Part shown: piece after piece, positions 1 through 64,000 of the stretch | Layout of the letters: each line of letters begins with the position of its first letter | Numbering within the stretch: position 1 is the stretch's first letter | From: Patescibacteria group bacterium | GTDB lineage: Bacteria > Patescibacteriota > Patescibacteriia > UBA9570 | Length of the DNA stretch: 64,000 nt | Direction of reading: 5' to 3' | Assembly (NCBI GenBank): GCA_041660305.1 | Contig: JBAZWO010000006.1 | Span: forward strand, 16,432-80,431 | Notes under the pieces: generated by a model | What the model was told of the DNA's origin: nothing | The model's database searches: none | What the model saw: the letters and a program-made list of their open reading frames with translations, nothing else | Made by a program: the position numbers and the translations under genes

Positions 1-894
1 TAAATCGTGAGTAATTCTACCTGGGCGAATATCATAACAAATGGTAGCGCCAGGTTCGCGCTCTAATACTAATTGAGCAATTAGGCCGCGAATAATCGCT
101 GGATCAATCATATTGCCTTCGTTGTCAATAAAAAAGATTCTATCACCATCACCATCGGTAGCAATACCTAAATCGGCTTGTTCAGCTACAACACGCTTCA
201 TTAATTCAATATTATTTTTGGCTTTAAATGGATCTGCTTCATGCGCTGGCATGTTACCATCTAACTTGGCATTTAATTCAATAACAGTACATGGTAAATG
301 CTTAAACATAGCGCGTAAATAAGTACTACCCATGGCGTTAGCCGTATCGGTAACAATTTTAAAGGGTTTAATATTTTCTGTGCCAGCCCAAGCTATTTCA
401 AACTGAACATGTTCTTCTATAATACCAGTTTGTGTGCGCACCGATCCGCCGCCTGGAGCTGGCGCAAAATTTTGCGCTAATACCTGATCGCGCATTTCCG
501 CGATACCATTTTCGATACTAACTGGTTTTACGCCAGTGCGCACAAATTTTAAACCGTTGTATTCTTTTGGGTTATGAGAAGCCGTTATCATAACACCGCC
601 GTCGTAATGATACTTAGCCACAGCAAAATAAAACGCTGGTGTGGACACCATACCAATATCAATCACGCTAATGCCTTCATCCATAAAGGCTTGGATGACT
701 TGTTGTTTTAAGCTTGGCGACGATAAACGCATATCAGTACCCACCACTAACTCTAACGATGTAGTTCTAGTAACTTCACGTTTACGGAGTTGAGCAAATG
801 ATCGAGCCGTAGCATAAACAATGTTTTCGGTAAGATCTACACCATATACTCCACGAATATCGTAAGCTTTGTAAATAGAAGGATTTACGGTCAT
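1..894 (-). CDS. manB: phosphomannomutase/phosphoglucomutase (alpha-D-phosphohexomutase family); C-terminal part lies outside the window
   Basis: Own translation of the minus strand from the ATG at 894 gives MTVNPSIYKAYDIRGVYG... It carries the active-site loop TASHNP and the metal loop DGDGDR. There is no stop before position 1, which explains its absence from the ORF track. Confidence 0.9.
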   Translation of the reverse strand, partial: MTVNPSIYKAYDIRGVYGVDLTENIVYATARSFAQLRKREVTRTTSLELVVGTDMRLSSPSLKQQVIQAFMDEGISVIDIGMVSTPAFYFAVAKYHYDGGVMITASHNPKEYNGLKFVRTGVKPVSIENGIAEMRDQVLAQNFAPAPGGGSVRTQTGIIEEHVQFEIAWAGTENIKPFKIVTDTANAMGSTYLRAMFKHLPCTVIELNAKLDGNMPAHEADPFKAKNNIELMKRVVAEQADLGIATDGDGDRIFFIDNEGNMIDPAIIRGLIAQLVLEREPGATICYDIRPGRITHDL

Positions 895-906
895 ATAAAA
901 AGACAA

Positions 907-1002
907 TTAACTAATATTACCAAACCAAAAACACGCTATACTTATACCTAATATTAGACCAAATGATAATAATAACGGAAACGTAGCGCGCAATTTTTTC
1001 AT
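907..1002 (-). CDS. hypothetical 31-aa hydrophobic peptide (MKKLRATFPLLLSFGLILGISIACFWFGNIS)
   Basis: Own translation. It is a short ATG..TAA ORF between the methyltransferase and manB on the same strand, with one predicted TM-like stretch. There is no homology evidence. Confidence 0.2.
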   Translation of the reverse strand: MKKLRATFPLLLSFGLILGISIACFWFGNIS

Positions 1003-1042
1003 TGAGAGTACTATACATAATTTTAAACGCTTTAGCAAGATA

Positions 1043-1170
1043 CTACCTTCCATCCCCAACCCTTCCCTCCTCTAAAGAGGGAAGGGAGAAATTTCTTCTC
1101 CTCCCTTTAGAGGGGAGGCCTCCGGTTCTACGAAGTCGTAGGCTCGGAGAGAGGTTGGAAGGTGGGGTAG
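1043..1170. repeat. GC-rich nested-hairpin element, copy A (CTACC...GGTAG termini)
   Basis: A 128-bp GC-rich island in AT-rich DNA. It has a perfect 10-bp hairpin at 1060-1069/1077-1086 (CCCTTCCCTC/GAGGGAAGGG) and CTACGA-AG-TCGTAG at 1128-1141. Positions 1043-1090 (48 nt) are identical to 60077-60124. Confidence 0.85.
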
Positions 1171-1888
1171 TTTTTTTTGCAACCGTAACAATATTACGCT
1201 TATTCTCTGAATAAGCTTGTTGTTGTATTTGCCAGCCAGTAGCGTTTAATAAATAATTTAATTCTTTTAACGTAAAACCATGATAATAACGCTGGGCTAA
1301 AATTTTTCCAGCGCCATTTTTCCAAGGAATTAACGCATCGCCTGGATCGTATTGATTAACAAAATATTTTTTTAATTTTGGTTGATCCAAATTCCAGTTA
1401 GTCATGAATAATAGGCCAGCTGGTTTGGTTACCCGATGAAATTCTGTTAACGCTTGTAAACGTAATTGTTCAGACGGAATGTGTTGCAAGCTAGCAATGG
1501 CGGCAACAACATTAAAAACACCTTCTGGAAATGGTAGTTTTAACATTGAGCTTACAATGAAATTTAATTCAGGATATCGTTGTTTAGCGTTGGTGATTAA
1601 TTTTTCGGAAATATCTAGGCCGGTGTATTGTACGGGCTTGATTTTATTGATAATTTCCGCTAATCTGCCGTTACCACAACCGACATCTAATATTGTAATT
1701 TTATCAGCCCGCCTCGCCTCGGCGGAGCTTTCGGCGTAGTCGAGGCGGGTATTTTCATAATTTATCAGTGTTTTCAGTGCTTCAAACTCTCTCCAGGCAT
1801 ATTGTCTGGTTCGTGTAAATTCGTCAGCGATGGTATTATAATCCTGAGTGATTTTATCTATTAATTTTTGCGCCAATGCTAATTGCAT
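1043..1888 (-). CDS. class I SAM-dependent methyltransferase, Trm9/ALKBH8-MT-like (putative tRNA cm5U34 methyltransferase); last ~42 aa encoded by repeat element A
   Basis: Motif I is ILDVGCGNGRL. The N-terminus DYNTIADEFTRTRQYAW, plus AIASLQHIP, TNWNLDQ and LIPW..RYYHGFTLKEL, resemble the Trm9 signature as I recall it. The stop codon TAG is the reverse complement of the element's terminal CTA (1043-1045). Confidence 0.75.
   Translation of the reverse strand: MQLALAQKLIDKITQDYNTIADEFTRTRQYAWREFEALKTLINYENTRLDYAESSAEARRADKITILDVGCGNGRLAEIINKIKPVQYTGLDISEKLITNAKQRYPELNFIVSSMLKLPFPEGVFNVVAAIASLQHIPSEQLRLQALTEFHRVTKPAGLLFMTNWNLDQPKLKKYFVNQYDPGDALIPWKNGAGKILAQRYYHGFTLKELNYLLNATGWQIQQQAYSENKRNIVTVAKKTTPPSNLSPSLRLRRTGGLPSKGRRRNFSLPSLEEGRVGDGR
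1708..1749. repeat. GC-rich inverted repeat inside the methyltransferase CDS
   Basis: CCCGCCTCG (1708-1716) pairs perfectly with CGAGGCGGG (1741-1749). The spacer contains a TCGGCG direct repeat. The element is translated in frame as ..YAESSAEARRADK.. just upstream of motif I. Confidence 0.7.
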
Positions 1889-3429
1889 TACAAAGTATAG
1901 TTTACGAAGCCATTAATAAATACATAGATAACATTAATGCTTTGCGAGTTATTAAAGCGACGCATGCTAAGCGTTATCATATTACTATGCCCACTAATGC
2001 TAGCATATTAGCTGAATATCAAACAATGTTACAAGCACAACTAATTAAGCCGAGTTTAGTATTAGAAAAATTATTGCAAATTCGTAGTGTGCGTACTTTA
2101 TCTGGCATTGCACCTATTTGTGTTTTAACTAAACCGTATCCTTGTCCGGGTCGTTGTATCTATTGTCCAAGTGAAGCTAATATGCCAAAAAGTTACATGG
2201 ATACCGAACCGGGTGCTATGCGTGCTTTACAACTACAATTTGATCCGTATTTACAAGTTACTAAACGCATTGAAGCTTTAGAACGTAATGGTCATAGGCC
2301 GGAAAAATGTGAGTTAATTATACTTGGTGGCACTTGGTCGGCCTACCAACCTGATTATCAGGAATGGTTCATGAGACGCTGTTATGAAGGGTTTAATGGA
2401 GACGTTTCTACTACACTTGATGAAGCGAAACGGTTCAACGAAACCGCTAAATACCGAGTCATTGGTTGTACCATAGAAACCAGGCCAGATCATATTACTG
2501 AAGCTGAAGTAAAACGTTTACGTTGGTTAGGTGCTACACGTGTACAAATGGGAGTGCAAACAGTAAATATAGATGTTTTACAGGCGGCTAGACGTGAGCA
2601 AACTAATGAACAAGTAAAATATGCTACACAACTTTTAAAAGAAGCGGGTATTAAAATTACTTATCACATGATGCAGAATTTACCAGGCGCTACTCCAACA
2701 ACAGATTTACAAGATATAAAAACTATTTTTACTGATTCTAGTTATCAGCCTGATCACTTAAAAATTTATCCTTGTGTAGTGGTAAAGTCAGCACCACTTT
2801 ACCAGGTTTGGCAAAAAGAGGAATATCAGCCTTACGATTTAGATACACTCACTAATTTGTTAATTGCTATTAAAACGCAAGTGCCGCGTTATGTGCGCAT
2901 TGAGCGTTTGGTACGTGATATTCCCGCTAATTCTATTGCGGCCGGTAATGTAGTAACTAATTTACGGCAAATCATGCAGTTAAGAAAAGTGCAATGTAAA
3001 TGTATTCGTTGCCGAGAGCCTCGGGGTGATAATACCGGTATTAATGAAGCACAATTATTTATCGAGCAATACACAGCCAGCGCTGGCCAGGAATATTTTA
3101 TTAGTTATGAAAATCCAGAGCGCACTAAACTATTTGGCTTTATGCGTTTGCGTTTACAAAATATTAAACAACACTGGTATGGAGTGTTGCAGGATACAGC
3201 TATTATTCGTGAACTGCATATCTATGGTCGATTAGTGCCGATAGCCGATAACAGCAATGTGATACAGCATAAAGGTTTTGGTAAAAAATTAATGCTCGAA
3301 GCCGAGCGTATTGCTCAAGAACAAAATTTCCAAAAAATAGCTGTTATTGCCGGCGTCGGCGTGCGGGAATATTATGAAAAGTTAGGGTATAGGTTGGACG
3401 AGGAGTATATGATAAAAAATCTTCATTGA
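1876..3429 (+). CDS. elp3: Elp3-family radical SAM / GNAT acetyltransferase (tRNA U34 carboxymethylation enzyme homologue)
   Basis: Radical-SAM cluster motif CPGRCIYCP, a long Elp3-like core and a C-terminal GNAT-like segment (HKGFGKKLMLEAERIA). The start codon overlaps the divergent methyltransferase start by 13 nt. An internal TTG at 1942 is an alternative start. Confidence 0.85.
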   Translation: MLIALQSIVYEAINKYIDNINALRVIKATHAKRYHITMPTNASILAEYQTMLQAQLIKPSLVLEKLLQIRSVRTLSGIAPICVLTKPYPCPGRCIYCPSEANMPKSYMDTEPGAMRALQLQFDPYLQVTKRIEALERNGHRPEKCELIILGGTWSAYQPDYQEWFMRRCYEGFNGDVSTTLDEAKRFNETAKYRVIGCTIETRPDHITEAEVKRLRWLGATRVQMGVQTVNIDVLQAARREQTNEQVKYATQLLKEAGIKITYHMMQNLPGATPTTDLQDIKTIFTDSSYQPDHLKIYPCVVVKSAPLYQVWQKEEYQPYDLDTLTNLLIAIKTQVPRYVRIERLVRDIPANSIAAGNVVTNLRQIMQLRKVQCKCIRCREPRGDNTGINEAQLFIEQYTASAGQEYFISYENPERTKLFGFMRLRLQNIKQHWYGVLQDTAIIRELHIYGRLVPIADNSNVIQHKGFGKKLMLEAERIAQEQNFQKIAVIAGVGVREYYEKLGYRLDEEYMIKNLH

Positions 3430-3463
3430 CCAAAGCAATAAATTTTGCTAGATTTAAATTATT

Positions 3464-3497
3464 GAGCGCTCTTCTGTTACACCTGAGGCGCTTTTTT
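3464..3497 (+). terminator. candidate intrinsic terminator after elp3
   Basis: AGCGC (3465-3469) pairs with GCGCT (3488-3492), with 2-3 further pairs after a bulge, and is followed by a T6 run (3492-3497). Confidence 0.45.
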
Positions 3498-3533
3498 ATT
3501 TAAATTAATAATTAAGAATTAATAAAATATATT

Positions 3534-4352
3534 ATGAAAAAAATCACTCCACAAGGATTGCAAGTATATACGTTTAAGCGGAATGACAACGATTATATTT
3601 CTTTAACTGACATAGCTCGTTATAAAAACACTGACGAACCAAAAGATATAGTCAAAAATTGGATGCGAACTAGAAGTACTATTGAATTTCTTGGGATTTG
3701 GGAGCAGTTAAATAATCCAAGATTCAAAGGGGTCGAATTCGATGCCTTTAAAAATTCAGCTGGTAGTAATTCTTTTGTATTATCGCCTCAAAAATGGATA
3801 GAACATACCAATGCTATTGGAGTGGTATCAAAATCTGGGAATGGCGGTGGTACATTTGCTCATAAGGATATAGCCTTTGAATTTGCTTCATGGATTAGCC
3901 CAGAATTCAAACTTTATCTCATTAAAGAATTTCAGCGCTTAAAAGACGAAGAAAATGAGCGTTTGCAAATAGGCTGGAGTACAAAACGTATGCTTACTAA
4001 AATAAATTATCATATACATACAGATGCTATTCAACGGCACTTAATTCCTAATCGCTTAGCACAAAACGAAATTAATATTATCTATGCGAACGAAGCCGAT
4101 GTATTAAATAAAGCCTTGTTTGGAAAAACAGCTAAAGAATGGCGAGCTAAAAATCCAAAAAAAGCTGGTAATATCCGCGATTATGCCGATGTTGTACAAC
4201 TGGTTTGTTTAGCGAATTTAGAAAGTTTGAACGCTGAATTTATTCGCCAAAACATCAAACAATCAGATCGCTTAATAAAATTAAACGAAATAGCCATTAT
4301 CCAAATGCGAGCGTTGTTAGCTAATAATACACTTAAACGCTTGGGGCGCTAG
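3534..4352 (+). CDS. KilA-N domain-containing DNA-binding protein (phage/mobile-element associated family)
   Basis: The N-terminal YISLTDIARYKN...FAHKDIAFEFASWISPEFKLYLIKEF pattern is typical of KilA-N proteins. Confidence 0.8.
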   Translation: MKKITPQGLQVYTFKRNDNDYISLTDIARYKNTDEPKDIVKNWMRTRSTIEFLGIWEQLNNPRFKGVEFDAFKNSAGSNSFVLSPQKWIEHTNAIGVVSKSGNGGGTFAHKDIAFEFASWISPEFKLYLIKEFQRLKDEENERLQIGWSTKRMLTKINYHIHTDAIQRHLIPNRLAQNEINIIYANEADVLNKALFGKTAKEWRAKNPKKAGNIRDYADVVQLVCLANLESLNAEFIRQNIKQSDRLIKLNEIAIIQMRALLANNTLKRLGR

Positions 4353-4362
4353 GTTTTTAAAA

Positions 4363-4415
4363 GATTGTAAACTGATTGTCAACTAAAAATCTCTATTGTC
4401 AAGTAATTGTAAACT
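4363..4415. promoter_or_regulatory. four 11-bp ATTGTMAAST repeats in two abutting pairs (candidate operator/iteron-like sites)
   Basis: The units are gATTGTAAACT (4363-4373), gATTGTCAACT (4374-4384), tATTGTCAAGT (4394-4404) and aATTGTAAACT (4405-4415). A fifth, related tATTGACAAAA lies at 4433-4443. Confidence 0.45.
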
Positions 4416-4442
4416 AAAATTCATTAATTAAGTATTGACAAA

Positions 4443-4456
4443 ATCAACTAGTTGAT
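4443..4456. promoter_or_regulatory. perfect 14-bp palindrome ATCAACTAGTTGAT abutting the antitoxin start codon (candidate TA operator)
   Basis: The palindrome is read directly from the sequence. It sits between a TTGACA hexamer (4435-4440) and the ATG at 4457. Confidence 0.45.
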
Positions 4457-4720
4457 ATGGATCAATTAATTACAACTAATAATACTATAGGCGCATTTGC
4501 GGCTAAAACGCATTTATCTGCCATTTTGGAAAAAGTGCAGGCCGGGCAGGTGTTTACAATTACTAAAAACGGTAAGGCCGTGGCCGAAATTAAATCGGTG
4601 CAGTCAAATTCAGCCAAAGCTCACACAGCGTTAGCGATGGCTCGTAAAATACGAGAATCGGTGGTTGGCACAGTTACTCGGGAGGAAATTAAAGAGATGA
4701 TTAATTATGGTAGGCCATAA
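4457..4720 (+). CDS. type II antitoxin, Phd/YefM family
   Basis: An 87-aa protein whose N-terminal pattern FAAKTHLSAILEKVQAGQVFTITKNGKAVAEI fits Phd/YefM. It lies immediately upstream of a PIN-domain ORF. Confidence 0.8.
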   Translation: MDQLITTNNTIGAFAAKTHLSAILEKVQAGQVFTITKNGKAVAEIKSVQSNSAKAHTALAMARKIRESVVGTVTREEIKEMINYGRP

Positions 4721-4723
4721 ATT

Positions 4724-5173
4724 ATGAAAAACATGATTGAGCGCTGGGTAGTGGATTCGTCTTTTACTGCGCCGTTATTTTTATCAGATGAACAATCAAA
4801 TTCTATAGATGGTTTTTTTAATACGGCTTTTCAAGAAACAATGCAAATTTTTGTGCCGGCGTTATGGTGATTTGAAATAAATAGCATTCTACAGTTATCA
4901 GTAAAACGACATCGTTTAACTCATCAACAGGTGGTTACCGCTATTGAAGTGTGTAAATATTTTAGTTTTTTTCAAATTGAGCCAGTAGTGTTCAATCAAG
5001 ATATTTTTGCTTTGGCGCAAACTCATAATTTAACCGCTTATGACGCCTCGTACTTAGATTTAGCCATTCGTAAACAAGCCGGTTTAGCTAGCTTAGATAA
5101 ACAGCTAAATGATGTGGCTAAAACATTAGGTATTGACATTATACATACAAAGTATATACTTAATACTAACTAA
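4724..5173 (+). pseudogene. vapC: VapC-type PIN-domain toxin interrupted by one in-frame TGA (4868-4870)
   Basis: Own translation from the ATG at 4724 gives MKNMIERWVVDSSFTAPLF...VPALW*FEINS..., which continues in the same frame into track ORF 4931-5173. The PIN acidic residues are present (VVDSS, FEINS, AYDASYLDLA, SLDKQL). The stop falls where PIN toxins commonly have Trp (LWWxE). Confidence 0.8.
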
Positions 5174-5192
5174 GTATTAATAAAGTATTTGT

Positions 5193-5504
5193 ATGGCCAC
5201 AACTACTATGAGTATTAAAATAGACGCACAAGTTAAACAATCTGCTCAACAAATCGCTGCGGATCTAGGCTTAAGTTTAAGCGGTGTGGTGAATGGTTTT
5301 TTAAAACAATTTGTGCGTACCAAAGCAGTGCATTTTAGCTTAGAAGAAAAAGAAATTCCGTCACCATATTTAATTAAAGCTTTAAGGGAGTCACAGGAAG
5401 ATATTGCCGCTGGCAGAGTATCGCCCGCTTTTGATAATGCTGAAGACGCTATTAAATGGTTACACACTCCTGAATCTGAGCAGAAATATGCAAATCAACT
5501 TTAG
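5193..5504 (+). CDS. type II antitoxin, RelB/DinJ family
   Basis: The N-terminal ribbon-helix-helix-like segment SIKIDAQVKQSAQQIAADLGLSLSGVVNGFLKQFV fits this family. It is followed by an overlapping toxin ORF. Confidence 0.8.
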   Translation: MATTTMSIKIDAQVKQSAQQIAADLGLSLSGVVNGFLKQFVRTKAVHFSLEEKEIPSPYLIKALRESQEDIAAGRVSPAFDNAEDAIKWLHTPESEQKYANQL

Positions 5505-5709
5505 TAAACGATTTAATAAACAATATAAAAAAGCAGCTTTAAATATTCAGAGAGCTTTTAACAATCGTTTACAAATTTTTATAGATAACAAATTTCATTC
5601 TAGTTTACATAATCATGCCTTAACAGGACAATTTGAAGGTTTTCGGAGTATTAATGTTACTGGAGATTGGCGAGCATTATTTCATGAGAATGAAGATGAT
5701 TCAATATAG
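5488..5709 (+). CDS. type II toxin, RelE/YafQ-family mRNA interferase
   Basis: The internal ATG at 5488 of track ORF 5404-5709 gives MQINFSKRFNKQYKK...LHNHALTGQFEGFRSINVTGDWRALF. It overlaps the antitoxin 3' end by 17 nt. Confidence 0.75.
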   Translation: MQINFSKRFNKQYKKAALNIQRAFNNRLQIFIDNKFHSSLHNHALTGQFEGFRSINVTGDWRALFHENEDDSI

Positions 5710-5748
5710 ATAGTATACTTCGTTATTTTTAATATCACATAAAATCGG

Positions 5749-5776
5749 TTGCCTGGATATTTATCTATGCTACAAT
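5749..5776 (+). promoter_or_regulatory. candidate sigma70-type promoter for glyA-ychF
   Basis: TTGCCT (5749-5754), a 16-nt spacer, then TACAAT (5771-5776), 36 nt upstream of the glyA ATG. Confidence 0.4.
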
Positions 5777-5811
5777 ATTTGTAATTAAATAATCATTAAC
5801 TTATTAATCCC

Positions 5812-7056
5812 ATGCTCGAACATCTTAGACAACAAGATCCGGAATTGGCCGGTTATATCCAAGAAGAGCTTAAGCGTCAGAGAGAGAATATCGAACTAAT
5901 TCCCTCTGAAAATTTTGTTTCTGTGCCAGTGCTAGAAGCTTTAGGCAGTATTTGTACCAATAAATATTCCGAAGGATATCCGGGCAAGCGCTATTACGGC
6001 GGCAATGAGTGGATTGATAAAATCGAGCAATTGGCCATTGACCGAGCTAAACAAATTTTTGGCGCGGAGCATGTTAATGTTCAGCCGTTATCTGGGGCGC
6101 CGGCTAATTTAGCGGCTTATTCAGCTTTGTTAAAACCAGGCGATACGGTTTTAGGCATGGATTTATCGCATGGTGGCCATTTAACCCATGGGCATCCGGT
6201 TACATTATCAGCTAAGATTTACAACTTTGTGCGTTATAAAACGGCGCCAGATGGCACAATTGATTATGATAATTTACGAGCCATGGCTTTGGAGCATAAG
6301 CCCAAACTTATTTTAGCCGGTTATTCAGCTTATTCGCGTGATTTGGATTATAAAAAGTTTCAAGCGATTGCCGATGAAGTGGGCGCTATAACTATGGCTG
6401 ACGTAGCGCATGTGGCTGGCTTAATTGCTGGAGGTGAATTTAATAATCCAGTGCCGATATTTGACGTAGTGACTACCACTACGCATAAAACTTTACGCGG
6501 ACCCAGAGGCGGCATGATTATGTGTAAAGAAAAATATGCTCAAGCTATTAACAAGGCAGTGTTTCCAGGTTTACAAGGTGGTCCGCACGATCATCAAATA
6601 GCGGCTTTAGCAGTGGCTTTGGGTGAAGCACTCAAGCCGGAATTTAAAGATTATGCCAGACAAGTAAAAAAGAATGCTAAAGTATTGTGTAATAAATTGC
6701 AAGCGGCTGGTATGAAAATTATGTTTGGTACTACTGAAAATCATTTAGTGTTGGCTGATGTTACACCATTGGGTATAGCTGGAAAAATCGCTCAAACAGT
6801 TTTAGATGAAGTGAAAATTACTTTAAACATGAATATGATTCCAGATGATTCGCGTAAACCAACTGATCCATCTGGTATTCGGTTAGGTTCGGCTCCTACC
6901 ACTACTCGTGGCATGAAAGAACCGGAAATGGAAGTAATTGCTGATTTAATTGTGAAAACCTTAAAAAATCACGACAATGCGGCAGTGAAGGCTGAAATAA
7001 AGCAACAGGTACTAGCTTTAACCGCTAAATTTCCGTTGTATCCGGAGTTAGGCTAA
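5812..7056 (+). CDS. glyA: serine hydroxymethyltransferase
   Basis: Full-length match to the SHMT pattern, including the PLP site TTTTHKTLRGPRGG and SENFVS..EGYPGKRYYGG. Confidence 0.97.
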   Translation: MLEHLRQQDPELAGYIQEELKRQRENIELIPSENFVSVPVLEALGSICTNKYSEGYPGKRYYGGNEWIDKIEQLAIDRAKQIFGAEHVNVQPLSGAPANLAAYSALLKPGDTVLGMDLSHGGHLTHGHPVTLSAKIYNFVRYKTAPDGTIDYDNLRAMALEHKPKLILAGYSAYSRDLDYKKFQAIADEVGAITMADVAHVAGLIAGGEFNNPVPIFDVVTTTTHKTLRGPRGGMIMCKEKYAQAINKAVFPGLQGGPHDHQIAALAVALGEALKPEFKDYARQVKKNAKVLCNKLQAAGMKIMFGTTENHLVLADVTPLGIAGKIAQTVLDEVKITLNMNMIPDDSRKPTDPSGIRLGSAPTTTRGMKEPEMEVIADLIVKTLKNHDNAAVKAEIKQQVLALTAKFPLYPELG

Positions 7057-7061
7057 ATTTC

Positions 7062-8126
7062 ATGGCATTACAAATAGGCATTGTTGGTCTGCCCAACGTA
7101 GGAAAATCAACGTTATTTAAAGCGCTGACCAAAATTCAGGTGGAGGCGAGTAATTATCCGTTTTGTACGATTGATCCTAATATTGGGGTGGTACCGGTGC
7201 CGGATGAACGGATTAATAAATTAAGTGTGTTATCAAAATCAGCCAAAACGATTCCGGCCGCGATTGAGTTTGTGGATATTGCCGGGCTGGTAGCGGGTGC
7301 ACATAAAGGTGAAGGATTGGGCAACAAGTTTTTAAGCAATATTCGAAATGTAGATGCCATTGTGCAAGTGGTGCGCGAATTTAGCGATGGGAATGTTATT
7401 CATGTGCATGGCAAAGTGGATCCAAAAAGCGATGTTGAGGTGATTAATTTAGAATTAATCATGGCCGATCTGGAATTATTAAAAAAACATTTAGACAAGG
7501 TAGATAAAAAAGTGCGCGGCAATGATAAAGAGGCGATTCGTGAACAAGTGGTGCTGAAAAAAATTATTACTGTGTTAGAAGCCGGCCAGTTAGCCAGTAC
7601 GGTTACGCTGGATCCGGAATTAGAAGAGCCATTTGTTAAAGTGTTAAATTTGTTAACCAGAAAACCCATGTTGTATGTGGTGAATGTGGATGAATCTGCT
7701 ACGCCGAAGGCTTCGCAGAATTTTGGCCATGATGCAGTGGAAATTTCAGCTAAAATTGAAGCCGAATTAGCAGAATTGCCAGATGAAGATGCTAAAATGA
7801 TGATGCAGGAATTAGGGATGAAAGAAACTGGGTTAGAAAAATTAATTGTGGCTAGTTACAAACTACTTAATTTAATATCTTATTTTACTACCGGCGAAGA
7901 TGAAACTAAAGCTTGGACGATTCACCAAGGCGATTTAGCGCCTCGAGCCGCCGGAGTGATTCACACCGATTTTGAACAGAAATTCATTCGGGCGGAAGTA
8001 ATTGCTTGGGATAAATTATTAGAGGCCAAAGGGTGGGCACAGGCTAGAGATAAAGGCTGGTTACGCATGGAAGGAAAGAATTACATGGTGCACGATGGAG
8101 ACGTAATGGTGTTTCATCATGCGTAA
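7062..8126 (+). CDS. ychF: redox-regulated/ribosome-binding ATPase YchF
   Basis: G1 motif GLPNVGKSTLF, NYPFCTIDPN, and a C-terminal TGS-like end MEGKNYMVHDGDVMVF. Confidence 0.95.
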   Translation: MALQIGIVGLPNVGKSTLFKALTKIQVEASNYPFCTIDPNIGVVPVPDERINKLSVLSKSAKTIPAAIEFVDIAGLVAGAHKGEGLGNKFLSNIRNVDAIVQVVREFSDGNVIHVHGKVDPKSDVEVINLELIMADLELLKKHLDKVDKKVRGNDKEAIREQVVLKKIITVLEAGQLASTVTLDPELEEPFVKVLNLLTRKPMLYVVNVDESATPKASQNFGHDAVEISAKIEAELAELPDEDAKMMMQELGMKETGLEKLIVASYKLLNLISYFTTGEDETKAWTIHQGDLAPRAAGVIHTDFEQKFIRAEVIAWDKLLEAKGWAQARDKGWLRMEGKNYMVHDGDVMVFHHA

Positions 8127-9747
8127 ATTTAATTTTCCATTCATCTTGTTAATCACGTTGATCATGATCATCATGGTCACGAATTGTATTTGGATTTATC
8201 AAGACCAAAGTCCGCCATTATCAGATATGGCTGGCCATTCGTTTCGTAGTGTGCAAATGGCTCATTGGTTACAGGATGGTAAATTGTTAAGTATTTTAAA
8301 ACAAGATACCATTTATCCACCATTTACTTATCTGGTTACGGGAATTATTTTTTTATTAGTTGGTTATTATCCAGATATTCCACAGTATTCGTTATTGTTA
8401 TGGGTAATAATATTAATGATTTCTATTTACAGTATTGGTAACACGATTTATAAAAATAAATATTTAGCGTTAGGCGCAACAGCGTTAACCATGTGTTATC
8501 CATTGGTAGCACATTTTAGCAGAATTTATGATCTTGATTTTCCGTTAACGGCCTTAGTAACAGCTAGTATGGCGGTATTATTACAAACGAATCATTTTGC
8601 TAAACGCCGGGAAACTATTGTTTTTTCATTACTAGTGGTAGCGGTATTATTAACCAAATGGACAGGAGTGTTTTTTATAGTGGGGCCAGCGTTTATTGTA
8701 TTATTATCAAAACGAAATAACATTAATATAAAAAATATTAGTCTGGCATTAGGCATTATTTTGGTGTTGACCATGCCTTGGTATTGGTTGCACACCAACA
8801 TCATTTTAGATATTGCCGAGGCTACGCGCAATAATGTGTTTTCTGTGCCACACGAGAATTTGTTACGTTTAAAAAGTTTGTTATTTTATGCACGATCTAT
8901 TACGCAAGGCATTATTTGGCCACTAACTCTAATATTTTTAACTGGTGTGATTATTTGTTTTAAAAAAATAAAACGTTGTTATTTTTGGCTATTAGTTAGT
9001 TGGTTGATAATACCATATTTAATCTTCACGTTTATTTATTCAAAAGAGATTCGTTATTTAATGCCGTTGTATCCGGCGCTAGCTCTTTGCAGTATGAGTT
9101 GTTTTAGTTATTTATTTTCAGCTTACTCACTGAAGCTTAAGCGTAGGTGGGTGTTCTCAGTAATTATTTCAGTATTCTCAGTGATTCTGATGTTTTGTAT
9201 TTGGTTCGATACATCTTGGGGCACAAGACTGTTACCATTTTCTCATGCCTACGGTTATCAAAAAATTACTCCTAAACAAGTGTATTATGGGTTTACGTAT
9301 CCTACGCAGTATCACACAACATTAATGTTAGTTGCTCAAGAACTAGCTAATATAGGTTCAGCTAAAGTAGCGGTAGTGCCGAATAGTATTTTTTTAACGG
9401 CTACGCAAATACAATATTACACGGCGTTGCATGGTAATATAAAGCTTAATTTTTCATTGAGTAGTAAATTGCGCAATCCGGCGTGGCGAGATGTATTACC
9501 TCAAGCCGATTATGTGATTACCAAAACCGGCGAACAAGGGCCAAAATTATGGGCAGCTAATTTAAAAGATATTGCAACAGCTGAACAGAATAATGATGTT
9601 ATTTTTCAGCAATTTGAATTAATTGGTCAGTGGCAATTAAATGGTATTGAAACTAGTGCGCAACAAATTAATTTATATAAAAAAAACGATAAATTACTCC
9701 CTTTCCCCTTAATAGGGGAAAGGGTTGGGGATAGAGGTAGGATTTAA
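8119..9747 (+). CDS. polytopic membrane protein, GT-C fold glycosyltransferase-like (PMT/ArnT, GT39/GT83-like); last ~16 aa encoded by repeat element C
   Basis: It has at least 10 hydrophobic segments, an IYPPFTYL motif typical of PMT_2/ArnT-like proteins, and a large C-terminal soluble domain. The C-terminal LLPFPLIGERVGDRGRI is read from the GC-rich hairpin. Confidence 0.6.
   Translation: MRKFNFPFILLITLIMIIMVTNCIWIYQDQSPPLSDMAGHSFRSVQMAHWLQDGKLLSILKQDTIYPPFTYLVTGIIFLLVGYYPDIPQYSLLLWVIILMISIYSIGNTIYKNKYLALGATALTMCYPLVAHFSRIYDLDFPLTALVTASMAVLLQTNHFAKRRETIVFSLLVVAVLLTKWTGVFFIVGPAFIVLLSKRNNINIKNISLALGIILVLTMPWYWLHTNIILDIAEATRNNVFSVPHENLLRLKSLLFYARSITQGIIWPLTLIFLTGVIICFKKIKRCYFWLLVSWLIIPYLIFTFIYSKEIRYLMPLYPALALCSMSCFSYLFSAYSLKLKRRWVFSVIISVFSVILMFCIWFDTSWGTRLLPFSHAYGYQKITPKQVYYGFTYPTQYHTTLMLVAQELANIGSAKVAVVPNSIFLTATQIQYYTALHGNIKLNFSLSSKLRNPAWRDVLPQADYVITKTGEQGPKLWAANLKDIATAEQNNDVIFQQFELIGQWQLNGIETSAQQINLYKKNDKLLPFPLIGERVGDRGRI
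9699..9741. repeat. GC-rich hairpin element, copy C
   Basis: A perfect 10-bp stem CCCTTTCCCC/GGGGAAAGGG with loop TTAATA (9699-9724), then GGGGATAGAGGTAGG. The 26-nt core and GGGGATAGAGGTA are shared with 61646-61690. Confidence 0.85.
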
Positions 9748-10871
9748 TTGTATCGTAAAAAATAAATGTGTCTGACCACTTGGGCATGAGCGCGGCCGTA
9801 AAAAATCGGCTCATGAAATGGTTCAAAATGATTTTGCTGTAACACGTTTTGCAACGGCAAAGTTAGCATGCCATCAAACCGGCGCCAAGCGGGCAGTGCT
9901 ATTACTAAGCGTGCGTTGGGCGCTAAGAGTTTTGGTAATACTGTAAATACATCTTGGTAAAATTTGGTTAATTGGCGATGAATTTTTTCGGTTTTGTTGG
10001 GGTGCACGGGACCTAAATAACCTTCACTAACAATGCAGTTAATAGAATTAACCGGTAATATATTAGATAATTGCAATATATCACTAAGATGTAACGGCAC
10101 ATTAGGTAGTTTTAACCAAGCTAAATTATTAGCGGAATCTTCAATGCATTTTTTAGAAATATCTGATCCAATAATGTTTTTATGCCCTAATAATAGAGCT
10201 TCTTGTAATACCGTACCAGAACCACAGAACGGATCTAACAATGTTTCAGCTGGTTGAGGTTGAACAATATTTACCATCATTTTCGCTACTTTTGGCGGAA
10301 GCATGCCAGAAAAGTGATCGCGTTGCGGGCGACCGTAATCGCGTTGGGCATATTCTTCGAATGGTTGCACGGTTAAGGTTTGGCCAAGTATAATATGTTT
10401 TTTATAAATGGCAATAATAAAATCGGTTTGCTGATCGAGTAAATGTTCTTTTTTTACAATTACAGAAGATAAAGCCGGCTCCAAACTTTCCACTAAACGC
10501 ACTGAACCATTTACACGCAAGTCTTTTTTCCAGGCAATACCAATCGGCTTAATTTTTTTAGCATAATGTGTTACCACTTCAGGTGTAACTTGGTTATCGG
10601 CCGCGTACACACTAAAACCAAAGTGTAATTTTTTATCCGGTAACTGTAATTGAGCTAAGTAATCTTTTAGTTGTTCAATGCCGGCTAAACTACGGTCAAT
10701 CTGGCCAATGATTTTAGCTGTTTTTATAGTGCCACCTAATTGATCTATGTCTGGCAATGTATCTAATTGAGCAATCGAGCCGTGTTGCCAAGTAATATTA
10801 TTATAAAGCGTAATCAACTCTAAAGCGGATAATTCCGGAGTATTACCTAAAACAGCTAAATATTTATTCAT
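9744..10871 (-). CDS. SAM-dependent RNA methyltransferase, UPF0020/Trm11/RlmL-like catalytic domain
   Basis: Motif I is LLDPFCGSGTVLQEALLLG. The N-terminal region of about 180 aa could be a THUMP-like RNA-binding module, though this is not verifiable here. Confidence 0.6.
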   Translation of the reverse strand: MNKYLAVLGNTPELSALELITLYNNITWQHGSIAQLDTLPDIDQLGGTIKTAKIIGQIDRSLAGIEQLKDYLAQLQLPDKKLHFGFSVYAADNQVTPEVVTHYAKKIKPIGIAWKKDLRVNGSVRLVESLEPALSSVIVKKEHLLDQQTDFIIAIYKKHIILGQTLTVQPFEEYAQRDYGRPQRDHFSGMLPPKVAKMMVNIVQPQPAETLLDPFCGSGTVLQEALLLGHKNIIGSDISKKCIEDSANNLAWLKLPNVPLHLSDILQLSNILPVNSINCIVSEGYLGPVHPNKTEKIHRQLTKFYQDVFTVLPKLLAPNARLVIALPAWRRFDGMLTLPLQNVLQQNHFEPFHEPIFYGRAHAQVVRHIYFLRYN

Positions 10872-11806
10872 AAACGATATTTTCTAAACCAGGTAATAAA
10901 ATTTTGCATACCCTCAGTAAACGAAGTTTGTGGTTGATAATTTAATAATTTTTGTGCTTTGCTAATATTAGCACAGGTATGTTTTACATCGCCAGTTTGT
11001 TCAGGCGCTTGTTCAATAATAGCCTGTTCGCCACTAAGCTGTGCAATAGTCTCAATAAACTCATTTAATGTAACAGATTTATTATTGCCTAAATTAATAA
11101 GCTCATAATTAAACGGGTTTTTTATAGCCGCTACAATGCCTTGTACAATATCGTTCACATAAGTGTAATCTCGGCTAGAAGAACCGTCACCAAATTTTTT
11201 AATTGGCTGATGTTTTAAAATAGCTTCGGTAAATAAATAAGGCGCCATATCCGGCCGACCACGTTCGCCGTATACTGTGAAAAAACGCAAACAGGTCACT
11301 TTTAATTTTTCTTTATCAGCAAACTGTTTTAGTAGCTGTTCAGCCGTTAATTTGGTAGTGGCATAGGGTGAAATTGGCTGGCCGGTAGTGTCCGTTTCTA
11401 CATAAGGTCGATTTGGGTTATCGCCATATACAGAAGAAGATGAACCAAATACCAATTGAGAAATGCCATAACGCACAGCTAATTCAGCCAGATTCTTAGT
11501 GCCTACTACATTAACGTCTTCATATAATTTTGGTTGTAATAATGATGGCCGAATGCCGGCTCGTGCCGCCAAGTGAACAATGCAATCAAATTGATGTTCT
11601 TTAAAAACAGTTTCTAATTTATTTTTATTACAAATATCTATTTGATAGAACGGTACATTTGGATAAAGTTTTAAATTAGCTAATTTATATTGTGGATCAT
11701 AATAATTGTTTAGATCATCAATGACTACTAAATCATGTTCAGCTTGTAGCGTTTCTACAACGTGTGAGCCAATAAATCCAGCGCCGCCGGTGATTAATAT
11801 GTTCAT
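10868..11806 (-). CDS. NAD-dependent SDR epimerase, UDP-glucuronate 4-epimerase-like
   Basis: GGAGFIGSH Rossmann motif, catalytic YATTK, and the LRFFTVYGERGRPDMA signature typical of UDP-GlcA 4-epimerases. Confidence 0.75.
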   Translation of the reverse strand: MNILITGGAGFIGSHVVETLQAEHDLVVIDDLNNYYDPQYKLANLKLYPNVPFYQIDICNKNKLETVFKEHQFDCIVHLAARAGIRPSLLQPKLYEDVNVVGTKNLAELAVRYGISQLVFGSSSSVYGDNPNRPYVETDTTGQPISPYATTKLTAEQLLKQFADKEKLKVTCLRFFTVYGERGRPDMAPYLFTEAILKHQPIKKFGDGSSSRDYTYVNDIVQGIVAAIKNPFNYELINLGNNKSVTLNEFIETIAQLSGEQAIIEQAPEQTGDVKHTCANISKAQKLLNYQPQTSFTEGMQNFITWFRKYRL

Positions 11807-11812
11807 AATATC

Positions 11813-11885
11813 CTACCTCACCCTGTCTCTCGACTTACGCTCGAGACATCCCTCTCCTATTAGGAGAGGGAAAGAGGGAGAGGTA
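11813..11885. repeat. GC-rich nested-hairpin element, copy E
   Basis: 11-bp terminal inverted repeats TACCTCACCCT (11814-11824) and AGGGAGAGGTA (11875-11885) with 1 mismatch. Inner hairpins are TCTCGA/TCGAGA (11828-11846) and CCCTCTCC/GGAGAGGG (11850-11870). Confidence 0.8.
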
Positions 11886-12790
11886 ATTTTTAAATATTCC
11901 TTAATCCCTTCCTTAAAATTATACTTTGGTTTCCAGTTTAAGATAGCCCTAGCTTTGCGAGCATTTAAACACGAGCGCAGTGCTTCACCGGTACGCACGG
12001 CTTTGTATTTAGCCGTTGGCGCATGTTTAAAATTAGCACTAATGGTATCGTAAACCATTTGGTCACTTATTTCTTTACCTAAGCCTAAATTTACGGTTAA
12101 ATGATCTCCTTTTTTTAAACCAATTACGTTAGCCTGTACAATATCAGCCACATAAGTATAGTCGCGCGTTTTTGAGCCATCTCCATATATAGTTGGATTA
12201 ACATTCTGGCGAATTTTCTCGCTAAATATTGCTACCACACCAGCCTCACCATGTGGGTCTTGTCGTGGACCATACACATTTGGGTAACGAAAAATAGTGT
12301 AATTAAATTTTCCAACTCGAGCATAATATTCAATACACTTTTCGCCTAATAATTTTGATAAACCATATGGTGAAAGTGGTTCAGGGTTTACTCGTTCAGA
12401 AATGGGGTATTTGCCCGGATCTCCATAAATAGCGCCACCGGTAGAAGCGAAGATAAACTTTTTAATCTTAATTTCCATGCCCGTCAACAACAAGTTTACC
12501 GTGCCTTGTACGTTCACTTCCAAAGTTGGAATAGGGTCGGTAACCGATTTTACTACTTCCGCAATAGCGGCATGATGGTTAATAATTTCCGGTTTTTCTG
12601 TCTGCATAATCTTGCGAATAGCTGTTAGATCACGAATATCTGCCTGATAAAACTTAGCTTTTGGGTTAATATTCTGTTTAAAACCATGGTGCATACTATC
12701 AACCACCACTACTTTATGGCCTAATTTAATATAAGCAGCAGTAATATGAGAGGCAATGAATCCGGCTCCGCCGGTAACGAGAATACGCAT
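11813..12790 (-). CDS. NAD-dependent SDR epimerase/dehydratase (UDP-glucose 4-epimerase-like); last ~24 aa encoded by repeat element E
   Basis: GGAGFIASH, catalytic YGLSK, and RYPNVYGPRQDPHGEAGVV. The stop TAG is the reverse complement of the element's terminal CTA (11813-11815). Confidence 0.8.
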   Translation of the reverse strand: MRILVTGGAGFIASHITAAYIKLGHKVVVVDSMHHGFKQNINPKAKFYQADIRDLTAIRKIMQTEKPEIINHHAAIAEVVKSVTDPIPTLEVNVQGTVNLLLTGMEIKIKKFIFASTGGAIYGDPGKYPISERVNPEPLSPYGLSKLLGEKCIEYYARVGKFNYTIFRYPNVYGPRQDPHGEAGVVAIFSEKIRQNVNPTIYGDGSKTRDYTYVADIVQANVIGLKKGDHLTVNLGLGKEISDQMVYDTISANFKHAPTAKYKAVRTGEALRSCLNARKARAILNWKPKYNFKEGIKEYLKITSPSFPLLIGEGCLERKSRDRVR

Positions 12791-12798
12791 AAACTTAT

Positions 12799-13068
12799 TT
12801 ATTTTTTATATAAACGCTTAACTATTAATAATAACAACGCTAATCCTACACTAATTATGGTCATTAGCCAAGGCACTAAAGCCCGTTGCGGTGCTAAAAT
12901 TTTATCTTCATAATAAGGGTCGCCTAATAACGTAGTATCGTGCGTTAACGCTAAAATAAAAATCGCTATAGCGCTAATTAAGCAACAACCTAAAATACTA
13001 TATAATAAAATATTAATTATTTTATTGGAATTATTTAAGCGCATAGATAATGTATTTTTCATTTTCAT
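12799..13068 (-). CDS. small two-TM membrane protein, hypothetical
   Basis: An 89-aa ORF with two hydrophobic helices and no recognisable family. Confidence 0.4.
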   Translation of the reverse strand: MKMKNTLSMRLNNSNKIINILLYSILGCCLISAIAIFILALTHDTTLLGDPYYEDKILAPQRALVPWLMTIISVGLALLLLIVKRLYKK

Positions 13069-14596
13069 AAATTAAGTCAAATGGAACAGAGCGTTCTTTT
13101 TGCCAAATTTTATAAGCTTGAGAAGTTTTTGGTAAGATAAAATATGTTAGATTATAACCAGTTAAAGCAGTAGGTAAGCTTGGGTCATTCGGGGTGTTAA
13201 TGAGCGTGAATAATGTTTTGATACGCTGATATTCTGAATTAGTTGGATCAGCCAAAATTGGTTTATATAAAGAGCTGTTAGCTTGAAAATTTTTAATGTT
13301 TTTATGATCCAAATTATACCACGGATAATTTTCAATCATACCATCGTACCACAATGGCGCGAATGAAATTTCTCTATTCGATACAGCCATAATGCCTAAC
13401 AACGCGCCTTTATCCGGTTGAGTATTTAGCCATTGTACAGCTTCAATAAATTCTGGATGTGGTCGAAATCTAGCGCTCCAACCATCGACATCATCTTTAA
13501 TAAATACTACGGCATGAGTAATTTGCGCGCTGGCTAGTACTATTAATATAGTTACCCAGAGCGTTTTAGGTAAGCGTAACTGTTCTTGAATATTAGCTAA
13601 ACCAATACCAGCAAATATCACTAAACCAATCCAGGTAAATGGAACAAATCGTTCCGGAAGTAGCTGTATGCCAATGAATGATAAGTGCCCTAATAATACA
13701 GGCACTACAATTAGCATGATTAATAATGATTTTATTTTATAATGTAGTTTGGTAGATAATGCTATACCAACAGCAGCTAAAGCGGTAATAATGTATCCCC
13801 AAATAGCCGGATGATCCCATAGTGGATGATCGTAACCACTGTAAGAGCTATTGAATAATGACCAAGCTTCTTTAATGGTAACCGGCAAAAAATGGTATTG
13901 TTCGTTAAAATAAACAGCCATAGCTGGTAGTAAAATAAGTACTATACGCCAGAGCCAAGCATCTAAAAAGAACAGAATAAACCAGGGCACAAAAACAAAA
14001 ACTGCAATACCAAATGATAACGTATGCGTAAAAGCTAATAAACCGGCAATTGGAATTGTCAGTAACCACCAGCGGGCGTTCTTGGTTGATGCAATACTAA
14101 AAATTAGCAACAAGATAAGCATTAAAAAATAACCATACACATTTTGTGGAGTCAAAATTAAAGGTCGTAATAAAGCCGGGGACGCGCTAGCTAATATAGC
14201 AGTGATACAACCGTACCAATTTGATTTGGTTAATATTTTGCCAATAAAAAACATACTTATTACACAGCCAAGATACATTAACAAAGTAGCTATAGGAACC
14301 AGTTGCCAGCTTGGCAAGGCAATAAATCGTAGTAAGATGGCGTTGAAATATTGTACGGCCGGATAGGTTTGTTTTGTCCAACAAATGGCAAAATTCATTG
14401 TGGTTGTTCTGTAACCAGTGAATTGATGAGTTTTTGCCAAAGTATCAGCGGCACAAGCTAATCCACCGGCATCTGGAGTGGTTAATGGGAATTTATTAAA
14501 GTAAATAGGAATAATTCCAATAACACAGGCGATAAGACAAGCAATGCCTAATAAAATAGTTGTAACAACAGGTTTTTTGTGGGGTTGTGTAATCAT
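13031..14596 (-). CDS. large polytopic membrane protein (putative glycan polymerase or GT-C glycosyltransferase)
   Basis: A 521-aa protein with at least 10 hydrophobic segments and a C-terminal soluble domain. It is divergent from a polyprenol-phosphate GT2 gene. Confidence 0.5.
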   Translation of the reverse strand: MITQPHKKPVVTTILLGIACLIACVIGIIPIYFNKFPLTTPDAGGLACAADTLAKTHQFTGYRTTTMNFAICWTKQTYPAVQYFNAILLRFIALPSWQLVPIATLLMYLGCVISMFFIGKILTKSNWYGCITAILASASPALLRPLILTPQNVYGYFLMLILLLIFSIASTKNARWWLLTIPIAGLLAFTHTLSFGIAVFVFVPWFILFFLDAWLWRIVLILLPAMAVYFNEQYHFLPVTIKEAWSLFNSSYSGYDHPLWDHPAIWGYIITALAAVGIALSTKLHYKIKSLLIMLIVVPVLLGHLSFIGIQLLPERFVPFTWIGLVIFAGIGLANIQEQLRLPKTLWVTILIVLASAQITHAVVFIKDDVDGWSARFRPHPEFIEAVQWLNTQPDKGALLGIMAVSNREISFAPLWYDGMIENYPWYNLDHKNIKNFQANSSLYKPILADPTNSEYQRIKTLFTLINTPNDPSLPTALTGYNLTYFILPKTSQAYKIWQKERSVPFDLIYENEKYIIYALK

Positions 14597-14694
14597 GTTT
14601 AAGTTATCATAGTGGTCTTTCTATGGCTTGTAAATGAGGCTTGCTTTTTTTGTTGATATATGGTTTACTTTACGGGTTATTATTTTTTAAACCC

Positions 14695-15363
14695 ATGAAA
14701 ACAATAGCGGTTATTCCGGCCTATAATGAATGCAAAACTGTACTAACTGTAGCACAAAAAGTGAAAAATTTTGTAGATCAAGTATTAGTAGTAGACGATG
14801 GTTCACAGGATAATACCTATGAGCAATTAAAACATTTAGCACCTAATATAATTGTGTTACGACATGAAATTAATTTAGGTAAAGGCGCGGCTTTAAAAAC
14901 GGGTTGTGATGCCGCAGTACAAGCCGGTGCTGATTACATTGTTTGTTTGGACGCCGATAGCCAGCACGATCCTAAAAGCATTCCCAGTTTTATTAAGGCG
15001 TTTAATAATCAAAATAACCAAGTGGATGTAGTGTTTGGAGTGAGGCAATTTAATAACCGTATGCCGTTCATGATGTTAATGGGTAATAAAGCGTTATCCG
15101 TAATGATTAATTTATTGTTTCATGTGTTAGTACACGATACGCAATCTGGTTTTCGAGCCTTTACTAGCCAGGCTTACAAGATGTTGCGTTGGAAGAGTAA
15201 TGGCTATGAAGTGGAAACAGAAATAATTGTGCGCATGAGCCAACATGAGCTACAATATACCGAGGTGGACATTGATACAATTTATCATGATAGCTATAAA
15301 GGTACTACAGCGCTGGACGGTGTTAAAATATTTTTTCAAATTTTAAAGTGGAAATTATTATGA
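14695..15363 (+). CDS. glycosyltransferase family 2 (polyprenol-phosphate sugar synthase-like)
   Basis: I prefer the internal ATG at 14695 (MKTIAVIPAYNE...). It carries VVDDGSQDNT and the DAD motif (CLDADSQHD). Confidence 0.8.
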   Translation: MKTIAVIPAYNECKTVLTVAQKVKNFVDQVLVVDDGSQDNTYEQLKHLAPNIIVLRHEINLGKGAALKTGCDAAVQAGADYIVCLDADSQHDPKSIPSFIKAFNNQNNQVDVVFGVRQFNNRMPFMMLMGNKALSVMINLLFHVLVHDTQSGFRAFTSQAYKMLRWKSNGYEVETEIIVRMSQHELQYTEVDIDTIYHDSYKGTTALDGVKIFFQILKWKLL

Positions 15364-15701
15364 CTAATATTCAAATTATTGCATTGGTATTTGGTTTTTT
15401 CATGGCTTATTTATCTTTTTTACATTACAAAAGAAAAACGCTTAGTCGTTATCAATTTGTTTTGTGGGAAATGTTGTGGTTCGGCTTGATTGCCGCTACT
15501 ATTTTACCAGATCGTTTTAATTTTGTTACCGAACGCTTAGGCATTATTCGAGCCTTTGACTTATTTTCTATTATAGCATTTGTAATTGTGCTATTTTTAA
15601 GTTTTTATAATTATTTAGCGGTAACAAAGTTAAATAAAAGATTAGAAAACAAAGTAAGAGAAAAAACACTAGAACAGTTTAATCAAATTATTAATAAATA
15701 A
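15360..15701 (+). CDS. DUF2304-like small membrane protein (GT2 partner)
   Basis: About 113 aa with 3-4 TM segments. The ATG at 15360 overlaps the GT2 stop (ATGA). The GT2 + DUF2304 pairing is a recurrent arrangement. Confidence 0.55.
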   Translation: MTNIQIIALVFGFFMAYLSFLHYKRKTLSRYQFVLWEMLWFGLIAATILPDRFNFVTERLGIIRAFDLFSIIAFVIVLFLSFYNYLAVTKLNKRLENKVREKTLEQFNQIINK

Positions 15702-15707
15702 TCATTT

Positions 15708-16760
15708 ATGAAACGAGCGCTTATTATTGGTATATCTGGTCAAGATGGCTCTTACTTAGCAGAGTTATTATTAAATAAGGGTTATGAGGTACACGGCACT
15801 ATAAGACGTGCCAGTACATTTAATACCGGTAGGATAGATCATCTTTATCAAGATCGGCACGTTAATAACGTGCGTTTATTTTTACATTACAGTGATTTAA
15901 GTGATGGCAGTAATCTTAGTAGATTATTACGTGAAATTAAGCCGGATGAAATTTATAATTTAGGGGCGCAAAGCCATGTGCGGGTTAGTTTTGATATTCC
16001 GGAATATACGGGATTAATAACTGGCTTGGGAACACTAAAAATACTTGATGCTATGCGTGATGCTGAGGTTCCGGCGAAGTTTTATCAGGCTTCCAGTTCA
16101 GAAATGTTTGGGTTAGTGCAGGCCGTGCCGCAAAATGAAACCACACCGTTTTATCCGCGATCACCTTACGCGGTAGCCAAAGTGTACTCTTATTGGATTA
16201 CCAAAAATTATCGCGAAGCTTATAATATGTTCGCCTGTAATGGTATTTTGTTTAATCACGAATCACCTCGGCGCGGCGAAACCTTCGTAACACGAAAAAT
16301 TACTCGCGCGTTAGCTAAAATTAAATTAGGCATTGATAAAAAATTATATTTAGGAAACATGGATGCCAAACGTGATTGGGGCTATGCGCCAGATTATGTA
16401 GAAGCCATGTGGTTAATGATGCAACAGGAAAAATCCGATGATTATGTAGTGGCTACTAATGAAACACATACGGTGCGGGAATTTGTAGAAGTGGCCGGCA
16501 AAGAATTAGGCATGGAGATTGTTTGGGAAGGCAGTAAAGACAAAGAAAAAGGCTTTGATAAAAATACCGGTAATGAAATTGTAAATATAGATCCAAGGTA
16601 TTATCGTCCAACCGAAGTGGATTTATTAATAGGTGATTATTCCAAAGCCAAGCAAAAATTAGGCTGGGAACCAAAAGTTAAATTTCATGATCTAGTGAAA
16701 ATAATGGCCGAGGCGGATTATAATTATTACGCAAAAGAAAAAGGTCATTTAGCTAGCTAA
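15708..16760 (+). CDS. gmd: GDP-mannose 4,6-dehydratase
   Basis: [33 protein letters not shown] and [18 protein letters not shown] are all canonical Gmd motifs. Confidence 0.95.
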
Positions 16761-16780
16761 TACTATAATTATTATTTTTT

Positions 16781-17710
16781 ATGGATAAACAAGCCAAAAT
16801 ATATATTGCTGGACATCGTGGTTTGGTAGGTGGAGCTATCAAGCGAAAATTAGAACAATTAGGTTATACTAATTTTATATTACGTACGCATAAAGAATTA
16901 GATTTATTAAACCAAGCAGCGGTGCAGGAATTTTTTCAACAAGAAAAACCAGAGTATGTGTTTTTAGCGGCCGCTAAAGTAGGTGGAATTTATGCTAACG
17001 ATACGTATCCAGCCGATTTTATTTATCAAAACATTCAAATTCAAAACAATATTATTTTTGCGGCTTACCAAACTAAGGTAAAGAAATTATTATTTTTAGG
17101 CAGCAGCTGTATTTATCCAAAATTGTGTCCGCAGCCTATTAAAGAAGAGTATTTGTTAACCGGAGCGTTAGAGCCCACTAACGAATGGTATGCTTTGGCT
17201 AAAATTGCCGGTATAAAAATGTGTCAGGCTTTTAATAAGCAATATGGTACAAATTATATTTCAGTAATGCCTACTAATTTATATGGTCCTGGTGATAATT
17301 TCGATTTAAAAAATTCCCACGTATTACCGGCACTGATTCGTAAGTTTTATGAAGCAAAATTAAATAATACACCAACAGTAACCATGTGGGGCACGGGCAC
17401 ACCAAAACGTGAGTTTTTATATGTGGATGATTTAGCGGAGGCGGTAGTGTATTTAATGCAACAGTATGATGGTTCAGAGATTGTAAATATTGGTACAGGA
17501 AAAGATATTACTATTGGTGAATTAGGCAAGTTAATTAAAAATATTATTGGTTATAATGGTGCTATTGTTTATGATGCTACTAAGCCAGATGGGACACCAC
17601 AAAAGTTGTTAGATGTAAGCAGGTTAAAAAAGTTGGGTTGGGAGGCAAAGGTTTCATTGGAAGATGGAATTAAGCAGACAGTGGAGTGGTATCGTTTAAA
17701 ACAAGTGTAA
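16781..17710 (+). CDS. fcl: GDP-L-fucose synthase (GDP-4-keto-6-deoxymannose 3,5-epimerase/4-reductase)
   Basis: [42 protein letters not shown] and HVLPALI fit Fcl. It lies directly downstream of gmd. Confidence 0.95.
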
Positions 17711-17719
17711 GAGTATTAA

Positions 17720-19675
17720 TCAAATAGATTTTTTATTGAATAATTCATAATCAAAACGATATAAACCCCATTGGTAATTGTTTTGTATGGTTTTGACTTT
17801 AATAGGCGTAAGATAAGGCTGATATTGTTGTAGAAAGTTTTGTAGACTCTCTGTGTATTCTTTACCATAGAATTCTTGAAAAACAAAAACATAACCAGCT
17901 CCATCATTAGCTGCTTGTGGTATTACATTCGATTCAAAATGTTCACCTAAATTATAATTATTATTTTGGTAAATTTTGGAAAATGTTCTAATAGTAGGAG
18001 CGGCACCAGCATTAGGCACAAAAATATTATCACTTAAATAATATGATTTATGATAATAAAGATTAGTAATTATTTTCTCATCTTTAATAGATTCTAAATA
18101 TGGTCTAGCATCCGAAAAACCGTGTTCATAACCAAAATATTGAGTATTAAGTTGATTACTTTGATAATAAGGAATAAACTTTAAACCCCAAAAACCAATT
18201 ATTAGCAAGGCTAATAGGGCGGGTTTATAACGCAAGTGTAAACGATAATACAGTAAAATAAATACAAATGCAATACCAAATATAGAAATAAATATAATTG
18301 ATTTATATTGTATTAATTTTACTAATAAACTAATATTGCCTAATACATTTTTATATTGGTAATCATGCACATGATAATAATAGATCGCCATTTGACCAAT
18401 AAATAATATAGCTAATAGCGCATATTCAGTTGATCTACATTTGTAATATAATGTTCTTTTTAAACCATGATAGGTAAAATATAATAAACCAGGTATCATT
18501 GGCATTAAGATGCGAAAACCATGCTCAGTACCCCCTTGTTGAATGTTAAAAAAAACAAATAAAGCAGTCAGTAAAAACATGATTAAATCTGTTCTCACAA
18601 GCTCTAAACGACAATGTTGTTGCCAAATAAATTTTATACGCTGTAATAATCCAAAAGAAGCAAATACTAGAATTAAAGGATGAAGATAAGTATCAGAAAA
18701 GTTGTAAGTCAATTTATTAATTATACCAGTAGTTCGTTCTTGAATAGGAGAATTAATAATATTATTAGATATGATATTACCAGTTGTTGATATTTGATTA
18801 ACTTTATCAATAATAGGTGTGCTAGTAGTTATAGTTGATCCGATATCTGTGTATGAGATATTTATTCTTTCAATAACAGGAGCTAACCAAATAGCTATTT
18901 GCTTGTGAATCAATAAAAAAGAGTCACTAAATAATTCTTTTAGACTATTTTCTAGTAAACGTGGGTAGGGTAAAAGATTGAAATCTAGTAAAAAAAATAT
19001 CATTATAGTAGTAGGAACGGCAGTAATTAAGATAAGATGTATGGCTTGCCAAATTCTAGCACGTCTAGATTGTTTGCTTGGTAATAAAATATTAAAAATG
19101 GAATAGACTATTAATAAGCCAAACGCTAAGTAAAAATAATATTCATTAAAAAGAAATAAAATGAAAACAGTAATACCAACTTTAATTTTCGAAGCATTGT
19201 TTAATAATAAGTACAACAACAAGCTGTAACAAAATACAGACGGCATCACTAAAGTTAAGCGTACAGCATATATCCAAAAATCAGTAATTAAAAATAATAA
19301 ACTCAACGTTGCTATGGCGGTTAATTTTTTAAAACCAATTTTTAAAAAAATACAGTAATAAATAATAATTGAAGCTACAGCAAAGATAATTGAAATAAAG
19401 CGCAATTCCCAAATGGAATTACTGCTAGTTAGCCCAGTATAACCAGCTACTAAAAAAGTTAATAATGGGGTATGTTCTGTATTGATATCGCTTAATAGAA
19501 TTTGTTGAGTAGTTAAACTTTTATGAATAGCTTTACCAATATCAGCGTAAAGGTATTCATCATTAACTGGCCAAATTAAAGGATTTAGCCATAATAAAAA
19601 AGCGCTGGCTATGACACATAAACAAATAATATACTTATGTTCTTTTATTAGTAGTGCAATTTTTTTTAATAGCAT
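17720..19675 (-). CDS. large polytopic membrane protein, GT-C-like (acidic DE motif in first loop)
   Basis: A 651-aa protein with many TM segments and NDEYLYAD just after TM1, as in PMT/ArnT-type GT-C enzymes. It lies immediately downstream of a GT2 gene. Confidence 0.5.
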   Translation of the reverse strand: MLLKKIALLIKEHKYIICLCVIASAFLLWLNPLIWPVNDEYLYADIGKAIHKSLTTQQILLSDINTEHTPLLTFLVAGYTGLTSSNSIWELRFISIIFAVASIIIYYCIFLKIGFKKLTAIATLSLLFLITDFWIYAVRLTLVMPSVFCYSLLLYLLLNNASKIKVGITVFILFLFNEYYFYLAFGLLIVYSIFNILLPSKQSRRARIWQAIHLILITAVPTTIMIFFLLDFNLLPYPRLLENSLKELFSDSFLLIHKQIAIWLAPVIERINISYTDIGSTITTSTPIIDKVNQISTTGNIISNNIINSPIQERTTGIINKLTYNFSDTYLHPLILVFASFGLLQRIKFIWQQHCRLELVRTDLIMFLLTALFVFFNIQQGGTEHGFRILMPMIPGLLYFTYHGLKRTLYYKCRSTEYALLAILFIGQMAIYYYHVHDYQYKNVLGNISLLVKLIQYKSIIFISIFGIAFVFILLYYRLHLRYKPALLALLIIGFWGLKFIPYYQSNQLNTQYFGYEHGFSDARPYLESIKDEKIITNLYYHKSYYLSDNIFVPNAGAAPTIRTFSKIYQNNNYNLGEHFESNVIPQAANDGAGYVFVFQEFYGKEYTESLQNFLQQYQPYLTPIKVKTIQNNYQWGLYRFDYELFNKKSI

Positions 19676-19677
19676 GT

Positions 19678-20541
19678 CTATATTTTTAACAAAGTGAAAA
19701 CTATGGCTTTAAAGAATAGATAACAATAATAGCAAAATAAGGCAATTGAATATTTTAGTTTGTAAAATAATTTTGGACAATTTTTCCAATAATAACGCAA
19801 ACTAAAAATCACGTTATTATGTGAACGAATATAAAACATGTTAATATATAGTTGTTTTAATGTTATTTGTTTGGTTGTGCGGTCTAATCCAGAGATTCCA
19901 CCAATATCATATATTATTGCATCATAAGACAATACCAGTTTATAGTCTAAACGTTTAGCTTGTAAAAATAAATCATAATCTCCAAAGTAATGCGGGAAAT
20001 TGATATCATCAAAATTATTTTGTTTAAAAAATTCAATAGGTACAATTGTAAAACGACAAGTGAGCACATCAATATTTCCACTATAATAACCATGTTTTAA
20101 CACCGGTATGGGGATATACTTAAAAGTACTCCAATTAATGGTATAAGCAGAATCATAGATATGGTTTTTATGATCAAGCTTTCTTGAAGCTGATCCAACA
20201 ATAGCACGATGATTGTTTATGCTAGTATTTAATAGTATTTCAAGAGCATTTGGTTCAGCTATTTGATCATTATTAGCACAGAGTACAAAATCATTAGGCT
20301 TGGCTACACTTAATACATAATCAATGCCATGACGCATGGATCCAGTCCACCACCAATTACCATCGCTGCGAATAATTTTTGCTGTAGGGTAGATGCGTTT
20401 CACCATCTCGGCTGTTCCATCAGTAGAACCATCATCAATAATAACAACTTGGATATCTTTAATTGTTTGTTGTTGCAACGCTTTCAAGCAGCGTTCGGTA
20501 AAGTGTTTACGGTCATGTACTGCAATTACAGTATAAATCAT
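19678..20541 (-). CDS. glycosyltransferase family 2
   Basis: I prefer the internal ATG at 20541 (MIYTVIAVHDRK...), which overlaps the asnB-like stop (ATGA). It carries VIIDDGSTDGT. Confidence 0.8.
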   Translation of the reverse strand: MIYTVIAVHDRKHFTERCLKALQQQTIKDIQVVIIDDGSTDGTAEMVKRIYPTAKIIRSDGNWWWTGSMRHGIDYVLSVAKPNDFVLCANNDQIAEPNALEILLNTSINNHRAIVGSASRKLDHKNHIYDSAYTINWSTFKYIPIPVLKHGYYSGNIDVLTCRFTIVPIEFFKQNNFDDINFPHYFGDYDLFLQAKRLDYKLVLSYDAIIYDIGGISGLDRTTKQITLKQLYINMFYIRSHNNVIFSLRYYWKNCPKLFYKLKYSIALFCYYCYLFFKAIVFTLLKI

Positions 20542-22340
20542 ATTGAATTTATAGATTGATGAGCTAAATTTATTCGACACCATATTTCCAAAACAATACA
20601 TTTATAAAGAAAAACAATTTGTTGTTGATTATGTGGTGTAATTAATTTAAAATATCCGAGCCAACTAATAATATCATGTTTTATTAAGTAACCATTTAAA
20701 AGTAATTTGCTATATCGTTTAACAACGGCAATATACCATTCAGCAGAAGGTGGTGTAAAGCCTTGTTTTGGTCTGGACAATATTTCAGTTGGTATTAATG
20801 TAGCCATAGCTTTTTTTAGTAATTGTTTACTAGGTTGTTGCCATAAGTCTGGTTGAGTTTTATTTAAACCAAGCACTAATTCAACTAATTTATGATCCAA
20901 AAAAGGTGAACGTAATTCTATACTATGAGCCATGCTTAAACGATCTCCTAGAGCAATAATGTCAGGGTATAACCAGGTAGTACAAAGAGCAGAAATAGCT
21001 TGTATGGGAATATTATTTGTATTAGACAGGGAAAAAAAATGATCACTCGTATGCTTTGGAATTTTAGCTTTGATGGCCGATTTTAAAATACCAGGTATAC
21101 GTTGTTGAGCATATTTAAAATCAGGATGAGCTTGGTAAGATATTAGTTCATGTTGTTGACCAGTTTTAATTTGTGCTAATGTCTTAGCTACTCCATCAGC
21201 AATCCATTGGTATCCCCAAAAAAATTCGTCTCCACCAACACCATTAAGCATTACTTTAATGCCTTGATCATGGGCTGTTTGCATTATTTGATCTATGCTA
21301 TATGCTGCAATATCACTAATTGGATCATCCATCGCGGCAATCAAACGTGGAAAGTCTTGCACAAACTGGGGTGTTGCTATTTCTATTTCATGTAACTTAA
21401 TTCCTAATTGTTTCGCAAATTTTTTTGCATGTTGACGTTCATCGGTAGCTGGTCGACCGGTATAGCCAACGGTAAAGGCATGAGTAATATCTTTATTACT
21501 ATTATGATATTTTACCAAAGCAGCCACAGCAGAAGAATCAACTCCCCCTGATAAAGCAATGCCAATTGGCACATCCGATCGACCAATAATATTACCAATG
21601 GTGAGTAATTCTTGTTTTACTAATTCGGCTGGATTTGAGCTAGTAATTGGTGCAGCAGCATTTAAATCCCAGTAGCGCTGTAATGAAGTTTCTAAAGTAT
21701 TTAAATCGATTTTAAGATAATGAGCGGCCGGTATCTTATGTACCTCATTAACCATTGTAGTGGGTTCTGGTATATATTGATAATGCAAAAAAAGATCAAT
21801 CGCAGCTGGATTAATTGACCAGTTAGAAGAAGCTGTTATAGATTTTAGCGCTTTAAATTCAGAGGCATAAATGAGGACTGAATTATCTTTTGTATAATAA
21901 ATAGGTTTTTCACCTAAGCGGTCACGAATGAGATAAATAGTATTGGCAGTAATATCAAAAAGAGTTATAGCGAACATACCACGTAACGCATTAATGCAAG
22001 TAATGCCCTTTTCTTCATATAAATGACAAATAGTTTCTCCATCACTTTTTGTACGAAACACGTGGCCTTTATTCATTAATTCTTGGCGTAATTCTACATA
22101 ATTATAGATTTCACCATTAAATAACAGCACGATGGTTTTATTTTCATTATATAAAGGTTGGTTGCCTCCAGCTACATCAATAATACTTAAACGGCGCATA
22201 CCAAGTAAGCAAGTTTTGCCTTCATGCCATCCTTCTCCGTCTGGCCCACGATGTTGTAGATAAACATTAAGTTGTTTAGCTTTAACACGCTCAGTGGTTG
22301 TAAGTGGATGATTAGTAATTAATCCGGAAATGCCACACAT
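20538..22340 (-). CDS. asnB: asparagine synthase (glutamine-hydrolysing)-family amidotransferase
   Basis: N-terminal nucleophile MCGISG and the PP-loop ALSGGVDSS. Its position in a glycan cluster suggests a sugar/uronate amidotransferase role (inference). Confidence 0.85.
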   Translation of the reverse strand: MCGISGLITNHPLTTTERVKAKQLNVYLQHRGPDGEGWHEGKTCLLGMRRLSIIDVAGGNQPLYNENKTIVLLFNGEIYNYVELRQELMNKGHVFRTKSDGETICHLYEEKGITCINALRGMFAITLFDITANTIYLIRDRLGEKPIYYTKDNSVLIYASEFKALKSITASSNWSINPAAIDLFLHYQYIPEPTTMVNEVHKIPAAHYLKIDLNTLETSLQRYWDLNAAAPITSSNPAELVKQELLTIGNIIGRSDVPIGIALSGGVDSSAVAALVKYHNSNKDITHAFTVGYTGRPATDERQHAKKFAKQLGIKLHEIEIATPQFVQDFPRLIAAMDDPISDIAAYSIDQIMQTAHDQGIKVMLNGVGGDEFFWGYQWIADGVAKTLAQIKTGQQHELISYQAHPDFKYAQQRIPGILKSAIKAKIPKHTSDHFFSLSNTNNIPIQAISALCTTWLYPDIIALGDRLSMAHSIELRSPFLDHKLVELVLGLNKTQPDLWQQPSKQLLKKAMATLIPTEILSRPKQGFTPPSAEWYIAVVKRYSKLLLNGYLIKHDIISWLGYFKLITPHNQQQIVFLYKCIVLEIWCRINLAHQSINSI

Positions 22341-22370
22341 TTTTTTAACATTACAAATTAAAAATTGATT

Positions 22371-23627
22371 TTATAAATCACGCACTAGCCAATCATGTTT
22401 GAGTAAAACATTTCCTTGACCTTCAGGGGGTAGTTGACCAGAACCAAAGAAATCACCATATTCAACTTCAAAACAACCAGCATCGATAATCCAATCAGTA
22501 ATTACATTGCTTGCTGAGACAAATGTATTAAAATAGTAGGTGCCAGGCATTAATGGCAAATTATGCCATTCTAAAATAAATTGCCCCTTAGACGGGATAG
22601 TCTTAAACACGTTTCCAGTTGCAAGATTTATCATATTTAGAAATGTTTCTCCAAATTGATTCATAATTGGAAATGAAACAATCACATCATGAACAGTGCT
22701 AAAGGTAGCGTCTGTTTCATAGTTAAAAATGATGCGAACGTCTTGTCCGGTACGTAGAATTGATATAGCTTCACTTGAAAAATTTTCAAATCTTATTTGA
22801 GTTATTTTTATTTTACCATTACCTTGTCGATCTTTACGCTGATCTAATTTGATTTCTGCAGATACAACCGAATTGTCTTTTAGATATTCATGAATAGTTT
22901 CTTCAACAGGAGCGTCCTTAATAACGTATCCATCTTTTAATAAAATAGCTCGTTGGCACAGTTTTTGGATAGCACTTAAATTATGACTAACAAAAATAAT
23001 AGTGCGTCCTTTATTATGAGTTACTTCGCTCATTTTTCCTAAACATTTTTTTTGAAATTGAGTATCACCCACTGCTAATACTTCATCAACTAACAGAATC
23101 TCTGGTTCTAGATGAGCGGCTACAGCAAAAGCTAATCGTACATACATGCCAGAGGAATAGTGTTTCACTGGAGTGTCTAAAAATTGTTCAATTTCGGCAA
23201 AAGCAACTATCTCAGTAAATTTTTTTTGAATTTCTCTTTTTGTCATTCCTAAGATGGCTCCATTTAAAAAAATATTTTCTCTTCCAGTTAGTTCCGGATG
23301 AAAACCAGTACCAACTTCAAGTAAACTTGCCACTCTACCATGCAAAGTGATGCGGCCTGTGGTTGGCGGTGTAATTTGTGATAAAATTTTTAGCAAGGTG
23401 CTTTTGCCAGCTCCATTACGTCCAATTAAGCCGATTATTTCGCCACGAGTAACTGAAAAATTAACATCCTGCAAGGCAAAAAATTGTCGTACTTCAGTTT
23501 TTGAATGAAATAAATGTTTCGGGTTAAGCATTTTACCAAGAACATCACGTAGAGATAAATAAGATGCCTGCTTGCCCAAACGATATTGTTTGCTAATATG
23601 ATCTACTTGAATAATTGGTTTTTCCAT
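22371..23627 (-). CDS. wzt: polysaccharide ABC exporter ATP-binding protein with extended C-terminal domain (Wzt/TagH type), copy 1
   Basis: Walker A GRNGAGKST, signature YSSGMYVRL, Walker B LLVDEVLAVGD, plus about 170 aa of extra C-terminal domain. Confidence 0.9.
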   Translation of the reverse strand: MEKPIIQVDHISKQYRLGKQASYLSLRDVLGKMLNPKHLFHSKTEVRQFFALQDVNFSVTRGEIIGLIGRNGAGKSTLLKILSQITPPTTGRITLHGRVASLLEVGTGFHPELTGRENIFLNGAILGMTKREIQKKFTEIVAFAEIEQFLDTPVKHYSSGMYVRLAFAVAAHLEPEILLVDEVLAVGDTQFQKKCLGKMSEVTHNKGRTIIFVSHNLSAIQKLCQRAILLKDGYVIKDAPVEETIHEYLKDNSVVSAEIKLDQRKDRQGNGKIKITQIRFENFSSEAISILRTGQDVRIIFNYETDATFSTVHDVIVSFPIMNQFGETFLNMINLATGNVFKTIPSKGQFILEWHNLPLMPGTYYFNTFVSASNVITDWIIDAGCFEVEYGDFFGSGQLPPEGQGNVLLKHDWLVRDL

Positions 23628-23630
23628 ATA

Positions 23631-24452
23631 CTAAATAATATCTGCAAAATAGCGTTCTGTTTTTTTAAAATACAACCAACTAATTAGTGTTACAATGATA
23701 CTCATTAATAAAGCAAAAAACAATTGCTGCCAGGCAATTGTGTTACTATGTGACAATAAAACAGTGCGAGCTGTTTCAATTACAGTTGACATTGGATTAA
23801 GCTGTAATATCCATTGATATGAGCTAGAAATAGTGGTAGTAGGGTAAATAACTGGAGTAAAAAATAGCAAGATCTGCACAAAAAATGGAATCACATAACG
23901 AACATCACGATATTTTACATTTAGTGCCGCTAAGAATAAGCCAAGACTAAAAGCAGTAATATAGGTAATAACCATTAACAAAGGTACAATAACCAGAGCT
24001 AATAGGTTAGGAGTAATGTGATAGTATAGCAGCATGCCTATAAGTATTAATGCCGCAATAAAAAAATCAAAAACGGTTACTAAAATAGAGGCAGCCGGTA
24101 ACAACACTTTAGGAAAATAAATTTTTTTGATAATATCCTGACTACTTACTAAACTATTGCTAGCATTAGTTACTGCTTGAGAAAAAAAAGTCCAAAATAA
24201 TAATCCAACAAAAACAAAGATAGGGTAAGGTATACCAGCAGTATTGAGTGTAACAAGATTTCCAAAAAAAATAGTGAATACAACCATACTTATAAACGGA
24301 ACAAAAAATGCCCATAATACTCCAACAGCAGTTTGTTTGTAGCGAACTTTAATATCTCGCCACGCTAAAAAATAGAATAGGTCTCTATAATTGTTTAGTT
24401 CCTTATAATTAAAGGTATACCAATGTTGCTGTGGAGTAATAACTGTTTTCAT
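23631..24452 (-). CDS. wzm: ABC-2 type polysaccharide exporter permease (Wzm/TagG type), copy 1
   Basis: Six TM segments, the WRDIKVRYKQT motif and NVKYRDVRY. Confidence 0.9.
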   Translation of the reverse strand: MKTVITPQQHWYTFNYKELNNYRDLFYFLAWRDIKVRYKQTAVGVLWAFFVPFISMVVFTIFFGNLVTLNTAGIPYPIFVFVGLLFWTFFSQAVTNASNSLVSSQDIIKKIYFPKVLLPAASILVTVFDFFIAALILIGMLLYYHITPNLLALVIVPLLMVITYITAFSLGLFLAALNVKYRDVRYVIPFFVQILLFFTPVIYPTTTISSSYQWILQLNPMSTVIETARTVLLSHSNTIAWQQLFFALLMSIIVTLISWLYFKKTERYFADII

Positions 24453-24515
24453 AAATAACGTTCTATACTATAACGTAATAGTAAGACCTTGTCTATACTA
24501 ATAAGCACCACATAC

Positions 24516-25757
24516 TCATGACTTTAAAACAGAAGTATATAAATTTATATAACGTTTCGCTTGGTGTTCAAGTGTAAAATGCTGTTCAATAGATTTTCGT
24601 GCCCGAGTTTGTAATATTCTTCGTTTATTCATATCAGATAAAACCCAACTAATACCTCGCGCTAAATCATTAACATCAAATGCTTTTGCTAAGTAACCAT
24701 TAGATAAGTGTTTAATCATATCAGGAAGACCGCCAATGTTAAAACTAACACAAGGCGTGCCGCAACTCAATGCTTCTAACACGCTATTAGGTAAATTATC
24801 TTGTTTTGATGGTAATACAAATACATCGGCTGCTCGAAAAGCTTTTGCAATGTCGGTTGCTTTATTAAGATGGCCTAAAAAATGAATTTTAAAGGCGTTA
24901 TTTTTTAAAGTTAATTCATTACCATGACCAAATATTATTAATTCAGTCGTTTTTGTGAATGATGGATTGTTTTGCAATCGTTGTAACGCTTGATAGAGAT
25001 AATCTATTCCTTTACGTTTATCTTGAATATAATCAGCCGCAAATAAAATGTAATGTTTATCTATAGGTAAATGTAAAGCTTTTTGTGCAGCTTCTTGGTC
25101 ACCGGGTGAGAAAATATTTGTATCAATGCCGTTAGGAATGACTTCCACTCTATGATTTTTAAAAAGAGCACTCTGTTTTACTAATCGTTTTAACCAATTA
25201 CTCGGGGTAACTAATGTTAGGTTTGATAAATTCTGCCAAGCAATTTTTTTTCTTTGCCAGGCCCAGCGATTTAAATCCCAGCCAGACTCATCAGTGGGTC
25301 TGTTTGTAGAGGTATAACCAGTAATAAATCTGGTATCGGCGGTATAATGTTCAGCACCACAAAAAGCCCACATATCATGTAGTGTCCAAACAATTGGCTG
25401 TTGAAATTTTAACAGCAGTTTGGGAGTAAGAAAGGCCGCGCAAATCCAATGTAATTGAATAATATCTGCTGGCTGGGTTAAGGCTTGGCGAAAAGTGCCA
25501 TCAGCAATCCAGCTAGGAGAATGTAATGTTGTATTTGAAGTGGTAAAAAATTTAGTTGGCAAAGCATCAAGGTAACGGCTCAATGTTGTTCGCAATGATA
25601 ATGTCTCATTTCCCAAGACGGCCGCATCATTACTTTTTTTTTGACTTACAATCATAGTTGCGTCAATGTAGGTCAGTTTTAAAGCAGTGTGTAAGCGATA
25701 AGCTGCAATAGCGGCGCCCCCACCAATATCTGAAGTTGATAATTCTATTACACGCAT
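24516..25757 (-). CDS. glycosyltransferase family 4 (GT-B)
   Basis: N-terminal GGAAIAAYRL and a C-terminal E-x7-E-like region PSKQDNLPNSVLEALSCGTP. Confidence 0.8.
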   Translation of the reverse strand: MRVIELSTSDIGGGAAIAAYRLHTALKLTYIDATMIVSQKKSNDAAVLGNETLSLRTTLSRYLDALPTKFFTTSNTTLHSPSWIADGTFRQALTQPADIIQLHWICAAFLTPKLLLKFQQPIVWTLHDMWAFCGAEHYTADTRFITGYTSTNRPTDESGWDLNRWAWQRKKIAWQNLSNLTLVTPSNWLKRLVKQSALFKNHRVEVIPNGIDTNIFSPGDQEAAQKALHLPIDKHYILFAADYIQDKRKGIDYLYQALQRLQNNPSFTKTTELIIFGHGNELTLKNNAFKIHFLGHLNKATDIAKAFRAADVFVLPSKQDNLPNSVLEALSCGTPCVSFNIGGLPDMIKHLSNGYLAKAFDVNDLARGISWVLSDMNKRRILQTRARKSIEQHFTLEHQAKRYINLYTSVLKS

Positions 25758-25775
25758 AATTAAACAATATAACAG

Positions 25776-26504
25776 CTAAATCTGGTAAAATAAATAATTA
25801 ATATTATCGCTAGTAAATTTTTTATATCCTAAACGTGTTAGTTTGTTAATTGTGTGTTGGACATCGGTTTCCGTTATACTATCAGTAGTGTGATGGTGAA
25901 ATTCCACGATAATTTGGTTAGCTTGTAATAAAATATTATTCGGAGTATTATCTAACACTTTACACTCCATGCCTTCGATATCAATTTTAAGGATATCAAC
26001 AGTAGAAAGTTTTAATTCCGTAAATAATGTTTGTAAAGTAATTGTTTTTACCGGATAAGGCGTAATGGTATCATTTTTTACATTAATATGATCTTGCAAC
26101 ATAGAACTGCTTTCATTTTCAGCTGTTTCATAGAAAATAGCTGTACCATTTATATCGGATAACGCATACATTAAGCGTATAAAATTCTTTGGATATTTTT
26201 TCGTGATATTATTTAAGGCAGGGGTATGTTTTTTTGTTGGATCTACTCCATAACATATTGCATTATATTTACTCATTAGTGCAATTGAAAAATCAGCAGT
26301 ATATCCTGTACCACAATCTATAATAATTGGTTGATGTTGTTTTAAATTCGCATCGTTATAAATCCAATAAACATGATTAAGCGGAATAATATTTCTTTTG
26401 GCCGCTATATTAGGATAATTTGGTTGAAAATATCGTTGATAGATAACAGATTTTGCTTTTTCTAACCTTTTTCCAAGCACTGTCTGTTTTAACGCATTTA
26501 ACAT
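25776..26504 (-). CDS. FkbM-family methyltransferase
   Basis: IIDCGTGYT, and LKIDIEGMECKVL...IIVEFHH typical of the FkbM family. Confidence 0.75.
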   Translation of the reverse strand: MLNALKQTVLGKRLEKAKSVIYQRYFQPNYPNIAAKRNIIPLNHVYWIYNDANLKQHQPIIIDCGTGYTADFSIALMSKYNAICYGVDPTKKHTPALNNITKKYPKNFIRLMYALSDINGTAIFYETAENESSSMLQDHINVKNDTITPYPVKTITLQTLFTELKLSTVDILKIDIEGMECKVLDNTPNNILLQANQIIVEFHHHTTDSITETDVQHTINKLTRLGYKKFTSDNINYLFYQI

Positions 26505-26553
26505 GAATGTTATCAGATTATTACTTACTAGATTAGTAAATTACTAAAGATTA

Positions 26554-27612
26554 GTGTATAAAACAAAGCGGGCATTGTCAACAAAATTGAACAGTGGTAA
26601 ACTATTCACTATGTTGTTAAATTTTACTAACTCCGATTTAGCTGACGGAATTAATTTATTAGATATTGGAAGTAGCGGCGGGTTAGATCCAAAATGGAAA
26701 CCAATTGAGAAAATTATTAACCTAACCGGTTTTGATGCCAATGCTGAAGAGTGTAAAAGAATGGAACAATTACCACATCCATTTCGATCAGCACGATATT
26801 TACCATATGCTATTACTGGTCAAGCCGGTGAAGCAATCTTATATCATACTAAAAGCAAGTTCTGTTTTTCTTTGTTAGAACCGAATGCAAATTGGTTAAA
26901 CCGATTTTACTATAAGGATTTATTTACGGTTATTGATTCATCTACCATCAATGTTAAAGCCTTGAGTGACATTAAAGAATTGTGTGGAATAGATTTTGAT
27001 GTTATGAAAATTGATACCCAGGGTTTAGAATTGCCAATTTTACAACAAGCTGAATCTATACTTGAAGAAATATTTTATCTAGAACCAGAAACGGGTTTTG
27101 TGGAAAATTATAAGGGAGAATCTACTTTTGCAGATGTAAATAATTTTTTGCGGAAGCATAATTTCTTATTATTTGATTTTAACGATTCACACCGTATTGC
27201 TCGTGATAACGTCTTTCAACATCATCTTACCGGCAAAGAGCAACCGCTTTGGACAGAAGCAGTCTATTTAAAGGATTATATTGCCTTACATAAACAAAAT
27301 AGTCCACAAATTGCTCAGCTTACTAGAACTAAAGCATTAAAGGTTCTATTGTTGTGTGCTGTGCAAGGTTGTTATGATTATGGCTATGAATTAGCAGGAT
27401 TATTTCAAACATTAAATTTAATCACTTCTACTGAATATCAAGAGCTAAGCAATACTTCTGCATGGCAATTTCATAGTGCACTAGGTGACAGCGGGATAAA
27501 AGAGATGATCAAAAGAATGATTGCCGGTACTATTGAACATTTACCCAAGAAAGCTCGAAAAATTATTTACGATGTTTCTGTGTATACAGCCAACAAAAGT
27601 CGTATACTTTAA
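26554..27612 (+). CDS. FkbM-like methyltransferase
   Basis: LLDIGSSGG and MKIDTQGLELPILQ. The start is uncertain; the ATG at 26611 is an alternative. Confidence 0.6.
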   Translation: MYKTKRALSTKLNSGKLFTMLLNFTNSDLADGINLLDIGSSGGLDPKWKPIEKIINLTGFDANAEECKRMEQLPHPFRSARYLPYAITGQAGEAILYHTKSKFCFSLLEPNANWLNRFYYKDLFTVIDSSTINVKALSDIKELCGIDFDVMKIDTQGLELPILQQAESILEEIFYLEPETGFVENYKGESTFADVNNFLRKHNFLLFDFNDSHRIARDNVFQHHLTGKEQPLWTEAVYLKDYIALHKQNSPQIAQLTRTKALKVLLLCAVQGCYDYGYELAGLFQTLNLITSTEYQELSNTSAWQFHSALGDSGIKEMIKRMIAGTIEHLPKKARKIIYDVSVYTANKSRIL

Positions 27613-27613
27613 G

Positions 27614-28780
27614 TTACCGTTCAATTAAAGTAATTAAATTCCGCGCAAAAGCAGTTACTGAAAAATTGTTAATAGCATGTTGGTATTGTTGTTCTAATAA
27701 ACTATTTCTTTGCTCAGAAGTTAAATTTAGCAAGTGTTTAATTTTATTAATCATATCAATACGATCATTTTGATTAAAAATACATAGCTCATTATTAATT
27801 ACTTCTGGAATACCGCCGTTACTACTACCCAATACTAATGTTTTACACATCATTGCTTCAGCAAGCACTCGTCCAAATAATTCGTAAAAATTATTATGAT
27901 TATTTGTGGGTAAAATCAATAAGTCAATGGCGTTATAAAACAACAATAATTCTTCATAATCTTTTTTACCAAGTAAAATACAACGTTGTTTTAATTGATG
28001 CTCTTCAAGATATTGTTTAATTTCTTCAATGTAATTAGCTTTACCTTCTCCAACTACCAAAAAAACAAATTGGCCTTCTAATTGAGGTAAACATTCAATA
28101 ACATCGAGTACACCTTTTTCTGGTACTAGCCGTCCGGCGAAACCAATTAGTTGTTTATTGATTAGATTAGCTGTAATACCTAATTTTTTTAATAATTCTG
28201 GTCGAGGTATGTTTAAATGTTGAAAACGATCGGGATGGCTGCTCCAATAAACAGTTTGAACATGTTTAGAGGAAGGAATAACTGCTTTAATGCGAGAGGA
28301 CTGTGTGTGATTGCGAGCGATAAATTTATTAATAAAGGGCTTATTTAAAGATAAAATTAGTTGGGCAGCCGGCACCAATGTATGTCTATTTTCTAAATAG
28401 TTAGCCTGACTCCAGGTAATGATCTGGTAATGCTTAAAAAACAGAAACTTATATAATACAACAAACCAAGCATCTAAAGTGTAGACTTCATCGGTGACAA
28501 TAATAGTGTCAGGCTTAAACGATAAGATTGTTTTGGGTAATTCTGGAAAATAGCCAGAAAAATGGTAGCGATATTTATCAAATAAAGCGCTTGGAATATA
28601 TTCTACATTGTTAATTATCTTGCGTTCTGGAAAGCGGTGCGTGCCATAACCATAAGAATATACAATTTCTTTAGGGATAATTACTTTTACTTCGTAATTG
28701 CCTTGTTTAGCTATAGCAGAGAAGAAATCTTGAAATTGTTGATGAGCTCCGTAATGGCTTAAAAATAATATTCGTTTCAT
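27614..28780 (-). CDS. glycosyltransferase family 4 (GT-B)
   Basis: GFAGRLVPEKG and the C-terminal FGRVLAEAMMCKTLVLGSSNGGIPEVI. Confidence 0.8.
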   Translation of the reverse strand: MKRILFLSHYGAHQQFQDFFSAIAKQGNYEVKVIIPKEIVYSYGYGTHRFPERKIINNVEYIPSALFDKYRYHFSGYFPELPKTILSFKPDTIIVTDEVYTLDAWFVVLYKFLFFKHYQIITWSQANYLENRHTLVPAAQLILSLNKPFINKFIARNHTQSSRIKAVIPSSKHVQTVYWSSHPDRFQHLNIPRPELLKKLGITANLINKQLIGFAGRLVPEKGVLDVIECLPQLEGQFVFLVVGEGKANYIEEIKQYLEEHQLKQRCILLGKKDYEELLLFYNAIDLLILPTNNHNNFYELFGRVLAEAMMCKTLVLGSSNGGIPEVINNELCIFNQNDRIDMINKIKHLLNLTSEQRNSLLEQQYQHAINNFSVTAFARNLITLIER

Positions 28781-28783
28781 AAT

Positions 28784-29476
28784 TCAGCAAAGATATTTAG
28801 ATAAGAACCTACTAATTTTACCAATATCGTTATTTGATTTTAATAATATAAAAGGTATACGCATTTTTTTTGCTACAGTTGCATCTCGTTTAATAGAATC
28901 ACCAATATACAAAACTTGACTAGGGTGCAAACGCATTTTTTGCAGTAATAGTTTCATGCCATGTAAAGCTGGTTTTTCATGTCCCGCTTCTTCAGAAGTT
29001 ACTATATAGGTGAAGTAGCTGGAAAGCTTGAGTTGTTTGATTTTATTTAGCTGAAGACTTGTTGTTAAGTCCGATAGAATAGCTAATTTTAAGTGGTGTT
29101 GTTGTAAATAATTTAGCAATGTTATTATATCGGGGCGTAATTTCATAGTTTTAAAATAAGCCCGCCAGAAAACTTGTTCAGCTTGCAGCGTTAATTGTGG
29201 CCTGGTTTGTTGATAGACCTGTTCAATAACATGCTGCAAATACAATAAACGTGAGTGTGATGCGGCTTGCCCATTAAGTTGTTTATGTATTTGCTTACGA
29301 GCTTTAGTGTAATACTGTTTAAGTAATAATGGGGTAACCTGTGTTTTTTTATTAAGCCAATGAATAACAGCTTGTTGACCGGCCAAGTTACATGGCGCAT
29401 AAGCGTAAAGGGTATTATCCAAATCAAGTATAACTGCTTTTACATTAATTTTAATATTTTTCCCATTGTTCAACAT
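28784..29476 (-). CDS. HAD-superfamily hydrolase/phosphatase
   Basis: Motif I is VILDLDNTLY. The later motifs are ILSDL and YIGDSIKRD. Confidence 0.8.
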   Translation of the reverse strand: MLNNGKNIKINVKAVILDLDNTLYAYAPCNLAGQQAVIHWLNKKTQVTPLLLKQYYTKARKQIHKQLNGQAASHSRLLYLQHVIEQVYQQTRPQLTLQAEQVFWRAYFKTMKLRPDIITLLNYLQQHHLKLAILSDLTTSLQLNKIKQLKLSSYFTYIVTSEEAGHEKPALHGMKLLLQKMRLHPSQVLYIGDSIKRDATVAKKMRIPFILLKSNNDIGKISRFLSKYLC

Positions 29477-30038
29477 AGTTTTGTGCCGTCATCACAGCAT
29501 TTAGAGGAAATTGTAATTGATGTAATTGTTTAATATAGTTAGGGATATCTTGCGGTCGACCCCAGCGTTCCGGGCATACTAAACAAGTTTTAAAACCTTG
29601 TAACTGTTTTATTATAGCGGCATCTAGTGGTAGGCGAGTGTTGGTATCTATCCATACCCAATCAGCTTTGCCTTTATAGTTTAGTACCGTTTCAATGACT
29701 TCATCTTCTGAATAACGCATAGCAATATTATGTATACCTTGTCTGGTAGCTTGATAAATATAAGAAAATTCAACATCAAGTAAAAAATATTTTTTTACTT
29801 GATACTGTTTGCACAAATCGAGTACTCGTTGTTCAATACCCGCTTCTTTGATATTAAGAATAATTCCGGCATGACGAAATTGTTTTAAATATTCTTCAAA
29901 ATCATCGCCAGAGGTAAAAGGTTCGTGGCTTAAATATAGTTTATTACCATTAGCGCGGATATCAATTTCAACACCATATTTAGGCGGGATGATTTTAAGT
30001 TGTGCAACGCTATTTACGCGATGAATGTAGATGTCCAT
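29451..30038 (-). CDS. hypothetical protein, weakly glycerophosphodiester-phosphodiesterase (GDPD)-like
   Basis: IHRVNS...GVEIDIR...LYLSHEPF resembles the GDPD HR..E.D...HD pattern. This is a weak, recollection-based assignment. Confidence 0.3.
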   Translation of the reverse strand: MDIYIHRVNSVAQLKIIPPKYGVEIDIRANGNKLYLSHEPFTSGDDFEEYLKQFRHAGIILNIKEAGIEQRVLDLCKQYQVKKYFLLDVEFSYIYQATRQGIHNIAMRYSEDEVIETVLNYKGKADWVWIDTNTRLPLDAAIIKQLQGFKTCLVCPERWGRPQDIPNYIKQLHQLQFPLNAVMTAQNYVEQWEKY

Positions 30039-30738
30039 GTAATTGAAAAATATACTTTATAGTTCGTAATATCGTTTTATATTTTGAGGAAAAACTAAAT
30101 GCCCACTTAGATTCACCGTATAAGCGCTTACTAAAGTTTACGGGGATGGTTTTAATAGTATAATCATTTTTTTTGGCTAAGTAAAGAGTATAAAGATCAA
30201 GCGAAAAATCAGTTGGAGGATTGATCATTTTATCCAAAAAAGTTTTATGAAACATTTTTGGCTGGCCATTAATATCATATAGTGCTGTTCTTAATACAAC
30301 ACTGGTAATAAGCGACATTCCAAACGTAAAAGCCCAATCTGTAAATTTTCGATTAATTCGTTTGCCTTTAATAATAATCTTGTCTGGAGTATTAATCTCT
30401 ACAAAGGCTCGGTAAGCAGTAAGTACATCAGCTGGATCTGTTTGCAGATCAGCATGTGTCCAGGCTAATACTTCACCGCTAGCTGCTTGTAAACCAGTCA
30501 TAATACCATGGCCATAACCAATATTTTTAAGCACAGTGACAACACGAGCAAAATTGTATTGGTGGTTTTTTAATTCCTCAGCGAATATAGAAGCCGATGC
30601 ATCCGTGGAACCATTATTTACTAAAATCACTTCAATGGGTTGTTGAACAATGATTGCGGCGAATTTTTTTAAAATCAATGGAATGTTTTTCGCTTCATTA
30701 TAACAAGGTACAATAATACTAAGTGCGTTCATAAACAT
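30010..30738 (-). CDS. glycosyltransferase family 2 (polyprenol-phosphate sugar synthase-like)
   Basis: I prefer the ATG at 30738 or 30732 (MFMNALSIIVPCYNEAKNI). It carries VNNGSTDAS and a THADLQ motif. Confidence 0.8.
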   Translation of the reverse strand: MFMNALSIIVPCYNEAKNIPLILKKFAAIIVQQPIEVILVNNGSTDASASIFAEELKNHQYNFARVVTVLKNIGYGHGIMTGLQAASGEVLAWTHADLQTDPADVLTAYRAFVEINTPDKIIIKGKRINRKFTDWAFTFGMSLITSVVLRTALYDINGQPKMFHKTFLDKMINPPTDFSLDLYTLYLAKKNDYTIKTIPVNFSKRLYGESKWAFSFSSKYKTILRTIKYIFQLHGHLHSSRK

Positions 30739-32296
30739 AAAAATTATTTGTTTCGAAGGTAACCTTATAGTGAAAAAATACATTTTTAACAAATATCCCA
30801 TCCGTTGTTAAGCGTTGGAGTATTTCATTAGATCCGGTATTTTTTTCTATTAATATTAATTTTGGTTGATAATTAATTAATTGTGTTTCATCTAAGTTTC
30901 CCCAAATTGGGTAAATTTTAATACCATTAAAAGGCGTAGGGTCAAAATAAACATAAGCGGTTTTTAATATGACTAGATTGTTTTTGTTTTGTTGATACAA
31001 CCATTGCTCAAACTGTTGTTTTGCTACAATCTTATTTTGAAAATTTGCGCTAGTTTCACGGCCAGCTATTTCAGCATATTGTGCAATGATTTTATCAACA
31101 TTAATACTAAATAATACTATAACAAAAATGATTAGACACATTTTTTCATACTTCTCATATTTTTTTAACCAAAATAATTCTTTGAAATTAATAGTAAATA
31201 TTCCAATCAATACAAATACAAAACTCGGAAACAGGTACCAGTTCCATAATTTATGAACAGTGATTATGATATAACTTGTATAACTGAACCATAAACAGAA
31301 CAGAAACAATAATCGATGATCATTATGTTTACTTGCTCTAATGCCTAGATAGATAAAAACGATTATGCTCAATATCAAAAAACTGGTAGGAAGAAAATCT
31401 TTGCTAATAATATCTGTATACCATGTTTGATAATTTACACCGGTAAATAAACCATTATGACCAGTGCGATTATCTTCCATAATTGTCTTGGTTACATTAA
31501 TATACCTTACCATAGCTGGTTTGCCACTGGCCAGTAATGTTGGGTTAGATATTAAGAATGTACCGCAAAATAGTAGAGCGGAAAATAACATAAGATAAAC
31601 AAATGTACCTAAAGATCGTTGCCAATAGACGATTAAAAGATAAAAAATAAATACAGGAACAAACAGTAATAATGATATTTTTAAACTAACCGCTATGCCA
31701 AGTAGAATTAGTGTAAAATAGACGTTACGTTTATTAAATGGATTTTTTAATAAATAATAAACACTGGCCGTACTAAAAGCCATGGTCATGAATTCTATAC
31801 TAAACGCTTTATAATAAAAATAAAAAGCCGGCATAGCTAAAATAGCTAAAGCCCCTAATACGGCATTTATGCGGCTAGCTCTTAATAACAGAATAATTTT
31901 ATATATAAAAAAAATAGTTACTCCTAACCATATTGACGATAACAAGCGCATCGTTAAAATTTCAGCAGGAAAAGACATAAAAAAATGTGGAATTAATCCA
32001 ATAGTGCCATAAACATACCAAAATAATGTTCCGTATCCCCAAGAATTATCTAGGTTTAAAAAAACGTGAGGATTATGAGCTTGCAATGGTTGATACCATG
32101 CACGATCTAAAAAATTTGTAAAAACCCATTCATCCAATGATAACACATTTAACATTGCGGCATCAGTTTTTACATACAGGTAGGCTGGCAAATTGATTGC
32201 CATACAAACAACTATAAAACTAATCAATATGAGAGCATCAAATTTTTTTATATTTTTTTTCAAATAAGCAATTACTCTAGTAACGAACGAAGACAT
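30719..32296 (-). CDS. GT-C-like polytopic membrane protein, paralogue 1 of a three-member family
   Basis: The ATG at 32296 (MSSFVTRV...) removes the 101-nt overlap of the track ORF. AAMLNVLSLDEWVF and GYGTLFWYVYG are shared with 32277-33845 and 37614-39215. Confidence 0.65.
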   Translation of the reverse strand: MSSFVTRVIAYLKKNIKKFDALILISFIVVCMAINLPAYLYVKTDAAMLNVLSLDEWVFTNFLDRAWYQPLQAHNPHVFLNLDNSWGYGTLFWYVYGTIGLIPHFFMSFPAEILTMRLLSSIWLGVTIFFIYKIILLLRASRINAVLGALAILAMPAFYFYYKAFSIEFMTMAFSTASVYYLLKNPFNKRNVYFTLILLGIAVSLKISLLLFVPVFIFYLLIVYWQRSLGTFVYLMLFSALLFCGTFLISNPTLLASGKPAMVRYINVTKTIMEDNRTGHNGLFTGVNYQTWYTDIISKDFLPTSFLILSIIVFIYLGIRASKHNDHRLLFLFCLWFSYTSYIIITVHKLWNWYLFPSFVFVLIGIFTINFKELFWLKKYEKYEKMCLIIFVIVLFSINVDKIIAQYAEIAGRETSANFQNKIVAKQQFEQWLYQQNKNNLVILKTAYVYFDPTPFNGIKIYPIWGNLDETQLINYQPKLILIEKNTGSNEILQRLTTDGIFVKNVFFHYKVTFETNNFYVYERT

Positions 32297-33845
32297 AAAA
32301 ATTTTCTGTTTCAAATGATTTTTTATAACGAAATAATTTATTGTCAATACTGTATCCTGAATTTGGTTCAGGGTCAATCATGCCATTAAAGAAATGTTTG
32401 GGATCTTGTTGAATTCCAGCGAATACCCATTTTTCTAATAGTATCATATTTGGCTCATAATAAGTAAAATGCCACTCACTCAATTTTCCCCAAAATGGGT
32501 TAATCGTAAAATGATCATAAGGAGTTTCATCGAAGTATACATAAGGTGATTTTAAAATAGAAATGTTATGAAAATTTTGGGTTGTTAACCAGTTATTAAA
32601 CGTTTGTTTTGATCGAACTTTTATTTGAAAATCTGCACTTTGTTCACTCTCAGCTAAAGCCGAATAATGGCTAGCAATTGTTTTATGATTAGTTAGTAAT
32701 AATCCTAAAAAACAAATGATTAAAGTAATAATTTTAAGATGATATTTTTTCCAGTGTAAAAAAATATCATCTGACCAAGCAGCTAGTCCAACTGGAAGTA
32801 ATGTGAATCCTGGAAAAAGATACCACGTCCAAATTTTTTTTACAGTAAATATAATATATAAGATAAATAATACACTAATACTAAACAACAAAATAGCCTG
32901 CAAACGTTTTTTATTGTTAGGTAAAAAAATAATCCATAGTAAGTACCCAATAATAAATAGTGTTATAAAAGGCAGTACCATATAATCTGAATGTATACCT
33001 TTGGTGTACCAACTAATATAATTAATAGATGTAACATCAATTGCCCCATGACCAGTTTTATTATCTTGGATGTTACGTTGCAATAACATAACGTAATAAG
33101 CTGTACCACCGGATGAAGTAATAACGAAAGGATTGCTAATTAAAAAACCAGTCAAGCCAATACAGCTGCCAATAATGATTTTTAAAAACCAATTTTGCCA
33201 TGATAACCAATGTAAACCAACTAGTAAGTAAATAATAGCTACTGGCAAAATAATAATTGCCGAGGCTTTTGTACCAATAGCCGAAGCAAATAAAAATAAA
33301 GCTAAGTATAAGTTTTTTTTATAAGTAAAATTATCTTTCAATAAATAATAAATGCTAGCAACTAGCAATCCTGTACCCATGAATTCTACACTAAACGCTT
33401 TGGCATAAAAATAATAAGCCGGCATTGTTAATATCATGATAGCTCCCAGAACACTTGGTAAGGTTTTTTGTGTATAAAGAAAAATTATTTTGTATACAAA
33501 AAACAATATAATGCCTAACCAGGCAGCTGAAATTAAACGTAGCGTAATTATCTCTAATTGAAACGTTCCAAAATGATAAATGGGATAAGTAAGTAATCCA
33601 TAAACATAATAAAATATTGTTCCATACCCTACGTTGTCGCGCAAAGCTAGTAGCTCTCGATAAGATTTAGCATCGAGCAAACGATAGAATTGATTGTTTA
33701 AAAAATCAATATTTACCCATTCATCAAGCGATAATGTATTTAACATCGCTGCATCGGTACTGACAGCTCGATAAGCTGGAAAGTTAATGGCCATTACTAC
33801 CAGAATAAATAGAATAACTGTAATAATCTGTTTCAACCAAGACAT
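32277..33845 (-). CDS. GT-C-like polytopic membrane protein, paralogue 2
   Basis: AAMLNTLSLDEWVN and GYGTIFYYVYG. It is collinear with paralogue 1, including the C-terminal ...FETENFYVFVRY versus ...FETNNFYVYERT. Confidence 0.65.
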   Translation of the reverse strand: MSWLKQIITVILFILVVMAINFPAYRAVSTDAAMLNTLSLDEWVNIDFLNNQFYRLLDAKSYRELLALRDNVGYGTIFYYVYGLLTYPIYHFGTFQLEIITLRLISAAWLGIILFFVYKIIFLYTQKTLPSVLGAIMILTMPAYYFYAKAFSVEFMGTGLLVASIYYLLKDNFTYKKNLYLALFLFASAIGTKASAIIILPVAIIYLLVGLHWLSWQNWFLKIIIGSCIGLTGFLISNPFVITSSGGTAYYVMLLQRNIQDNKTGHGAIDVTSINYISWYTKGIHSDYMVLPFITLFIIGYLLWIIFLPNNKKRLQAILLFSISVLFILYIIFTVKKIWTWYLFPGFTLLPVGLAAWSDDIFLHWKKYHLKIITLIICFLGLLLTNHKTIASHYSALAESEQSADFQIKVRSKQTFNNWLTTQNFHNISILKSPYVYFDETPYDHFTINPFWGKLSEWHFTYYEPNMILLEKWVFAGIQQDPKHFFNGMIDPEPNSGYSIDNKLFRYKKSFETENFYVFVRY

Positions 33846-33892
33846 AAACAGTATTATACTTAATTTTAGAAAAATATGCTATAATCTGTTTT

Positions 33893-35584
33893 ATGATAAA
33901 TTTTTGGACAGGATTGTTGCCGGTTTTATTAATTCTTGCTTTATCAGGTTTATTCGTTATAGCCGGTTTAACAATCTATAGATATGGAATAATAGGGTAC
34001 AAGGAACATCCTTGGTCACTTCGCTTGGGATTAGGCTATTTTTTTGGCTTGGCTGTATTTCTTATAGTGTATCGTTTAGTAACGGCCTGGTTACAGCAAG
34101 CTAATACGGCTGCTAAAATTGGATTAATAGTGTGTGCAATTTTAGCTTTGTTGGAGTTAGTACGTTGGCGGAGTAAATATTTTATTTTTTTTGTAAAACA
34201 ACATTATTGGCAAATAATGTTAAGTGTTTTTTTAATCAGCGGTATTTCTGTTCTATTATTTTGTTTGTGGCTACCAAACTGTCCTTTACCGACGGATCCA
34301 TTTATACATTTCGGATCAATTCATAGTGGTCGTAATGTTAACATTGCTAAATATATCTATGATAACAATACTATTCCCGCATTAACACAAAATTATGGAC
34401 ATGCTCTTCTGGCCAGTATAGTACTTTGGTTTGGTTTTCAAACTCCATTTTCAGCGTTGTTTATATGGCTGGTAGTTTCTATGTGTTTTTATGCGTTTAT
34501 TGTGTACGGTTTTTTCCGCTGGTTTGATCTTAACATGCGTTTAAGTTATTTAGGTTTATTGATTGTTCTGGTTGGTAACACGGCTTTATCCTTTCTTGAT
34601 ATCGGTGTAATCGACTCTTACAGCCCATTAATTAGAACTGGTTATGTCGATACTATTTTGGCTATTGCGACTTTCTTTGGTTTTGTATTGTGGTTGAAAA
34701 ATATGTATAGTCAAACCACCATTTTACAGTATGTATTAGTACCAAGTATTTTTGGTTTTGTTTGGAATATGTTTGCCTCGCAAAATATTGTGATGGGCAT
34801 AGTAACATATGGGATAATGTTGATCGTTATTTTACGAAATAAAAAAATCTCATTTTATCGTATTAGTATTAGTGCACTTTTTTTTACCATGGCAGTGGGA
34901 TTAGGTAGTATGTATGGAGGCATGTTAACAATAAAGCAGTTTCAAGATGTAGTTCATGTCCCAGGCATTTTAACTGCTCCTTTAGCCAAGAATATTGTGA
35001 ATATTACTCCAGAACTCCCGTATCTATATTATGGCAGTGAATATCATTATTCGCCCTATCATTTTACCGTACCGCTTAATAATTTTTTTCACTATCAACT
35101 AAACAATGACGATGTATGGAAAATAGAGAATAATATTTGGTTGGCTTTACGAATCACTTTTTGGCCATTAGTAGGTTGTATTTTAACGGGCATATTATTA
35201 TATTTTCAAAAAACCAAAAAAACAAGCATTGATTGGAATACTAATGTAGTAAGCAAAATTAAGCACTTTTTATCAATTACATTAATCGTTTTTATAACAG
35301 GAGTAAGTATTGCATTTTGGTTCCAATTAGGAGATTTTAAATGGGAACTAACTCGTTTTATTATCCCGGCTTATGTATTTGGCATGTTTTTATTAGTCGT
35401 TAGTGGTTCTACTATATTAGGTCGTTTAAAACAAAAAAGGCAGCAAATATTTTTTTCAGTTATAATAACTTTTGTCATTTTAATTGGTCCGACCCGACAT
35501 ATACTAGAAATTGTTTATAGAAATATATGGTTGGATACCTTGGGAGGAATTGAAACAAGAATGGACTTATTTTTTCATCATTAA
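33893..35584 (+). CDS. large polytopic membrane protein, hypothetical (glycan assembly context)
   Basis: A 563-aa protein with at least 12 hydrophobic segments and no recognisable motif. Confidence 0.45.
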   Translation: MINFWTGLLPVLLILALSGLFVIAGLTIYRYGIIGYKEHPWSLRLGLGYFFGLAVFLIVYRLVTAWLQQANTAAKIGLIVCAILALLELVRWRSKYFIFFVKQHYWQIMLSVFLISGISVLLFCLWLPNCPLPTDPFIHFGSIHSGRNVNIAKYIYDNNTIPALTQNYGHALLASIVLWFGFQTPFSALFIWLVVSMCFYAFIVYGFFRWFDLNMRLSYLGLLIVLVGNTALSFLDIGVIDSYSPLIRTGYVDTILAIATFFGFVLWLKNMYSQTTILQYVLVPSIFGFVWNMFASQNIVMGIVTYGIMLIVILRNKKISFYRISISALFFTMAVGLGSMYGGMLTIKQFQDVVHVPGILTAPLAKNIVNITPELPYLYYGSEYHYSPYHFTVPLNNFFHYQLNNDDVWKIENNIWLALRITFWPLVGCILTGILLYFQKTKKTSIDWNTNVVSKIKHFLSITLIVFITGVSIAFWFQLGDFKWELTRFIIPAYVFGMFLLVVSGSTILGRLKQKRQQIFFSVIITFVILIGPTRHILEIVYRNIWLDTLGGIETRMDLFFHH

Positions 35585-36417
35585 TTAGCTTGATTCGCGA
35601 TATATTTTTGCCAGTACATGAGAGTAGCTAGATTATGAGGCAAAGGGTTTTTATTGCTTTGTTGATATTTGCAATAATTAAACCAACTCATAAATTCTTC
35701 TAAATCTTCAGGCGTACCCCATTGGCAGAATTGTTCAACTTCATAAATATGTACCGGTAATTTATCATGTACTAACAAGTTATAAACTAAACTAACATAA
35801 TATTCACCATTTAAATTAACATCCTCGTTTATTAGTTGTTGAAAATATTTTTTTACTAACGCACCAGATTGAAAATAATAAGTGCCATCCGATTGATAAG
35901 ATTGCATTTTATCTGCTGTCCAGGAATATTTTTCTCTAATTTCCAATAAATTTTTTTGAGCATCTACTTTACATGATGCATACAAGTTTGGCCCTAATAA
36001 GTGAGGATGAAAACCGATATAACAAGGTATAGCACCAGCGTATTTTTTTTCTAATACGTCTTTTTTGAAATTAGCATAATCCCAAACACAATTAAAATCA
36101 CAGTAATTTACTATAGTAGGTTCATTATCATCAATTGCTTCTAAGGCTTGTAATATTGCCCAAACTGGGCCTTTTTTTTGTGATTCAATGCCAATAATCT
36201 TGCCACTAGGCATAACTCTATTTAACTCTTTGCGTAAAGGTGTAGTGGCTAAATGATCATTATTACAGATAAATACAAAGTTTGTTTCTCCCGGAAATAA
36301 TTTAACAACATATTCAATAATTGGCTTATTATCTACCTTAATAAGTGGTTTAATTTCTTTGTATCCTTTGTGTATAAATCGACTACCTAAACCAGACATG
36401 GGGATAATGATTTGCAT
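35581..36417 (-). CDS. sugar-phosphate nucleotidyltransferase (NTP_transferase fold)
   Basis: I prefer the ATG at 36417, giving MQIIIPMSGLGSRF..KPLIKVDNKPII. It is paralogous in pattern to 44068-44898. Confidence 0.7.
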   Translation of the reverse strand: MQIIIPMSGLGSRFIHKGYKEIKPLIKVDNKPIIEYVVKLFPGETNFVFICNNDHLATTPLRKELNRVMPSGKIIGIESQKKGPVWAILQALEAIDDNEPTIVNYCDFNCVWDYANFKKDVLEKKYAGAIPCYIGFHPHLLGPNLYASCKVDAQKNLLEIREKYSWTADKMQSYQSDGTYYFQSGALVKKYFQQLINEDVNLNGEYYVSLVYNLLVHDKLPVHIYEVEQFCQWGTPEDLEEFMSWFNYCKYQQSNKNPLPHNLATLMYWQKYIANQAN

Positions 36418-36527
36418 AAGCATATCATAGCTAAACAAATATATTTTAACAAGACAATGCATAAAGAAATCTATTATTATTTGTTTAAGTATTGTATACT
36501 AATTTTAATATTATTATATGGTAAAAA

Positions 36528-37565
36528 ATGAGAGATCTAAAAATAGATAGTTTAAAAGGTTTTTTAATTATTTGTGTACTTTGGGGGCATATGTGTGTTT
36601 TGGTTACTGGTCTTACTAATGCTGATGCAACCTTGTGGAATACTTTTTTTGAGCTCATTAATACTTATTTTCCAGTATACTATTTTCATATGCCTTTATT
36701 TTTTGCGTTGTCTATTATTTTTGTTAGATCCATCAATTTTGAATTGGTTAAAAAAAGAGTGCTTACAATATTATTTCCATATGTATTTTGGTTTGTATGG
36801 CCTCATTTGGATACAGGTTTAATTCACCCATTAGTAACAATAAAACATTTACTTTATGGTAATTGGATTAACATTGTTTCCATATTATGGTTTTTGCCTG
36901 CGCTGTTTAGTGTAAATATATATTATGCCTTATATCGCAAATATTCACATAAAAAATACGTAGGTATATTTTTTGTATTAGCCGGTATTATTTTTTTATT
37001 AGCCAAGTCTATCGCGCAAACATACCATGTAATGATTCCGTTTGGGTTAGATTTAGCTATCTATTTATTTCCCTATTTATTTATTATTGATACCATTTAT
37101 AAACACAAACATTTTTTTACCAAATATAATAAATGGTATGCATTATTATTAATACCAGTAGGTATAAGCGCTGTTCGATTAATTGATTATTACGAGCCAA
37201 TGAAGGATTATACGCCCTACATAGCAAGAATTGATCTAGCACAATTTAGCGTACCATTTACTGTTATTGGGTATGGTGCAATGATGTTGTTATCAAGTGC
37301 AATAGTTATTTTTTTTCTAATAATTAATCCAGTAAAGATATTAAGTTACATTGGCAAGTATAGTATGCCTATATATTTATTACACTTAGTAGTGATGGGT
37401 AAGTTAATAATGATTTACAACAAAGTTATCTTACTAAACAATCCTAGATTATTTCTTGTAGTTATACTAATATCATTTTCAATAATTATTATTAGTTCTA
37501 TTGTAATTTCCAAATTACTAACAAAACTTTCTAAATACGCTAAATATATAGGAATGGTAGCTTGA
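36528..37565 (+). CDS. acyltransferase family 3 membrane O-acyltransferase
   Basis: LKGFLIICVLWGHM at the N-terminus and about 10 TM segments. Confidence 0.75.
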   Translation: MRDLKIDSLKGFLIICVLWGHMCVLVTGLTNADATLWNTFFELINTYFPVYYFHMPLFFALSIIFVRSINFELVKKRVLTILFPYVFWFVWPHLDTGLIHPLVTIKHLLYGNWINIVSILWFLPALFSVNIYYALYRKYSHKKYVGIFFVLAGIIFLLAKSIAQTYHVMIPFGLDLAIYLFPYLFIIDTIYKHKHFFTKYNKWYALLLIPVGISAVRLIDYYEPMKDYTPYIARIDLAQFSVPFTVIGYGAMMLLSSAIVIFFLIINPVKILSYIGKYSMPIYLLHLVVMGKLIMIYNKVILLNNPRLFLVVILISFSIIIISSIVISKLLTKLSKYAKYIGMVA

Positions 37566-37613
37566 TTGCAGGGTTTTAGTTTTAATTGTAAAAAACAGTA
37601 TAGAGCAATAGTT

Positions 37614-39215
37614 ATGTTAAAAAGATTTATTAAAAAAATAAAATCAGTCACAGCGTACAGAACGTTATTCATTTGTGTAATTTTATTTTGGGGGATAATA
37701 CTATTTTCTGTTTGGATTATTGATCTTAGATTTCCGCTTGCATTATTTGAGTATTTATCTTGGGATGAATATCAATATTTGCCAATATTAAACAATTACC
37801 AAAGTGTACTTATCAAACAAGGCGTGGTTGAATTTATATATACAAATGAACCATTTGGTTACGGAGCAATCTTTTGGCAAATATATGCTTTAGGGTCAAT
37901 TTGGCTCCATAATTTTTTTAATGGAAGTGATTCTTCTTTAATTATTTTTAATTTACGTTGTATTACTTTTATTTTTCAAGTTGCCTCTTTAACTCTTGTA
38001 ATGAAGATTTTAAAATTAATATATGTAAAAAATGTTTAACCGAACATAGCGGCATTATTTTTTTTAGCCCCAATGAGCGGGCTATTATTGTTATATAAAC
38101 CATTTAGTCCAGATTATTTAGCAACCCTTTTAATTTTATTAGCAGTTTTTTTATTAATAAAATCAATTATTAATTTGAAAAAAACAACTACTTTTTATGT
38201 AATAAGTTGCATTTGTTTTGGATTAGCTGTTGGTATCAAATTATTTGTTTTACCGCTAGTATTATTAATAATTGTACCTTTACTCTATCAACAAATTTTA
38301 TCATTACAAAATATCACAAAAAATATTAAAAAATTATTTAATGGCATAGTATATTTTATTGTTGGTTTTATTGCGGCCAATAGCTATATCATTCGTTATG
38401 GTTTTAAAAATTATAATGATAAATTAGAAGAACTAAATATAGCAGTAATATCACCTAATTTTCAACACGCCATCAAACCACTAGGAATAATTAGCAGAAT
38501 TCAGCATTGGATATATAATCCTGGAAAGACGTATTATGATATTAATACTATTGGAATGTCACATGAAATAATAAATATATTTTTATTTGTTGGATTCGCA
38601 ATATTATTAATCTATTTATTAATCAGAAATATAAAACAAAAAAATCAATTGTTTTATATGGGATTAATTATTGGTTTTAGCGGTGTTTCTTTGTTTATTA
38701 TTACAATAATAATAACTAATCGTGTTTGGATGTGGTATTTATTATCAGCGGTGTATGTAATGGCGATTGGTTTTGGAGTAGTTACTGTTTATTTAAATAA
38801 AAATAAGCCTGGTAAATACTTTATTATCATATTTTTATTATTACATTGGGTATTTATATTACCCGGCACCATCACAAAATACAAACAGTATCTTAATAGT
38901 CGCTTTGATAAAGAAACTATTTCTTATAATAATTTTTATATTAATTGCATTCTAAAACATCAAAAAGAGTTAACTACTTCAAGTGTACCCGGATCAATAG
39001 TTAAATTACATAGAACTCCAGTGCCTGATGCATTATTGCTTACCACTTGCTGGGGACAGACCATATCACCAGTCCCATGCTTAACGAATGTTACTACTCA
39101 TGTAATCCAATATAATACTTTACCTGAAAATGACAAAAATATATTATTAAATGCGGGCTTTGAAGAAATCAAATGTAGTGAACAATGGTCTATTTATCAA
39201 CGTGTATTACCATAA
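37614..39215 (+). pseudogene. GT-C-like membrane protein, paralogue 3, interrupted by a single in-frame TAA (38037-38039)
   Basis: Track ORFs 37566-38039 and 38073-39215 are in the same frame. Joined they give about 534-550 aa, matching paralogues 1 and 2, with LSWDEYQY and EPFGYGAIFWQIYALG motifs. The stop sits within a conserved TM region. Confidence 0.7.
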
Positions 39216-39239
39216 TAATGCTGTGTATATAGTTGAATG

Positions 39240-40040
39240 CTAGTGAATGTTTTTTCTATATTGTTCGCTTTCCATGTTCTGTAACTGGTAAATTTCATCT
39301 ACAGATAATGGTTTAATAGTTTTATTAAGTTTATTAATAGTATCTATAATATAGGCGTTGGCCGCAAATACTTCTTGAATACCAGGAGTAATGTTTTTAG
39401 TATTTAAAAATACAGCGGCATCGGGAAAAAGACAGGTAGTAGGTGCAATAATAGTTTTATAATCTACCGGTGAAAACTCTTTAAAATTAGGAAGATTAAT
39501 TTTTAAATAACGTTCTAGTTTTGCATTAATAGCTAATGTTAATTGTAGAGCTTCATTAGCATTATTACTACAAGTAATTAAGCCATGGTTGGCTAAAAAC
39601 AGTACCTTGGGATTATTATTTTCTTTTAGCTGTTCTTGAATAGCCCTGGCTAAGGCTTGGCCAGGAGTGTGGTAAGTAACAAATAGTGGTTTCAAATCAT
39701 CAAATAATTTATGTAGTATCTCAGTGCCATTAACCATACAGTTGAATACGTTTACATACACCGGATGAGTATGAATAGTAATGTTCGGTAACGAGAGATG
39801 CATCGGTAGCTCCATAGAAGGACGAATGGTTGCAGTAGATCCAAGAATTACTTGTGTTTTGCGATCAATAACAGCGTAACCATGATTGATGGTCATGTTT
39901 TTGAAAGTAGTACCAGAAGCCTTGATATATAACGCTGTATCATTTTTAACTGAAATATTGCCACCGCCACCTTGAATCATTGTTGGCAGTGAGCCAAGTT
40001 GATGAGACAGTTCTAATAATGTTGCTAATGTTTTGTCCAT
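39240..40040 (-). CDS. class II aldolase/adducin-family protein (aldolase, epimerase or dehydratase on a sugar phosphate)
   Basis: GGGGNISVK and the metal-binding IHTHPVY pattern. Confidence 0.75.
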   Translation of the reverse strand: MDKTLATLLELSHQLGSLPTMIQGGGGNISVKNDTALYIKASGTTFKNMTINHGYAVIDRKTQVILGSTATIRPSMELPMHLSLPNITIHTHPVYVNVFNCMVNGTEILHKLFDDLKPLFVTYHTPGQALARAIQEQLKENNNPKVLFLANHGLITCSNNANEALQLTLAINAKLERYLKINLPNFKEFSPVDYKTIIAPTTCLFPDAAVFLNTKNITPGIQEVFAANAYIIDTINKLNKTIKPLSVDEIYQLQNMESEQYRKNIH

Positions 40041-40044
40041 GAAG

Positions 40045-42165
40045 TTATTCGGGCAGTTTATTTAATTCGCTATAAAAATAAAGTACAAATAGTTGTTCAA
40101 TGCCATTGTAGTTATCATCCCACACTGGGCTGCCATAAGTTAGTTCCTCCAAATTAGGTATTAGCACATAAGCAACGTTTCTTATGTCTTGTTTGCCTAG
40201 TATGCCGGCAAAACGAATAGTTTGATGGTGTAAATTAGGTTCATACCAATGTTCCACTTTTATTGTGGGGTAATTCGCTAACTGTTCAATTAGTGGATCT
40301 AGTTGAATAGAATTATCACAACTAATATCCAGTACTAACACTGGTTCAATGCCTTCTTGTAAGGGTTGTGTTGGTGTTAGAGAAATCACAACATCAGCAA
40401 AAGCACGTTGTGGACGAATATATTGATTAGCATCAGCTTCGCGTGCTCCTAATTGTTTTAGTATTTCTTCTTTACTACGTTGTCTATCTTTCTGATCGCG
40501 CATTAATTTCCAATGTTTACGTAAAGCTTCATCTGGTTCTACATAGATTTTAATATCAAAAATAGAACGCATTTTACTTAAATAAAAGGGATGTAACCCA
40601 ACATAGATAATTACTTTATTAGTTGTAATATTATTTAAGGAAGTAAATTTACCGGTGGCGTGATTGTAAGATGAACGCTTAATATTGGCACCGGTTTTTA
40701 ATATAGCAGTTTGTAGTAGCTCTTTGTATAAATTGTTACTTTTTGGATTTAAATGCGTAAATTGTTGCCAATTAGTATTATTGCGTTCCCATTTATGGGC
40801 ATCGTCTCCTTCAATACAAATTGCATTATTATTACCAAATAATTGTACCAGTTTTTTAGCTAAAGTGTTTTTACCAGCGCCAGAATCTCCGCCAATGCCA
40901 ACTACCAATGGCTTGTCAGCTATTTTGTATTCTAAATTGCTTTTCACTCCCACGCGATAAATCCACACGGCATTCATAATTATCGATGCTACTAGTAAAG
41001 TAAATATTAAATTAAGTAGTAATGGAATATTTAAACCAGGAATGGCCAAAACAAAACCAGAATTGATTAATTGAAAACTTGAAGTAAACGCTGCATCCGG
41101 ACTTAATACAAAATATAATAGATAAGCAATATTTAACGACCAAAAACTTATTTTTGGAATATTCTGATATTTGGCAAAGAAATATACATAAAAAGGAATG
41201 GACCAATAAAACCAGCCCGGCATTGGTGGAACAAAAATTACAAACACCGTAAATAACAAACCTAAAATAAGTAAAAAAGCATCTTTATTAAGTTTATGGT
41301 ATGGAAAAAAATTAAAAAACAAAATAAAAATAGCGGTAACAGCTAATAGTAATTGTAAATTATTATGTAGATAAGGTAAGGAAACTAAAAATATTTTTGC
41401 AGATTCATCGGTACCAAACACGCTTTTTATAAAACCATTAGAAAACAAATAAGGCGTGATAATAAGACCGAAGGCGGCTAATCCGGCACAACAATAACCA
41501 AACGCATGTTTTAAGGAATAGCGATTAACAAAAAAGTAAATAAAATAAAACGGCAGAACAACTAGTAAATGGGTTTTGGTAGCAATTCCTAAACCAAGTA
41601 ATAACACAGCTGGAAGTGGCTTCTTATTAAACAGAAAAATTAACGAAATGAACAAAATAGCCATTGGCATTACATCTAGTTGTCCATGAACATAATTAAT
41701 GAAAAATAAAATTGGAGAAGTCCAATATAACCATAGCACTTGTTTTTCTTTGGTTTCAAGCCATTTAGCTAATACTATATAAATTGCAGTATCTGCTAAT
41801 AATATAGGTAAACGCATCATTAATAAATTCCCAAATTGTACTACAGACCCGTCTAGATTTACAAACGGTATAAAAAGTAATCGAGCTAAAGTAAAAATCC
41901 ACAACATGACTGGTGGGTAAGGGAAAGCTCCTGGATAACCTTGCTGTACAAAAAATTCATAGGGATTATGAAAACCAGAGGTAACAAAATAATTTACAAA
42001 CGGAATAAAGCCTTTCACTAAAAAATCGGAACCAAGTAGGCTGCCGGCAATAATTTTAATACCCAAAATAATTAAGAACCATTTGTTGAACAATAATTTT
42101 CTCAACGGTATGTGATAGCGTTCTTCAATTTTTGTGAGAGTGATCATGGTGCTCAATAAATACAA
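40045..42165 (-). CDS. fusion protein: N-terminal polytopic GT-C/DUF2029-like membrane domain + C-terminal phosphoribulokinase/uridine-kinase-family P-loop kinase
   Basis: The membrane part (about aa 1-410) carries GAFPYPPVMLW. The kinase part has P-loop GIGGDSGAGKNTLAKKL, IEGDDAHKWER (PRK-like) and KIYVEPDEALRKHWKLMRD...YIRPQ..ADVVI. Confidence 0.7.
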   Translation of the reverse strand: MYLLSTMITLTKIEERYHIPLRKLLFNKWFLIILGIKIIAGSLLGSDFLVKGFIPFVNYFVTSGFHNPYEFFVQQGYPGAFPYPPVMLWIFTLARLLFIPFVNLDGSVVQFGNLLMMRLPILLADTAIYIVLAKWLETKEKQVLWLYWTSPILFFINYVHGQLDVMPMAILFISLIFLFNKKPLPAVLLLGLGIATKTHLLVVLPFYFIYFFVNRYSLKHAFGYCCAGLAAFGLIITPYLFSNGFIKSVFGTDESAKIFLVSLPYLHNNLQLLLAVTAIFILFFNFFPYHKLNKDAFLLILGLLFTVFVIFVPPMPGWFYWSIPFYVYFFAKYQNIPKISFWSLNIAYLLYFVLSPDAAFTSSFQLINSGFVLAIPGLNIPLLLNLIFTLLVASIIMNAVWIYRVGVKSNLEYKIADKPLVVGIGGDSGAGKNTLAKKLVQLFGNNNAICIEGDDAHKWERNNTNWQQFTHLNPKSNNLYKELLQTAILKTGANIKRSSYNHATGKFTSLNNITTNKVIIYVGLHPFYLSKMRSIFDIKIYVEPDEALRKHWKLMRDQKDRQRSKEEILKQLGAREADANQYIRPQRAFADVVISLTPTQPLQEGIEPVLVLDISCDNSIQLDPLIEQLANYPTIKVEHWYEPNLHHQTIRFAGILGKQDIRNVAYVLIPNLEELTYGSPVWDDNYNGIEQLFVLYFYSELNKLPE

Positions 42166-42544
42166 CTAATTTTAGACCAATAAAGTTAGTGATTGTAGAT
42201 AGCCCAATTGCAAATACATTAGCCAATAACGGATTAAAGCGCAATACATCTACTAATAAAGCAACTAAGAGTAAACTTAGTACTAAAGAAATAAGATACA
42301 CGGTAATGTAAATAACAAATTCACGGCGTTTCTGGTTATGGGATTTTTCTGTCGCAAATGTCCAATTACGGTTCAAATAATATCCTAATATTAGTCCAGT
42401 AATATAGCCAATACCACTCGCGACTACATAGTTTATTTGAATTACCGAGTAATTCAAATAAAATACAGTATAATTTAACACAGTACACAAACCACCTACT
42501 ACTAAAAATTTTACTAATTGGTTTATAAATTTTTTATTAATCAC
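42125..42544 (-). CDS. GtrA-family membrane protein (polyprenol-phosphate sugar translocation-associated)
   Basis: A 139-aa protein with 4 TM segments and LVKFLVVGGLCTVLNY typical of GtrA. Confidence 0.8.
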   Translation of the reverse strand: MINKKFINQLVKFLVVGGLCTVLNYTVFYLNYSVIQINYVVASGIGYITGLILGYYLNRNWTFATEKSHNQKRREFVIYITVYLISLVLSLLLVALLVDVLRFNPLLANVFAIGLSTITNFIGLKLVVFIEHHDHSHKN

Positions 42545-42603
42545 AGAACATAGTATATAAAATAATCACTAATTTGGCCAGAAGTGATATAATCAGATAA
42601 ATT

Positions 42604-43224
42604 ATGAATTATCCATATAAATTAGGGGTAGGGTTATTACCCACAGTAAGTTCTCAAAATAAAATATATCAATTAGTTAATGAATTAAAGAAAACGATAC
42701 CGCTAGCATTTGCTGCCCAGTCTGATGTTAGCATTTCTCACTTAACGTTATTTCAAGGTAAGTTCGAATTCGAACAAGTTGTTCATAAGGTAATTGAACA
42801 ATTAGAAGCCCCAAAAAACATCAATCAATTAATGGTGAAGAATTTGAGTATCTGGGCAGAAAAAATTATTTTTCTTGATTTTTATAATACAGCTGTATCT
42901 CAACAATTTCATGAACAAATATTTAACATATTATTTCCAATATGCGAAGGTAAATCTGCTGATCCGCAAGCTTTTACGGACATTAGTCAAGATGAACAAA
43001 CTAGTTTTGATAAAATCGGTTATCCATTTTCTTTAAAAGCTTATAAACCGCACATTACATTAGCACACATTAAAGTGGATCAGATTAACAAACCAATATT
43101 ACTACCAATTCCAGATTTTAAGATAGTTGAATTTGAATCCTTAGTGGTTTACAAGGTAGAAGAATTAGGTGCGTGCCGTGAATTTATTTATAAACGGTTG
43201 ATTAATAATTCTGCTGGTACGTGA
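42604..43224 (+). CDS. 2H phosphoesterase superfamily protein (LigT/cyclic phosphodiesterase-like)
   Basis: Two H-x-T-x motifs, SHLTLF and PHITLA, at a spacing compatible with the 2H fold. Confidence 0.55.
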   Translation: MNYPYKLGVGLLPTVSSQNKIYQLVNELKKTIPLAFAAQSDVSISHLTLFQGKFEFEQVVHKVIEQLEAPKNINQLMVKNLSIWAEKIIFLDFYNTAVSQQFHEQIFNILFPICEGKSADPQAFTDISQDEQTSFDKIGYPFSLKAYKPHITLAHIKVDQINKPILLPIPDFKIVEFESLVVYKVEELGACREFIYKRLINNSAGT

Positions 43225-44021
43225 GATAGAATTTCATCTTTTGTAAACACTAGCGAAGCAATATAACCATTAAGATTATAAGGTTCATCATAACCTTCAC
43301 TATCTGGTCGATTAAATGTAAAATCATTGCCTTTAAGATCGCAAATGAATCCGCCATAAGCTTTAAGAATTGGCTCTGCCATAGCAATATCCCAATCTTT
43401 GGAATAGTTGTAGTTCATAATTACTAAATTAGTCTGGTCGGCTAACAATGCAGCGATTGAAGCGCCAGAACCACCATCGTAATATAGTTGTGTTGTTAAC
43501 CCTAATTTATTTCCTAAATTATAATAAAAATGTTCTAATATTTTATTTGGATCTAATTTACGTACCCAACCGACCAGCTTAGAACGGGATGAGATATTGG
43601 TAGTAATCTGATCACTGCGCCATAATTTATCTACTCCTGGTAAATAAATGAGCCCAGCAATAGATTTATAGGTACTATTTGGTTGGCGTTGTAACAAGGC
43701 GGCGTTGACAGCATAACCATCTACCAAACCAGCGCAAAATTCATCAGTACCATCTACAGGGTCAATTTGCCAAATTAAATCATGTTTAAAACGATTCTCA
43801 TATTTTTGTTCTTCAGAATATGAACCAGGAAACCGAGGTCTAATTCTATCTAAAATATATTTACTAGCCGCCACATCAGCTTCGGTTACTATATCTCGAA
43901 ATTTCTTTGGTATACCTTTTTGTTTGCCAGTCACTTTTCCAAATCTCGGCAAAATCTCTTGTTTTGCTGCGGCACGAACCAGATTGGTCATGTAGTCTAA
44001 TTCATATTTTATATCAAGCAT
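43188..44021 (-). CDS. inositol monophosphatase / CysQ-family phosphatase
   Basis: The WQIDPVDGTDEF motif, DWDIAMAEPIL, and an upstream EAD segment. Confidence 0.8.
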   Translation of the reverse strand: MLDIKYELDYMTNLVRAAAKQEILPRFGKVTGKQKGIPKKFRDIVTEADVAASKYILDRIRPRFPGSYSEEQKYENRFKHDLIWQIDPVDGTDEFCAGLVDGYAVNAALLQRQPNSTYKSIAGLIYLPGVDKLWRSDQITTNISSRSKLVGWVRKLDPNKILEHFYYNLGNKLGLTTQLYYDGGSGASIAALLADQTNLVIMNYNYSKDWDIAMAEPILKAYGGFICDLKGNDFTFNRPDSEGYDEPYNLNGYIASLVFTKDEILSHVPAELLINRL

Positions 44022-44067
44022 ATACTTATCCTCTATTTTAATCGCTTTTAATATTTTATGCTATACT

Positions 44068-44898
44068 ATGTGCCATATGGCAAACATCATTCCTATGGCC
44101 GGTATCGGTTCACGTTTTTCCGAAGCCGGGTATTTACTACCCAAAGCCTTAATCCCAGTTTCCGGTAAACCAATGATTACTCGGGTAATCGAAGCTTTGC
44201 CACCAGCGGAAAAAAATATTTTTATTGTACGCCAAGAGCACATTAATCAATATGGTATTGATATGCTCATTAAACAATTACTACCGCAAGCGATTGTAAT
44301 TCCAGTAGAGAAAACTACCGAGGGACAAGCTTGTACGACTATGCTAGCAATGCCTTATCTTGAGCCAAATGATGAAATGTTTATTGCAGCTTGTGATAAT
44401 AGCTTTGTCTATAATCGTAAACGCTATGCGCAACTTACTGCCGATTCAACAATTGACGCGATTATTTGGACATTTACTCAAGAAAAATTACTAGTTCAAA
44501 AACCAACTGCCTGGGGTTGGGTAAAGTTAGCTAGTGATGGTTTAACGATTGATGATATGTCGGTTAAAGTGCCAGTATCTGATAATCCGTTTAACGATCA
44601 TGCGGTAGTGGCTACTTTTTATTTTAAAAAAGCCAGTGATTTTAAAGTGGCCTATGATTTAATGATTCAAGATAATTATCGTATTAATAATGAATTTTAT
44701 GTAGATGCTATGCCGATATTCTACAAAAAACTAGATAAACGAAGTGTGATGTTTGATGTAGATTTATATGTGGGTTGGGGCAAACCGCAAGATTTATACG
44801 AATATCAACTGTGGGAATATGTCTGTGAGCATAATCGTCCAGCGCCCGATGCTGCTAAGCTACCATTATGGCGACAGTTTTTTAAGCAGTTAAAGTGA
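44068..44898 (+). CDS. sugar-phosphate nucleotidyltransferase (NTP_transferase fold)
   Basis: IIPMAGIGSRFSEAGYLLPKALIPVSGKPMI. The ATG at 44077 is an alternative start. Confidence 0.7.
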   Translation: MCHMANIIPMAGIGSRFSEAGYLLPKALIPVSGKPMITRVIEALPPAEKNIFIVRQEHINQYGIDMLIKQLLPQAIVIPVEKTTEGQACTTMLAMPYLEPNDEMFIAACDNSFVYNRKRYAQLTADSTIDAIIWTFTQEKLLVQKPTAWGWVKLASDGLTIDDMSVKVPVSDNPFNDHAVVATFYFKKASDFKVAYDLMIQDNYRINNEFYVDAMPIFYKKLDKRSVMFDVDLYVGWGKPQDLYEYQLWEYVCEHNRPAPDAAKLPLWRQFFKQLK

Positions 44899-44913
44899 CC
44901 ATTAGAATGTGTT

Positions 44914-45684
44914 ATGAAATTTTCAATTATTACACCTTCCTATAATCAAGCCCAATTTATTGAACGTACTATTAAAAGTGTTTTAAGCCAAACTGGAGAT
45001 TTTGAATTAGAATATATTATTATGGATGGTGGCTCAACTGATGGTAGTGTTGAAACTATTAAACATTATGCCCAGCAAGATAAACGCATTATTTGGCGAT
45101 CAGAAAAAGACAGTGGACAATCTAATGCTATTAACAAAGGTTTAAAATTAGCCAGCGGTGATATTATTGCTTATTTAAATTCAGATGATATCTATCTGCC
45201 GAATGCCTTACAAATGGTAATGGAAGAATTTAAAAAAAATACTACTATTTCATGGGTCACCGGACAGTGTAAGATTATTAATAAGCATGATGTTGAAATA
45301 AAAAAAATTATCACGTGTTATAAAAATTTTTTTCTAAAACATTATAGTCATTCTAGTTTATTGGTATTAAATTATATTTCTCAACCAGCTACTTTTTGGC
45401 GTAAAACAGTTTTATTGGCCACTGGAGAATTTAACGAAAAAGAACACCTGGTGATGGATTATGAATATTGGTTAAGATTGAGTAAAAAATATCAGTTAAA
45501 TGTGATTGATAAGTATTTAGCTGGTTTTCGCTCGTATCAAAGCAATAAAAGTAGTTTACGTTTTGTAGAACAATTTAAAAGTGAGCATCGTATAGCTGCT
45601 CAATATACAAATAATCCATTGATTATTTTTTTGCATAAATTGCACAGTTGGTTGATTATCAGTTGTTATAAATTATTATCTTAA
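44914..45684 (+). CDS. glycosyltransferase family 2
   Basis: FSIITPSYNQAQFI, MDGGSTDGS, and the DxD motif NSDDIY. Confidence 0.85.
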   Translation: MKFSIITPSYNQAQFIERTIKSVLSQTGDFELEYIIMDGGSTDGSVETIKHYAQQDKRIIWRSEKDSGQSNAINKGLKLASGDIIAYLNSDDIYLPNALQMVMEEFKKNTTISWVTGQCKIINKHDVEIKKIITCYKNFFLKHYSHSSLLVLNYISQPATFWRKTVLLATGEFNEKEHLVMDYEYWLRLSKKYQLNVIDKYLAGFRSYQSNKSSLRFVEQFKSEHRIAAQYTNNPLIIFLHKLHSWLIISCYKLLS

Positions 45685-48600
45685 ATGAAGCGCTATCTTA
45701 TTATTATTCATCCGCATTTTACGTTACCAGGGGGGGCTGGTAAGTTAGCCTTAGAAATTGGCTCGCGTTTAACTAATGTTTGGGAAGTAATTACCGTGGC
45801 TCAACAAGTAAAACCAGCTTGGATTAAAGCTTATCCAAATGTTAGATTTAAAAGTACAGCTGGTCCAATTACTAGTAGCTTAGTTTTTTGGTTATTATTT
45901 CCATATTGGTATTGGCACACAGCCAGAATAATTAATGATTATCGTAAATTAGGTGAAGTAACTATTTTTTGTAATGTATTTCCAGCACAGTGGTTAGGCT
46001 TAACTTATAAGTGGTTACATCCCACAATATGTTGTGTATGGTATTGTCATGAACCGAGTGCGTTTATTTACATAGCTGCTTGGAAAAATTCCATTCAAAG
46101 CAAATTAAAACGTTATCTAGCTAAAATTTTACAACCTGTTTTAGCTTGGATTGATAAACGGCTAGTAAATTTAGCTGATGTTATTTTTACAAATTCGGTT
46201 TATACACAAAAATATATTCAGCAAATTTATCAACGATCAAGTATCGTGGTATATCCAGGAGTAACTTTACTAAATCACAAGTTACTACCAATGGTGCAGC
46301 GTGAAAAAATGATTATGACAGTGGGAAGGCTTACTAAATTTAAACGCATAGATGTGCTGATTAATGCTTTTAATACACTACAACACCAAGATTATAAATT
46401 ATACATTATTGGTGATGGAGAAGAACATAACAATATCATTAAATTGGTTGAGCAATATAATTTATCAGATAGCATTAAAGTTTTAACTAATGTTAATGAT
46501 GCTACATTACAGCAATATTATGCGGCAGCTAAACTGTTTGTTAGTTGCGCTAAACAAGAGCCATTTGGTATGACTCTCATTGAAGCTATGGCTCATGGTT
46601 TACCAGTAATTGCTGATAATTCCGGTGGACCAAAAGAAATTGTACAGAATAATGTTACAGGTAAGTTGATAGATTGTACAGTTGAACAATTACGTACTTG
46701 TATAGATAAATTATTAGATCAGCCAGATACATTACAACAGTATTCTGAACAAGCTAGGTTAGTAGTGCATAAAAAATTTATTTGGCAAGAAGCAGTTCAA
46801 CAAATACAAAGTAATTTAGTACAATACCTTGCTTTAAACGTAAAACATTCCAATCAAAAAGTTACTTTATTAAAAAGAATTATCAATCAAGCTCGCTTTT
46901 TATTAAAAGTAGTGCTAGGTAAAGAGGTATTATTTTCTGTGCAGACTAAAATTCCACAGCAATTTTTTGGTTCAAAAAAATATGGTGGGTGGGTTATTAA
47001 TCCAGTAAAAATTAATAAAGATAGTATCATATATTCTTTTGGAATAGGGGAAGATATTTCATTTGATTTGGCATTAATAGAAAAGTTTAACTGTAAGGTT
47101 TTTGCATTTGATCCTACACCAAAATCTATTAATTGGCTTAAACAACAACAGCTGCCTAAAAATTTTTTTTATTATGAATATGGTTTAGCGTCTCAAGATG
47201 GATTTATAAAATTATTTCCTCCAAAAAATTCGGCCCATGTTTCACATAGTATTATCCAAAAAGACAGTACAAAACCGCCGATTAACGTACAGGTATTGCG
47301 CTTACAGACTATTATGAAGCAACTTGGACATCAACACATTGATATTTTAAAAATGGACATTGAAGGTTCTGAATACGAGGTGCTTGATGACATTTTGCGG
47401 CAGAATCTTGATATTGATCAAATCCTTATTGAGTTTCATCATCGATTTTCTAAAATTTCTGTTGCAAAAACAAAAAAAGCTATCAGACAGCTAAATCAAG
47501 CAGGATATAAAATATTTTCTATTTCTGCATCTAGAGAAGAATATTCTTTTTATAAAAACAATACTAAAATTTTACAAGTTATTCCTTATTTTGTACCAGC
47601 CTATGGTTATGGGGGGCCAGTTAAAGTGTGTTTTGATGTGTCTAAAGAACTGGTGCAACGTGGTTATAATGTTACAGTGGCCACTACCGATACGCTAGAC
47701 GATAAACGGCGTATTAAACAGCTAGACGAAACAATCGCTGGGGTAAGAATATTACGTTTTAAAAATGTGAGCAATCGATTTGCAAAAAAGTACAATGCTT
47801 ATTTGCCAATTAGTTTCTATTTCTGGTTTAAAAAAAATGTGCAATCCTTTGATTTAGTATATTGCCATGATTTTTTTACTTTGCAAAATGTAATTGTTAG
47901 TCACTTTTGTAAAAAATATTCTGTACCTTATTTTATTCAACCACATGGAGCATTATCTCCAATTAGGCAAGAAGCAAAATTTAAAAATATTAAAAAACAT
48001 TTTATTAATATTTTTCAGATTATTTTTACCAACGCTAAAGGCATTGTGGCTTTAACCAAACAGGAAAAACAAGATATTATATTAATTAACCAAACAGTCC
48101 AAGATAAAATTCATATTATTCCAAACGGATTAGATGGACAAGAATTTGAGCACGTTCAAAAAGTAGATTTACATCAAAAATTTTTTATACCAAAAGAAAA
48201 TAAAATAATCGGTTATATTGGCAGAGTACAATATATCAAAGGAATTGACATTACTCTTGAGATATTGAATTTATTAAAGGATAAAATGAAATTTACTTTT
48301 TTGATTATAGGACCCAATGAAGGTGAAAAAGAAAAATTGGAAAAAATTATTAAAAAATTAGAACTACAAAATAATATTATTTTCACCGGCATGTTAGTTC
48401 ATCAAGAAAAACTGGAAACTATTAAATCTTGTGATTTATTTATGTTCACTTCTCGCAATGAAGGTTTTTCCATGACAATATTAGAAATTGCTAGACTTGG
48501 TATTCCGCAAATCATTTCCACTAATTGTAATATTCCTGAAATTGGAGAGCATCAAGCAGGCTTTGTGTTAGATAGTGCAGATAAAAAAGCTTTTGTAGAT

Positions 48601-48723
48601 ACAATAATATTGTTATCAACAGATGCTGCTAAATATAAGCAAATGTCAGAAAATGCAAAAATGTTAGTAAAAAGTCATTTTAGTTTAAAGGCAGTATGTG
48701 ATAAAATTGAAGAGTTATTATGA
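45685..48723 (+). CDS. tri-domain glycan synthase: GT4 + FkbM-type methyltransferase + GT4
   Basis: GT4 number 1 covers about 45685-46840 (EPFGMTLIEAMAHGLPVIA). The FkbM domain covers about 46970-47550 (YSFGIGEDISFD, LKMDIEGSEYEVL, LIEFHH). GT4 number 2 covers about 47568-48723 (GYGGPVKV, EGFSMTILEIARLGIPQI). Confidence 0.8.
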   Translation: MKRYLIIIHPHFTLPGGAGKLALEIGSRLTNVWEVITVAQQVKPAWIKAYPNVRFKSTAGPITSSLVFWLLFPYWYWHTARIINDYRKLGEVTIFCNVFPAQWLGLTYKWLHPTICCVWYCHEPSAFIYIAAWKNSIQSKLKRYLAKILQPVLAWIDKRLVNLADVIFTNSVYTQKYIQQIYQRSSIVVYPGVTLLNHKLLPMVQREKMIMTVGRLTKFKRIDVLINAFNTLQHQDYKLYIIGDGEEHNNIIKLVEQYNLSDSIKVLTNVNDATLQQYYAAAKLFVSCAKQEPFGMTLIEAMAHGLPVIADNSGGPKEIVQNNVTGKLIDCTVEQLRTCIDKLLDQPDTLQQYSEQARLVVHKKFIWQEAVQQIQSNLVQYLALNVKHSNQKVTLLKRIINQARFLLKVVLGKEVLFSVQTKIPQQFFGSKKYGGWVINPVKINKDSIIYSFGIGEDISFDLALIEKFNCKVFAFDPTPKSINWLKQQQLPKNFFYYEYGLASQDGFIKLFPPKNSAHVSHSIIQKDSTKPPINVQVLRLQTIMKQLGHQHIDILKMDIEGSEYEVLDDILRQNLDIDQILIEFHHRFSKISVAKTKKAIRQLNQAGYKIFSISASREEYSFYKNNTKILQVIPYFVPAYGYGGPVKVCFDVSKELVQRGYNVTVATTDTLDDKRRIKQLDETIAGVRILRFKNVSNRFAKKYNAYLPISFYFWFKKNVQSFDLVYCHDFFTLQNVIVSHFCKKYSVPYFIQPHGALSPIRQEAKFKNIKKHFINIFQIIFTNAKGIVALTKQEKQDIILINQTVQDKIHIIPNGLDGQEFEHVQKVDLHQKFFIPKENKIIGYIGRVQYIKGIDITLEILNLLKDKMKFTFLIIGPNEGEKEKLEKIIKKLELQNNIIFTGMLVHQEKLETIKSCDLFMFTSRNEGFSMTILEIARLGIPQIISTNCNIPEIGEHQAGFVLDSADKKAFVDTIILLSTDAAKYKQMSENAKMLVKSHFSLKAVCDKIEELL

Positions 48724-48788
48724 ATAATAGTAGTATATGCAACATAGTTTTTGACTCAATTAATAGGCTATGTTAGTATCAAAATCAA

Positions 48789-50759
48789 ATGAATTTTATT
48801 ACTAGCAGTGACATTTTATCTATTATTATAATTTTGTTGGTTTTATTTAGTAGTGGCTTTGCATTATTTTTACCACTGTGGTGGTGGTTGAAAAATTATC
48901 GTGCAGCACTGCAATTTGTTATTCCAATATCACTAGCTATTGAAATTTTATTTGGTTATGTTTTTTATTGTTTTAGAATCGTGCACTGGTTTCCTTTAGC
49001 TTATATTGGTGTAGTGGCAGTAATTAATATTATAATTGGTATAGTATTACGTCATAAAATTATTCAGTTTTGGCAACAATTATCAAAACTGCATTGGCTA
49101 ACATTATTAGTTGGTTTAGGTGTAATAGGAGTATTGGTTTATACTCGTTTTTATGATGCTTTAACCGTTGTTGCCCCAGGGGCAGTAGATACCTATAATC
49201 ATACGATTTTTTTAAACGATCTAAATAAGTTAGGGTATCTTCATCAGATATTTTATGCTCCGGGTTTTCATTTGGTGTTATATCCGCTACTTAAAATACT
49301 ACCAACTGTCATATTATATCGATTTGTAGGTCCAGTATTAGGTTTATTAATTATAGCTAGCTTATATTTATTTATAAGAGATATTTTTAAGCATACTGTA
49401 ACAAAATATGTAACAATCATTCTCCTAATATTACCAGTATTTAATCAGCTTACTTTAGTAACGATTAGTTTTTTTTCTTCTTGTCTTACGTTTATTTTTT
49501 TTACAGCGTTTATTTTTTTATTAGCTCAACCTAAACAATTAAGTTATTGGAAAACAATTATTTTGGGTGTTATTTTAACATTAGCGTTAGCAATTATAGT
49601 GCCATACTTATACGTTCAATACGTTTCAGCTGTGGGCTTATGTTTTTTAGTTGCTGTAGTTGCTAAAAAATATTTTGGTTGGAAATACGTTCGTTTTTTA
49701 TTGGTTTTTGTTCTACTGGGTGGTTTAGGGCTAGCGGCTTCATTTGGACATGTGTATTTACAAAATAAAATTAATAAAAATCAAACAGCTGGTTTTCCAG
49801 AAATACCAGTAGTGGTAAGACAAAAAAATAAAACGGTTACTCAGAATAATAAAACAAAAGTGCCACCAGCTACTAAAACAGGTAAAGTAGTTACGTCGCA
49901 GGAATACCCGTGGTGGAGTGTTAGTAAAGATGCCTGGCAAGCTCGTTATAATAAATTAAGCGCGTCAGATTTTTGGCAGAAAAATATCATGCCAATGCTT
50001 GTTACAGGACAGGATCTTTTGCAAGCAAAAAATGTTCGTTCTTTTTCAGGAATGTTGGCAATAGGTTCTTATTTGTGGATTATATTAGCTTGCGTTATTA
50101 CCGGCTACGCTACCAAGAAAAAGAATAAGCTTATGGTTATTATTGGGGTGTTTAGTGTTTTATTTGGTGTAGCTACGCAAACAGGTATCTTGGAAATGAG
50201 TATTTATCGTGGACGTAGTGGCTGGTATTTAATGTGGTTAGCTGTGTTAGGCGCAGCATATTTATTTGATATTATTTATCATAAAAGACTTAACATTTTA
50301 ATTGTGATATTTGGAATATTAGCTTGTTTGGCTGGAGTGTTATATCCTCCGGTGTTTTATCGTAATTATTTTGCTGATCAATTTACTGTGGCAGCCATGA
50401 TAAAACAAGAGTATCCAAACAAGCAAATTATTTTTATTTCTAACCAAAAGGAATTATTAATTTTGTCGCCTGATTTTATTTTGGCTCCATTTAACATTGA
50501 TAGTCTTGAGAAACAAAACGGTGACTTTACTAATGAAATTATTCTAATACTACCAAAGAAATTTTATAATTTAGACCCGGTATTATCGGCACAAGCCTTA
50601 TCTACCGATACCGGTTACGTTAATTTCGCAATCGAGCAGGCTATGAACGAAAAAAATCAAACACAATTAGTAGCAGAAATTAAAGCCCACCCTAAATTTT
50701 CTCACTATAAGTTATATTGGGAAAGTGATGATATTGCAGCTTATCGTTTGATACAGTAA
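48789..50759 (+). CDS. large polytopic membrane protein with C-terminal soluble domain, hypothetical (glycan assembly context)
   Basis: A 656-aa protein with at least 12 hydrophobic segments and a Lys/Thr-rich linker (KNKTVTQNNKTKVPPATKTGK). Confidence 0.45.
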   Translation: MNFITSSDILSIIIILLVLFSSGFALFLPLWWWLKNYRAALQFVIPISLAIEILFGYVFYCFRIVHWFPLAYIGVVAVINIIIGIVLRHKIIQFWQQLSKLHWLTLLVGLGVIGVLVYTRFYDALTVVAPGAVDTYNHTIFLNDLNKLGYLHQIFYAPGFHLVLYPLLKILPTVILYRFVGPVLGLLIIASLYLFIRDIFKHTVTKYVTIILLILPVFNQLTLVTISFFSSCLTFIFFTAFIFLLAQPKQLSYWKTIILGVILTLALAIIVPYLYVQYVSAVGLCFLVAVVAKKYFGWKYVRFLLVFVLLGGLGLAASFGHVYLQNKINKNQTAGFPEIPVVVRQKNKTVTQNNKTKVPPATKTGKVVTSQEYPWWSVSKDAWQARYNKLSASDFWQKNIMPMLVTGQDLLQAKNVRSFSGMLAIGSYLWIILACVITGYATKKKNKLMVIIGVFSVLFGVATQTGILEMSIYRGRSGWYLMWLAVLGAAYLFDIIYHKRLNILIVIFGILACLAGVLYPPVFYRNYFADQFTVAAMIKQEYPNKQIIFISNQKELLILSPDFILAPFNIDSLEKQNGDFTNEIILILPKKFYNLDPVLSAQALSTDTGYVNFAIEQAMNEKNQTQLVAEIKAHPKFSHYKLYWESDDIAAYRLIQ

Positions 50760-50818
50760 TAAATAAAAGTGCCGCTTGTATTTACAAATACTTAGTTTAG
50801 TGTTATAGTTTTCCAACC

Positions 50819-51658
50819 ATGTTTAGACAGGAAGTTAGTGTACAAACTAAGGTAATTACTCCACCAACGACGTTGTTGAGTTTGAATATTAAGGAATTTT
50901 GGCGCTTTCGTGAATTGTTCTATATTTTTGTTTGGCGTGATGTTAAGGTGCGATACAAACAAACAATGTTAGGGATTGCTTGGGCTGTGTTTCAGCCATT
51001 AGTTACCATGCTAATTTTTACGGTTTTTTTTGGAAATTTGGCCAAAATTCCTTCTGATGGAGTACCATACCCCATTTTTGTGTATGCTGGGTTATTGTTA
51101 TGGAATTATTATTCAGTAGCTTTAACTAACATTAGCACGGTATTGGTGGCACAAGAAAGCATTATTAAGAAAGTTTATTTTCCTAGATTGATATTACCAT
51201 TAGCTACCGCTTTAACACCAACGATAGATCTGGTGTTTTCTTTTTTTGTATTTATTGGTTTAATGTTTTATTTTCATTTTGTACCACATGTATTAGGTAT
51301 TGTGATTATGCCGGTGTTGATTTTTTTTACATTTCTTAACGCAGCTGGCTTGGGCTTATTTTTGTCGTCACTAAATGTAAAATATCGTGACGTGCAATAC
51401 ATTGTTCCTTTTTTTATTCAAATATTATTATTTGTTACCCCTGTGATTTATCCAGTAAGTATGATTCCGGCAAAATATACTTGGTTAGCCTGGTTAAATC
51501 CTATGGCGGGTATTATTACTACAGCGCGTGCTACTTTACTTGGCGGTCCAATACAATTTTGGCCAGTAGTATTTACAATAGGGTTGTGTTTATTTTTATT
51601 TTTATTTGGGATAGTATTTTTTAGAAAAACTGAACGTTTTTTTGCTGATATTTTATGA
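50819..51658 (+). CDS. wzm: ABC-2 type polysaccharide exporter permease (Wzm/TagG type), copy 2
   Basis: WRDVKVRYKQT, NVKYRDVQY and six TM segments. It is collinear with 23631-24452. Confidence 0.9.
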   Translation: MFRQEVSVQTKVITPPTTLLSLNIKEFWRFRELFYIFVWRDVKVRYKQTMLGIAWAVFQPLVTMLIFTVFFGNLAKIPSDGVPYPIFVYAGLLLWNYYSVALTNISTVLVAQESIIKKVYFPRLILPLATALTPTIDLVFSFFVFIGLMFYFHFVPHVLGIVIMPVLIFFTFLNAAGLGLFLSSLNVKYRDVQYIVPFFIQILLFVTPVIYPVSMIPAKYTWLAWLNPMAGIITTARATLLGGPIQFWPVVFTIGLCLFLFLFGIVFFRKTERFFADIL

Positions 51659-52914
51659 ATAAACCAGTTATTACCATTGAACACGTTAGTAAACGATATA
51701 GTCTAAACAGGGTAGCACTTGATAATACGTTGCGCGATAAAATTACGCACGCGCTTTATAAACGTAATGAGCCCAAGCAGTCTGCTAAGGTGGATTTTTT
51801 AGCATTGCAAGATATTAATCTAACTGTTCAACAAGGAGAAACGTTAGGAATCATTGGTCGTAATGGTGCGGGTAAAAGCACATTGTTAAAAGTACTATCA
51901 CAAATTACACCTCCAACTGCAGGGAAAATTACGTTATGTGGGCGAGTGGCTAGTTTGTTAGAAGTAGGCACAGGCTTTCATCCAGAGTTAACTGGGCGGG
52001 AAAATATTTTTCTTAATGGGGCAATATTAGGTATGACTCGTAAAGAAATTAATAAAAAATTTAATGACATTGTTACTTTTGCGGAAATCGAACAATTTAT
52101 TGATACGCCAGTTAAACGTTATTCTAGTGGTATGTATGTTCGTTTGGCGTTTGCTGTAGCCGCTCAACTTGAACCGGAAATTTTAATTATTGACGAAGTT
52201 TTGGCCGTCGGAGACATTCAATTTCAAAAAAAATGTCTTGGTAAAATGGGCGAAGCAGGCAAGCAAGGAAGAACAGTAATTTTTGTTAGCCACAACATGA
52301 ATGCGATTGAACAATTGTGTCGGTCTTGTGTATGGTTAGATCATGGCATGGTTAAAGCACATAGCAATAATGATGTATCGAGTGTTATTAAAGCGTATGT
52401 GGCAGAAAGTCTAGACAAAACTCAGGCTACCCAGTGGGTGAATAATAACAATGAATTTGCTAATCAATGGTTTACACCATGTAAATTTTATTTAGCTGAT
52501 GCTTATGGTAAAGCGCTTATATTACCACATAGTAATAATAAAGAAGCTTGGGTTCATATTGAAGGCGATATTACAGAAAGTGATACAGCCTTAACTATTG
52601 GTTATGCGATTTATTCCATGGAAGGCAATTTGTTATACTGGTCTTATCAAACTGATCAATCAGAATCTCAATGGCCAAAACTAAAGTTGGGCAAAATTAA
52701 GTTACGCAGCGCTTTACCCCAACGTTTTTTAAATGAGGGTGATTATCGAATAGAGCTTATTTCTAGTTTACATTTTCGACAATGGTTATGTGAGCCAGGC
52801 GTGCATACCCCTACTATATTTTTATCTATTCAAGGTGGTTTGAGCGATTCACCTTATTGGTTAGCTAAACGACCTGGTTTATTAGCGCCGGTTTTGCCAT
52901 GGGAACAATACTAA
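51655..52914 (+). CDS. wzt: polysaccharide ABC exporter ATP-binding protein with extended C-terminal domain (Wzt/TagH type), copy 2
   Basis: GRNGAGKST, YSSGMYVRL and LIIDEVLAVGD. The N-terminal 250 aa closely resemble copy 1, while the C-terminal roughly 170 aa are unrelated by eye. Confidence 0.9.
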   Translation: MNKPVITIEHVSKRYSLNRVALDNTLRDKITHALYKRNEPKQSAKVDFLALQDINLTVQQGETLGIIGRNGAGKSTLLKVLSQITPPTAGKITLCGRVASLLEVGTGFHPELTGRENIFLNGAILGMTRKEINKKFNDIVTFAEIEQFIDTPVKRYSSGMYVRLAFAVAAQLEPEILIIDEVLAVGDIQFQKKCLGKMGEAGKQGRTVIFVSHNMNAIEQLCRSCVWLDHGMVKAHSNNDVSSVIKAYVAESLDKTQATQWVNNNNEFANQWFTPCKFYLADAYGKALILPHSNNKEAWVHIEGDITESDTALTIGYAIYSMEGNLLYWSYQTDQSESQWPKLKLGKIKLRSALPQRFLNEGDYRIELISSLHFRQWLCEPGVHTPTIFLSIQGGLSDSPYWLAKRPGLLAPVLPWEQY

Positions 52915-52926
52915 TATAAAAAAGTC

Positions 52927-53730
52927 ATGCCACATCTTTCCGTTATTATTCCTACATGGAATCGTGCTCATACCATTAGTCAGGCCATTCAAAGCGTCTT
53001 GAATCAAACTTATACTAACCTTGAAGTATTAGTGTGTGATGATGGATCTACCGATAACACTGAAACTATAGTTAAAGCGTTAGCGGAGACTGATTCACGG
53101 ATATATTGGTTACCAGGTAAACACAGTGGCAAACCAGCGATTGTACGTAATTGTGGATTAAAGTTTTCTACTAGTCCGTGGGTAGCTTTTCTCGATAGTG
53201 ATGATTATTGGTTACCAAAAAAAATAGAGCAGCAATTTTTTTTATTAGAGCGATTTCATTGTCGGGCAGCTTGTACAAATGCGTTGTCTGTGAAACCTAA
53301 GGAACAGATTGAGCGGGTATTTTTTCGTGAATTAAAAGAGAAAATTACATTTCAAGATTTATTAATTGGTAATGGAGTGATTTGTAGCTCTGCGCTAGTG
53401 CATCGTTCTGTATTTGAAACAATTGGTTTGTTTCCAGAAGTAGATGCTTTAGGAACCTTAGAAGATTATGCCTTTTGGCTGCGAGTGGCCACACAAACAG
53501 ATTTTGTTTATTGTGCTAAACCACAATTAGTGTATCGAGATAATCCACAAGATAGTATTCGAGCACACGATTTAGAACAATGGGTACAACGCAAAATCAT
53601 ATTTAAAGATTTTTTGCATTGGAATCAACAACAAAGAAAAAAACAACCCTCGATAAAAAAATATAGCACAGCTGCTCGCTGGCGTTTTTGGAAAGAAATA
53701 TATACCCACCTGCATGATAAATTAAAATAA
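52927..53730 (+). CDS. glycosyltransferase family 2
   Basis: LSVIIPTWNRAHTI, CDDGSTDNT and LDSDDYW. Confidence 0.85.
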   Translation: MPHLSVIIPTWNRAHTISQAIQSVLNQTYTNLEVLVCDDGSTDNTETIVKALAETDSRIYWLPGKHSGKPAIVRNCGLKFSTSPWVAFLDSDDYWLPKKIEQQFFLLERFHCRAACTNALSVKPKEQIERVFFRELKEKITFQDLLIGNGVICSSALVHRSVFETIGLFPEVDALGTLEDYAFWLRVATQTDFVYCAKPQLVYRDNPQDSIRAHDLEQWVQRKIIFKDFLHWNQQQRKKQPSIKKYSTAARWRFWKEIYTHLHDKLK

Positions 53731-53732
53731 CT

Positions 53733-54908
53733 ATGAAAATACTTCATACCGTAGAATTTTATTCACCATCCGTCGGTGGCATGCAAGAAGTAGTGCGACA
53801 ACTATCGGAACGGTTAGTGCGTTTAGGTCATGATGTTACAGTAGCTACCACAAAATTATTGAACCGCAACAGTACTGAAATCAACGGTGTACATATTCGA
53901 GAATTCAGTATTAGTGGTAATCAAGTGCGTGGATATCAAGGTAATATAACTGAATATCAGCAATTTTTACAGCAACAACACTTTGATGTCATGACAAATT
54001 TTGCAGCCCAACAGTGGGCTACGGATTTAGCCTTACCAATACTATCAGTTATTAAATCAAAGAAAGTGTTTGTGCCAACCGGGTTTTCCGGATTATATGT
54101 ACCAGAATATAAATCGTATTTTGAGCGCATGACGAATTGGATGCAACAATATGAGATGAATGTATTTTTATCTGAACATTATCGAGATATTGATTTTGCC
54201 CGACAACATAATATTGGAAATATCAGGGTGATATCAAATGGTGCGGCTAGTGATGAATTTTTGCCAACCAGTACATGTAATATTAGAGAGCAATTAAGCA
54301 TTCCACAACAACATTTTTTAATTCTATCCGTTGGTTCGCACTCTGGAGCCAAAGGGCATGCCGAAGCAATTAAGATTTTTACTAAAGCTCGTATTAAAAA
54401 CGCTACATTGCTTATTATTGGCAATAGTTTTGGCGGTGGATGCACGTACTCATGTCAAATCAAAAGTTGGCTGAATAAATTTAACATCAAACATAGATTA
54501 TTTGCAGATAAGAAAATAATTATTATTAATTGTAGCAGATCAGAAACGGTTGCTGCTTATCAGCAAGCTAATTTATTTTTATTTCCGTCTAATCTAGAAT
54601 GTTCGCCCTTAGTATTATTTGAGAGCATGGCAGCACATTTGCCATTTTTAACTACTGATGTGGGCAACGCTAGAGAAATTATTAATTGGTCACAGGGCGG
54701 TTTATTATTACCTACTAGGTTTACTAATAACGGACAAAGTTATGCTATATTAGAACAGTCTGTTGTGTTATTAGAGCGAATTTATCAAGCTGTTGATTTA
54801 CGTAAGCAGTTGGGTCAAGCTGGTTTTACGGCTTGGCAAAATAAGTTTACTTGGGAAAAAATTACTAAACAATATGAACAACTTTATCAACACATTTTAA
54901 GAGTATGA
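53733..54908 (+). CDS. glycosyltransferase family 4 (GT-B)
   Basis: N-terminal PSVGGMQEVVRQL and C-terminal PSNLECSPLVLFESMAAHLPFLTTDVGNAREI. Confidence 0.8.
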   Translation: MKILHTVEFYSPSVGGMQEVVRQLSERLVRLGHDVTVATTKLLNRNSTEINGVHIREFSISGNQVRGYQGNITEYQQFLQQQHFDVMTNFAAQQWATDLALPILSVIKSKKVFVPTGFSGLYVPEYKSYFERMTNWMQQYEMNVFLSEHYRDIDFARQHNIGNIRVISNGAASDEFLPTSTCNIREQLSIPQQHFLILSVGSHSGAKGHAEAIKIFTKARIKNATLLIIGNSFGGGCTYSCQIKSWLNKFNIKHRLFADKKIIIINCSRSETVAAYQQANLFLFPSNLECSPLVLFESMAAHLPFLTTDVGNAREIINWSQGGLLLPTRFTNNGQSYAILEQSVVLLERIYQAVDLRKQLGQAGFTAWQNKFTWEKITKQYEQLYQHILRV

Positions 54909-55735
54909 TTATTGTTAAGTTAATTGGAGGTTTAGGTAATCAAATGTTTCAATATGCCGTTGGACGTAGTTTAGCAGAGAAACAACATACTTCATTACAG
55001 CTTGATATTTCTGGATACGCTCATCAAGTTGTAGGTAACACGCCACGCTACTATAGTTTAGATTGTTTTCAAATTTTAGCGCAACCGGTTACTGTGTCGT
55101 GCTGGCGTTTACATTGGTTACAGTTTAGACAGCATTATCAACGAGAAGTACAGTTTAACTTTAATCCCGCGATTTTTCAATTGAGGTCAGGTAATTATTT
55201 AGAAGGGTACTGGCAAACGGAAAAATATTTTAATGATATTACTGAGCTTATTCGTCATGATTTTACGTTGCAGCTGGCATATGATCACATAGATCCAAAG
55301 TTACGTGCAGAGATTAAAAATAGCACGGCTGTATCAGTACACGTTCGGCGTGGGGATTATATTACTAATCAAGCAGCTAGCCAATTTCATGGGTTATGTG
55401 ATCTAGGTTATTATCGACGTTGTGTACAATATATAATAAATCATGTTACACAACCACATTGGTTTGTATTTTCTGACGATATTGAGTGGACAAAGGAAAA
55501 TTTATTATTGCCAGGAAAAGTTACATACGTTTCTAATGGTAAAATTAAAGATTATGAAGAATTAACTCTAATGTCATATTGTAAACATCATATTATTGCT
55601 AACAGTTCATTTAGTTGGTGGGGAGCATGGTTAAATGCTAGTGCTAAAAAAATAGTACTAGCTCCTAAACAATGGTTTATTGATACAAAAATTAATACCA
55701 GTGATATTTTACCTGCCACATGGATCAAGTTGTAA
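54905..55735 (+). CDS. alpha-1,2-fucosyltransferase (glycosyltransferase family 11)
   Basis: N-terminal MIIVKLIGGLGNQMFQYA and HVRRGDY are GT11 hallmark motifs. SSFSWWGAWL lies near the C-terminus. Confidence 0.85.
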   Translation: MIIVKLIGGLGNQMFQYAVGRSLAEKQHTSLQLDISGYAHQVVGNTPRYYSLDCFQILAQPVTVSCWRLHWLQFRQHYQREVQFNFNPAIFQLRSGNYLEGYWQTEKYFNDITELIRHDFTLQLAYDHIDPKLRAEIKNSTAVSVHVRRGDYITNQAASQFHGLCDLGYYRRCVQYIINHVTQPHWFVFSDDIEWTKENLLLPGKVTYVSNGKIKDYEELTLMSYCKHHIIANSSFSWWGAWLNASAKKIVLAPKQWFIDTKINTSDILPATWIKL

Positions 55736-55746
55736 TAAAATCTAAT

Positions 55747-57780
55747 ATGAAAGTTACTGTATTAATGCCAGTTTATAATAGAGAACGATATTTAGCTGAA
55801 GCAATTAACAGTATTTTAGCACAAACGTTTCAGGATTTTGAATTTTTAATTATTGACGATGGTTCAACTGATAATAGTGTTAATATTATTCGCACTTATT
55901 CAGATTCACGGATTAAATTAATAATTCATGAGCATAATCAAGGTTTAATTACCACACTTAATGAAGGAATTCAATTAGCCAACGCCGAATATATTGCTAG
56001 AATGGACTCAGATGATATTTCAGTGTCAATGCGTTTGCAACAGCAATATAATTATTTAATGGTTCATACTCAAGCAGTAGCAGTAGGCTGTGATTTTGCG
56101 GCCATTGATTTAACTGGCAATGTTCTTTATCAGCAAGCCACTCCGCACGGCGATATGGCTATTAAACGATCATTAGCTGTTTATAACCCCTTAGCACATG
56201 GTTCTATGATGTTTCGTAAAACAGCAGTACAAGCGGTTGGTGGTTATAAAGAGCAAGCTTATTTAGTGGAAGATTATGATTTATGGGCTAGATTAGCTAC
56301 CATTGGTGAATTGGCATCGTTACCAGTTAACTTATATAGTTGGCGAGTTAATCCACAAGGTGAAAGTGTTTCAAAATCTAATCAACAACACAGCAAAGCC
56401 AAAGAGATTCAACACCGTATTTGGGAAAGTTTTGGTGAAGTTGGCCCCGCTCCATATCGTGTTTGGTCAGAAATTTGGAATAAAACTGATAAGTCCGATT
56501 CTGATTTTTTTGTTCAACTTCATTTATTATTTGCTAAAGCATATTGTCAACAACATAAGTTTATAGAATTTTTACAACACGTAATGGTTGTTTTATTAGT
56601 AAAACCTAGTTTTTTTGTACGCTATCTTTTTAAAAAAATACAATTTTTAAGAACAAAGCGTAAAAATATAAATAAAAAAATACTAATTGTCACCCCACGT
56701 TATTTTCCTTCTTTTGGTGGTTTGGAAGAAGTAGCGCGCACCACAGCCCAAGAGCTTTTAAAGCAAGGTTATCAAGTAGAAATAGTTACCGAGAAACAAG
56801 CACCACAACAACTTAATCAAGAAGTAATTGATAATATAAAAGTTTATCGCTTGGGATATTTTCCAAGAGGAGCTAGCCTACAATTGTTACGTTTGGCTAT
56901 AAAATTAGTAGGGTTTGTTTTGATGCATCGAAAAAAATATCAAGGTATTATTATTCGTACTCTTACTTGGTATGCAATTTGTTTTGGAATATTGAAATGG
57001 TTAAAACTTCTTAAAATAAAAACATTTGTATCAGCAGAAGTTGGTGGTCAAGATTCGGAATTTAATACCATTAAGCACAGTCGTTTTAAAAAAATTATTG
57101 TTTGGTTACTTAATCACAACGATTATTTAAATAGTATTTGTTCTGAAAATTATCAACATTATCAACAACTTGGTTTTACAAAAAATAAACTCACGCAAAT
57201 CAATAATGGTATTGATATTACACCTTACAAAACTTCTCATTATCCAAACACAATTAATAATTTTTTATTTATTGGTCGTTTAGTAAAAACTAAAGGTTTA
57301 TATGAATTATTAGAGGCGTTTAAACAGTTATTGGATAAATATCCAAACAAAAAATTATATATTGGTGGCGACGGCGAAGAACGTAGTTATATTAAAAAAT
57401 TTATTCAACAACATAATTTAACTAATAATATTATTTATCAAGGTTACATTGATAATAAAAATAAAGCCAAATTTTTTTCCCAAGCTGATTGTTTAGTATT
57501 GCCATCTTATTTTGAGGCCAATCCCATGGCAGTGATTGAAGCAACAGTATATAAAAAATTAATTATTAGTACCGATGTTAGTGACATTAAAGCTATGTAT
57601 AGAAACAACATTATTTATTGTGAACCTAAAAGTGTTACTAGTTTATATCAAGCCATGGTTAAAGTAGTAATAGAATATAATCCAACTACTTTGAATTATG
57701 ATCATTTTATTGCACAAATAGATATTCGAAATACTATCAAGCAGATGCTGAATTTATTTTCTGTTAAAATCAAAATTTGA
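55747..57780 (+). CDS. bifunctional glycosyltransferase GT2 (N-terminal) + GT4 (C-terminal)
   Basis: I prefer the ATG at 55747. The GT2 part has VTVLMPVYNRERYL, IDDGSTDNS and RMDSDDIS. The GT4 part, from about 56680, has ILIVTPRYFPSFGGLEE and PSYFEANPMAVIEA. Confidence 0.8.
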   Translation: MKVTVLMPVYNRERYLAEAINSILAQTFQDFEFLIIDDGSTDNSVNIIRTYSDSRIKLIIHEHNQGLITTLNEGIQLANAEYIARMDSDDISVSMRLQQQYNYLMVHTQAVAVGCDFAAIDLTGNVLYQQATPHGDMAIKRSLAVYNPLAHGSMMFRKTAVQAVGGYKEQAYLVEDYDLWARLATIGELASLPVNLYSWRVNPQGESVSKSNQQHSKAKEIQHRIWESFGEVGPAPYRVWSEIWNKTDKSDSDFFVQLHLLFAKAYCQQHKFIEFLQHVMVVLLVKPSFFVRYLFKKIQFLRTKRKNINKKILIVTPRYFPSFGGLEEVARTTAQELLKQGYQVEIVTEKQAPQQLNQEVIDNIKVYRLGYFPRGASLQLLRLAIKLVGFVLMHRKKYQGIIIRTLTWYAICFGILKWLKLLKIKTFVSAEVGGQDSEFNTIKHSRFKKIIVWLLNHNDYLNSICSENYQHYQQLGFTKNKLTQINNGIDITPYKTSHYPNTINNFLFIGRLVKTKGLYELLEAFKQLLDKYPNKKLYIGGDGEERSYIKKFIQQHNLTNNIIYQGYIDNKNKAKFFSQADCLVLPSYFEANPMAVIEATVYKKLIISTDVSDIKAMYRNNIIYCEPKSVTSLYQAMVKVVIEYNPTTLNYDHFIAQIDIRNTIKQMLNLFSVKIKI

Positions 57781-57805
57781 CAGATAAAACAATTTTCTTT
57801 ACACT
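57777..57805 (+). promoter_or_regulatory. candidate promoter of the aro leader/operon
   Basis: TTGACA (57777-57782), a 17-nt spacer, then TACACT (57800-57805). It would give a very short 5' UTR before the leader ATG at 57816. Confidence 0.35.
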
Positions 57806-57815
57806 CTTTATAGCT

Positions 57816-57881
57816 ATGCGCTCCCAACCCAACACCTATTACTTTTTCTACTTTACCCGCTATTACCGGAAGCTGTGTTAG
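57816..57881 (+). CDS. 21-codon Tyr/Phe-rich leader peptide MRSQPNTYYFFYFTRYYRKLC
   Basis: Own translation. Eight of 21 codons are Tyr (5) or Phe (3). It lies in the 203-nt gap upstream of the DAHP synthase gene, followed by a terminator hairpin. Confidence 0.6.
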   Translation: MRSQPNTYYFFYFTRYYRKLC

Positions 57882-57921
57882 TGCGAGCATAAATCTCTAC
57901 CACAAACACTACACCTTCCGG
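57866..57921 (+). promoter_or_regulatory. candidate anti-terminator helix (57866-57878 pairing with 57908-57921)
   Basis: CCGGAAG (57866-57872) is a copy of the terminator 3' arm. It can pair with CTTCCGG (57915-57921), extended by TGT/ACA. This pairing excludes the terminator stem. Confidence 0.45.
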
Positions 57922-57940
57922 ATCACCGGAAGGTTTTGTT
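57913..57940 (+). terminator. intrinsic terminator (attenuator) upstream of aroF
   Basis: A perfect 9-bp stem ACCTTCCGG (57913-57921) / CCGGAAGGT (57926-57934) with loop ATCA, followed by TTTGTT. Confidence 0.65.
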
Positions 57941-57983
57941 ATATGAATCAGTTACAAATAATAAATTAAGCCATAATACAAAT

Positions 57984-59000
57984 ATGATAATAGTAATGCA
58001 AGAAGCAGCGGCCAAAGCACAAGTAACGGCCGTAGTGAATCATGTTAAAGAATTAGGCCTCAAGCCTGTGTTATTAGAAGGCACCGAACGTAATGTGATT
58101 GCCGTAATTGGTGATGAGCGTACGTTAGATATGCACGCCATAAATGCCATGGCCGGTGTGGAAAAAGTAATGCCCGTATTAGCGCCTTTTAAATTAGCTT
58201 CCCGTGAACACGCTCATGTAAAATCGGTTATCAATATTACGGAGCAGGTAAGTATTGGTGGTAAACGGTTAGCCATCATGGCCGGCAACTGTGCGGTAGA
58301 AACAGCCGAGATTTCTATGGCCACGGCGAAAGCGGTAAAACAAGCTGGAGCTAATATTCAACGGGGTGGTGCCTTTAAGCCGCGCTCGTCACCATACTCG
58401 TTTCAAGGTTTAGGCGAGGCCGGCTTGAAAATATTACAAGCGGTGCGAGCCGAAACAGGCTTGCCAATTATTACAGAAATATTAGATCCGCGGCATGTAG
58501 AGCAGGTAGCTAGTTACGCTGATATTTTGCAAATCGGTACACGTAACATGCAAAATTTTGAATTGTTAAAAGAAGTGGGTAACTGTAAAAAACCAGTATT
58601 GTTAAAACGTGGCATGGCGGCCACCATTGAAGAGTTTTTGTTATCAGCGGAATATATTTTATCGAGTGGTAACCCTAACGTGATTTTATGTGAACGGGGG
58701 ATTCGTACCTACGAAACCGCCACCCGTAATACCTTAGATATTTCCGCTATTCCCGTGTTAAAACACATGACGCATTTACCAGTAATAGTGGATCCTTCGC
58801 ATGCCGCTGGCAAACGAGATTACGTAGCAGCCTTAGCTAAAGCCGCTATTGCTGCCGGAGCTGATGGGTTACTGATGGATGTGCATCCTGATCCGGTAAA
58901 AGCGTTGGTAGATTCCGATCAAGCGTTAAACTTTGAATTATTTGCTGAATTAATGGTAGAGTTAAAACGGATTGCCGAGGCAGTTGGACGAACCATTTAA
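57984..59000 (+). CDS. aroF: 3-deoxy-7-phosphoheptulonate (DAHP) synthase, type I-beta with N-terminal ferredoxin-like regulatory domain
   Basis: I prefer the ATG at 57984; the track start is a TTG at 57936. The N-terminus MIIVMQE...[11 protein letters not shown] matches the Thermotoga-type DAHPS regulatory domain. The core has [16 protein letters not shown] and VDPSHA. Confidence 0.9.
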
Positions 59001-59002
59001 TT

Positions 59003-60016
59003 ATGACACTAACAATCACTTCAAAGTCCCAATCAAAAAGTTATCCAGTATTTATTCAAGCTGGCAGTTTAGCTAAATTTAAATTTCCTAAAGATTCAGT
59101 AATTATTACCGATCGTGTAATTGCTAAACACTATGCCAAGTTCATTAAAAAATATCGGCGCATTATTCTACCTAGTGGTGAAGCTACTAAAAACTTAACT
59201 ACTATTCAAAAAATTTGTGAGCAATTAGTTAAGTTAGGTTGCAATCGATCTACTACGTTAATGGCGTTAGGCGGCGGGGTAATTGGGGATATTACTGGGT
59301 TTGTGGCTGCGGTGTACATGCGTGGTGTGGCGTATTATCAGTGCCCAACTACATTATTGGCCATGGTGGATTCTAGTTTAGGTGGAAAAACGGGAGTGGA
59401 TTTATCGGCTGGGAAAAATTTAGTTGGGACTATTTATCCACCGGTAGCGGTAATAATGGATCCGTTAGTTTTAACCACATTACCAAATAAAATATTCACA
59501 ACTAGTTTAGGTGAAGTAGTAAAATATGGTTTATTAGACGGCACATTTTTTGCTTGGTTAGAAAAAAATAAAGTTAATATAAAACAGCGTAAATTAAATA
59601 CCTTACAACAATTAATTATTAAGTGTGCGGAAATAAAACAAGCCATTGTGGAAGCGGATGAACATGAAGGCGGGGCACGTATGCTACTTAATTTAGGTCA
59701 CACATTTGGCCACGCGTTTGAACAATTAAGTGGCTACAGGTTACCACATGGTCAAGCGGTGGCCATTGGTTTAGTGCAGGCTGCTCAGTTTGCTCACATG
59801 CTGGAACTAGAGCGTTTAATTAATTTGTTACAGTATTTTAATCTACCTATCAAACTAGCTAAACCGTATCCCATTAATCAAGTAATTAAAGCTATGCAGG
59901 CTGATAAAAAACGTCATGGTAATCAATTTACCTTAATATTACCCGAAGCCATTGGGCACACCACCATTCATAATTATATTACTAAGCAGCAAATAATTAA
60001 GTTTTTTATAAATTAA
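59003..60016 (+). CDS. aroB: 3-dehydroquinate synthase
   Basis: GGGVIGDITGFVAAVYMRGV, DSSLGGKTGVD, and NLGHTFGHAFE. Confidence 0.92.
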   Translation: MTLTITSKSQSKSYPVFIQAGSLAKFKFPKDSVIITDRVIAKHYAKFIKKYRRIILPSGEATKNLTTIQKICEQLVKLGCNRSTTLMALGGGVIGDITGFVAAVYMRGVAYYQCPTTLLAMVDSSLGGKTGVDLSAGKNLVGTIYPPVAVIMDPLVLTTLPNKIFTTSLGEVVKYGLLDGTFFAWLEKNKVNIKQRKLNTLQQLIIKCAEIKQAIVEADEHEGGARMLLNLGHTFGHAFEQLSGYRLPHGQAVAIGLVQAAQFAHMLELERLINLLQYFNLPIKLAKPYPINQVIKAMQADKKRHGNQFTLILPEAIGHTTIHNYITKQQIIKFFIN

Positions 60017-60178
60017 ACACCCTCAACCCCCTAAACATCCTACCTCACTCCCCCTAACCCCCTCTCTCCTCTGATTCTACCTTCCATCCCCAACCCTTCC
60101 CTCCTCTAAAGAGGGAAGGGAGAATTACGAAATTATTCCCTCCTTCCTTTGAGGAAGGAGGGTTAGGGAGGAAGGTAG
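60017..60178. repeat. GC-rich nested-hairpin element, copy B (composite), filling the aroB/aroA-aroK spacer
   Basis: Outer imperfect inverted repeats lie at 60040-60060 and 60160-60178 (CTACCT.../...AGGTAG). The inner 48 nt at 60077-60124 are identical to 1043-1090. A perfect 10-bp hairpin CCCTCCTTCC/GGAAGGAGGG lies at 60138-60162. Confidence 0.85.
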
Positions 60179-60211
60179 TATTGATGAGAAGAGACAGAAG
60201 GCCAAAGAGTT

Positions 60212-61693
60212 ATGCATCTTAAACCCGTCAAAATCACCCTTACTTTACCTGGTTCTAAATCGTTAACCCAACGAGCGTTAATTTGTGCTAGCTTGGCGCA
60301 AGGGCAATCAATTATTACGGCACCTAATTATGGTGATGATTTACAATATTTAATTAAGGCATTGCAACAACTAGGTGTACGTATACAAAAAAAATCGAAC
60401 CAACTAATTATAAATGGAGTAGCTGGAAAGTTTTGTGTGCCAACTAAGCCAATTTATGTAGGCGATTCCGGTGCTAATTATCGTTTTCTAGCCGAATTAG
60501 TACCAGTCGGTACCAAATTAACGGGTTCAGCTCAATTACAAAAACGTTTACTAAAAACGGCGCCAACTAGTCAAACGATATCTGGAAAATTATTAGCCGG
60601 TACCCTAACTAAGATACCTGATAAGTTAGTTTCCAAAGGTTATGTGGCCATGACACAAGCCGTTATTCGTGATTTTTCCGGACGCGGTCGAAAATATATT
60701 ATCGAGCCCGATGCTAGTGCGGCCACATATTGGCTCACTTATAACTGGATAACTGGTGCAAAAATAACGTTTAGTAACTGGCCAGTAAAATCTTATCAAC
60801 CTGATTTTCAGTATGCTAAAGCATTGCAACAGTTAACTAACGGCCAAACAGCGTTTGATTTTAATACCATGCCGGATAGCGTAATGAGTTTAGCTGTAGC
60901 AGCCATTTTTACCAAGAAAATAATTACTATTAAAAATATTTCCCAGCTTACTTACAAAGAAAGTAATCGTTTGCAAGCGTTACATTATAATCTAACTAAA
61001 ATCAACATAAAAAATACTATTACAAAAAACAGCATTACTATTTATGGCACGGGTGGTAAATTTAAACATTCCAAAATTAAAACTTTTAATGATCACCGCT
61101 TGGCCATGAGTTTTGGGGTATTAGGTTTGCCAGTAGATAAACCAAATTGTGTAAATAAAAGTTATCCTAATTTTTGGCAAGATTATAAAAAAATTCAAGA
61201 GGCTAATGTAGTGTTAACCGGTATGCGTGGGGTAGGCAAAACTACGTTAGGTAAACAATTAGCCAAACAATGGGGTATGAAGTTTGTGGATTTAGATCAA
61301 CTTATTGAACGTAAAGCTAAATTACCAATTGCTGAAATTGTTGCACGCTACGGCTGGAAAAAATTTCGTGCACTTGAACATCAAGTTTGTAAACAAATTA
61401 CTAAATTACAAAATACGGTTATTGCAACTGGCGGCGGCACATTAATGTATACACGTAATTACCAATTACTAAAACATAATTATATTATTTTATTAACCGC
61501 GCCATTAACTACATTAGCTAAAAGAATTAAACAAGATAACAATATTAGGCCAGCATTATCAAAAAATAACACGGCATTATCAGAATTAAAGGCGATTTGG
61601 GATAAGCGCAAAGAAACATATTATAAAATAGCGGATTTAATTTCCCCCTTTCCCCTTAATAGGGGAAAGGGGGCGAGGGGGATAGAGGTATGA
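60212..61693 (+). CDS. aroA-aroK: bifunctional EPSP synthase (short form, ~330 aa) / shikimate kinase; last ~16 aa encoded by repeat element D
   Basis: AroA motifs are LPGSKS, GDSGANYRF, EPDASAATY, KESNRL, NDHRLAMSF and KSYPNFW. The AroK domain starts near 61211 (TGMRGVGKTTLGKQLA, VDLD, GGG). Confidence 0.85.
   Translation: MHLKPVKITLTLPGSKSLTQRALICASLAQGQSIITAPNYGDDLQYLIKALQQLGVRIQKKSNQLIINGVAGKFCVPTKPIYVGDSGANYRFLAELVPVGTKLTGSAQLQKRLLKTAPTSQTISGKLLAGTLTKIPDKLVSKGYVAMTQAVIRDFSGRGRKYIIEPDASAATYWLTYNWITGAKITFSNWPVKSYQPDFQYAKALQQLTNGQTAFDFNTMPDSVMSLAVAAIFTKKIITIKNISQLTYKESNRLQALHYNLTKINIKNTITKNSITIYGTGGKFKHSKIKTFNDHRLAMSFGVLGLPVDKPNCVNKSYPNFWQDYKKIQEANVVLTGMRGVGKTTLGKQLAKQWGMKFVDLDQLIERKAKLPIAEIVARYGWKKFRALEHQVCKQITKLQNTVIATGGGTLMYTRNYQLLKHNYIILLTAPLTTLAKRIKQDNNIRPALSKNNTALSELKAIWDKRKETYYKIADLISPFPLNRGKGARGIEV
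61644..61690. repeat. GC-rich hairpin element, copy D
   Basis: A perfect 12-bp stem CCCCCTTTCCCC/GGGGAAAGGGGG with loop TTAATA (61644-61673), then GGGGGATAGAGGTA. The core is shared with copy C at 9699-9741. Confidence 0.85.
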
Positions 61694-63033
61694 TTTGTAT
61701 TGTCATCACCAATCCATCTCAAATTAAAACAGCCAACAAAACCGCCGCTAATTTATTAGAATTGCGCACAGATTTATATAAAATTTTTTCTTTAAGTAAA
61801 TTAGTGAAACAATGCCAGAAACCTGTTATTGTTACCATTAAAAATCAAGATAAACAGTTATTGCAAGAAGCTTTAAATTTAAACGTAGCTTATATTGATA
61901 TTGATTACAAAAATAAATTACTGTTAAACTATTTTGAAAAAAATAACAAAAATAATAAAACCAAATTAATTATTTCGTATCATAATTTTTCTCACACTCC
62001 TTCATTCAAACAGTTGGATCGGTTGGTTAAATCAGGCGTGAATAAAATAGCAACCATGATTAACGCGGTTGAGGATAACTGGGTAATCGCGCAGTTATTA
62101 AAAAAATATCCTAATAAAATTACCGCTATTGGCATGGGGGAATTAGGGATCATGACAAGACTGCATCCGTGGCAGAAGATTAGTTATTTTGCGATTGGCT
62201 TTGGTAGAGACGCCTTGCAAGGCGTCTCTACCAAAAAAATTGCTCCAGGGCAATTAACTATTCAAGAGCAAAAATTAAAATTATATGGCATTATTGGTAA
62301 TCCGGTGCAGCATAGCTTATCGCCAAAATTACATAATAGTTGGTTCAAGCAGCATAATATTTTAGCACTATATCAACGCTGGCAGGTAAAGACGTTGCAT
62401 GCAACGTCTCTACAGTTAATGATGAAAATATTCAGATTTTTTGATTTAGCCGGCGCGTCGGTAACCATGCCATATAAAAAAGATATTATTAAATATTTAG
62501 ATAGCATTAATATTCATGCCAAAAAGATTGGTGCAGTTAATACCATTGTGCGGAAAGGAAATAAATTAATTGGCTATAATACCGATTGGATCGGGGTAAA
62601 ATTAGTATTTAACCCCCTGCCTTGCAGGGAAGGGGGTAGGGGGAAGGGTCTACGCGTCTTAATCTTAGGCCGCGGTGGCGCAGCTCAGGCAGTGGCGTAT
62701 GCCATGAAAAAAATGGGTGCGAAATCAATTAACATGTTATCACGTCATGATAAACCAGATATAAATTTTGATATTCTAATTAACGCCACACCCGTGCGTG
62801 ATAAATTATTAATTCCGAAAGAATTATTACACGGTAAAATCGTGATGGATTGTAATTACCTGCCTTCGCTAAAGCTATGGCAGGCAGGTGGCGCTACTAA
62901 ATTATTACGTGTGGCAAAAAAAATGAACGCAATTACTATAGATGGATTACCAATGTTAATCAATCAAGCCAAAGAGCAATTTAGATTGTGGACTAGTAGA
63001 GACGTAGCGCGCTACGTCTCTACTATGTTATAA
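61690..63033 (+). CDS. aroD-aroE: bifunctional type I 3-dehydroquinate dehydratase / shikimate 5-dehydrogenase
   Basis: AroD motifs are ELRTDL, IISYHNF and KIATM. AroE motifs are YGIIGNPVQHSLSP, SVTMPYK, AVNTI, GYNTD and LGRGGAAQA. The ATG overlaps the upstream stop (ATGA). Confidence 0.88.
   Translation: MICIVITNPSQIKTANKTAANLLELRTDLYKIFSLSKLVKQCQKPVIVTIKNQDKQLLQEALNLNVAYIDIDYKNKLLLNYFEKNNKNNKTKLIISYHNFSHTPSFKQLDRLVKSGVNKIATMINAVEDNWVIAQLLKKYPNKITAIGMGELGIMTRLHPWQKISYFAIGFGRDALQGVSTKKIAPGQLTIQEQKLKLYGIIGNPVQHSLSPKLHNSWFKQHNILALYQRWQVKTLHATSLQLMMKIFRFFDLAGASVTMPYKKDIIKYLDSINIHAKKIGAVNTIVRKGNKLIGYNTDWIGVKLVFNPLPCREGGRGKGLRVLILGRGGAAQAVAYAMKKMGAKSINMLSRHDKPDINFDILINATPVRDKLLIPKELLHGKIVMDCNYLPSLKLWQAGGATKLLRVAKKMNAITIDGLPMLINQAKEQFRLWTSRDVARYVSTML
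62201..62234. repeat. perfect 34-bp palindrome, GTAGAGACG-N10-CGTCTCTAC family, copy 1
   Basis: TTGGTAGAGACGCCTTG|CAAGGCGTCTCTACCAA. It is in frame as GRDALQGVST in the AroD-AroE linker. Confidence 0.9.
62386..62413. repeat. 28-bp palindrome (1 mismatch), same family, copy 2
   Basis: GTAAAGACGTTGCA|TGCAACGTCTCTAC. It is in frame as VKTLHATSLQ, a different frame from copies 1 and 3. Confidence 0.85.
62612..62637. repeat. GC-rich hairpin inside aroE part
   Basis: ACCCCC (62612-62617) pairs with GGGGGT (62632-62637). The alternative is CCCTGC-CTT-GCAGGG (62615-62629). It is translated as NPLPCREGGRGKG just before the GRGGA nucleotide-binding loop. Confidence 0.6.
62858..62889. repeat. GC-rich inverted repeat inside aroE part
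   Basis: ACCTGCC (62858-62864) pairs with GGCAGGT (62883-62889). It is translated as YLPSLKLWQAGG. Confidence 0.45.
62994..63025. repeat. perfect 32-bp palindrome, GTAGAGACG-N10-CGTCTCTAC family, copy 3
   Basis: TAGTAGAGACGTAGCG|CGCTACGTCTCTACTA. It is in frame as SRDVARYVST at the extreme C-terminus of AroD-AroE. Confidence 0.9.
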
Positions 63034-63043
63034 TTTTAATATT

Positions 63044-64000
63044 ATGCCCGGCAATACTTTCGGTCAACAATTTCGTGTCACCACTTGGGGAGAATCCCAC
63101 GGTATTGCTATTGGCGGCGTGGTAGACGGCTGTCCGGCGGGAATTAAATTAAATGAACAAGATATTCAGCAGGATTTAGATAAACGTAAGCCAGGGCAGA
63201 GCAATATTGCCACTGCTCGTAAAGAAGATGATAAAGTGCAAATTTTATCGGGAGTATTTAAAGGTAAAACTACCGGCACGCCGATTAGTTTAATTATTTA
63301 TAATCAAGATCAAAAATCACAGGATTATGCCAAGTTAAAAAATATTTATCGGCCTGGACACGCAGATGAAGTGTACGATTTAAAATATGGTTTTAGAGAT
63401 TATCGTGGTGGTGGGCGAGCCAGTGCCCGTGAAACGGCAGTGCGAGTAGCGGCGGCGGCGATTGCTAAAAAAATATTACCTAAAAAAACAATGGTAGTGG
63501 CGTACACCAAGCAAATTAAAAATATTATTGTAGCCAAACCAAAATTAGCGCAGATTGAACAAAATAGTGTGCGCGCCGCGGATAACGTATTAGCCAAAAA
63601 AATGGAGCGCTTAATTTTACAAGCTAAACAGCAGCACGATTCTTTAGGCGGTATCATAGAAATCATAGTCAAAGGCTGTCCGTCTGGCTTAGGCGAACCG
63701 GTGTTCGATAAACTAAAAGCCGATTTAGCTAAAGCGTTATTAAGCATTAACGCGGTAGTAGGCTTTGAATACGGCGCCGGTTTTAGCGTGGCGCATTTAT
63801 CTGGTTTAACGCATAATAAGCTAGAAGCCGGCATGTACGGTGGTATTGCTAACGGTAAAAATATTATTATGCGTGTAGCCGTAAAGCCTACTTCCTCTAT
63901 TAATGTCGGCGGTCGGCATGATCCGTGTATTTTACCGCGGGCTGTGCCGGTGTGTGAAGCAATGGTTAATTTAGTATTAGCCGATCATTATCTAAGAAAT
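63044..64000 (+). CDS. aroC: chorismate synthase; C-terminal end lies outside the window
   Basis: Own translation from the ATG at 63044 gives MPGNTFGQQFRVTTWGESHG...RPGHAD...RGGGRASARETA...GRHDPC. The frame stays open to position 64000, which explains its absence from the ORF track. Confidence 0.93.
   Translation, partial: MPGNTFGQQFRVTTWGESHGIAIGGVVDGCPAGIKLNEQDIQQDLDKRKPGQSNIATARKEDDKVQILSGVFKGKTTGTPISLIIYNQDQKSQDYAKLKNIYRPGHADEVYDLKYGFRDYRGGGRASARETAVRVAAAAIAKKILPKKTMVVAYTKQIKNIIVAKPKLAQIEQNSVRAADNVLAKKMERLILQAKQQHDSLGGIIEIIVKGCPSGLGEPVFDKLKADLAKALLSINAVVGFEYGAGFSVAHLSGLTHNKLEAGMYGGIANGKNIIMRVAVKPTSSINVGGRHDPCILPRAVPVCEAMVNLVLADHYLRN

Follow-up and report, generated by a model that had tools for sequence, protein, structure and literature searches.

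The window, that is, the whole 64,000-nucleotide stretch of DNA analyzed here, originates from the MAG of an uncultured Patescibacteria (CPR) bacterium. At positions 45685..48723, a single ORF with an ATG start was called, which encodes a protein of 1012 aa combining a GT4 glycosyltransferase, an FkbM-type methyltransferase (MT) and a second GT4 glycosyltransferase. This gene is the third of ten co-directional genes that are separated by gaps of -16 to +65 nt and, judging by this layout, form a tightly packed operon. The operon genes and the other relevant features of the window are the following:

15708..17710, plus strand: GDP-mannose 4,6-dehydratase and GDP-fucose-synthase-like epimerase/reductase (GMD/GFS), with 68-82% identical orthologues beside the cassette in the related loci L001, L002 and L003
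22371-24452, minus strand: first Wzm/Wzt pair of the window
25776..26504, minus strand: standalone MT paralogue in the first ABC-transporter glycan cluster of the window (PF05050; 32% identity to the fused MT, E 1.7e-24)
44068..44898, plus strand: sugar-1-phosphate nucleotidylyltransferase-like protein (NTP_transf_3), operon gene 1, with a 15-nt gap to the next gene
44914..45684, plus strand: GT2 glycosyltransferase, the stop codon of which abuts the ATG of the fused gene (gap 0)
45685..48723, plus strand: fused GT4-FkbM methyltransferase-GT4 gene
48789..50759, plus strand: 656-aa polytopic membrane protein, with an estimated 12-15 TM segments
50819..51658, plus strand: Wzm2, ABC-2 permease of the glycan exporter (PF01061; NCBIfam Wzm/RfbD-like; 48% identical to Wzm1)
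51655..52914, plus strand: Wzt2, exporter ATPase consisting of an NBD (aa 1-235) and a C-terminal domain (aa 236-419, nt 52360-52911) (PF00005; closest NCBIfam family TagH/Wzt)
52927-53730, plus strand: GT2
53733-54908, plus strand: GT4
54905-55735, plus strand: GT11, fucosyltransferase-like
55720-57780, plus strand: bifunctional GT2-GT4
57913..57934, plus strand: the strongest terminator-like hairpin of the region (9 bp, 6 GC, T-rich tail), just past the last operon gene

The second Wzm/Wzt pair had been placed 2 kb from the fused gene, and Wzm2 indeed starts 2.1 kb downstream. The four genes at 52927..57780 are spaced by -16 to +12 nt. Apart from the fused protein, the operon codes for six further GT modules, and no other MT, kinase or Kdo-transferase was found in it; the fused MT is its only non-GT modifying enzyme. 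The 656-aa membrane protein has no Pfam, NCBIfam or PDB match; a 38%-identical orthologue is encoded in L001, directly downstream of and overlapping a GT4-N-GT4-N gene. In every related locus, the upstream partner is conserved and corresponds to the GT2 at 44914..45684, and orthologues of the GT4 at 53733 (48%) and of GT11 (39%) adjoin Wzt2-type transporters in L004 and L006. The GMD/GFS pair, the orthologues of which lie directly upstream of the GT2/MT/GT4 cassette in L001, L002 and L003, is the likely supplier of the donor sugar; no rmlABCD genes were found in the window.

The sequence-only reading had described three catalytic modules in one ORF, and all three are recovered by Pfam annotation. 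Each half of the protein comprises a complete GT-B/GT4 unit, with a Glyco_transf_4 N-lobe and a Glycos_transf_1 C-lobe (E 1e-8 to 1e-42), and the region between the two units matches Methyltransf_21/FkbM (E 1e-16) and Methyltransf_22. The boundaries of the N-terminal GT4 unit (GT4-N), the MT and the C-terminal GT4 unit (GT4-C) were delineated by projecting 19, 157 and 64 standalone homologues onto the 1012-aa protein:

45685..46833, plus strand: GT4-N module (aa 1-383), predicted retaining GT-B glycosyltransferase (Glyco_transf_4 at 15-193, Glycos_transf_1 at 205-358)
46834..46866, plus strand: linker 1 (aa 384-394), a stretch of about 11 residues lacking a start codon, from homologue projection and junction reading
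46867..47565, plus strand: FkbM-family SAM-dependent methyltransferase module (aa 395-627; PF05050, PF13383, TIGR01444)
47566..48720, plus strand: GT4-C module (aa 628-1012), predicted retaining GT-B glycosyltransferase (Glyco_transf_4 and Glycos_transf_1)

The linker between MT and GT4-C is 0 residues long, and standalone homologues of the three modules cover all but 11 residues of the chain. The module coordinates proposed earlier are close overall, except that the MT start at 46970 falls about 100 nt too late because the MT family has a conserved N-terminal helix. No coiled-coil ruler was found in the 1012-aa protein: linkers of 11 and 0 aa leave no room for one, and the sole long helix is the 22-residue N-terminal helix that belongs to the MT family, as seen in the AF2 model of the MT. 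A frameshift or stop separating the genes, which the sequence-only reading had named as a refuting observation, was not found in the assembled sequence. No start codon (ATG, GTG or TTG) is present at the expected beginning of either the MT or GT4-C, and both alternative frames at each junction are full of stops. The identical 1012-aa protein is available under the NCBI MAG accessions MFA5995932.1 and MFA6387938.1 as well as in JGI, Logan and GEM, on 2 contigs. The protein thus appears, from its sequence, to be a genuine single-chain enzyme with two GT4 modules and one FkbM-type SAM methyltransferase module, the signatures of which are intact.

Both GT4 modules are predicted to be catalytically intact retaining glycosyltransferases. 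The PF13439 and PF00534 profiles (cut-offs 28.5 and 26.4 bits, respectively) score 33.1 and 145 bits in GT4-N and 62.2 and 114.5 bits in GT4-C. The EX7E motif maps to E292/E300 in GT4-N, where K220 and G16-G17 are also conserved in comparison with 18 standalone homologues, and to E926/E934 in GT4-C, where R847, K852 and G643-G644 are conserved in comparison with 22 homologues. With the exception of E926, these EX7E, basic phosphate-binding and Gly-loop residues are at least 90% conserved in the standalone homologues. The two halves of P0002 share 49% and 44% identity with GT4-N. The closest solved GT4 relatives in a PDB sequence search, namely BshA, WbaZ-1, MshA, TarM and WbnH, are generic and do not reveal donor specificity.

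The MT module scores 60.9 bits against NCBIfam TIGR01444 (curated cut-off 37.7), 66.3 bits against PF05050 (cut-off 22.7) and 56.4 bits against PF13383 (cut-off 22.4). Its motifs include motif I (G453-x-G455), motif II (D476-P-T), K556/I559/E560/G561/E563 and E583-F-H-H586; of the motifs noticed earlier, LKMDIEGSEYEVL spans aa 555-567 and IEFHH aa 582-586. An alignment of 36 family sequences has 16 invariant columns, and the module retains all of them, including the SAM-binding residues, a lack of which the sequence-only reading had named as grounds for refutation. The AF2 model of the module (pLDDT 94.8, pTM 0.90) was compared with PDB using Foldseek, and the best 50 matches are all class I SAM methyltransferases, many of them solved with SAM or SAH; the TM-scores are only 0.33-0.58, which indicates that there is no close solved relative. 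Neither a closely related solved structure nor a characterized member was found for this MT subfamily. The FkbM family includes NoeI, the Nod-factor fucose 2-O-methyltransferase. From genomic context alone, we infer that the substrate is a sugar hydroxyl: the subfamily sits within glycan clusters at every locus examined.

In 71 of the 80 species-level loci, MTs of this subfamily are free-standing, and only 3 of the 80 have Wzm/Wzt within 10 kb; in all three of these census loci, the Wzt tail is of the carbohydrate-binding domain (CBD) type and 174-188 aa long. In P0004 and P0113, the MT is joined to Wzx-like flippase domains. These fusions, together with the rarity of the subfamily near exporters, suggest per-repeat-unit methylation in other contexts. 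Standalone FkbM methyltransferases (P0165, P0166 and the paralogue at 25776-26504), the closest of which are 58-67% identical to the fused MT, share with it all invariant residues and the same extent of ~240 aa including the N-terminal helix, but are free, whereas the fused MT is covalently flanked on both sides.

The NBD of Wzt2 is 66% identical to that of Wzt1, whereas the tails of the two proteins do not align. The Wzt2 tail scores 14.5 bits against Pfam Wzt_C, below the threshold of 30.4, and 58 homologous Wzt tails were found. An AF2 model of aa 236-419 (pLDDT 87) retrieved with Foldseek Wzt CBDs as the top 13 PDB matches (2r5o, 8dky, 6o14 and 5hno; E 1.3e-6 to 1.7e-4, probability 1.0), with moderate TM-scores of 0.43-0.64; 2r5o is the best match, and a complex with 3-O-methyl-mannose is among the matches. 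On the strength of this model, the C-terminal domain of Wzt2 is thus predicted to be folded like the carbohydrate-binding domains with which Wzt proteins read caps. According to the literature, the presence of a CBD in Wzt is a mark of capped glycans (PMC9445017). In 2 of the 4 loci examined, an MT gene directly follows the Wzt2 orthologue; the window has none at this position, and where MTs adjoin Wzt2-type CBDs in other organisms, they are members of other MT families.

In related CPR contigs, the corresponding modules occur as separate genes or in other fusions. In L002 and L003, GT2 (56-61%), MT (58-59%) and full-length GT4-C (59%) are encoded by three separate genes, and in L003 the MT and GT4 genes overlap by a stop/start ATGA, at the position of which the window reads AAT ACT AAA, with no stop and no ATG. 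In L007, a fused GT2-MT is followed by a separate GT4-C (58%), and L001 contains GT2, GT4-N-GT4-N and the membrane protein. The GT2 orthologues, 56-61% identical across L001, L002, L003 and L007, lie directly upstream of MT or GT4-N genes, and the MT module is 58-62% identical to its standalone or differently fused orthologues in L002, L003 and L007. These comparisons identify the 1012-aa protein as a lineage-specific in-frame fusion of operon neighbors that are separate and translationally coupled in related genomes. A search of 1.84 billion representatives yielded no second GT4-FkbM-GT4 protein among the best matches. Other comparable fusions are the GT4-FkbM protein P0115 and the GT2-MT of L007, and in P0049 a GT4-N-type enzyme is fused to an unrelated MT class.

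Taken as a whole, these data are best explained, with a rough probability of 0.55, by a trifunctional enzyme that builds a cell-surface glycan and the MT of which makes a terminal methyl cap. The methyl-cap (terminator) role of the fused MT is the best-supported reading, if an unproven one, because the Wzt2 tail has a cap-reading CBD fold and the operon encodes no non-GT modifying enzyme besides the fused MT. The two GT4 modules would act at the cytoplasmic face of the membrane, each adding one sugar by one linkage to a lipid-linked glycan. The donors are likely of the GDP-mannose/GDP-fucose type since the GMD/GFS genes are conserved neighbors of the cassette. The MT would O-methylate a glycan sugar, most likely the non-reducing terminal one, producing a methyl cap that would block extension and that the carbohydrate-binding domain of Wzt2 would read, licensing export, by analogy with E. 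coli O8, Aquifex aeolicus and the WsaE S-layer glycan system. With the MT locked 1:1:1 to the GTs and no coiled-coil ruler present, chain length would depend on how methylation and extension compete kinetically and not on a molecular ruler. A combined polymerase and terminator, one of the options of the sequence-only reading, is favored by the CBD-fold domain of the cognate Wzt, with methylation of each repeat unit, its other option, as the less probable alternative. The MT genes that directly follow Wzt2 orthologues elsewhere support a cap, and the unfused-cassette CPR relatives, which show no Wzm/Wzt in the fetched flanks, argue against it, as does the lack of the coiled-coil ruler that characterized terminators typically have. 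The cap could instead be the product of GT11 or an unusual sugar that the operon nucleotidyltransferase activates.

These alternative caps speak for a distinct and less likely possibility, namely that the enzyme is trifunctional but its MT decorates an internal sugar or every repeat unit, while the CBD of Wzt2 reads another cap, such as a terminal fucose added by GT11. The subfamily occurs mostly away from Wzm/Wzt, per-repeat methylation is the natural reading of the Wzx-like flippase fusions, and a cap enzyme fused 1:1:1 with two GTs in the absence of a ruler would terminate chains very frequently; the fusion in P0049 further suggests a pair acting on the just-added sugar. Against these points, the best structural matches of the cognate CBD include methyl-cap readers, the operon has no other MT, kinase or Kdo-transferase, all three exporter-adjacent loci of the MT subfamily have a CBD-type Wzt, and WsaE sets a precedent for a terminator MT fused to two polymerizing GTs.

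It is doubtful that GT2, the fused enzyme and the 656-aa membrane protein constitute a separate pathway for another glycoconjugate (for instance, a short methylated glycolipid or a protein-linked glycan made via the membrane protein), with Wzm2/Wzt2 serving only the downstream GT2, GT4, GT11 and GT2-GT4. Such a division would agree with the cassettes of L001-L003 and L007, which are accompanied by GMD/GFS and a large membrane protein and have no Wzm/Wzt in the fetched flanks, with the orthologous loci of the downstream half (Wzt2, the 53733 GT4 and GT11) in other phyla, where the cassette is absent, and with the two largest gaps of the operon (65 and 59 nt), which flank the membrane-protein gene. 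However, the flanks of the relatives are short (9-22 kb), and a transporter could sit further out; all ten genes are co-directional with gaps of at most 65 nt, the only strong terminator-like hairpin follows the last gene, and a separate MT, often present in Wzt2-type loci elsewhere, is missing from the downstream half.

An assembly or sequencing artefact, in which indel errors merged two or three genes, is highly improbable. It would be in keeping with the A/T-rich junction DNA and its short homopolymers, with the split orthologues, whose stop and start codons overlap, and with a contig look-up that did not find the exact 1012-aa protein. However, besides the repeated recovery of the protein and the junction features described above, errors would be needed at two independent in-frame junctions, the window junction differs from the split form of L003 by several substitutions and an indel and not by one base, no frameshift-split genes were noticed among the ORFs of the window, and the P0115 and L007 fusions are comparable.

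The favored reading, a polymerizing enzyme with a built-in methyl-cap terminator, has several parallels among known systems. WsaE, involved in S-layer glycan biosynthesis in Geobacillus stearothermophilus NRS 2004/3a, has the MT-GT-GT architecture in one polypeptide (PMC2943079). Like the window protein, it unites a single MT with two GT domains and belongs to a Wzm/Wzt pathway in a monoderm host; the WsaE MT caps the non-reducing end with a methyl group, which Wzt presumably reads. The likeness concerns the set of modules; the domain order differs (MT-GT-GT versus GT4-MT-GT4), the window MT is of the FkbM family and its GTs are GT4, and the WsaE donor is dTDP-rhamnose, whereas GMD/GFS suggest GDP-sugars for the window. 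ORF6 of Klebsiella pneumoniae O7, which functions in an ABC-transporter-dependent pathway, has the organization MT-kinase-CBM-coiled coil-GT2-GT2 (PMC11231755). This protein, to which polymerase-terminators of the WbbB/ORF7-O4 type are related, likewise joins an MT and two GT modules in one chain; it differs in its methyl-phosphate cap, coiled-coil molecular ruler, diderm host and LPS O-antigen product, and the window protein has no kinase, CBM or coiled coil and contains GT4 instead of GT2 modules. As for the polymerase-terminators WbdD, WbbB, Klebsiella O4 ORF7 and O7 ORF6, the window gene is encoded with wzm/wzt, and the cognate Wzt has a predicted CBD. Tandem GT4 modules in one polymerase are also found in WbdA of E. 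coli O8 and O9a (Klebsiella O5 and O3). In the E. coli O8/O9a system, a methyl or phospho-methyl cap ends the chain and is read by the C-terminal CBD of Wzt; the terminator there is a protein of its own, WbdD, which has a coiled-coil ruler and an MT that is not FkbM-type, whereas the window MT sits between two GT4 modules, and no WbdD match was obtained in the PDB sequence search with the full 1012-aa protein. MTs of the same subfamily (51-57% identity) are located between GT modules in the giant, uncharacterized proteins L012 (2171 aa), L019 (3744 aa), L018 and P0030/L013 (2504 aa). These proteins, from Ignavibacteria/Bacteroidota-type genomes, are much larger, contain other flanking modules (GT2, GT56-like, deacetylase, extra MTs and TPR) and have long spacers between modules, whereas the window fusion is compact and seamless.

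The sequence-only reading had framed the protein in terms of O-antigens, which does not fit its source, a Patescibacteria MAG, given the assignment of CPR to a monoderm clade (bioRxiv 10.1101/2021.05.31.446380). Since the host belongs to a monoderm lineage, the product would be a cell-surface glycan of the ABC-transporter pathway and not an O-antigen. The same reading had taken an MT between two GTs as a sign of a different logic. However, the characterized proteins WsaE and Klebsiella O7 ORF6 already unite polymerizing GT modules with a terminating MT in one polypeptide, and the giant proteins already have this MT subfamily between GTs; in GT4-FkbM-GT4, the arrangement is new, whereas the design is one already known in other surface-glycan pathways of bacteria, and no new logic is involved.

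The gene at 45685-48723 (+) is one ORF with an ATG start that encodes a protein of 1012 amino acids, in which Pfam detects two complete GT-B/GT4 glycosyltransferase units (GT4-N and GT4-C) flanking a methyltransferase (MT) module matched by Methyltransf_21 (FkbM) and Methyltransf_22. The middle module scores 60.9 bits against the NCBIfam FkbM model TIGR01444 (cut-off 37.7). Module borders, obtained by projecting the termini of standalone homologues onto the fused protein (19 GT4-N-like, 157 MT and 64 GT4-C-like), place GT4-N at aa 1-383, MT at aa 395-627 and GT4-C at aa 628-1012, with a first linker of about 11 residues and an MT/GT4-C junction without linker. The description of a three-module GT4-FkbM-GT4 single polypeptide, made in the sequence-only reading, is thus correct. 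In GT4-N, E292-x7-E300, K220 and the G16-G17 loop are all kept, as are E926-x7-E934, R847, K852 and G643-G644 in GT4-C; apart from E926, each of these residues is conserved in 90% or more of the standalone homologues. The SAM-binding residues of the middle domain, which the same reading had marked for checking, are present: in an alignment of 36 family members, the MT matches all 16 invariant columns, including G453-x-G455 (motif I), D476-P-T (motif II), K556/I559-E-G/E563 and E583-F-H-H586. An AlphaFold model built from this alignment (pLDDT 94.8, pTM 0.90) confirms the predicted fold class, the best 50 PDB matches all being class I SAM-dependent methyltransferases, with TM-scores of 0.33-0.58 that place the subfamily without a close solved relative. 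Searching the PDB by sequence and by profile gave nothing meaningful for the MT module, the C-terminal tail of Wzt2 (the Wzt of the same operon) or the neighboring 656-aa membrane protein, and the GT4 modules are similar in sequence to generic solved GT4 enzymes only.

The fused gene is the third of ten co-directional genes (44068-57780) separated by gaps of -16 to +65 nt, and the stop codon of the preceding GT2 gene abuts its ATG.

Genes of the operon (start, strand, product)
44068, +, nucleotidyltransferase
44914, +, GT2
45685, +, GT4-MT-GT4 (fused protein)
48789, +, 656-aa polytopic membrane protein with no detectable family
50819, +, Wzm (Wzm2)
51655, +, Wzt (Wzt2)
52927, +, GT2
53733, +, GT4
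54905, +, GT11
55720, +, GT2-GT4

The only strong terminator-like hairpin (57913-57934) follows the last of these genes; a promoter scan was uninformative (79 sites versus 76.9 expected), and scanning the window for tRNAs and Rfam families gave no match. The last gene (55720-57780, +; 686 aa) encodes the second bifunctional glycosyltransferase of the operon, composed of GT2 (aa 13-161) and GT4 (aa 332-649). The NCBI source name of the fused protein is a 'Patescibacteria group bacterium' MAG, and the CPR has been placed within a monoderm clade (bioRxiv 10.1101/2021.05.31.446380). Since a monoderm host is implied, the product cannot be an LPS O-antigen, and S-layer or cell-wall glycans of Gram-positive bacteria would be the better analogy.

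Wzt2 possesses an extra C-terminal domain (aa 236-419) that scores only 14.5 bits against Pfam Wzt_C. Wzt1, the corresponding protein of a second glycan cluster (cluster 1), has a canonical Wzt_C domain (53 bits), to which this tail could not be aligned, although the nucleotide-binding parts of the two proteins are 66% identical; this difference suggests that the genome makes two glycans with different caps. The Wzt2 tail and its 58 homologues in other Wzt proteins form a conserved family, and the best 13 PDB matches to its AlphaFold model (pLDDT 87) are all carbohydrate-binding domains (CBDs) of Wzt proteins (E 1.3e-6 to 1.7e-4; TM 0.43-0.64), among them those of E. coli O9a (2r5o), R. terrigena O12 and A. 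aeolicus, the last both alone and with 3-O-methyl-mannose. Where a Wzt bears a CBD, a cap at the non-reducing end halts elongation in its pathway and licenses export (PMC9445017), and the fused MT, as the sole non-GT modifying enzyme of the operon, is the best candidate for capping. Three intact modules in one chain, operon linkage to Wzm/Wzt and the extra domain of Wzt were observed directly. We assign a probability of about 0.55 to a trifunctional enzyme with an MT that caps the glycan to be recognised by Wzt2: the MT would methylate the chain end, and the cap would halt elongation and be read by Wzt2 for export. The donors are probably derived from GDP-mannose or GDP-fucose, because genes for GDP-mannose 4,6-dehydratase (GMD) and a GDP-fucose-synthase-like protein (GFS) are conserved neighbors of the cassette in relatives.

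The alternative that the MT decorates the chain internally or in each repeat is possible, if doubtful. It gains from what speaks against termination in a census of 80 species-representative genomes, out of at least 388 with the MT subfamily, covering many bacterial phyla and some archaea, in which the subfamily is free-standing in 71 cases and fused in 9: its members mostly lie away from Wzm/Wzt, adjoining them in 3 of the 80 loci, and some are fused to Wzx-like flippases. Furthermore, the GT11 of the operon or an unusual activated sugar could supply the cap. In favor of capping, the Wzt tail is of the CBD type (174-188 aa) in all three loci with adjoining transporters. These loci (L025, L054 and L055, from Chloroflexia, Ca. 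Chloroploca and Methanoculleus, one of them an archaeal MAG) have Wzt tails homologous to the CBD of Wzt1.

That the fused gene belongs to a separate cassette, merely juxtaposed to the exporter, is a less probable alternative, set against the operon linkage. The unfused cassette of CPR relatives is without Wzm/Wzt within the fetched flanks, which again counts against termination. In support of the capping role, Wzt2 orthologues of other phyla (50-61% identity, CBD included) are directly followed by an MT gene in 2 of the 4 loci examined, and no MT gene directly follows Wzt2 in the window. The idea that Wzt2-type CBDs travel specifically with MTs of the fused type was rejected: the neighboring MTs come from other families, and the unannotated ORFs beside such CBDs in L004 and L005 proved unrelated to the FkbM profile, both observations again weighing against a terminator.

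Returning to the capping enzyme, the protein has no room for a coiled-coil ruler, so that, if the MT terminates chains, kinetic competition inside the single polypeptide would have to determine their length. In its full form, a ruler-free polymerase-terminator in which an MT held covalently at 1:1:1 between two polymerising GT4s competes with extension, and the cap licenses export by the CBD-Wzt, we consider this idea tentative and on balance unlikely. After each GT4 step, the MT and the next extension would compete for one hydroxyl, and glycan length would result from kinetic partitioning alone inside one polypeptide.

The closest functional precedent is WsaE of G. stearothermophilus, a trifunctional MT-GT-GT enzyme from a monoderm, which acts in the Wzm/Wzt pathway for an S-layer glycan and makes a 2-O-methyl cap with its MT (PMC2943079). 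ORF6 of Klebsiella O7 (MT-kinase-CBM-coiled coil-GT2-GT2) and the WbdA/WbdD pair follow the same polymerase-terminator logic in diderms (PMC11231755). The fused protein differs from these in having a central MT, an FkbM-type MT, GT4-type glycosyltransferases and no ruler; lacking both the domain order of WsaE and the coiled coil of the WbdD/WbbB/ORF6 class, it is filed in neither and is best described, by analogy, as working like them. The proposal that an MT placed between two glycosyltransferases implies a different logic is unsupported, the design principle being already documented in WsaE and Klebsiella O7 ORF6. What is new is the order and combination of modules, apparently unique in current databases, multi-module glycan assembly enzymes being already known; current models are not overturned.

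In an indexed search covering 5.8 billion proteins, the fused protein alone showed all three modules. When 1.84 billion cluster representatives were searched exhaustively with phmmer, 249,696 matches resulted, and among the best 150 (at least 195 bits), which were inspected, no other protein covers all three modules. Since the MT subfamily alone scores about 190-250 bits, any protein with this subfamily plus two GT4 modules should rank within these 150, an inspection that could miss proteins with a more distant FkbM domain. The fused protein is itself absent from the best 150, yet it is its own cluster representative in the indexed collection; the 50%-identity library may be incomplete or exclude the query. 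By these searches, the compact GT4-FkbM-GT4 form appears to be unique so far. The placement of a predicted MT between glycosyltransferases is not unique, as it recurs in much larger proteins. P0115 is a GT4-MT protein colinear with aa 210-624 of the fused protein, and other fusions of the MT subfamily are GT2-MT, Wzx-like-MT, deacetylase-MT and MT-MT.

Giant proteins containing the MT subfamily (locus, coordinates, protein)
L012, 7310-13825, 2171 aa: GT-B-like - GT2 - GT2 - MT - GT4 - GT2
L019, 8684-19918, 3744 aa: GT56-like - MT - GT4 - MT - MT - GT4 - GT2...
L013 (P0030), 2585-10099, giant multi-module protein
L018, 5748-10658, giant multi-module protein

These giants (1636 to 3744 aa) are encoded in Ignavibacteria/Bacteroidota-type MAGs, and their other modules comprise GT2, GT4, GT56-like, deacetylase, extra methyltransferase and TPR. 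Apparently uncharacterised, they resemble glycan assembly lines built into a single chain. In P0049 (627 aa), a GT4-N-type glycosyltransferase (33% identity to aa 2-471 of the fused protein) is joined to an unrelated class I methyltransferase (Methyltransf_11/25), and thus fusion of the GT4-N subfamily with a methyltransferase has happened independently on at least two occasions.

The clearest result of the analysis is the history of the fusion among CPR relatives, which is unusually clear. The two loci with the closest standalone MTs (L002 and L003; P0165 and P0166) share the order GMD - GFS - GT2 - MT - GT4 - GT4; their GT2 is 56-61% identical to that at 44914, their MT 58-59% to the MT module, and their first GT4 59% to GT4-C over its full length. 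In L003, the MT stop and the GT4 start overlap as ATGA (AAC AAA TGA / ATG AAA ATT CTA CAG), whereas the window at the same junction reads AAC AAT ACT AAA ATT TTA CAA, which contains neither a stop nor an ATG and keeps the frames in register, so a small indel at a translationally coupled, overlapping stop/start would be enough to create the fusion. In Parcubacteria M10-OD1-1 (L007, LSNL01000003.1), GT2 (56%) and MT (62%) are fused into a protein of 496 aa (9212-10702), and the GT4-C orthologue (58%) is a separate gene (10702-11853). A further relative, L001, encodes the orthologous GT2, then P0002 (752 aa), in which the GT4-N type is duplicated in tandem (49% and 44% identity), and lastly a 38% identical orthologue of the 656-aa membrane protein, the gene for which overlaps the upstream GT4-N gene. 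P0002 was rejected as the fused protein minus its MT, both halves being of the GT4-N type only. Paralogy of the three modules with the separate GT4, FkbM and GT4 genes of cluster 1 (27614, 25776 and 24516), which stand in the same order, was likewise rejected: the MT alone is a specific paralogue (32%, E 1.7e-24), and the GT4s share a generic similarity of 22-26%. Judging from these comparisons, the fused protein is a lineage-specific joining of modules left separate or joined otherwise in sister genomes.

The identical 1012-aa protein occurs under two NCBI MAG accessions (MFA5995932.1 and MFA6387938.1) and in JGI, Logan and GEM, on two contigs; an exact-protein contig look-up and a genome-collection scan with the single protein gave no match. 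Neither junction has an ATG, GTG or TTG at the expected start of the downstream module, use of the nearest in-frame GTGs as starts would remove conserved elements, both other reading frames are packed with stops, and no frameshift-split genes were noticed among the ORFs of the window. The available evidence favors a genuine fusion, and an artefactual ORF is very improbable.

In L001 (9231-10001, compared with 17720-44898 of the window), a GFS-like gene directly precedes the orthologue of the GT2 at 44914, and about 27 kb of the window, including the whole of cluster 1, is absent; this segment looks like a hypervariable glycan island. The GC content of the glycan region is 27-35% versus about 40% in flanking housekeeping genes. 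Cluster 1 (17720-30801, -) is a second complete ABC-transporter glycan cluster with genes for GT2, HAD, GT4, two standalone FkbM methyltransferases, GT4, Wzm, Wzt, asparagine synthase, GT2 and a 651-aa polytopic membrane protein.

Standalone FkbM methyltransferases of cluster 1 (coordinates, strand)
26554-27612, +
25776-26504, -

Seven large polytopic membrane proteins (about 520-656 aa, about 7-15 predicted TM segments), with no family match or weak PMT_2/GT22 matches only, are scattered over the glycan region and may be GT-C-type extracytoplasmic glycosyltransferases, ligases or oligosaccharyltransferases.

Large polytopic membrane proteins (coordinates)
8119-9747
13031-14596
17720-19675
30719-32377
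32277-33845
33893-35584
48789-50759

The gene at 40045-42165 (-) encodes a 706-aa protein with an unusual pairing of a GT87-like polytopic membrane domain (weak, E 3e-4) and a C-terminal phosphoribulokinase/uridine-kinase (E 7e-34), adjoining a class II aldolase, an inositol-monophosphatase-family protein and a LigT-like phosphoesterase. Two shikimate fusions at 60212-63033 (+), EPSP synthase-shikimate kinase (493 aa) and dehydroquinase-shikimate dehydrogenase (447 aa), come after DAHP synthase and DHQ synthase, a near-complete pathway noteworthy for a Patescibacteria MAG; Patescibacteria are generally biosynthesis-poor. At the other end of the window, an Elp3-like protein (1876-3429, +; radical SAM, Radical_SAM_C and GNAT acetyltransferase) and a KilA-N domain protein (3534-4352, +) are followed by 1.46 kb (4353-5811) with small ORFs only (at most 103 aa) and no tRNA or Rfam match.

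A literature search on CPR surface glycans returned nothing specific; the surface chemistry of Patescibacteria probably matters for their episymbiotic lifestyle. The operon hints that Patescibacteria use cap-dependent Wzm/Wzt export, as in LPS O-antigens and Gram-positive S-layer glycans. That sister CPR genomes encode the same GT2, MT and GT4 parts separately, as fused pairs or as one triple fusion indicates that glycan assembly lines are modular. If the MT is a chain terminator, the fused protein would be a compact, ruler-free test case for length control by kinetic competition alone and possibly a small tool for methyl-capped oligosaccharides. Were the ruler-free mechanism true, it would be, as far as we found, the first described cap-and-export checkpoint in Patescibacteria, and the sister forms (split, [GT2-MT] and GT4-MT-GT4) would constitute a natural series on how fusion tunes chain length.

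Follow-up and report, generated by a model that had tools for sequence, protein, structure and literature searches.

The leader region and the aroF operon

The window, the whole 64,000-nucleotide stretch of DNA analysed here, comes from an uncultured, ultra-small and Kerfeldbacteria-like member of the Patescibacteria (CPR). This placement relies on the NCBI names of identical proteins and of YchF homologues; the window has matches in a Logan assembly of SRR18595301 and among the NCBI proteins MFA59958xx. It includes an operon beginning with aroF, the gene for a type I-beta DAHP synthase, and a 203-nt gap between the end of the upstream ORF at 57780 and the aroF start at 57984. Within this gap lie a promoter, a short leader ORF rich in Tyr and Phe codons, a terminator hairpin and a duplicated CCGGAAG motif that allows an alternative pairing (Table 1). 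These elements had been described in the original prediction, and the coordinates of the gap and of every element in it were confirmed in the sequence.

Table 1 Features of the aroF leader region and operon in the window
Feature	Position	Strand	Remarks
-35 hexamer TTGACA, leader promoter	57777-57782	+	contains glycosyltransferase stop TGA (57778-57780)
-10 hexamer TACACT	57800-57805	+	17-nt spacer to -35
Leader ORF	57816-57881	+	21 codons; ATG 57816; stop TAG 57879-57881; product MRSQPNTYYFFYFTRYYRKLC
Candidate ribosome stall codons, Tyr-Tyr-Phe-Phe-Tyr-Phe	57837-57854	+	TAT TAC TTT TTC TAC TTT
Region 2, antiterminator 5' strand	57866-57879	+	nascent RNA fold
Antiterminator apical part and 3' strand	57881-57909	+	nascent RNA fold; 3' strand AACAC 57905-57909
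Region 3, shared strand (terminator 5' arm)	57913-57921	+	ACCUUCCGG; 57915-57921 alternatively pairs with region 2
Region 4, terminator 3' arm and U-tract	57926-57940	+	CCGGAAGGU 57926-57934, then UUUGUU 57935-57940
aroF, first regulated gene	57984-59000	+	type I-beta DAHP synthase; N-terminal ferredoxin-like regulatory domain PF18152
Remaining operon	59003-63033	+	aroB, aroA-aroK fusion, aroD-aroE fusion
aroB	59003-60016	+	
aroA-aroK fusion	60212-61693	+	structured 195-nt spacer between aroB and fusion
aroD-aroE fusion	61690-63033	+	
Strong operon terminator	62994-63025		

The Thermotoga-type regulatory domain proposed for the DAHP synthase was found as PF18152, and the enzyme aligns over its full length to the T. 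maritima DAHP synthase (1RZM/3PG9). The public gene call for this enzyme begins at its fifth codon. Altogether, the operon covers six of the seven steps of the chorismate pathway, falling one short of the whole pathway initially ascribed to it, as chorismate synthase (aroC) is absent both from the operon and from the entire 64-kb window.

Across all six frames of the 64-kb window, stretches with at least six aromatic codons in seven are found at just nine places. The unbroken run of six in the leader ORF is, as originally suggested, placed such that a stalled ribosome could allow antitermination. The second Tyr pair (TAT TAC, 57861-57866), which had been included in the same cluster, overlaps CCGGAAG, and a ribosome stalled there would thus mask the antiterminator strand and not free it; two of the eight aromatic codons of the leader are therefore poorly sited for antitermination. 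Two other ORFs were discarded, namely one on the minus strand (57702-57890), which had no support of any kind, and a TTG-initiated extension of the leader ORF from 57777, because its start falls inside the -35 hexamer.

Transcription is predicted to start at around 57811-57812 (A/G, 6-7 nt past the -10 box), which would leave some 4-5 nt as the 5' UTR. The lack of a Shine-Dalgarno sequence, originally viewed as a peculiarity of the leader ORF, is the norm in this genome, where such sites precede 6 of 50 ORFs against a background of 7.8%. As Shine-Dalgarno sequences are rarely used genome-wide, translation of an ORF lacking one near the 5' end of the mRNA is plausible. Promoters 4-13 nt before gene starts were found for 6 of 50 genes compared to 2.7% expected as background, an enrichment too weak for leaderless mRNAs to be claimed as typical of this genome.

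Compared to shuffled sequence, the leader of the window has a more stable fold (z = -2.9), and it offers two mutually exclusive pairings. At the DNA level the terminator hairpin consists of ACCTTCCGG, the loop ATCA and CCGGAAGGT, followed by TTTGTT, and its stem has nine pairs of which six are GC. Alternatively, the CCGGAAG copy at 57866-57872 inside the leader ORF can pair with 57915-57921. In place of the TGT/ACA extension formerly proposed for this helix, RNAfold gives a pairing of GUGUU (57875-57879) with AACAC (57905-57909), topped by small apical stems of GUG (57881-83) with CAC (57901-03) and GAG (57885-87) with CUC (57895-97).

Conservation of the cassette in related loci

The cassette, comprising the promoter, the leader ORF, the antiterminator and the hairpin with its U-tract, was found directly before the DAHP synthase gene in 12 related loci, including 11 full-length leaders and a truncated one (L005). 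Homologues of the leader ORF in the window are present in L001-L004, L006-L009, L082 and L083, and the last two were the only close relatives added by a metagenome scan. With a family profile, nhmmer matched the 12 cassette loci at E values from 1e-17 to 1e-37, and recorded no match among roughly 150 aroF loci of more distant origin. The window scores 62.8 bits against this profile, which is the lowest value among the full-length members.

The leader ORF is in frame from its ATG in all 11 full-length leaders, with a length of 19-27 codons, and in every one of them the aromatic run begins at codon 7-8. The relatives have 6-7 aromatic codons within eight, compared to the six consecutive Tyr and Phe codons of the window. 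The order of Phe, Tyr and Trp as well as the synonymous codons vary between loci, suggesting that what selection has maintained is the codon class, as opposed to the peptide or RNA sequence itself. The promoter is likewise conserved in the form TTGACA-17-TAnAnT: TTGAC of the -35 hexamer and the T, A, A and T of the -10 motif TAnAnT are invariant across the nine aligned relatives. In 11 of 11 loci the ATG follows the -10 box by 8-13 nt (10 nt in the window), which suggests a nearly leaderless mRNA; most loci also have a purine at +7, and this together with the spacing points to a predicted 5' UTR of about 1-6 nt.

Both pairings are conserved as well. The strand GCUCCGRAGGKUG inside the ORF and the complementary terminator 5' arm are present in all 11 full-length leaders, and 93% of the alignment cells are paired for the antiterminator (columns 52-63/126-137) and 92% for the terminator; when the partner strand is slid, these values fall to at most 57% and 60%, respectively. 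Column 131 of the shared strand covaries with both of its partners (A-U / U-G, G-C / C-G, U-G / G-C), and four terminator pairs are altered on both sides. The covariation is modest, coming from a small number of related sequences. RNAalifold picks the antiterminator unprompted. Inner antiterminator helices occur in every relative but differ in sequence and register, for which reason pairs of the inner helix (GUGUUC/GAACAC) could be counted on the alignment in only about half of the sequences. Loss of the aromatic codon cluster and of the CCGGAAG duplication in relatives had been set beforehand as a possible refutation, and both features proved to be conserved.

The comparison also bears on a simpler account of the locus, according to which the hairpin is a plain terminator, belonging either to the glycosyltransferase operon or to a separate sRNA or small gene, aroF has its own promoter, and the ORF is either incidental or encodes a hydrophobic micropeptide. 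The glycosyltransferase gene has no terminator ahead of the hairpin, its stop codon overlaps the -35 hexamer, and the region between the hairpin and aroF is AT-rich and could conceal a promoter. However, the relatives have ndk as the upstream gene instead of the glycosyltransferase gene, and the same cassette still adjoins aroF throughout. Further, the distance from the terminator stem to the aroF ATG is 22-23 nt in L003, L004 and L083, leaving no room for a separate promoter. The C-terminal part and the length of the leader peptide are unconserved except for residues imposed by region 2, and a second, covarying pairing would serve no role beside a plain terminator. We consider this account very improbable.

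The operons following the cassette differ in content. All relatives have the arrangement aroF-trpE-trpG-trpD and leaders with one or two Trp codons in addition to Phe and Tyr, whereas in the window aroF is followed by aroB-aroA/K-aroD/E and the leader has Tyr and Phe but zero Trp codons. The codon set of the leader matches the content of the operon; the correlation of Trp codons with operon type derives from a single evolutionary event.

Proposed mechanism

The features of the cassette and their conservation, the two pairings with their covariation, the linkage to aroF and the match between codons and operon are direct observations. Based on these, the aroF operon is very likely controlled by a ribosome-mediated (leader-peptide) transcription attenuator. 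This was also the reading put forward originally, and the conserved ORF, the aromatic run, both pairings and the promoter spacing all support it. From the same features we infer the transcription start, the translation of the leader, ribosome stalling and termination in vivo with premature 3' ends.

In the proposed mechanism, transcription would start a few nucleotides before the ATG, giving a nearly leaderless mRNA on which the leader ORF would be translated. A shortage of charged tRNA-Tyr or tRNA-Phe would stall the ribosome in the six-codon run, with region 2 left uncovered, and as the polymerase advances, region 2 would zip with 57905-57921 into a long antiterminator that holds the terminator 5' arm and allows read-through into the operon. 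With ample aromatic aminoacyl-tRNAs, the ribosome would instead reach the stop codon and cover or unwind region 2, such that the hairpin and U-tract could form and the transcript would end after about 125 nt.

The predicted folds of nascent RNA are consistent with this mechanism. RNA spanning regions 2 to 3 adopts the antiterminator in 11 of 11 full-length sequences (-19 to -35 kcal/mol), and the terminator hairpins across the same set have energies of -9 to -22 kcal/mol; in the window, the nascent antiterminator reaches -19.4 kcal/mol and the terminator hairpin alone -15.5 kcal/mol. The complete transcript of the window, in contrast, adopts the terminator fold at equilibrium under every ribosome-footprint mask, so that any regulation must be kinetic, as in classical attenuators. 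Equilibrium masking was uninformative for the window and mixed for the relatives, and we relied on the nascent-RNA folds instead. In relatives with ORFs of 25-27 codons, the stop lies about 25 nt past the core helix and inside the 5' half of the antiterminator, where a terminating ribosome would cover the inner helix only, and when masking was placed at the stop, substantial antiterminator probability remained in several of these loci at equilibrium. In the window the stop codon is 7 nt past CCGGAAG. The U-tracts of several relatives are short (CUG-UUUA).

A 1:2 pause or anti-antiterminator hairpin was not found. Between the 5' end and region 2 the RNA has only a weak predicted fold (-2.7 to -10.4 kcal/mol), which is matched when the upstream sequence is shuffled, and no conserved pairing. 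Such a hairpin is a trait of the classical enterobacterial type and not of the attenuation mechanism as such. Without a stable 1:2 hairpin, untranslated RNA should default to read-through.

The energies also raise the question of whether the family is a real attenuator of which the window carries a degenerate copy, one that is mostly constitutive with a leaky terminator, aroF owing its expression to basal read-through or to a weak promoter further downstream. In addition to the terminator winning at equilibrium under all masks and the low profile score, this would account for the outer antiterminator helix, which in the window has 7 bp compared to 12 bp in the relatives, has lost the flanking GCU/AGC pairs and contains a C-C mismatch. 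Also, a weak match to a promoter (TTACAA-16-TAATAC) is located between the terminator and aroF, although the promoter scan did not list it. Against degeneration, nascent RNA of the window still favours the antiterminator, and the ORF, the promoter and the unbroken aromatic run are all intact; moreover, terminators are more stable than antiterminators in classical attenuators too. We therefore hold a degenerate copy to be unlikely, if somewhat less so than the plain terminator, and favour a functional attenuator in the window.

The two structures alone do not reveal what sets the switch, and an RNA-binding protein, an uncharged tRNA or a small ligand could take the place of the stalled ribosome, as aromatic-pathway genes of Firmicutes are under the control of TRAP and T-boxes. 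A cmscan of 57600-58100 against Rfam with E values up to 10 gave only four chance-level matches to unrelated families, none of them a riboswitch or T-box, and nothing reached the gathering threshold in the whole window or, except for one tRNA in L114, in 15 related and analogous loci. T-box, Trp_leader, Phe_leader, His_leader, Leu_leader, Thr_leader, leu/phe leader and Bacteroid-trp were thus ruled out for lack of an Rfam match, a check that the original prediction had called for. Neither is there a conserved structured aptamer 5' of region 2, and what is conserved instead is an in-frame ATG with a synonymously varying run of aromatic codons. It is thus highly unlikely that a sensor other than the ribosome operates here.

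Relation to known systems

Similar to the E. coli trpL and pheL leaders (RF00513, RF01859), the cassette has a short ORF with clustered codons for the end products, an intrinsic terminator before the first structural gene and an antiterminator using the terminator 5' arm, and the position of the ribosome is proposed to decide the outcome. It differs from them in having no sequence or covariance-model match to these leaders, in its predicted nearly leaderless ORF lacking a Shine-Dalgarno sequence, in the absence of a 1:2 hairpin with read-through as the expected untranslated default, and in its patescibacterial instead of proteobacterial host. By codon content, the leader of the window would sense two amino acids and those of the relatives three, compared to one in E. 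coli.

The novelty originally attributed to the mechanism was overstated, since leader-peptide attenuation of a DAHP synthase gene through mixed Phe-Tyr-Phe codons has been described for aroR/aroF of C. glutamicum (Mentz 2013, PMC4046766; also Neshat 2014, as summarised in PMC11802643), and leader ORFs without a ribosome binding site are known from Actinobacteria. These include the ilvBNC leader of C. glutamicum, cited as lacking a ribosome binding site or being leaderless (Morbach 2000, cited in PMC4046766), and polycysteine leaderless short ORFs in mycobacteria (bioRxiv 10.1101/834739). Going by its description, aroR/aroF resembles the cassette in that mixed aromatic codons attenuate a DAHP synthase gene, but its run has three codons compared to 6-7 here, the relatives studied here add Trp codons, and the phylum is another. 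The DAHP synthase subclass of the window (type I-beta with a ferredoxin-like domain) presumably also differs from that of the C. glutamicum aroF product. As in the mechanism proposed here, the actinobacterial leaders have a short amino-acid-sensing ORF at the 5' end that lacks a Shine-Dalgarno sequence and controls the downstream operon; they concern other amino acids and another phylum, and the present cassette clearly shows a canonical hairpin with a U-tract as well as a covarying antiterminator. In B. subtilis, the aro supraoperon and trp operon similarly recall the joining of aroF with trpEGD in one unit in the relatives and the terminator/antiterminator switch in the leader; the sensor in Firmicutes is, however, TRAP or uncharged tRNA, in contrast to the conserved coding ORF without T-box match found here. 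The cassette is thus a new family of a mechanism known from E. coli, C. glutamicum and other Actinobacteria, and one without the 1:2 hairpin.

Significance and wider occurrence

Our literature search found no paper pairing CPR/Patescibacteria with leader-peptide attenuation. On balance, we lean towards viewing the cassette as the first recognisable attenuator family of CPR, with a minimal design and codons tuned to the cargo, belonging to a class of aromatic type I-beta DAHP synthase leaders that is polyphyletic, occurs widely and has yet to be catalogued. If so, ultra-small bacteria with reduced genomes would monitor their aminoacyl-tRNA supply by way of transcription-translation coupling, using a nearly leaderless ORF, three RNA segments instead of four and read-through as the default, and the sensor codons would have been re-tuned with the cargo, with Trp accompanying aroF-trpEGD and none accompanying aroF-aroB-aroAK-aroDE. 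The cassette represents a concrete conserved cis-regulatory element in CPR/Patescibacteria, and suggests that these organisms regulate what little biosynthesis they retain and that translation closely trails transcription. Additionally, the leaders of the relatives would provide a natural sensor of compact size that covers Phe, Tyr and Trp, and the family provides an example of the codon set of a sensor shifting with operon content.

More widely, 29 out of 156 loci have an aromatic leader ORF with a terminator before aroF, compared to 0 in the reverse-strand control. They belong to several phyla, with Peribacteria, Clostridia and Actinobacteria among them, and in a Peribacteria MAG the same layout upstream of aroF is built from unrelated sequence. 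Since nhmmer places the motif in the close clade only, homology with the analogues of other phyla is not demonstrable. Many unannotated aromatic leader peptides are likely to precede DAHP synthase genes elsewhere, and could be used for RNA and small-ORF catalogues and for the annotation of operons.

Leader region and its conservation

The original prediction placed a short Tyr/Phe-rich ORF, a terminator hairpin, a repeated CCGGAAG and a promoter in the 203-nt gap between the glycosyltransferase gene and aroF, and all of these were found there. Folding of the leader region is more stable than that of shuffled sequence (z = -2.9), and aromatic runs of at least six codons in seven occur at only 9 places in the 64-kb window, counting six frames. 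The -35 hexamer of the leader promoter contains the glycosyltransferase stop codon (57778-57780). As no terminator lies between this gene and the promoter, upstream read-through transcripts would hold the leader AUG internally.

Features of the window and leader peptides of the related loci
Feature	Position	Strand	Sequence or basis
Glycosyltransferase ORF, upstream neighbour	end 57780	+	
Promoter	57777-57805		TTGACA-17-TACACT; sequence scan
Leader ORF, 21 codons	ATG 57816 to TAG 57879-57881	+	MRSQPNTYYFFYFTRYYRKLC
CCGGAAG, second copy	57866-57872		
Hairpin, then TTTGTT	57913-57934 (hairpin)		ACCTTCCGG/ATCA/CCGGAAGGT; terminator scan match
DAHP synthase gene (aroF)	start 57984	+	
Strong terminator closing the operon	62994-63025		
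Leader peptide L001			MNNLQRYFSWFWYVMLRRVQVFSVVNR
Leader peptide L002			MTTQHNYFDFYWFTKLRKVLDISVS
Leader peptide L003/L004			MNNTQQYFSWFWYTMLRRVRVFSVVND
Leader peptide L006			MNNTRKYFTWFWYTKLRKVPVFSMISA
Leader peptide L007			MIHLNKNFWFYFSYIQLRKVCAFDVS
Leader peptide L008			MNNSHSFNWYWFYKPLRQVLGLLLSTR
Leader peptide L009			MTHSSNFNFYWFYQPLRKVRVFGLSLI
Leader peptide L082			MKSTHQNFSFYWFYTQLRKVRNFGA
Leader peptide L083			MNNLHRYYFWFSYTSLRKV

Scans of genomes and metagenomes with the DAHPS protein yielded eleven close relatives (75-81% amino acid identity; L001-L009 and L026 from genomes, L082 and L083 from metagenomes), with L026 truncated upstream. Every relative with upstream sequence has the same cassette directly before aroF, consisting of a promoter (TTGACA-17-TAnAnT), an ATG 8-13 nt past the -10 box, an ORF of 19-27 codons that is almost entirely aromatic from codon 7/8 to 13/14 and holds GCUCCGRAGGKUG, and a hairpin CAGRCCUUYCGG...CCGGAAGGYCUG followed by U residues. 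Both the aromatic cluster and the CCGGAAG-type strand within the ORF, central to the original prediction, are thus kept wherever the sequence reaches upstream. The order of Phe, Tyr and Trp and the synonymous codons vary among loci and the aromatic class is constant, which is what selection on regulatory codons would predict. The C-terminal leader residues are conserved only where the antiterminator RNA strand imposes them (L-R-K/R-V). A profile built from the alignment of these leaders, scanned against 161 fetched loci and the window, had matches only in this clade. In L002, the stretch 2849-2938, between the first leader/terminator and aroF, holds another short ORF, MNNSLTNKLSQNLMHYLVAQSTCYAYWFK, and an AT-rich hairpin; it may be a tandem, degenerate leader copy.

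The hairpin could be a mere terminator of the upstream gene, but this gene is ndk in most relatives with visible upstream sequence and a glycosyltransferase gene in the window, and the cassette stays while the neighbour differs, which makes this reading very unlikely. The aroF ATG follows the terminator stem after only 22-23 nt in L003, L004 and L083, leaving no space for a further promoter, so aroF transcription must be read-through in these loci.

The leader codons also match the genes downstream. All relatives with enough downstream sequence have the order aroF-trpE-trpG-trpD, and all relatives with a full-length leader have one or two Trp codons in it together with Phe and Tyr codons. In the window, aroF is followed by common-pathway genes, no trp genes occur within the 64 kb, and the leader uses Tyr and Phe codons only. 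This match, which represents a single evolutionary event, fits amino-acid sensing by the ribosome.

Alternative RNA structures

The proposed mutually exclusive structures are both conserved in A2, the alignment of homologous leaders. Pairing of the antiterminator (columns 52-63 with 126-137) holds in 93% of cells and falls to at most 57% when the partner strand is slid; for the terminator (columns 123-134 with 142-153) the values are 92% and at most 60%, and four of its pairs are changed on both sides. Column 131, in the shared strand, covaries with both partners, in region 2 (the antiterminator 5' strand within the ORF) and region 4 (the terminator 3' arm): U is opposite A in region 2 and G in region 4, C is opposite G in both, and G (L006) is opposite U and C, respectively. 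Without any hint, RNAalifold gave the antiterminator as the consensus structure.

In single-sequence folds of the nascent RNA, spanning region 2 through region 3 (the terminator 5' arm), all 11 sequences formed a long antiterminator hairpin (-19 to -35 kcal/mol) built from an outer helix, an inner helix that is often GUGUUC/GAACAC, and an apical stem; the terminator hairpins on their own gave -9 to -22 kcal/mol. For the window, CCGGAAG (57866-72) pairs with CUUCCGG (57915-21) in the outer helix, 7 bp versus 12 bp in relatives, and GUGUU (57875-79) with AACAC (57905-09) in the inner helix. Its antiterminator comes to -19.4 kcal/mol and its terminator to -15.5 kcal/mol; equilibrium folds of the entire window transcript give the terminator in every case. 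Folding revealed no stable or conserved pairing of the aromatic-codon segment with region 2, and the proposed attenuator has three segments. In six loci (L001, L006, L007, L008, L009 and L082), a possible 4:5 hairpin between terminator and aroF pairs the terminator 3' arm and U-tract with a downstream complement (e.g. AAGGUUUUU...AAAAACCUU; -7 to -14 kcal/mol); it is absent from the window, L003, L004 and L083.

Proposed mechanism

Judged from sequence and folding, the leader is best explained as classical ribosome-mediated attenuation on a nearly leaderless transcript. A ribosome stalled at 57837-57854 would leave region 2 free, so that the antiterminator forms first and the polymerase reads through, and free translation to the stop at 57879 would cover region 2 and the inner helix and let the terminator form. 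Since the terminator is favoured at equilibrium, the switch must be kinetic; in the E. coli trp leader, the terminator is likewise more stable than the antiterminator. A window-specific Tyr pair (57861-57866) overlaps region 2; ribosomes stalling on it would tend to cause termination. Where relatives have long ORFs, their stop codon is ~25 nt beyond the region 2 core, where a ribosome would block mainly the inner helix.

Relation to known systems

Ribosome-mediated attenuation is well known from trpL and pheL, and the mechanism proposed here is of the same kind. As in the window, a mixed Phe/Tyr leader peptide precedes aroF in C. glutamicum, with the residues Phe-Tyr-Phe (PMC4046766; Neshat 2014 as summarised in PMC11802643). 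RBS-less or leaderless leader ORFs are known from C. glutamicum ilvBNC (Morbach 2000, cited in PMC4046766) and from the mycobacterial polycysteine ORFs (bioRxiv 10.1101/834739). The expected novelty would thus concern the lineage, but not leader peptides of DAHPS genes or RBS-less leader ORFs, both already described in these sources (PMC4046766, PMC11802643, 10.1101/834739). No Rfam family matches the leader region, and within the literature library searched no paper linked CPR bacteria with leader-peptide attenuation. We regard the cassette as a new family whose mechanism is known, though not described before in this lineage.

For a wider census, the 400 nt upstream of the aroF homologue were searched at 156 loci; a hit required a short ORF in which at least 5 of 9 residues are aromatic, followed by a terminator-like hairpin. 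The combination occurred at 29 loci on the forward strand and, when these regions were reverse-complemented, at 0, and the census leaders had no Rfam match. Apart from the clade of the window, they include L027, a Peribacteria MAG with an ORF ...SWFSFFYYFF... and its own antiterminator/terminator pair, several Clostridia families and an actinobacterial type (MRRFFGGRYFFYGGDDPA). The short ORFs upstream of these type I-beta DAHPS genes in Peribacteria, Clostridia and Actinobacteria look unrelated, have dense Phe/Tyr/Trp runs and are each followed by a terminator-like hairpin (L027:976-1120, L040, L063, L072, L078, L097, L107, L114, L119, L120, L135, L139, L140, L142, L144, L146-L149, L152, L157).

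Operon and host genome

The leader is followed by aroF, aroB, an aroA-aroK fusion and an aroD-aroE fusion. Rather than the whole chorismate pathway, as had been proposed, the operon covers 6 of the 7 steps, and chorismate synthase (aroC) is absent from both the operon and the 64-kb window. The proposed Thermotoga-type regulatory domain was borne out: the aroF product is a type I-beta DAHPS with a ferredoxin-like domain (PF18152), and the whole length of the protein can be aligned with Thermotoga maritima DAHPS (1RZM/3PG9). Both fusions (60212-63033) are unusual, one joining a short EPSP synthase (~325 aa) to shikimate kinase and the other dehydroquinase to shikimate dehydrogenase.

The named YchF homologues (60-73% identity) are all from Patescibacteria (Kerfeld-, Magasanik-, Falkow- and Buchananbacteria), and together with NCBI protein names they support placing the lineage in Patescibacteria. 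Its public labels conflict: five related MAGs (L001, L003, L005, L006, L009) are named 'uncultured Gammaproteobacteria', a naming from one pipeline, and L004, L008, L026 and L002 carry Kerfeldbacteria or Patescibacteria labels. Because the L003 leader is nearly identical to that of Kerfeldbacteria-labelled L004, we took the Gammaproteobacteria label to be an artefact.

The genome is AT-rich (GC 30-38%). Shine-Dalgarno-like motifs precede 6 of 50 ORFs in the window, versus a background of 7.8%; the leader ORF does lack one as predicted, but with such rare use genome-wide this is nothing special to the mini-ORF. A -10-like box lies 5-11 nt upstream of the ATG in several first genes (6/50 versus 2.7% at random positions), which, with the scarce Shine-Dalgarno motifs, hints at frequent leaderless or SD-independent initiation.

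The 195-nt aroB-aroA spacer (60017-60211) has a C-rich part followed by a G-rich one, against a genomic GC of ~33%, and folds into a long hairpin (-73 kcal/mol, z = -4.9). Polypyrimidine:polypurine hairpins (e.g. CCCTTCCCTC...GAGGGAAGGG; CCCCTTTCCCCT-TAAT-AGGGGAAAGGGG) recur at gene ends (1060-1086, 9699-9725, 11849-11871, 60094-60120, 60138-60162, 61645-61673), with 60077-60124 identical to 1043-1090 (48 nt); these elements resemble REP sequences or a small mobile repeat. The stretch 1876-3429 / 3534-4352 encodes a full-length Elp3-type radical-SAM/GNAT tRNA U34 modification enzyme, uncommon in bacteria, and an adjoining KilA-N domain protein.

Follow-up and report, generated by a model that had tools for sequence, protein, structure and literature searches.

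The window, by which we mean the whole stretch of 64,000 nt that was analysed and whose positions number all features below, has a GC content of 33.9% and contains a biosynthetic operon in which a DAHP synthase gene (57936-59000) comes first in the listed gene order, upstream of aroB. The latter encodes 3-dehydroquinate synthase (59003-60016, plus strand; Pfam DHQ_synthase and DHQS_C) and is followed by an aroA-aroK fusion, here called aroAK (60212-61693, plus strand; Pfam EPSP_synthase and SKI), and, 3' of it, by an aroD-aroE fusion (aroDE, 61690-63033); genes for chorismate synthase and chorismate mutase lie farther downstream. The AroA-AroK fusion protein is identical to MFA5995942.1 and MFA6388871.1, whose annotation is that of a "Patescibacteria group bacterium" MAG. 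A first reading of the DNA from its letters (the sequence-only reading) had claimed that the other junctions in this operon are 2-nt gaps or overlaps, and the neighbouring junctions are indeed this tight: a 2-nt gap precedes aroB, and aroAK and aroDE overlap by 4 nt. Between aroB and aroAK lies a spacer of 195 nt (60017-60211). The aroB stop codon (TAA, 60014-60016) directly adjoins a cluster of repeats in this spacer, and AroB ends in ..KFFIN here, where its counterpart in relatives ends in ..RFLKTR or ..RFLQAR.

The spacer has a GC content of 49.7%, versus the 33.9% of the window. Its first 91 nt (60017-60107) are 80% pyrimidine, with 50 C and a single G, and the following 104 nt (60108-60211) are 69% purine; these base counts agree with the earlier description of a pyrimidine-rich left and a purine-rich right half. 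The sequence-only reading had also proposed that the structure of both strands be predicted, and both give strong folds. The sense-strand RNA folds at -73.4 kcal/mol (z = -4.6 versus shuffles) and the antisense strand at -99.7 kcal/mol (z = -5.7 versus shuffles). By chance, 0.01 matches to the terminus motif CTACCT..CCCYWAMCC would be expected; the window has five, at 1043+, 9740-, 60040+, 60077+ and 60178-.

Read from the aroB side, the spacer begins with an outermost fragment of a C-rich terminus, ACACCCTCAACCCCCTAAACATC (60017-60039, plus strand), which aligns with arrays flanking the rRNA genes on L135. This contig, together with L137, L138 and L142, belongs to the same organism and comes from a single metagenome scan. 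The CCTAAAC(W)TC that precedes CTACCT is found again at other loci. The next segment (60040-60076, plus strand) is the left half of an outer, older unit, and consists of a terminus that matches the motif, CTACCTCACTCCCCCTAACCC, a pyrimidine arm, CCCCCTCTCTCCTC, and a loop remnant, TGATT. It aligns with the inner unit that follows and with termini on L137 and L135, and it is shaped like a unit that was truncated within its loop.

The inner element (60077-60178, plus strand) comprises two inverted units in 102 nt: a left terminus (60077-60096, plus strand), hairpin 1 with a perfect 10-bp stem (60094-60120), an AT-rich linker (60125-60137), hairpin 2 with a perfect 11-bp stem and a 3-nt loop (60138-60162), and a right terminus (60160-60178). 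Its termini pair with one bulge and one mismatch. As RNA the inner element is predicted to fold into an end-to-end rod (-58.9 kcal/mol, z = -6.5), and as single-stranded DNA into a terminal stem that bears hairpin 1, a mini-hairpin and hairpin 2 (-32.9 kcal/mol, z = -7.0). We regard 60077-60178 as a complete element because the unit at 60077 gives a better alignment than that at 60040 to the reverse complement of the right-hand unit (60138-60178). An alignment bears out the claimed identity between its left unit and a distant repeat, element A: 60077-60124 and 1043-1090 agree at 48 of 48 positions, and over the wider segment 60073-60124 the agreement is 51 of 52.

Beyond the inner element we find what appears to be the decayed right arm of the outer unit, GATGAGAAGAGACAGAAGGCCAAAGAG (60183-60209, plus strand). 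When G->A transitions are credited, this segment matches the reverse complement of 60050-60076 ungapped and in register; the score beats that of all 11,378 control segments from the window and is reached by 0.35% of composition-matched shuffles. In the minus-strand RNA, the decayed right arm pairs with the left arm through G-U pairs. The same test, applied to three solo units (L137:12378 and elements C and D), gave no signal of a decayed partner arm. These three are thus true half-units, and the match at 60183-60209 is not a general property of the flanks. The element thus extends to about 60209, 2 nt short of the aroAK start codon.

These observations support an arrangement in which a complete element of two inverted units is apparently nested within an older unit that has an intact left arm and a decayed right one. 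The sequence-only reading had already seen an element within an element, and this part of its claim stands; the arms of the outer unit, however, are 60040-60076 and 60183-60209, and the latter lies beyond the end that the reader had assigned. The outer inverted repeats that it named (60040-60060 and 60160-60178) are present as sequences, but 60160-60178 pairs best with 60077-60096. The hairpin that it placed at 60138-60162 is perfect, as claimed, but its stem measures 11 bp instead of 10 bp. The nesting need not reflect two insertions at this site. Stacked termini are found at further loci on L135, L137 and L142, and the order seen here, a terminus of the CTACCTCAC type followed by one of the CTACCTyyATCCCC type, is repeated at L137:12345-12393 and on L135. 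Because composite termini recur in this way, a pre-formed composite could have spread as such.

In the unit from which these structures are built, about 48 nt long, a perfect hairpin is preceded by a C-rich terminus, CTACCT(yy)ATCCCCAACCC (CTACCT..CCCnAACCC). The terminus takes the form CTACCTyyATCCCCAACCC or CTACCTCACyCCCCTAACCCC, and the hairpin has a 5' arm made entirely of pyrimidines and a 3' arm made entirely of purines. Every hairpin-bearing unit has a perfect stem of 7-13 bp and a loop of 3-8 nt; the hairpins were partly ascertained by requiring perfect stems, but among the units located through the terminus head alone, irrespective of structure, all those that bear a hairpin have a perfect stem as well. 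The nine distinct stem types fall into a few sub-families. They differ by C-G<->T-A double changes at seven of seven loop-proximal pairs, and all 63 of their stem cells are Watson-Crick, with no G-T pair. That no G-T pair occurs suggests that the hairpins are constrained as DNA, through mobilisation or repair, and not as RNA.

The units are arranged in three ways. Solo units are found at 9692-9745 (element C), 61642-61693 (element D) and L137:12378. Inverted pairs, with CTAC and GTAG facing outward and an AT-rich linker of about 13-17 nt between the units, form the complete elements at 60077-60178, 1043-1165 (element A), 11812-11885 (element E), L142:174-280 and L137:5935-6050; complete elements measure 75-125 nt and have imperfect inverted ends of about 20 nt. 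One-sided stacks of termini are present at L135:5640-5745, L135:10355-10465 and L142:281-312.

A search of the window and the organism's other contigs with a profile of 14 units located units at exactly five loci in the window and none elsewhere in it, with further units on L135, L137 and L142; this amounts to five loci in 64 kb and 11 in about 103 kb of the organism. The flanking genes are unidirectional at eight loci and convergent at one, and no locus has divergent neighbours. Element A (plus strand) is a complete member with three internal hairpins and encodes the last ~42 residues and the TAG stop codon of a methyltransferase ORF on the minus strand (1043-1888). Element E (plus strand), a complete member of a second subfamily with a close relative at L137:4164-4225, lies between two epimerase genes on the minus strand, and the upstream ORF (11813-12790, minus strand) stops on its terminal TAG. 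Element C (minus strand) is a terminus with its hairpin between convergent genes. Element D (minus strand) lies at the 3' end of aroAK, where protein and DNA alignments identify 61642-61680 as an in-frame insertion of 39 nt, or 13 codons, at the AroAK C-terminus; the rest of the element overlaps the ATGA at which aroAK natively meets aroDE.

Comparison with other genomes places the spacer in time. Two other assemblies of the organism have it without a single base difference, and a third ends within it. The sequence-only reading had named the same spacer, conserved at orthologous loci, as the outcome that would speak for a functional RNA or leader, and had itself argued for an insertion into a polycistronic unit; the latter is what we find. 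Five relatives, with AroAK identities of 42-69%, are without the spacer at the orthologous junction. Their aroB and aroAK genes overlap by 47 nt in L001 and L002, 29 nt in L144 and 17 nt in L145, and L146 has a gap of 54 nt that holds a different, unrelated palindrome. In the two closest relatives (AroAK identity 69% and 67%) the 47-nt overlap, as called, places the aroB stop inside the conserved LKPVK codons of aroAK. The comparison shows that the cluster evidently arrived after this lineage had split from its nearest sampled relatives, that its landing site was, by all appearances, a former aroB/aroAK overlap of 17-47 nt, and that the insertion must have broken the coupling between stop and start and removed the old aroAK start. 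The loss of the ancestral aroAK start codon within aroB can be read directly (TATGAT -> AATTAT). An in-frame stop at 60185-60187 rules out a start upstream of 60212, so translation of aroAK must begin at the ATG at 60212, which directly precedes the conserved motif (MH-LKPVK here versus MILPPDNWNGS-LKPVK in P0002).

In-frame palindrome insertions of 15-42 nt are found in both aroAK and aroDE of this genome. Relative to its homologues AroDE has five in-frame insertions, and three of these belong to a second repeat family of perfect 28-nt palindromes, GTAGAGACG-N10-CGTCTCTAC, located at 62204, 62386 and 62996. L001 also has the copy at 62386, in the orthologous position, and L002 lacks it, so that the copy forms a presence/absence series. 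This second family is also found in L145 and L146, where one copy sits at the aroB/aroAK junction of L146. An assembly or adaptor artefact can be dismissed, given the identity of the spacer in independent assemblies and an in-frame copy at orthologous positions in two species.

The first family is present in the related species represented by L001 and L136, at other sites, and in L145 there is a variant whose ends read GCACCTC.../...GAGGTGC; examples are found downstream of the gene for chorismate mutase and within trpB, at its 3' end. Scans with exact patterns revealed no real copies in 185,579 species-representative genomes, a set that does not include the source genome; there were four chance-like matches, and a match in L126/L143 (Berkelbacteria) is isolated, lies inside coding sequence and has no hairpin. 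On IMG/VR viral contigs the exact patterns gave chance matches only, and the broad terminus pattern, which a 19-base pattern replaced, gave only single chance matches among those listed. With no real copies in the genome or viral scans, the family looks specific to this lineage. To our knowledge, Patescibacteria are not known for such repeats, and our literature search found no description of them in Patescibacteria or CPR.

Taken together, we consider it probable that the spacer is a cluster of small, lineage-specific palindromic repeats that are mobile but non-autonomous and depend on their hairpins. Selfish DNA of this sort is familiar; the family itself, however, is new, is new for the phylum, and is unusual in its polarity and composition. 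The closest known system is that of the REP/BIME/REPIN elements, in particular the super-family of GTAG-tagged REPs (Di Nocera, De Gregorio & Rocco 2013, PMC3733652). Its members are short stem-loops, with stems of 6-13 bp and small loops, and have an unpaired GTAG tag that on the REP strand lies 5' of the hairpin, 0-2 nt from the stem. REPs occur as singletons, head-head or tail-tail dimers and groups, in tens to hundreds of genomic copies; they lie between unidirectional or convergent genes near 3' ends, where the tag can supply a TAG stop (PMC3733652), and they are mobilised by RAYT/TnpAREP (Corneloup et al. 2021, PMC8266576).

The family described here resembles REPs in its short stem-loops of 7-13 bp, its sub-families that differ by complementary stem changes, its terminal GTAG/CTAC tag, and its occurrence as singletons, outward-tagged dimers and groups. 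Its 3'-end positions between unidirectional or convergent genes, the TAG stop given to an upstream ORF, the occasional intragenic copies and the lack of a target duplication are further points of likeness. However, the C-rich spacer between tag and hairpin measures 7-8 nt in the units of the aroB/aroAK spacer and is longer in some other units, compared with 0-2 nt in REPs, and the polarity is mirrored, with CTAC 5' and GTAG 3' of the hairpin; no arrangement of canonical 5'-GTAG-hairpin units reproduces the polarity seen here. The arms, strictly pyrimidine and then purine, and the stems without G-T pairs also differ, as does the host, an uncultured member of the Patescibacteria/CPR in which no RAYT was seen in ~100 kb. 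The family thus works like REP/BIME in its organisation, as judged from the sequences, but we do not file it as a member because tag adjacency and polarity, two defining features, fail.

If the repeats are mobile, the units would spread through a single-stranded DNA hairpin intermediate that a separate enzyme handles in trans. Such an intermediate is suggested by the absence of a target duplication, the frequency of half-units, and stems that are perfectly Watson-Crick while their sequence varies. The obvious candidate for the enzyme would be an HUH/Y1 transposase of the RAYT kind; however, TnpAREP recognises a 5'-GTAG-hairpin configuration of which the units here are the mirror image, and the distance of the GTAG tag and its position on the side opposite to that of canonical REPs argue against a standard RAYT. 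A tblastn search with RAYT and IS200 TnpA queries gave no match in ~100 kb, a fraction of the genome; no Y1_Tnp domain is listed in the gene tables of the relatives examined, and the genes beside copies in relatives have no Pfam match that suggests a nuclease or transposase.

Other known systems are more distant. Small inverted repeats such as Correia/NEMIS of Neisseria and ERIC/IRU of enterobacteria are co-transcribed in operons and form long hairpins that can alter mRNA processing or stability, and REP, ERIC and Correia repeats all affect the fate of mRNA. Like these, the elements described here are small inverted repeats that fold into long hairpins within operons. However, Correia/NEMIS and ERIC/IRU have fixed sequences and defined inverted ends, and Correia duplicates a TA target, whereas the units here are modular and variable and show no target duplication. 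The palindromic elements of Rickettsia share the palindromic structure, the small AT-rich genome and the in-frame insertions into genes (here aroAK and aroDE); RPE-4 and RPE-6 have been classed as CGTC-tagged REPs (PMC3733652). The cluster at aroB/aroAK differs from these elements in being intergenic, with no evident sequence similarity and in another phylum, and the in-frame inserts here are shorter.

Integron attC sites, imperfect palindromes that are recombined as folded single strands, carry R''/R' boxes of the form RYYYAAC ... GTTRRRY, and the termini here contain a similar YYYYAAC ... GTTRRRR. We reject an attC identity: the motifs resembling these boxes are internal, 13-14 nt from the ends, and fit at six of seven positions, the outer position failing, and the elements are scattered in conserved housekeeping operons, with no cassette arrays and no integrase seen.

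The stretch from the end of the inner element into aroAK (60179-60240, 62 nt), which covers the 33 nt before the ATG, is predicted to be unstructured (-6.5 kcal/mol, z = -0.3), and such an A-rich, open leader fits initiation at the aroAK ATG. The Shine-Dalgarno motif is missing from 48 of 50 genes, whose starts are preceded by AT-rich sequence; for this reason, and because of its distance of 33 nt from the ATG, the purine-rich, GGAGG-like right terminus is unlikely to act as a Shine-Dalgarno site. The openness of the leader may account for the G residues that are missing from the outer right arm: as Shine-Dalgarno sites are not used by this organism, selection may have favoured the G->A decay of this arm to keep the aroAK leader unstructured. 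Speculatively, a predicted upstream ORF of 12 codons (60184-60222, plus strand; translation MRRDRRPKSYAS*), which overlaps the aroAK ATG, could couple its own translation to that of aroAK.

An alternative explanation, which we consider unlikely although it survives better than the others, is that the repeats have been exapted at the RNA level, the double-stranded hairpin being an RNase III-like processing site or a stability barrier that sets the level of aroB against that of aroAK-aroDE-aroC. For repeats of this kind, a role in stabilising mRNA or in termination has been hypothesised (PMC3733652), the sense-strand fold of the spacer is very stable, the gap between aroB and aroAK is filled by the element exactly, from stop codon to start codon, the family lies almost only between co-directional or convergent genes, and the right arm is softened just where it meets the ATG. 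The hairpin is also probably transcribed, as there is no intrinsic terminator, that is, no GC-rich hairpin with a T-run, on either strand of 60017-60211, and no promoter-like site within it. However, five relatives run the same operon without the spacer, and the stems without G-U pairs point to a constraint at the level of DNA. Exaptation would, moreover, be compatible with a mobile origin.

Under the preferred reading of mobile repeats, the cluster would be read through in the operon mRNA and would there form a very stable rod hairpin, which would at most hinder 3' exonucleases or provide a double-strand RNase site that uncouples aroB from the downstream genes, and would otherwise be neutral. 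The most defensible view of its function is that of a read-through passenger whose RNA hairpin may shield the upstream mRNA or offer a site to a double-strand RNase.

The inverted ends and the size of the complete elements recall a classical MITE, that is, a deletion derivative of an insertion sequence with a DDE transposase that recognises the CTACCT.../...AGGTAG ends. We think this improbable. At about 16 termini inspected no target-site duplication is visible, and no direct repeat flanks any copy inspected, which speaks against a MITE of the TIR type; solo half-units and one-sided terminus stacks are common; and neither ~100 kb of the organism nor the neighbourhoods in relatives hold a parent insertion sequence or transposase.

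One could also assume that the palindromes grew locally through hairpin-driven template switching or slippage, without transposition, because the stems are always perfect though their sequences differ and because half-units are partially duplicated in tandem, for example at L142:250-312. However, an identical 48-nt block is found at two loci 59 kb apart, termini are conserved between loci and between species, and the inserts are unrelated to their flanks, with no copy so far whose arm derives from the local ancestral sequence. Local growth is therefore very unlikely to account for the family.

Least credible, in spite of the strong predicted structure, is that aroB and aroAK are separated by a conserved regulatory sequence, be it a cis-acting leader, an attenuator or the gene of a small RNA: none of the orthologous junctions examined has the spacer, the same sequence modules occur at unrelated loci, and Rfam 15 gives only generic long-hairpin matches to miRNA-precursor models, at 20-45 bits against gathering thresholds of 55-200, with no match at gathering score across the whole window. 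The hairpins are followed by GGTAGTATTGATGAG and not by a T-run, so that the internal attenuator considered by the sequence-only reading finds no support.

A wider reading, which we think of as a long shot, is that this clade carries an unrecognised class of hairpin repeats that is moved by an enzyme other than a RAYT and that cuts densely packed operons without Shine-Dalgarno sites into separately stable mRNA segments. Members of the class would have CTAC...GTAG tags of mirror polarity, pyrimidine and purine arms, and Watson-Crick stems, and would be located both at operon junctions and in enzyme-coding sequences.

CPR genomes are regarded as streamlined and poor in repeats. In contrast to this image, the window contains roughly one palindromic-repeat locus per 10-15 kb, and its repeats uncouple translation within a biosynthetic operon, rewrite the C-termini of proteins and lie in frame within enzymes. 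For work with metagenome-assembled genomes they matter because they break contigs (L005 and L001 end inside repeats), inflate the ends of ORFs and complicate start calls. The insert in aroDE that is common to one relative and absent in another illustrates that they can be used as presence/absence markers for strains and lineages, and the mirrored tag, together with the transposase that was searched for and not found in ~100 kb, makes the family a useful test of the reach of the REP/RAYT model.

On L135, inverted arrays of termini flank the 23S-5S rRNA genes. A role as an rRNA processing stem was considered and rejected: promoter-like and terminator-like flanks, as judged by eye, would place the arrays outside the transcription unit, and the 23S gene has a proximal flanking stem of its own.

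No description of the consensus of the second family was found in the literature, and the publications that matched the consensus string appear, by their titles, to contain unrelated primer sequences. This family extends to viral DNA: it is present in 116 IMG/VR contig stretches, at 114 distinct sites of which about 30% lie within long ORFs, and the largest gene clusters that these stretches share encode Mu-like phage proteins, the top cluster being found at 27 loci.

Repeat sequence has become part of coding sequence at several places in the window. Two minus-strand ORFs, one for a methyltransferase and one for an NAD-dependent epimerase, each traverse an entire element of family 1, the palindromic repeats with a C-rich terminus and a hairpin of pyrimidine and purine arms, and their stop codon is the TAG of the terminal AGGTAG (1043-1045 and 11813-11815, respectively). 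Within pyrimidine-only or purine-only repeat arms, stop codons are impossible in any frame. At the C-terminus of the AroA-AroK fusion, a 13-codon in-frame insertion (SPFPLNRGKGARG; 61642-61680) is a family-1 hairpin, located shortly ahead of the native ATGA stop/start overlap of aroAK and aroDE. Comparison with four homologues reveals two further in-frame insertions in aroDE (62614-62634 and 62866-62892), one of which is family-1-like (CCCCTGCCTTGCAGGGAAGGG); the second forms a small hairpin bounded by TTACCTGCC...GGCAGGTGG. The AroA part of the fusion (60212-61200) matches its Pfam model in two separate stretches, and this EPSP synthase domain lacks two segments, of about 37 and 17 residues, found in P0004, a homologue with 46% identity; the same two segments are missing in the two closest relatives of this organism.

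The aroD-aroE gene also holds all three full copies of a second repeat family in the window, perfect 28-nt palindromes of the form GTAGAGACG-N10-CGTCTCTAC whose variable centre is mostly itself palindromic. Every one of these family-2 copies is in frame (62200-62235, 62386-62413 with one mismatch, and 62996-63023); a half-copy is located at 981-991. The copy at 62386 has an orthologous counterpart in the relative L001 (L001:3835-3862), and it is absent from L002, the closest full-length relative. Further family-2 palindromes are found in two other relatives (L145:17241, L145:21583 and L146:10961). In L146, aroB and aroAK are separated by a 54-nt gap that contains a family-2-type palindrome (GTAGAGACGCGATTAATCGCACCTCTAC; L146:9961-9990). 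This is the junction that carries the family-1 cluster in the window, and it has therefore been struck independently by another repeat.

Family 2 is also present in 116 stretches of IMG/VR viral contigs (L147-L262; 35-64% GC), which yield 114 distinct sites, compared with the roughly two to three that we estimate to be expected by chance. Many of these contigs carry several copies apiece, and the largest gene clusters that they have in common encode Mu-like phage proteins (portal, Mu F and gp36). Of the viral sites, about 30% lie deep in the interior of long ORFs, and only a few have T-rich tails. A literature search for the family-2 consensus found no description of it.

Family 1 extends to other contigs of the same organism. 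On L135, stacks of family-1 termini lie on both sides of a 23S-5S rRNA unit (L135:5640-5745 and L135:10355-10465); they are colinear, with three modules each, in inverted orientation and about 80% alike, and both seem to be situated beyond the promoter and the terminator of the rRNA unit. The 23S gene between them exceeds the Rfam model length by about 1 kb and contains both a match to a group I intron (8234-8409) and a LAGLIDADG ORF (8669-9133). On L137, a complete element with degenerate ends (L137:5935-6050) is located between rplK, which encodes ribosomal protein L11, and the next gene of the operon. The more distant relative L145 (42% AroAK identity, 43% GC) harbors a variant with GCACCTC.../...GAGGTGC termini at L145:16726-16862 and L145:8171-8208; one copy follows a chorismate mutase gene, and another is contained in the 3' end of a tryptophan synthase beta gene.

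In the 25-nt stretches that precede 50 start codons of the window, Shine-Dalgarno motifs are essentially absent, and the only two cases of a GGAGG-like sequence are both contributed by repeat elements. TATAAT-like boxes 7-12 nt upstream of several starts suggest that the corresponding mRNAs are leaderless or have very short leaders. The window also contains a 460-nt inverted repeat, 75% complementary, whose arms are 28 kb apart (23024-23483 and 51796-52255) and probably represent paralogous genes in opposite orientation in a glycosyltransferase-rich region.
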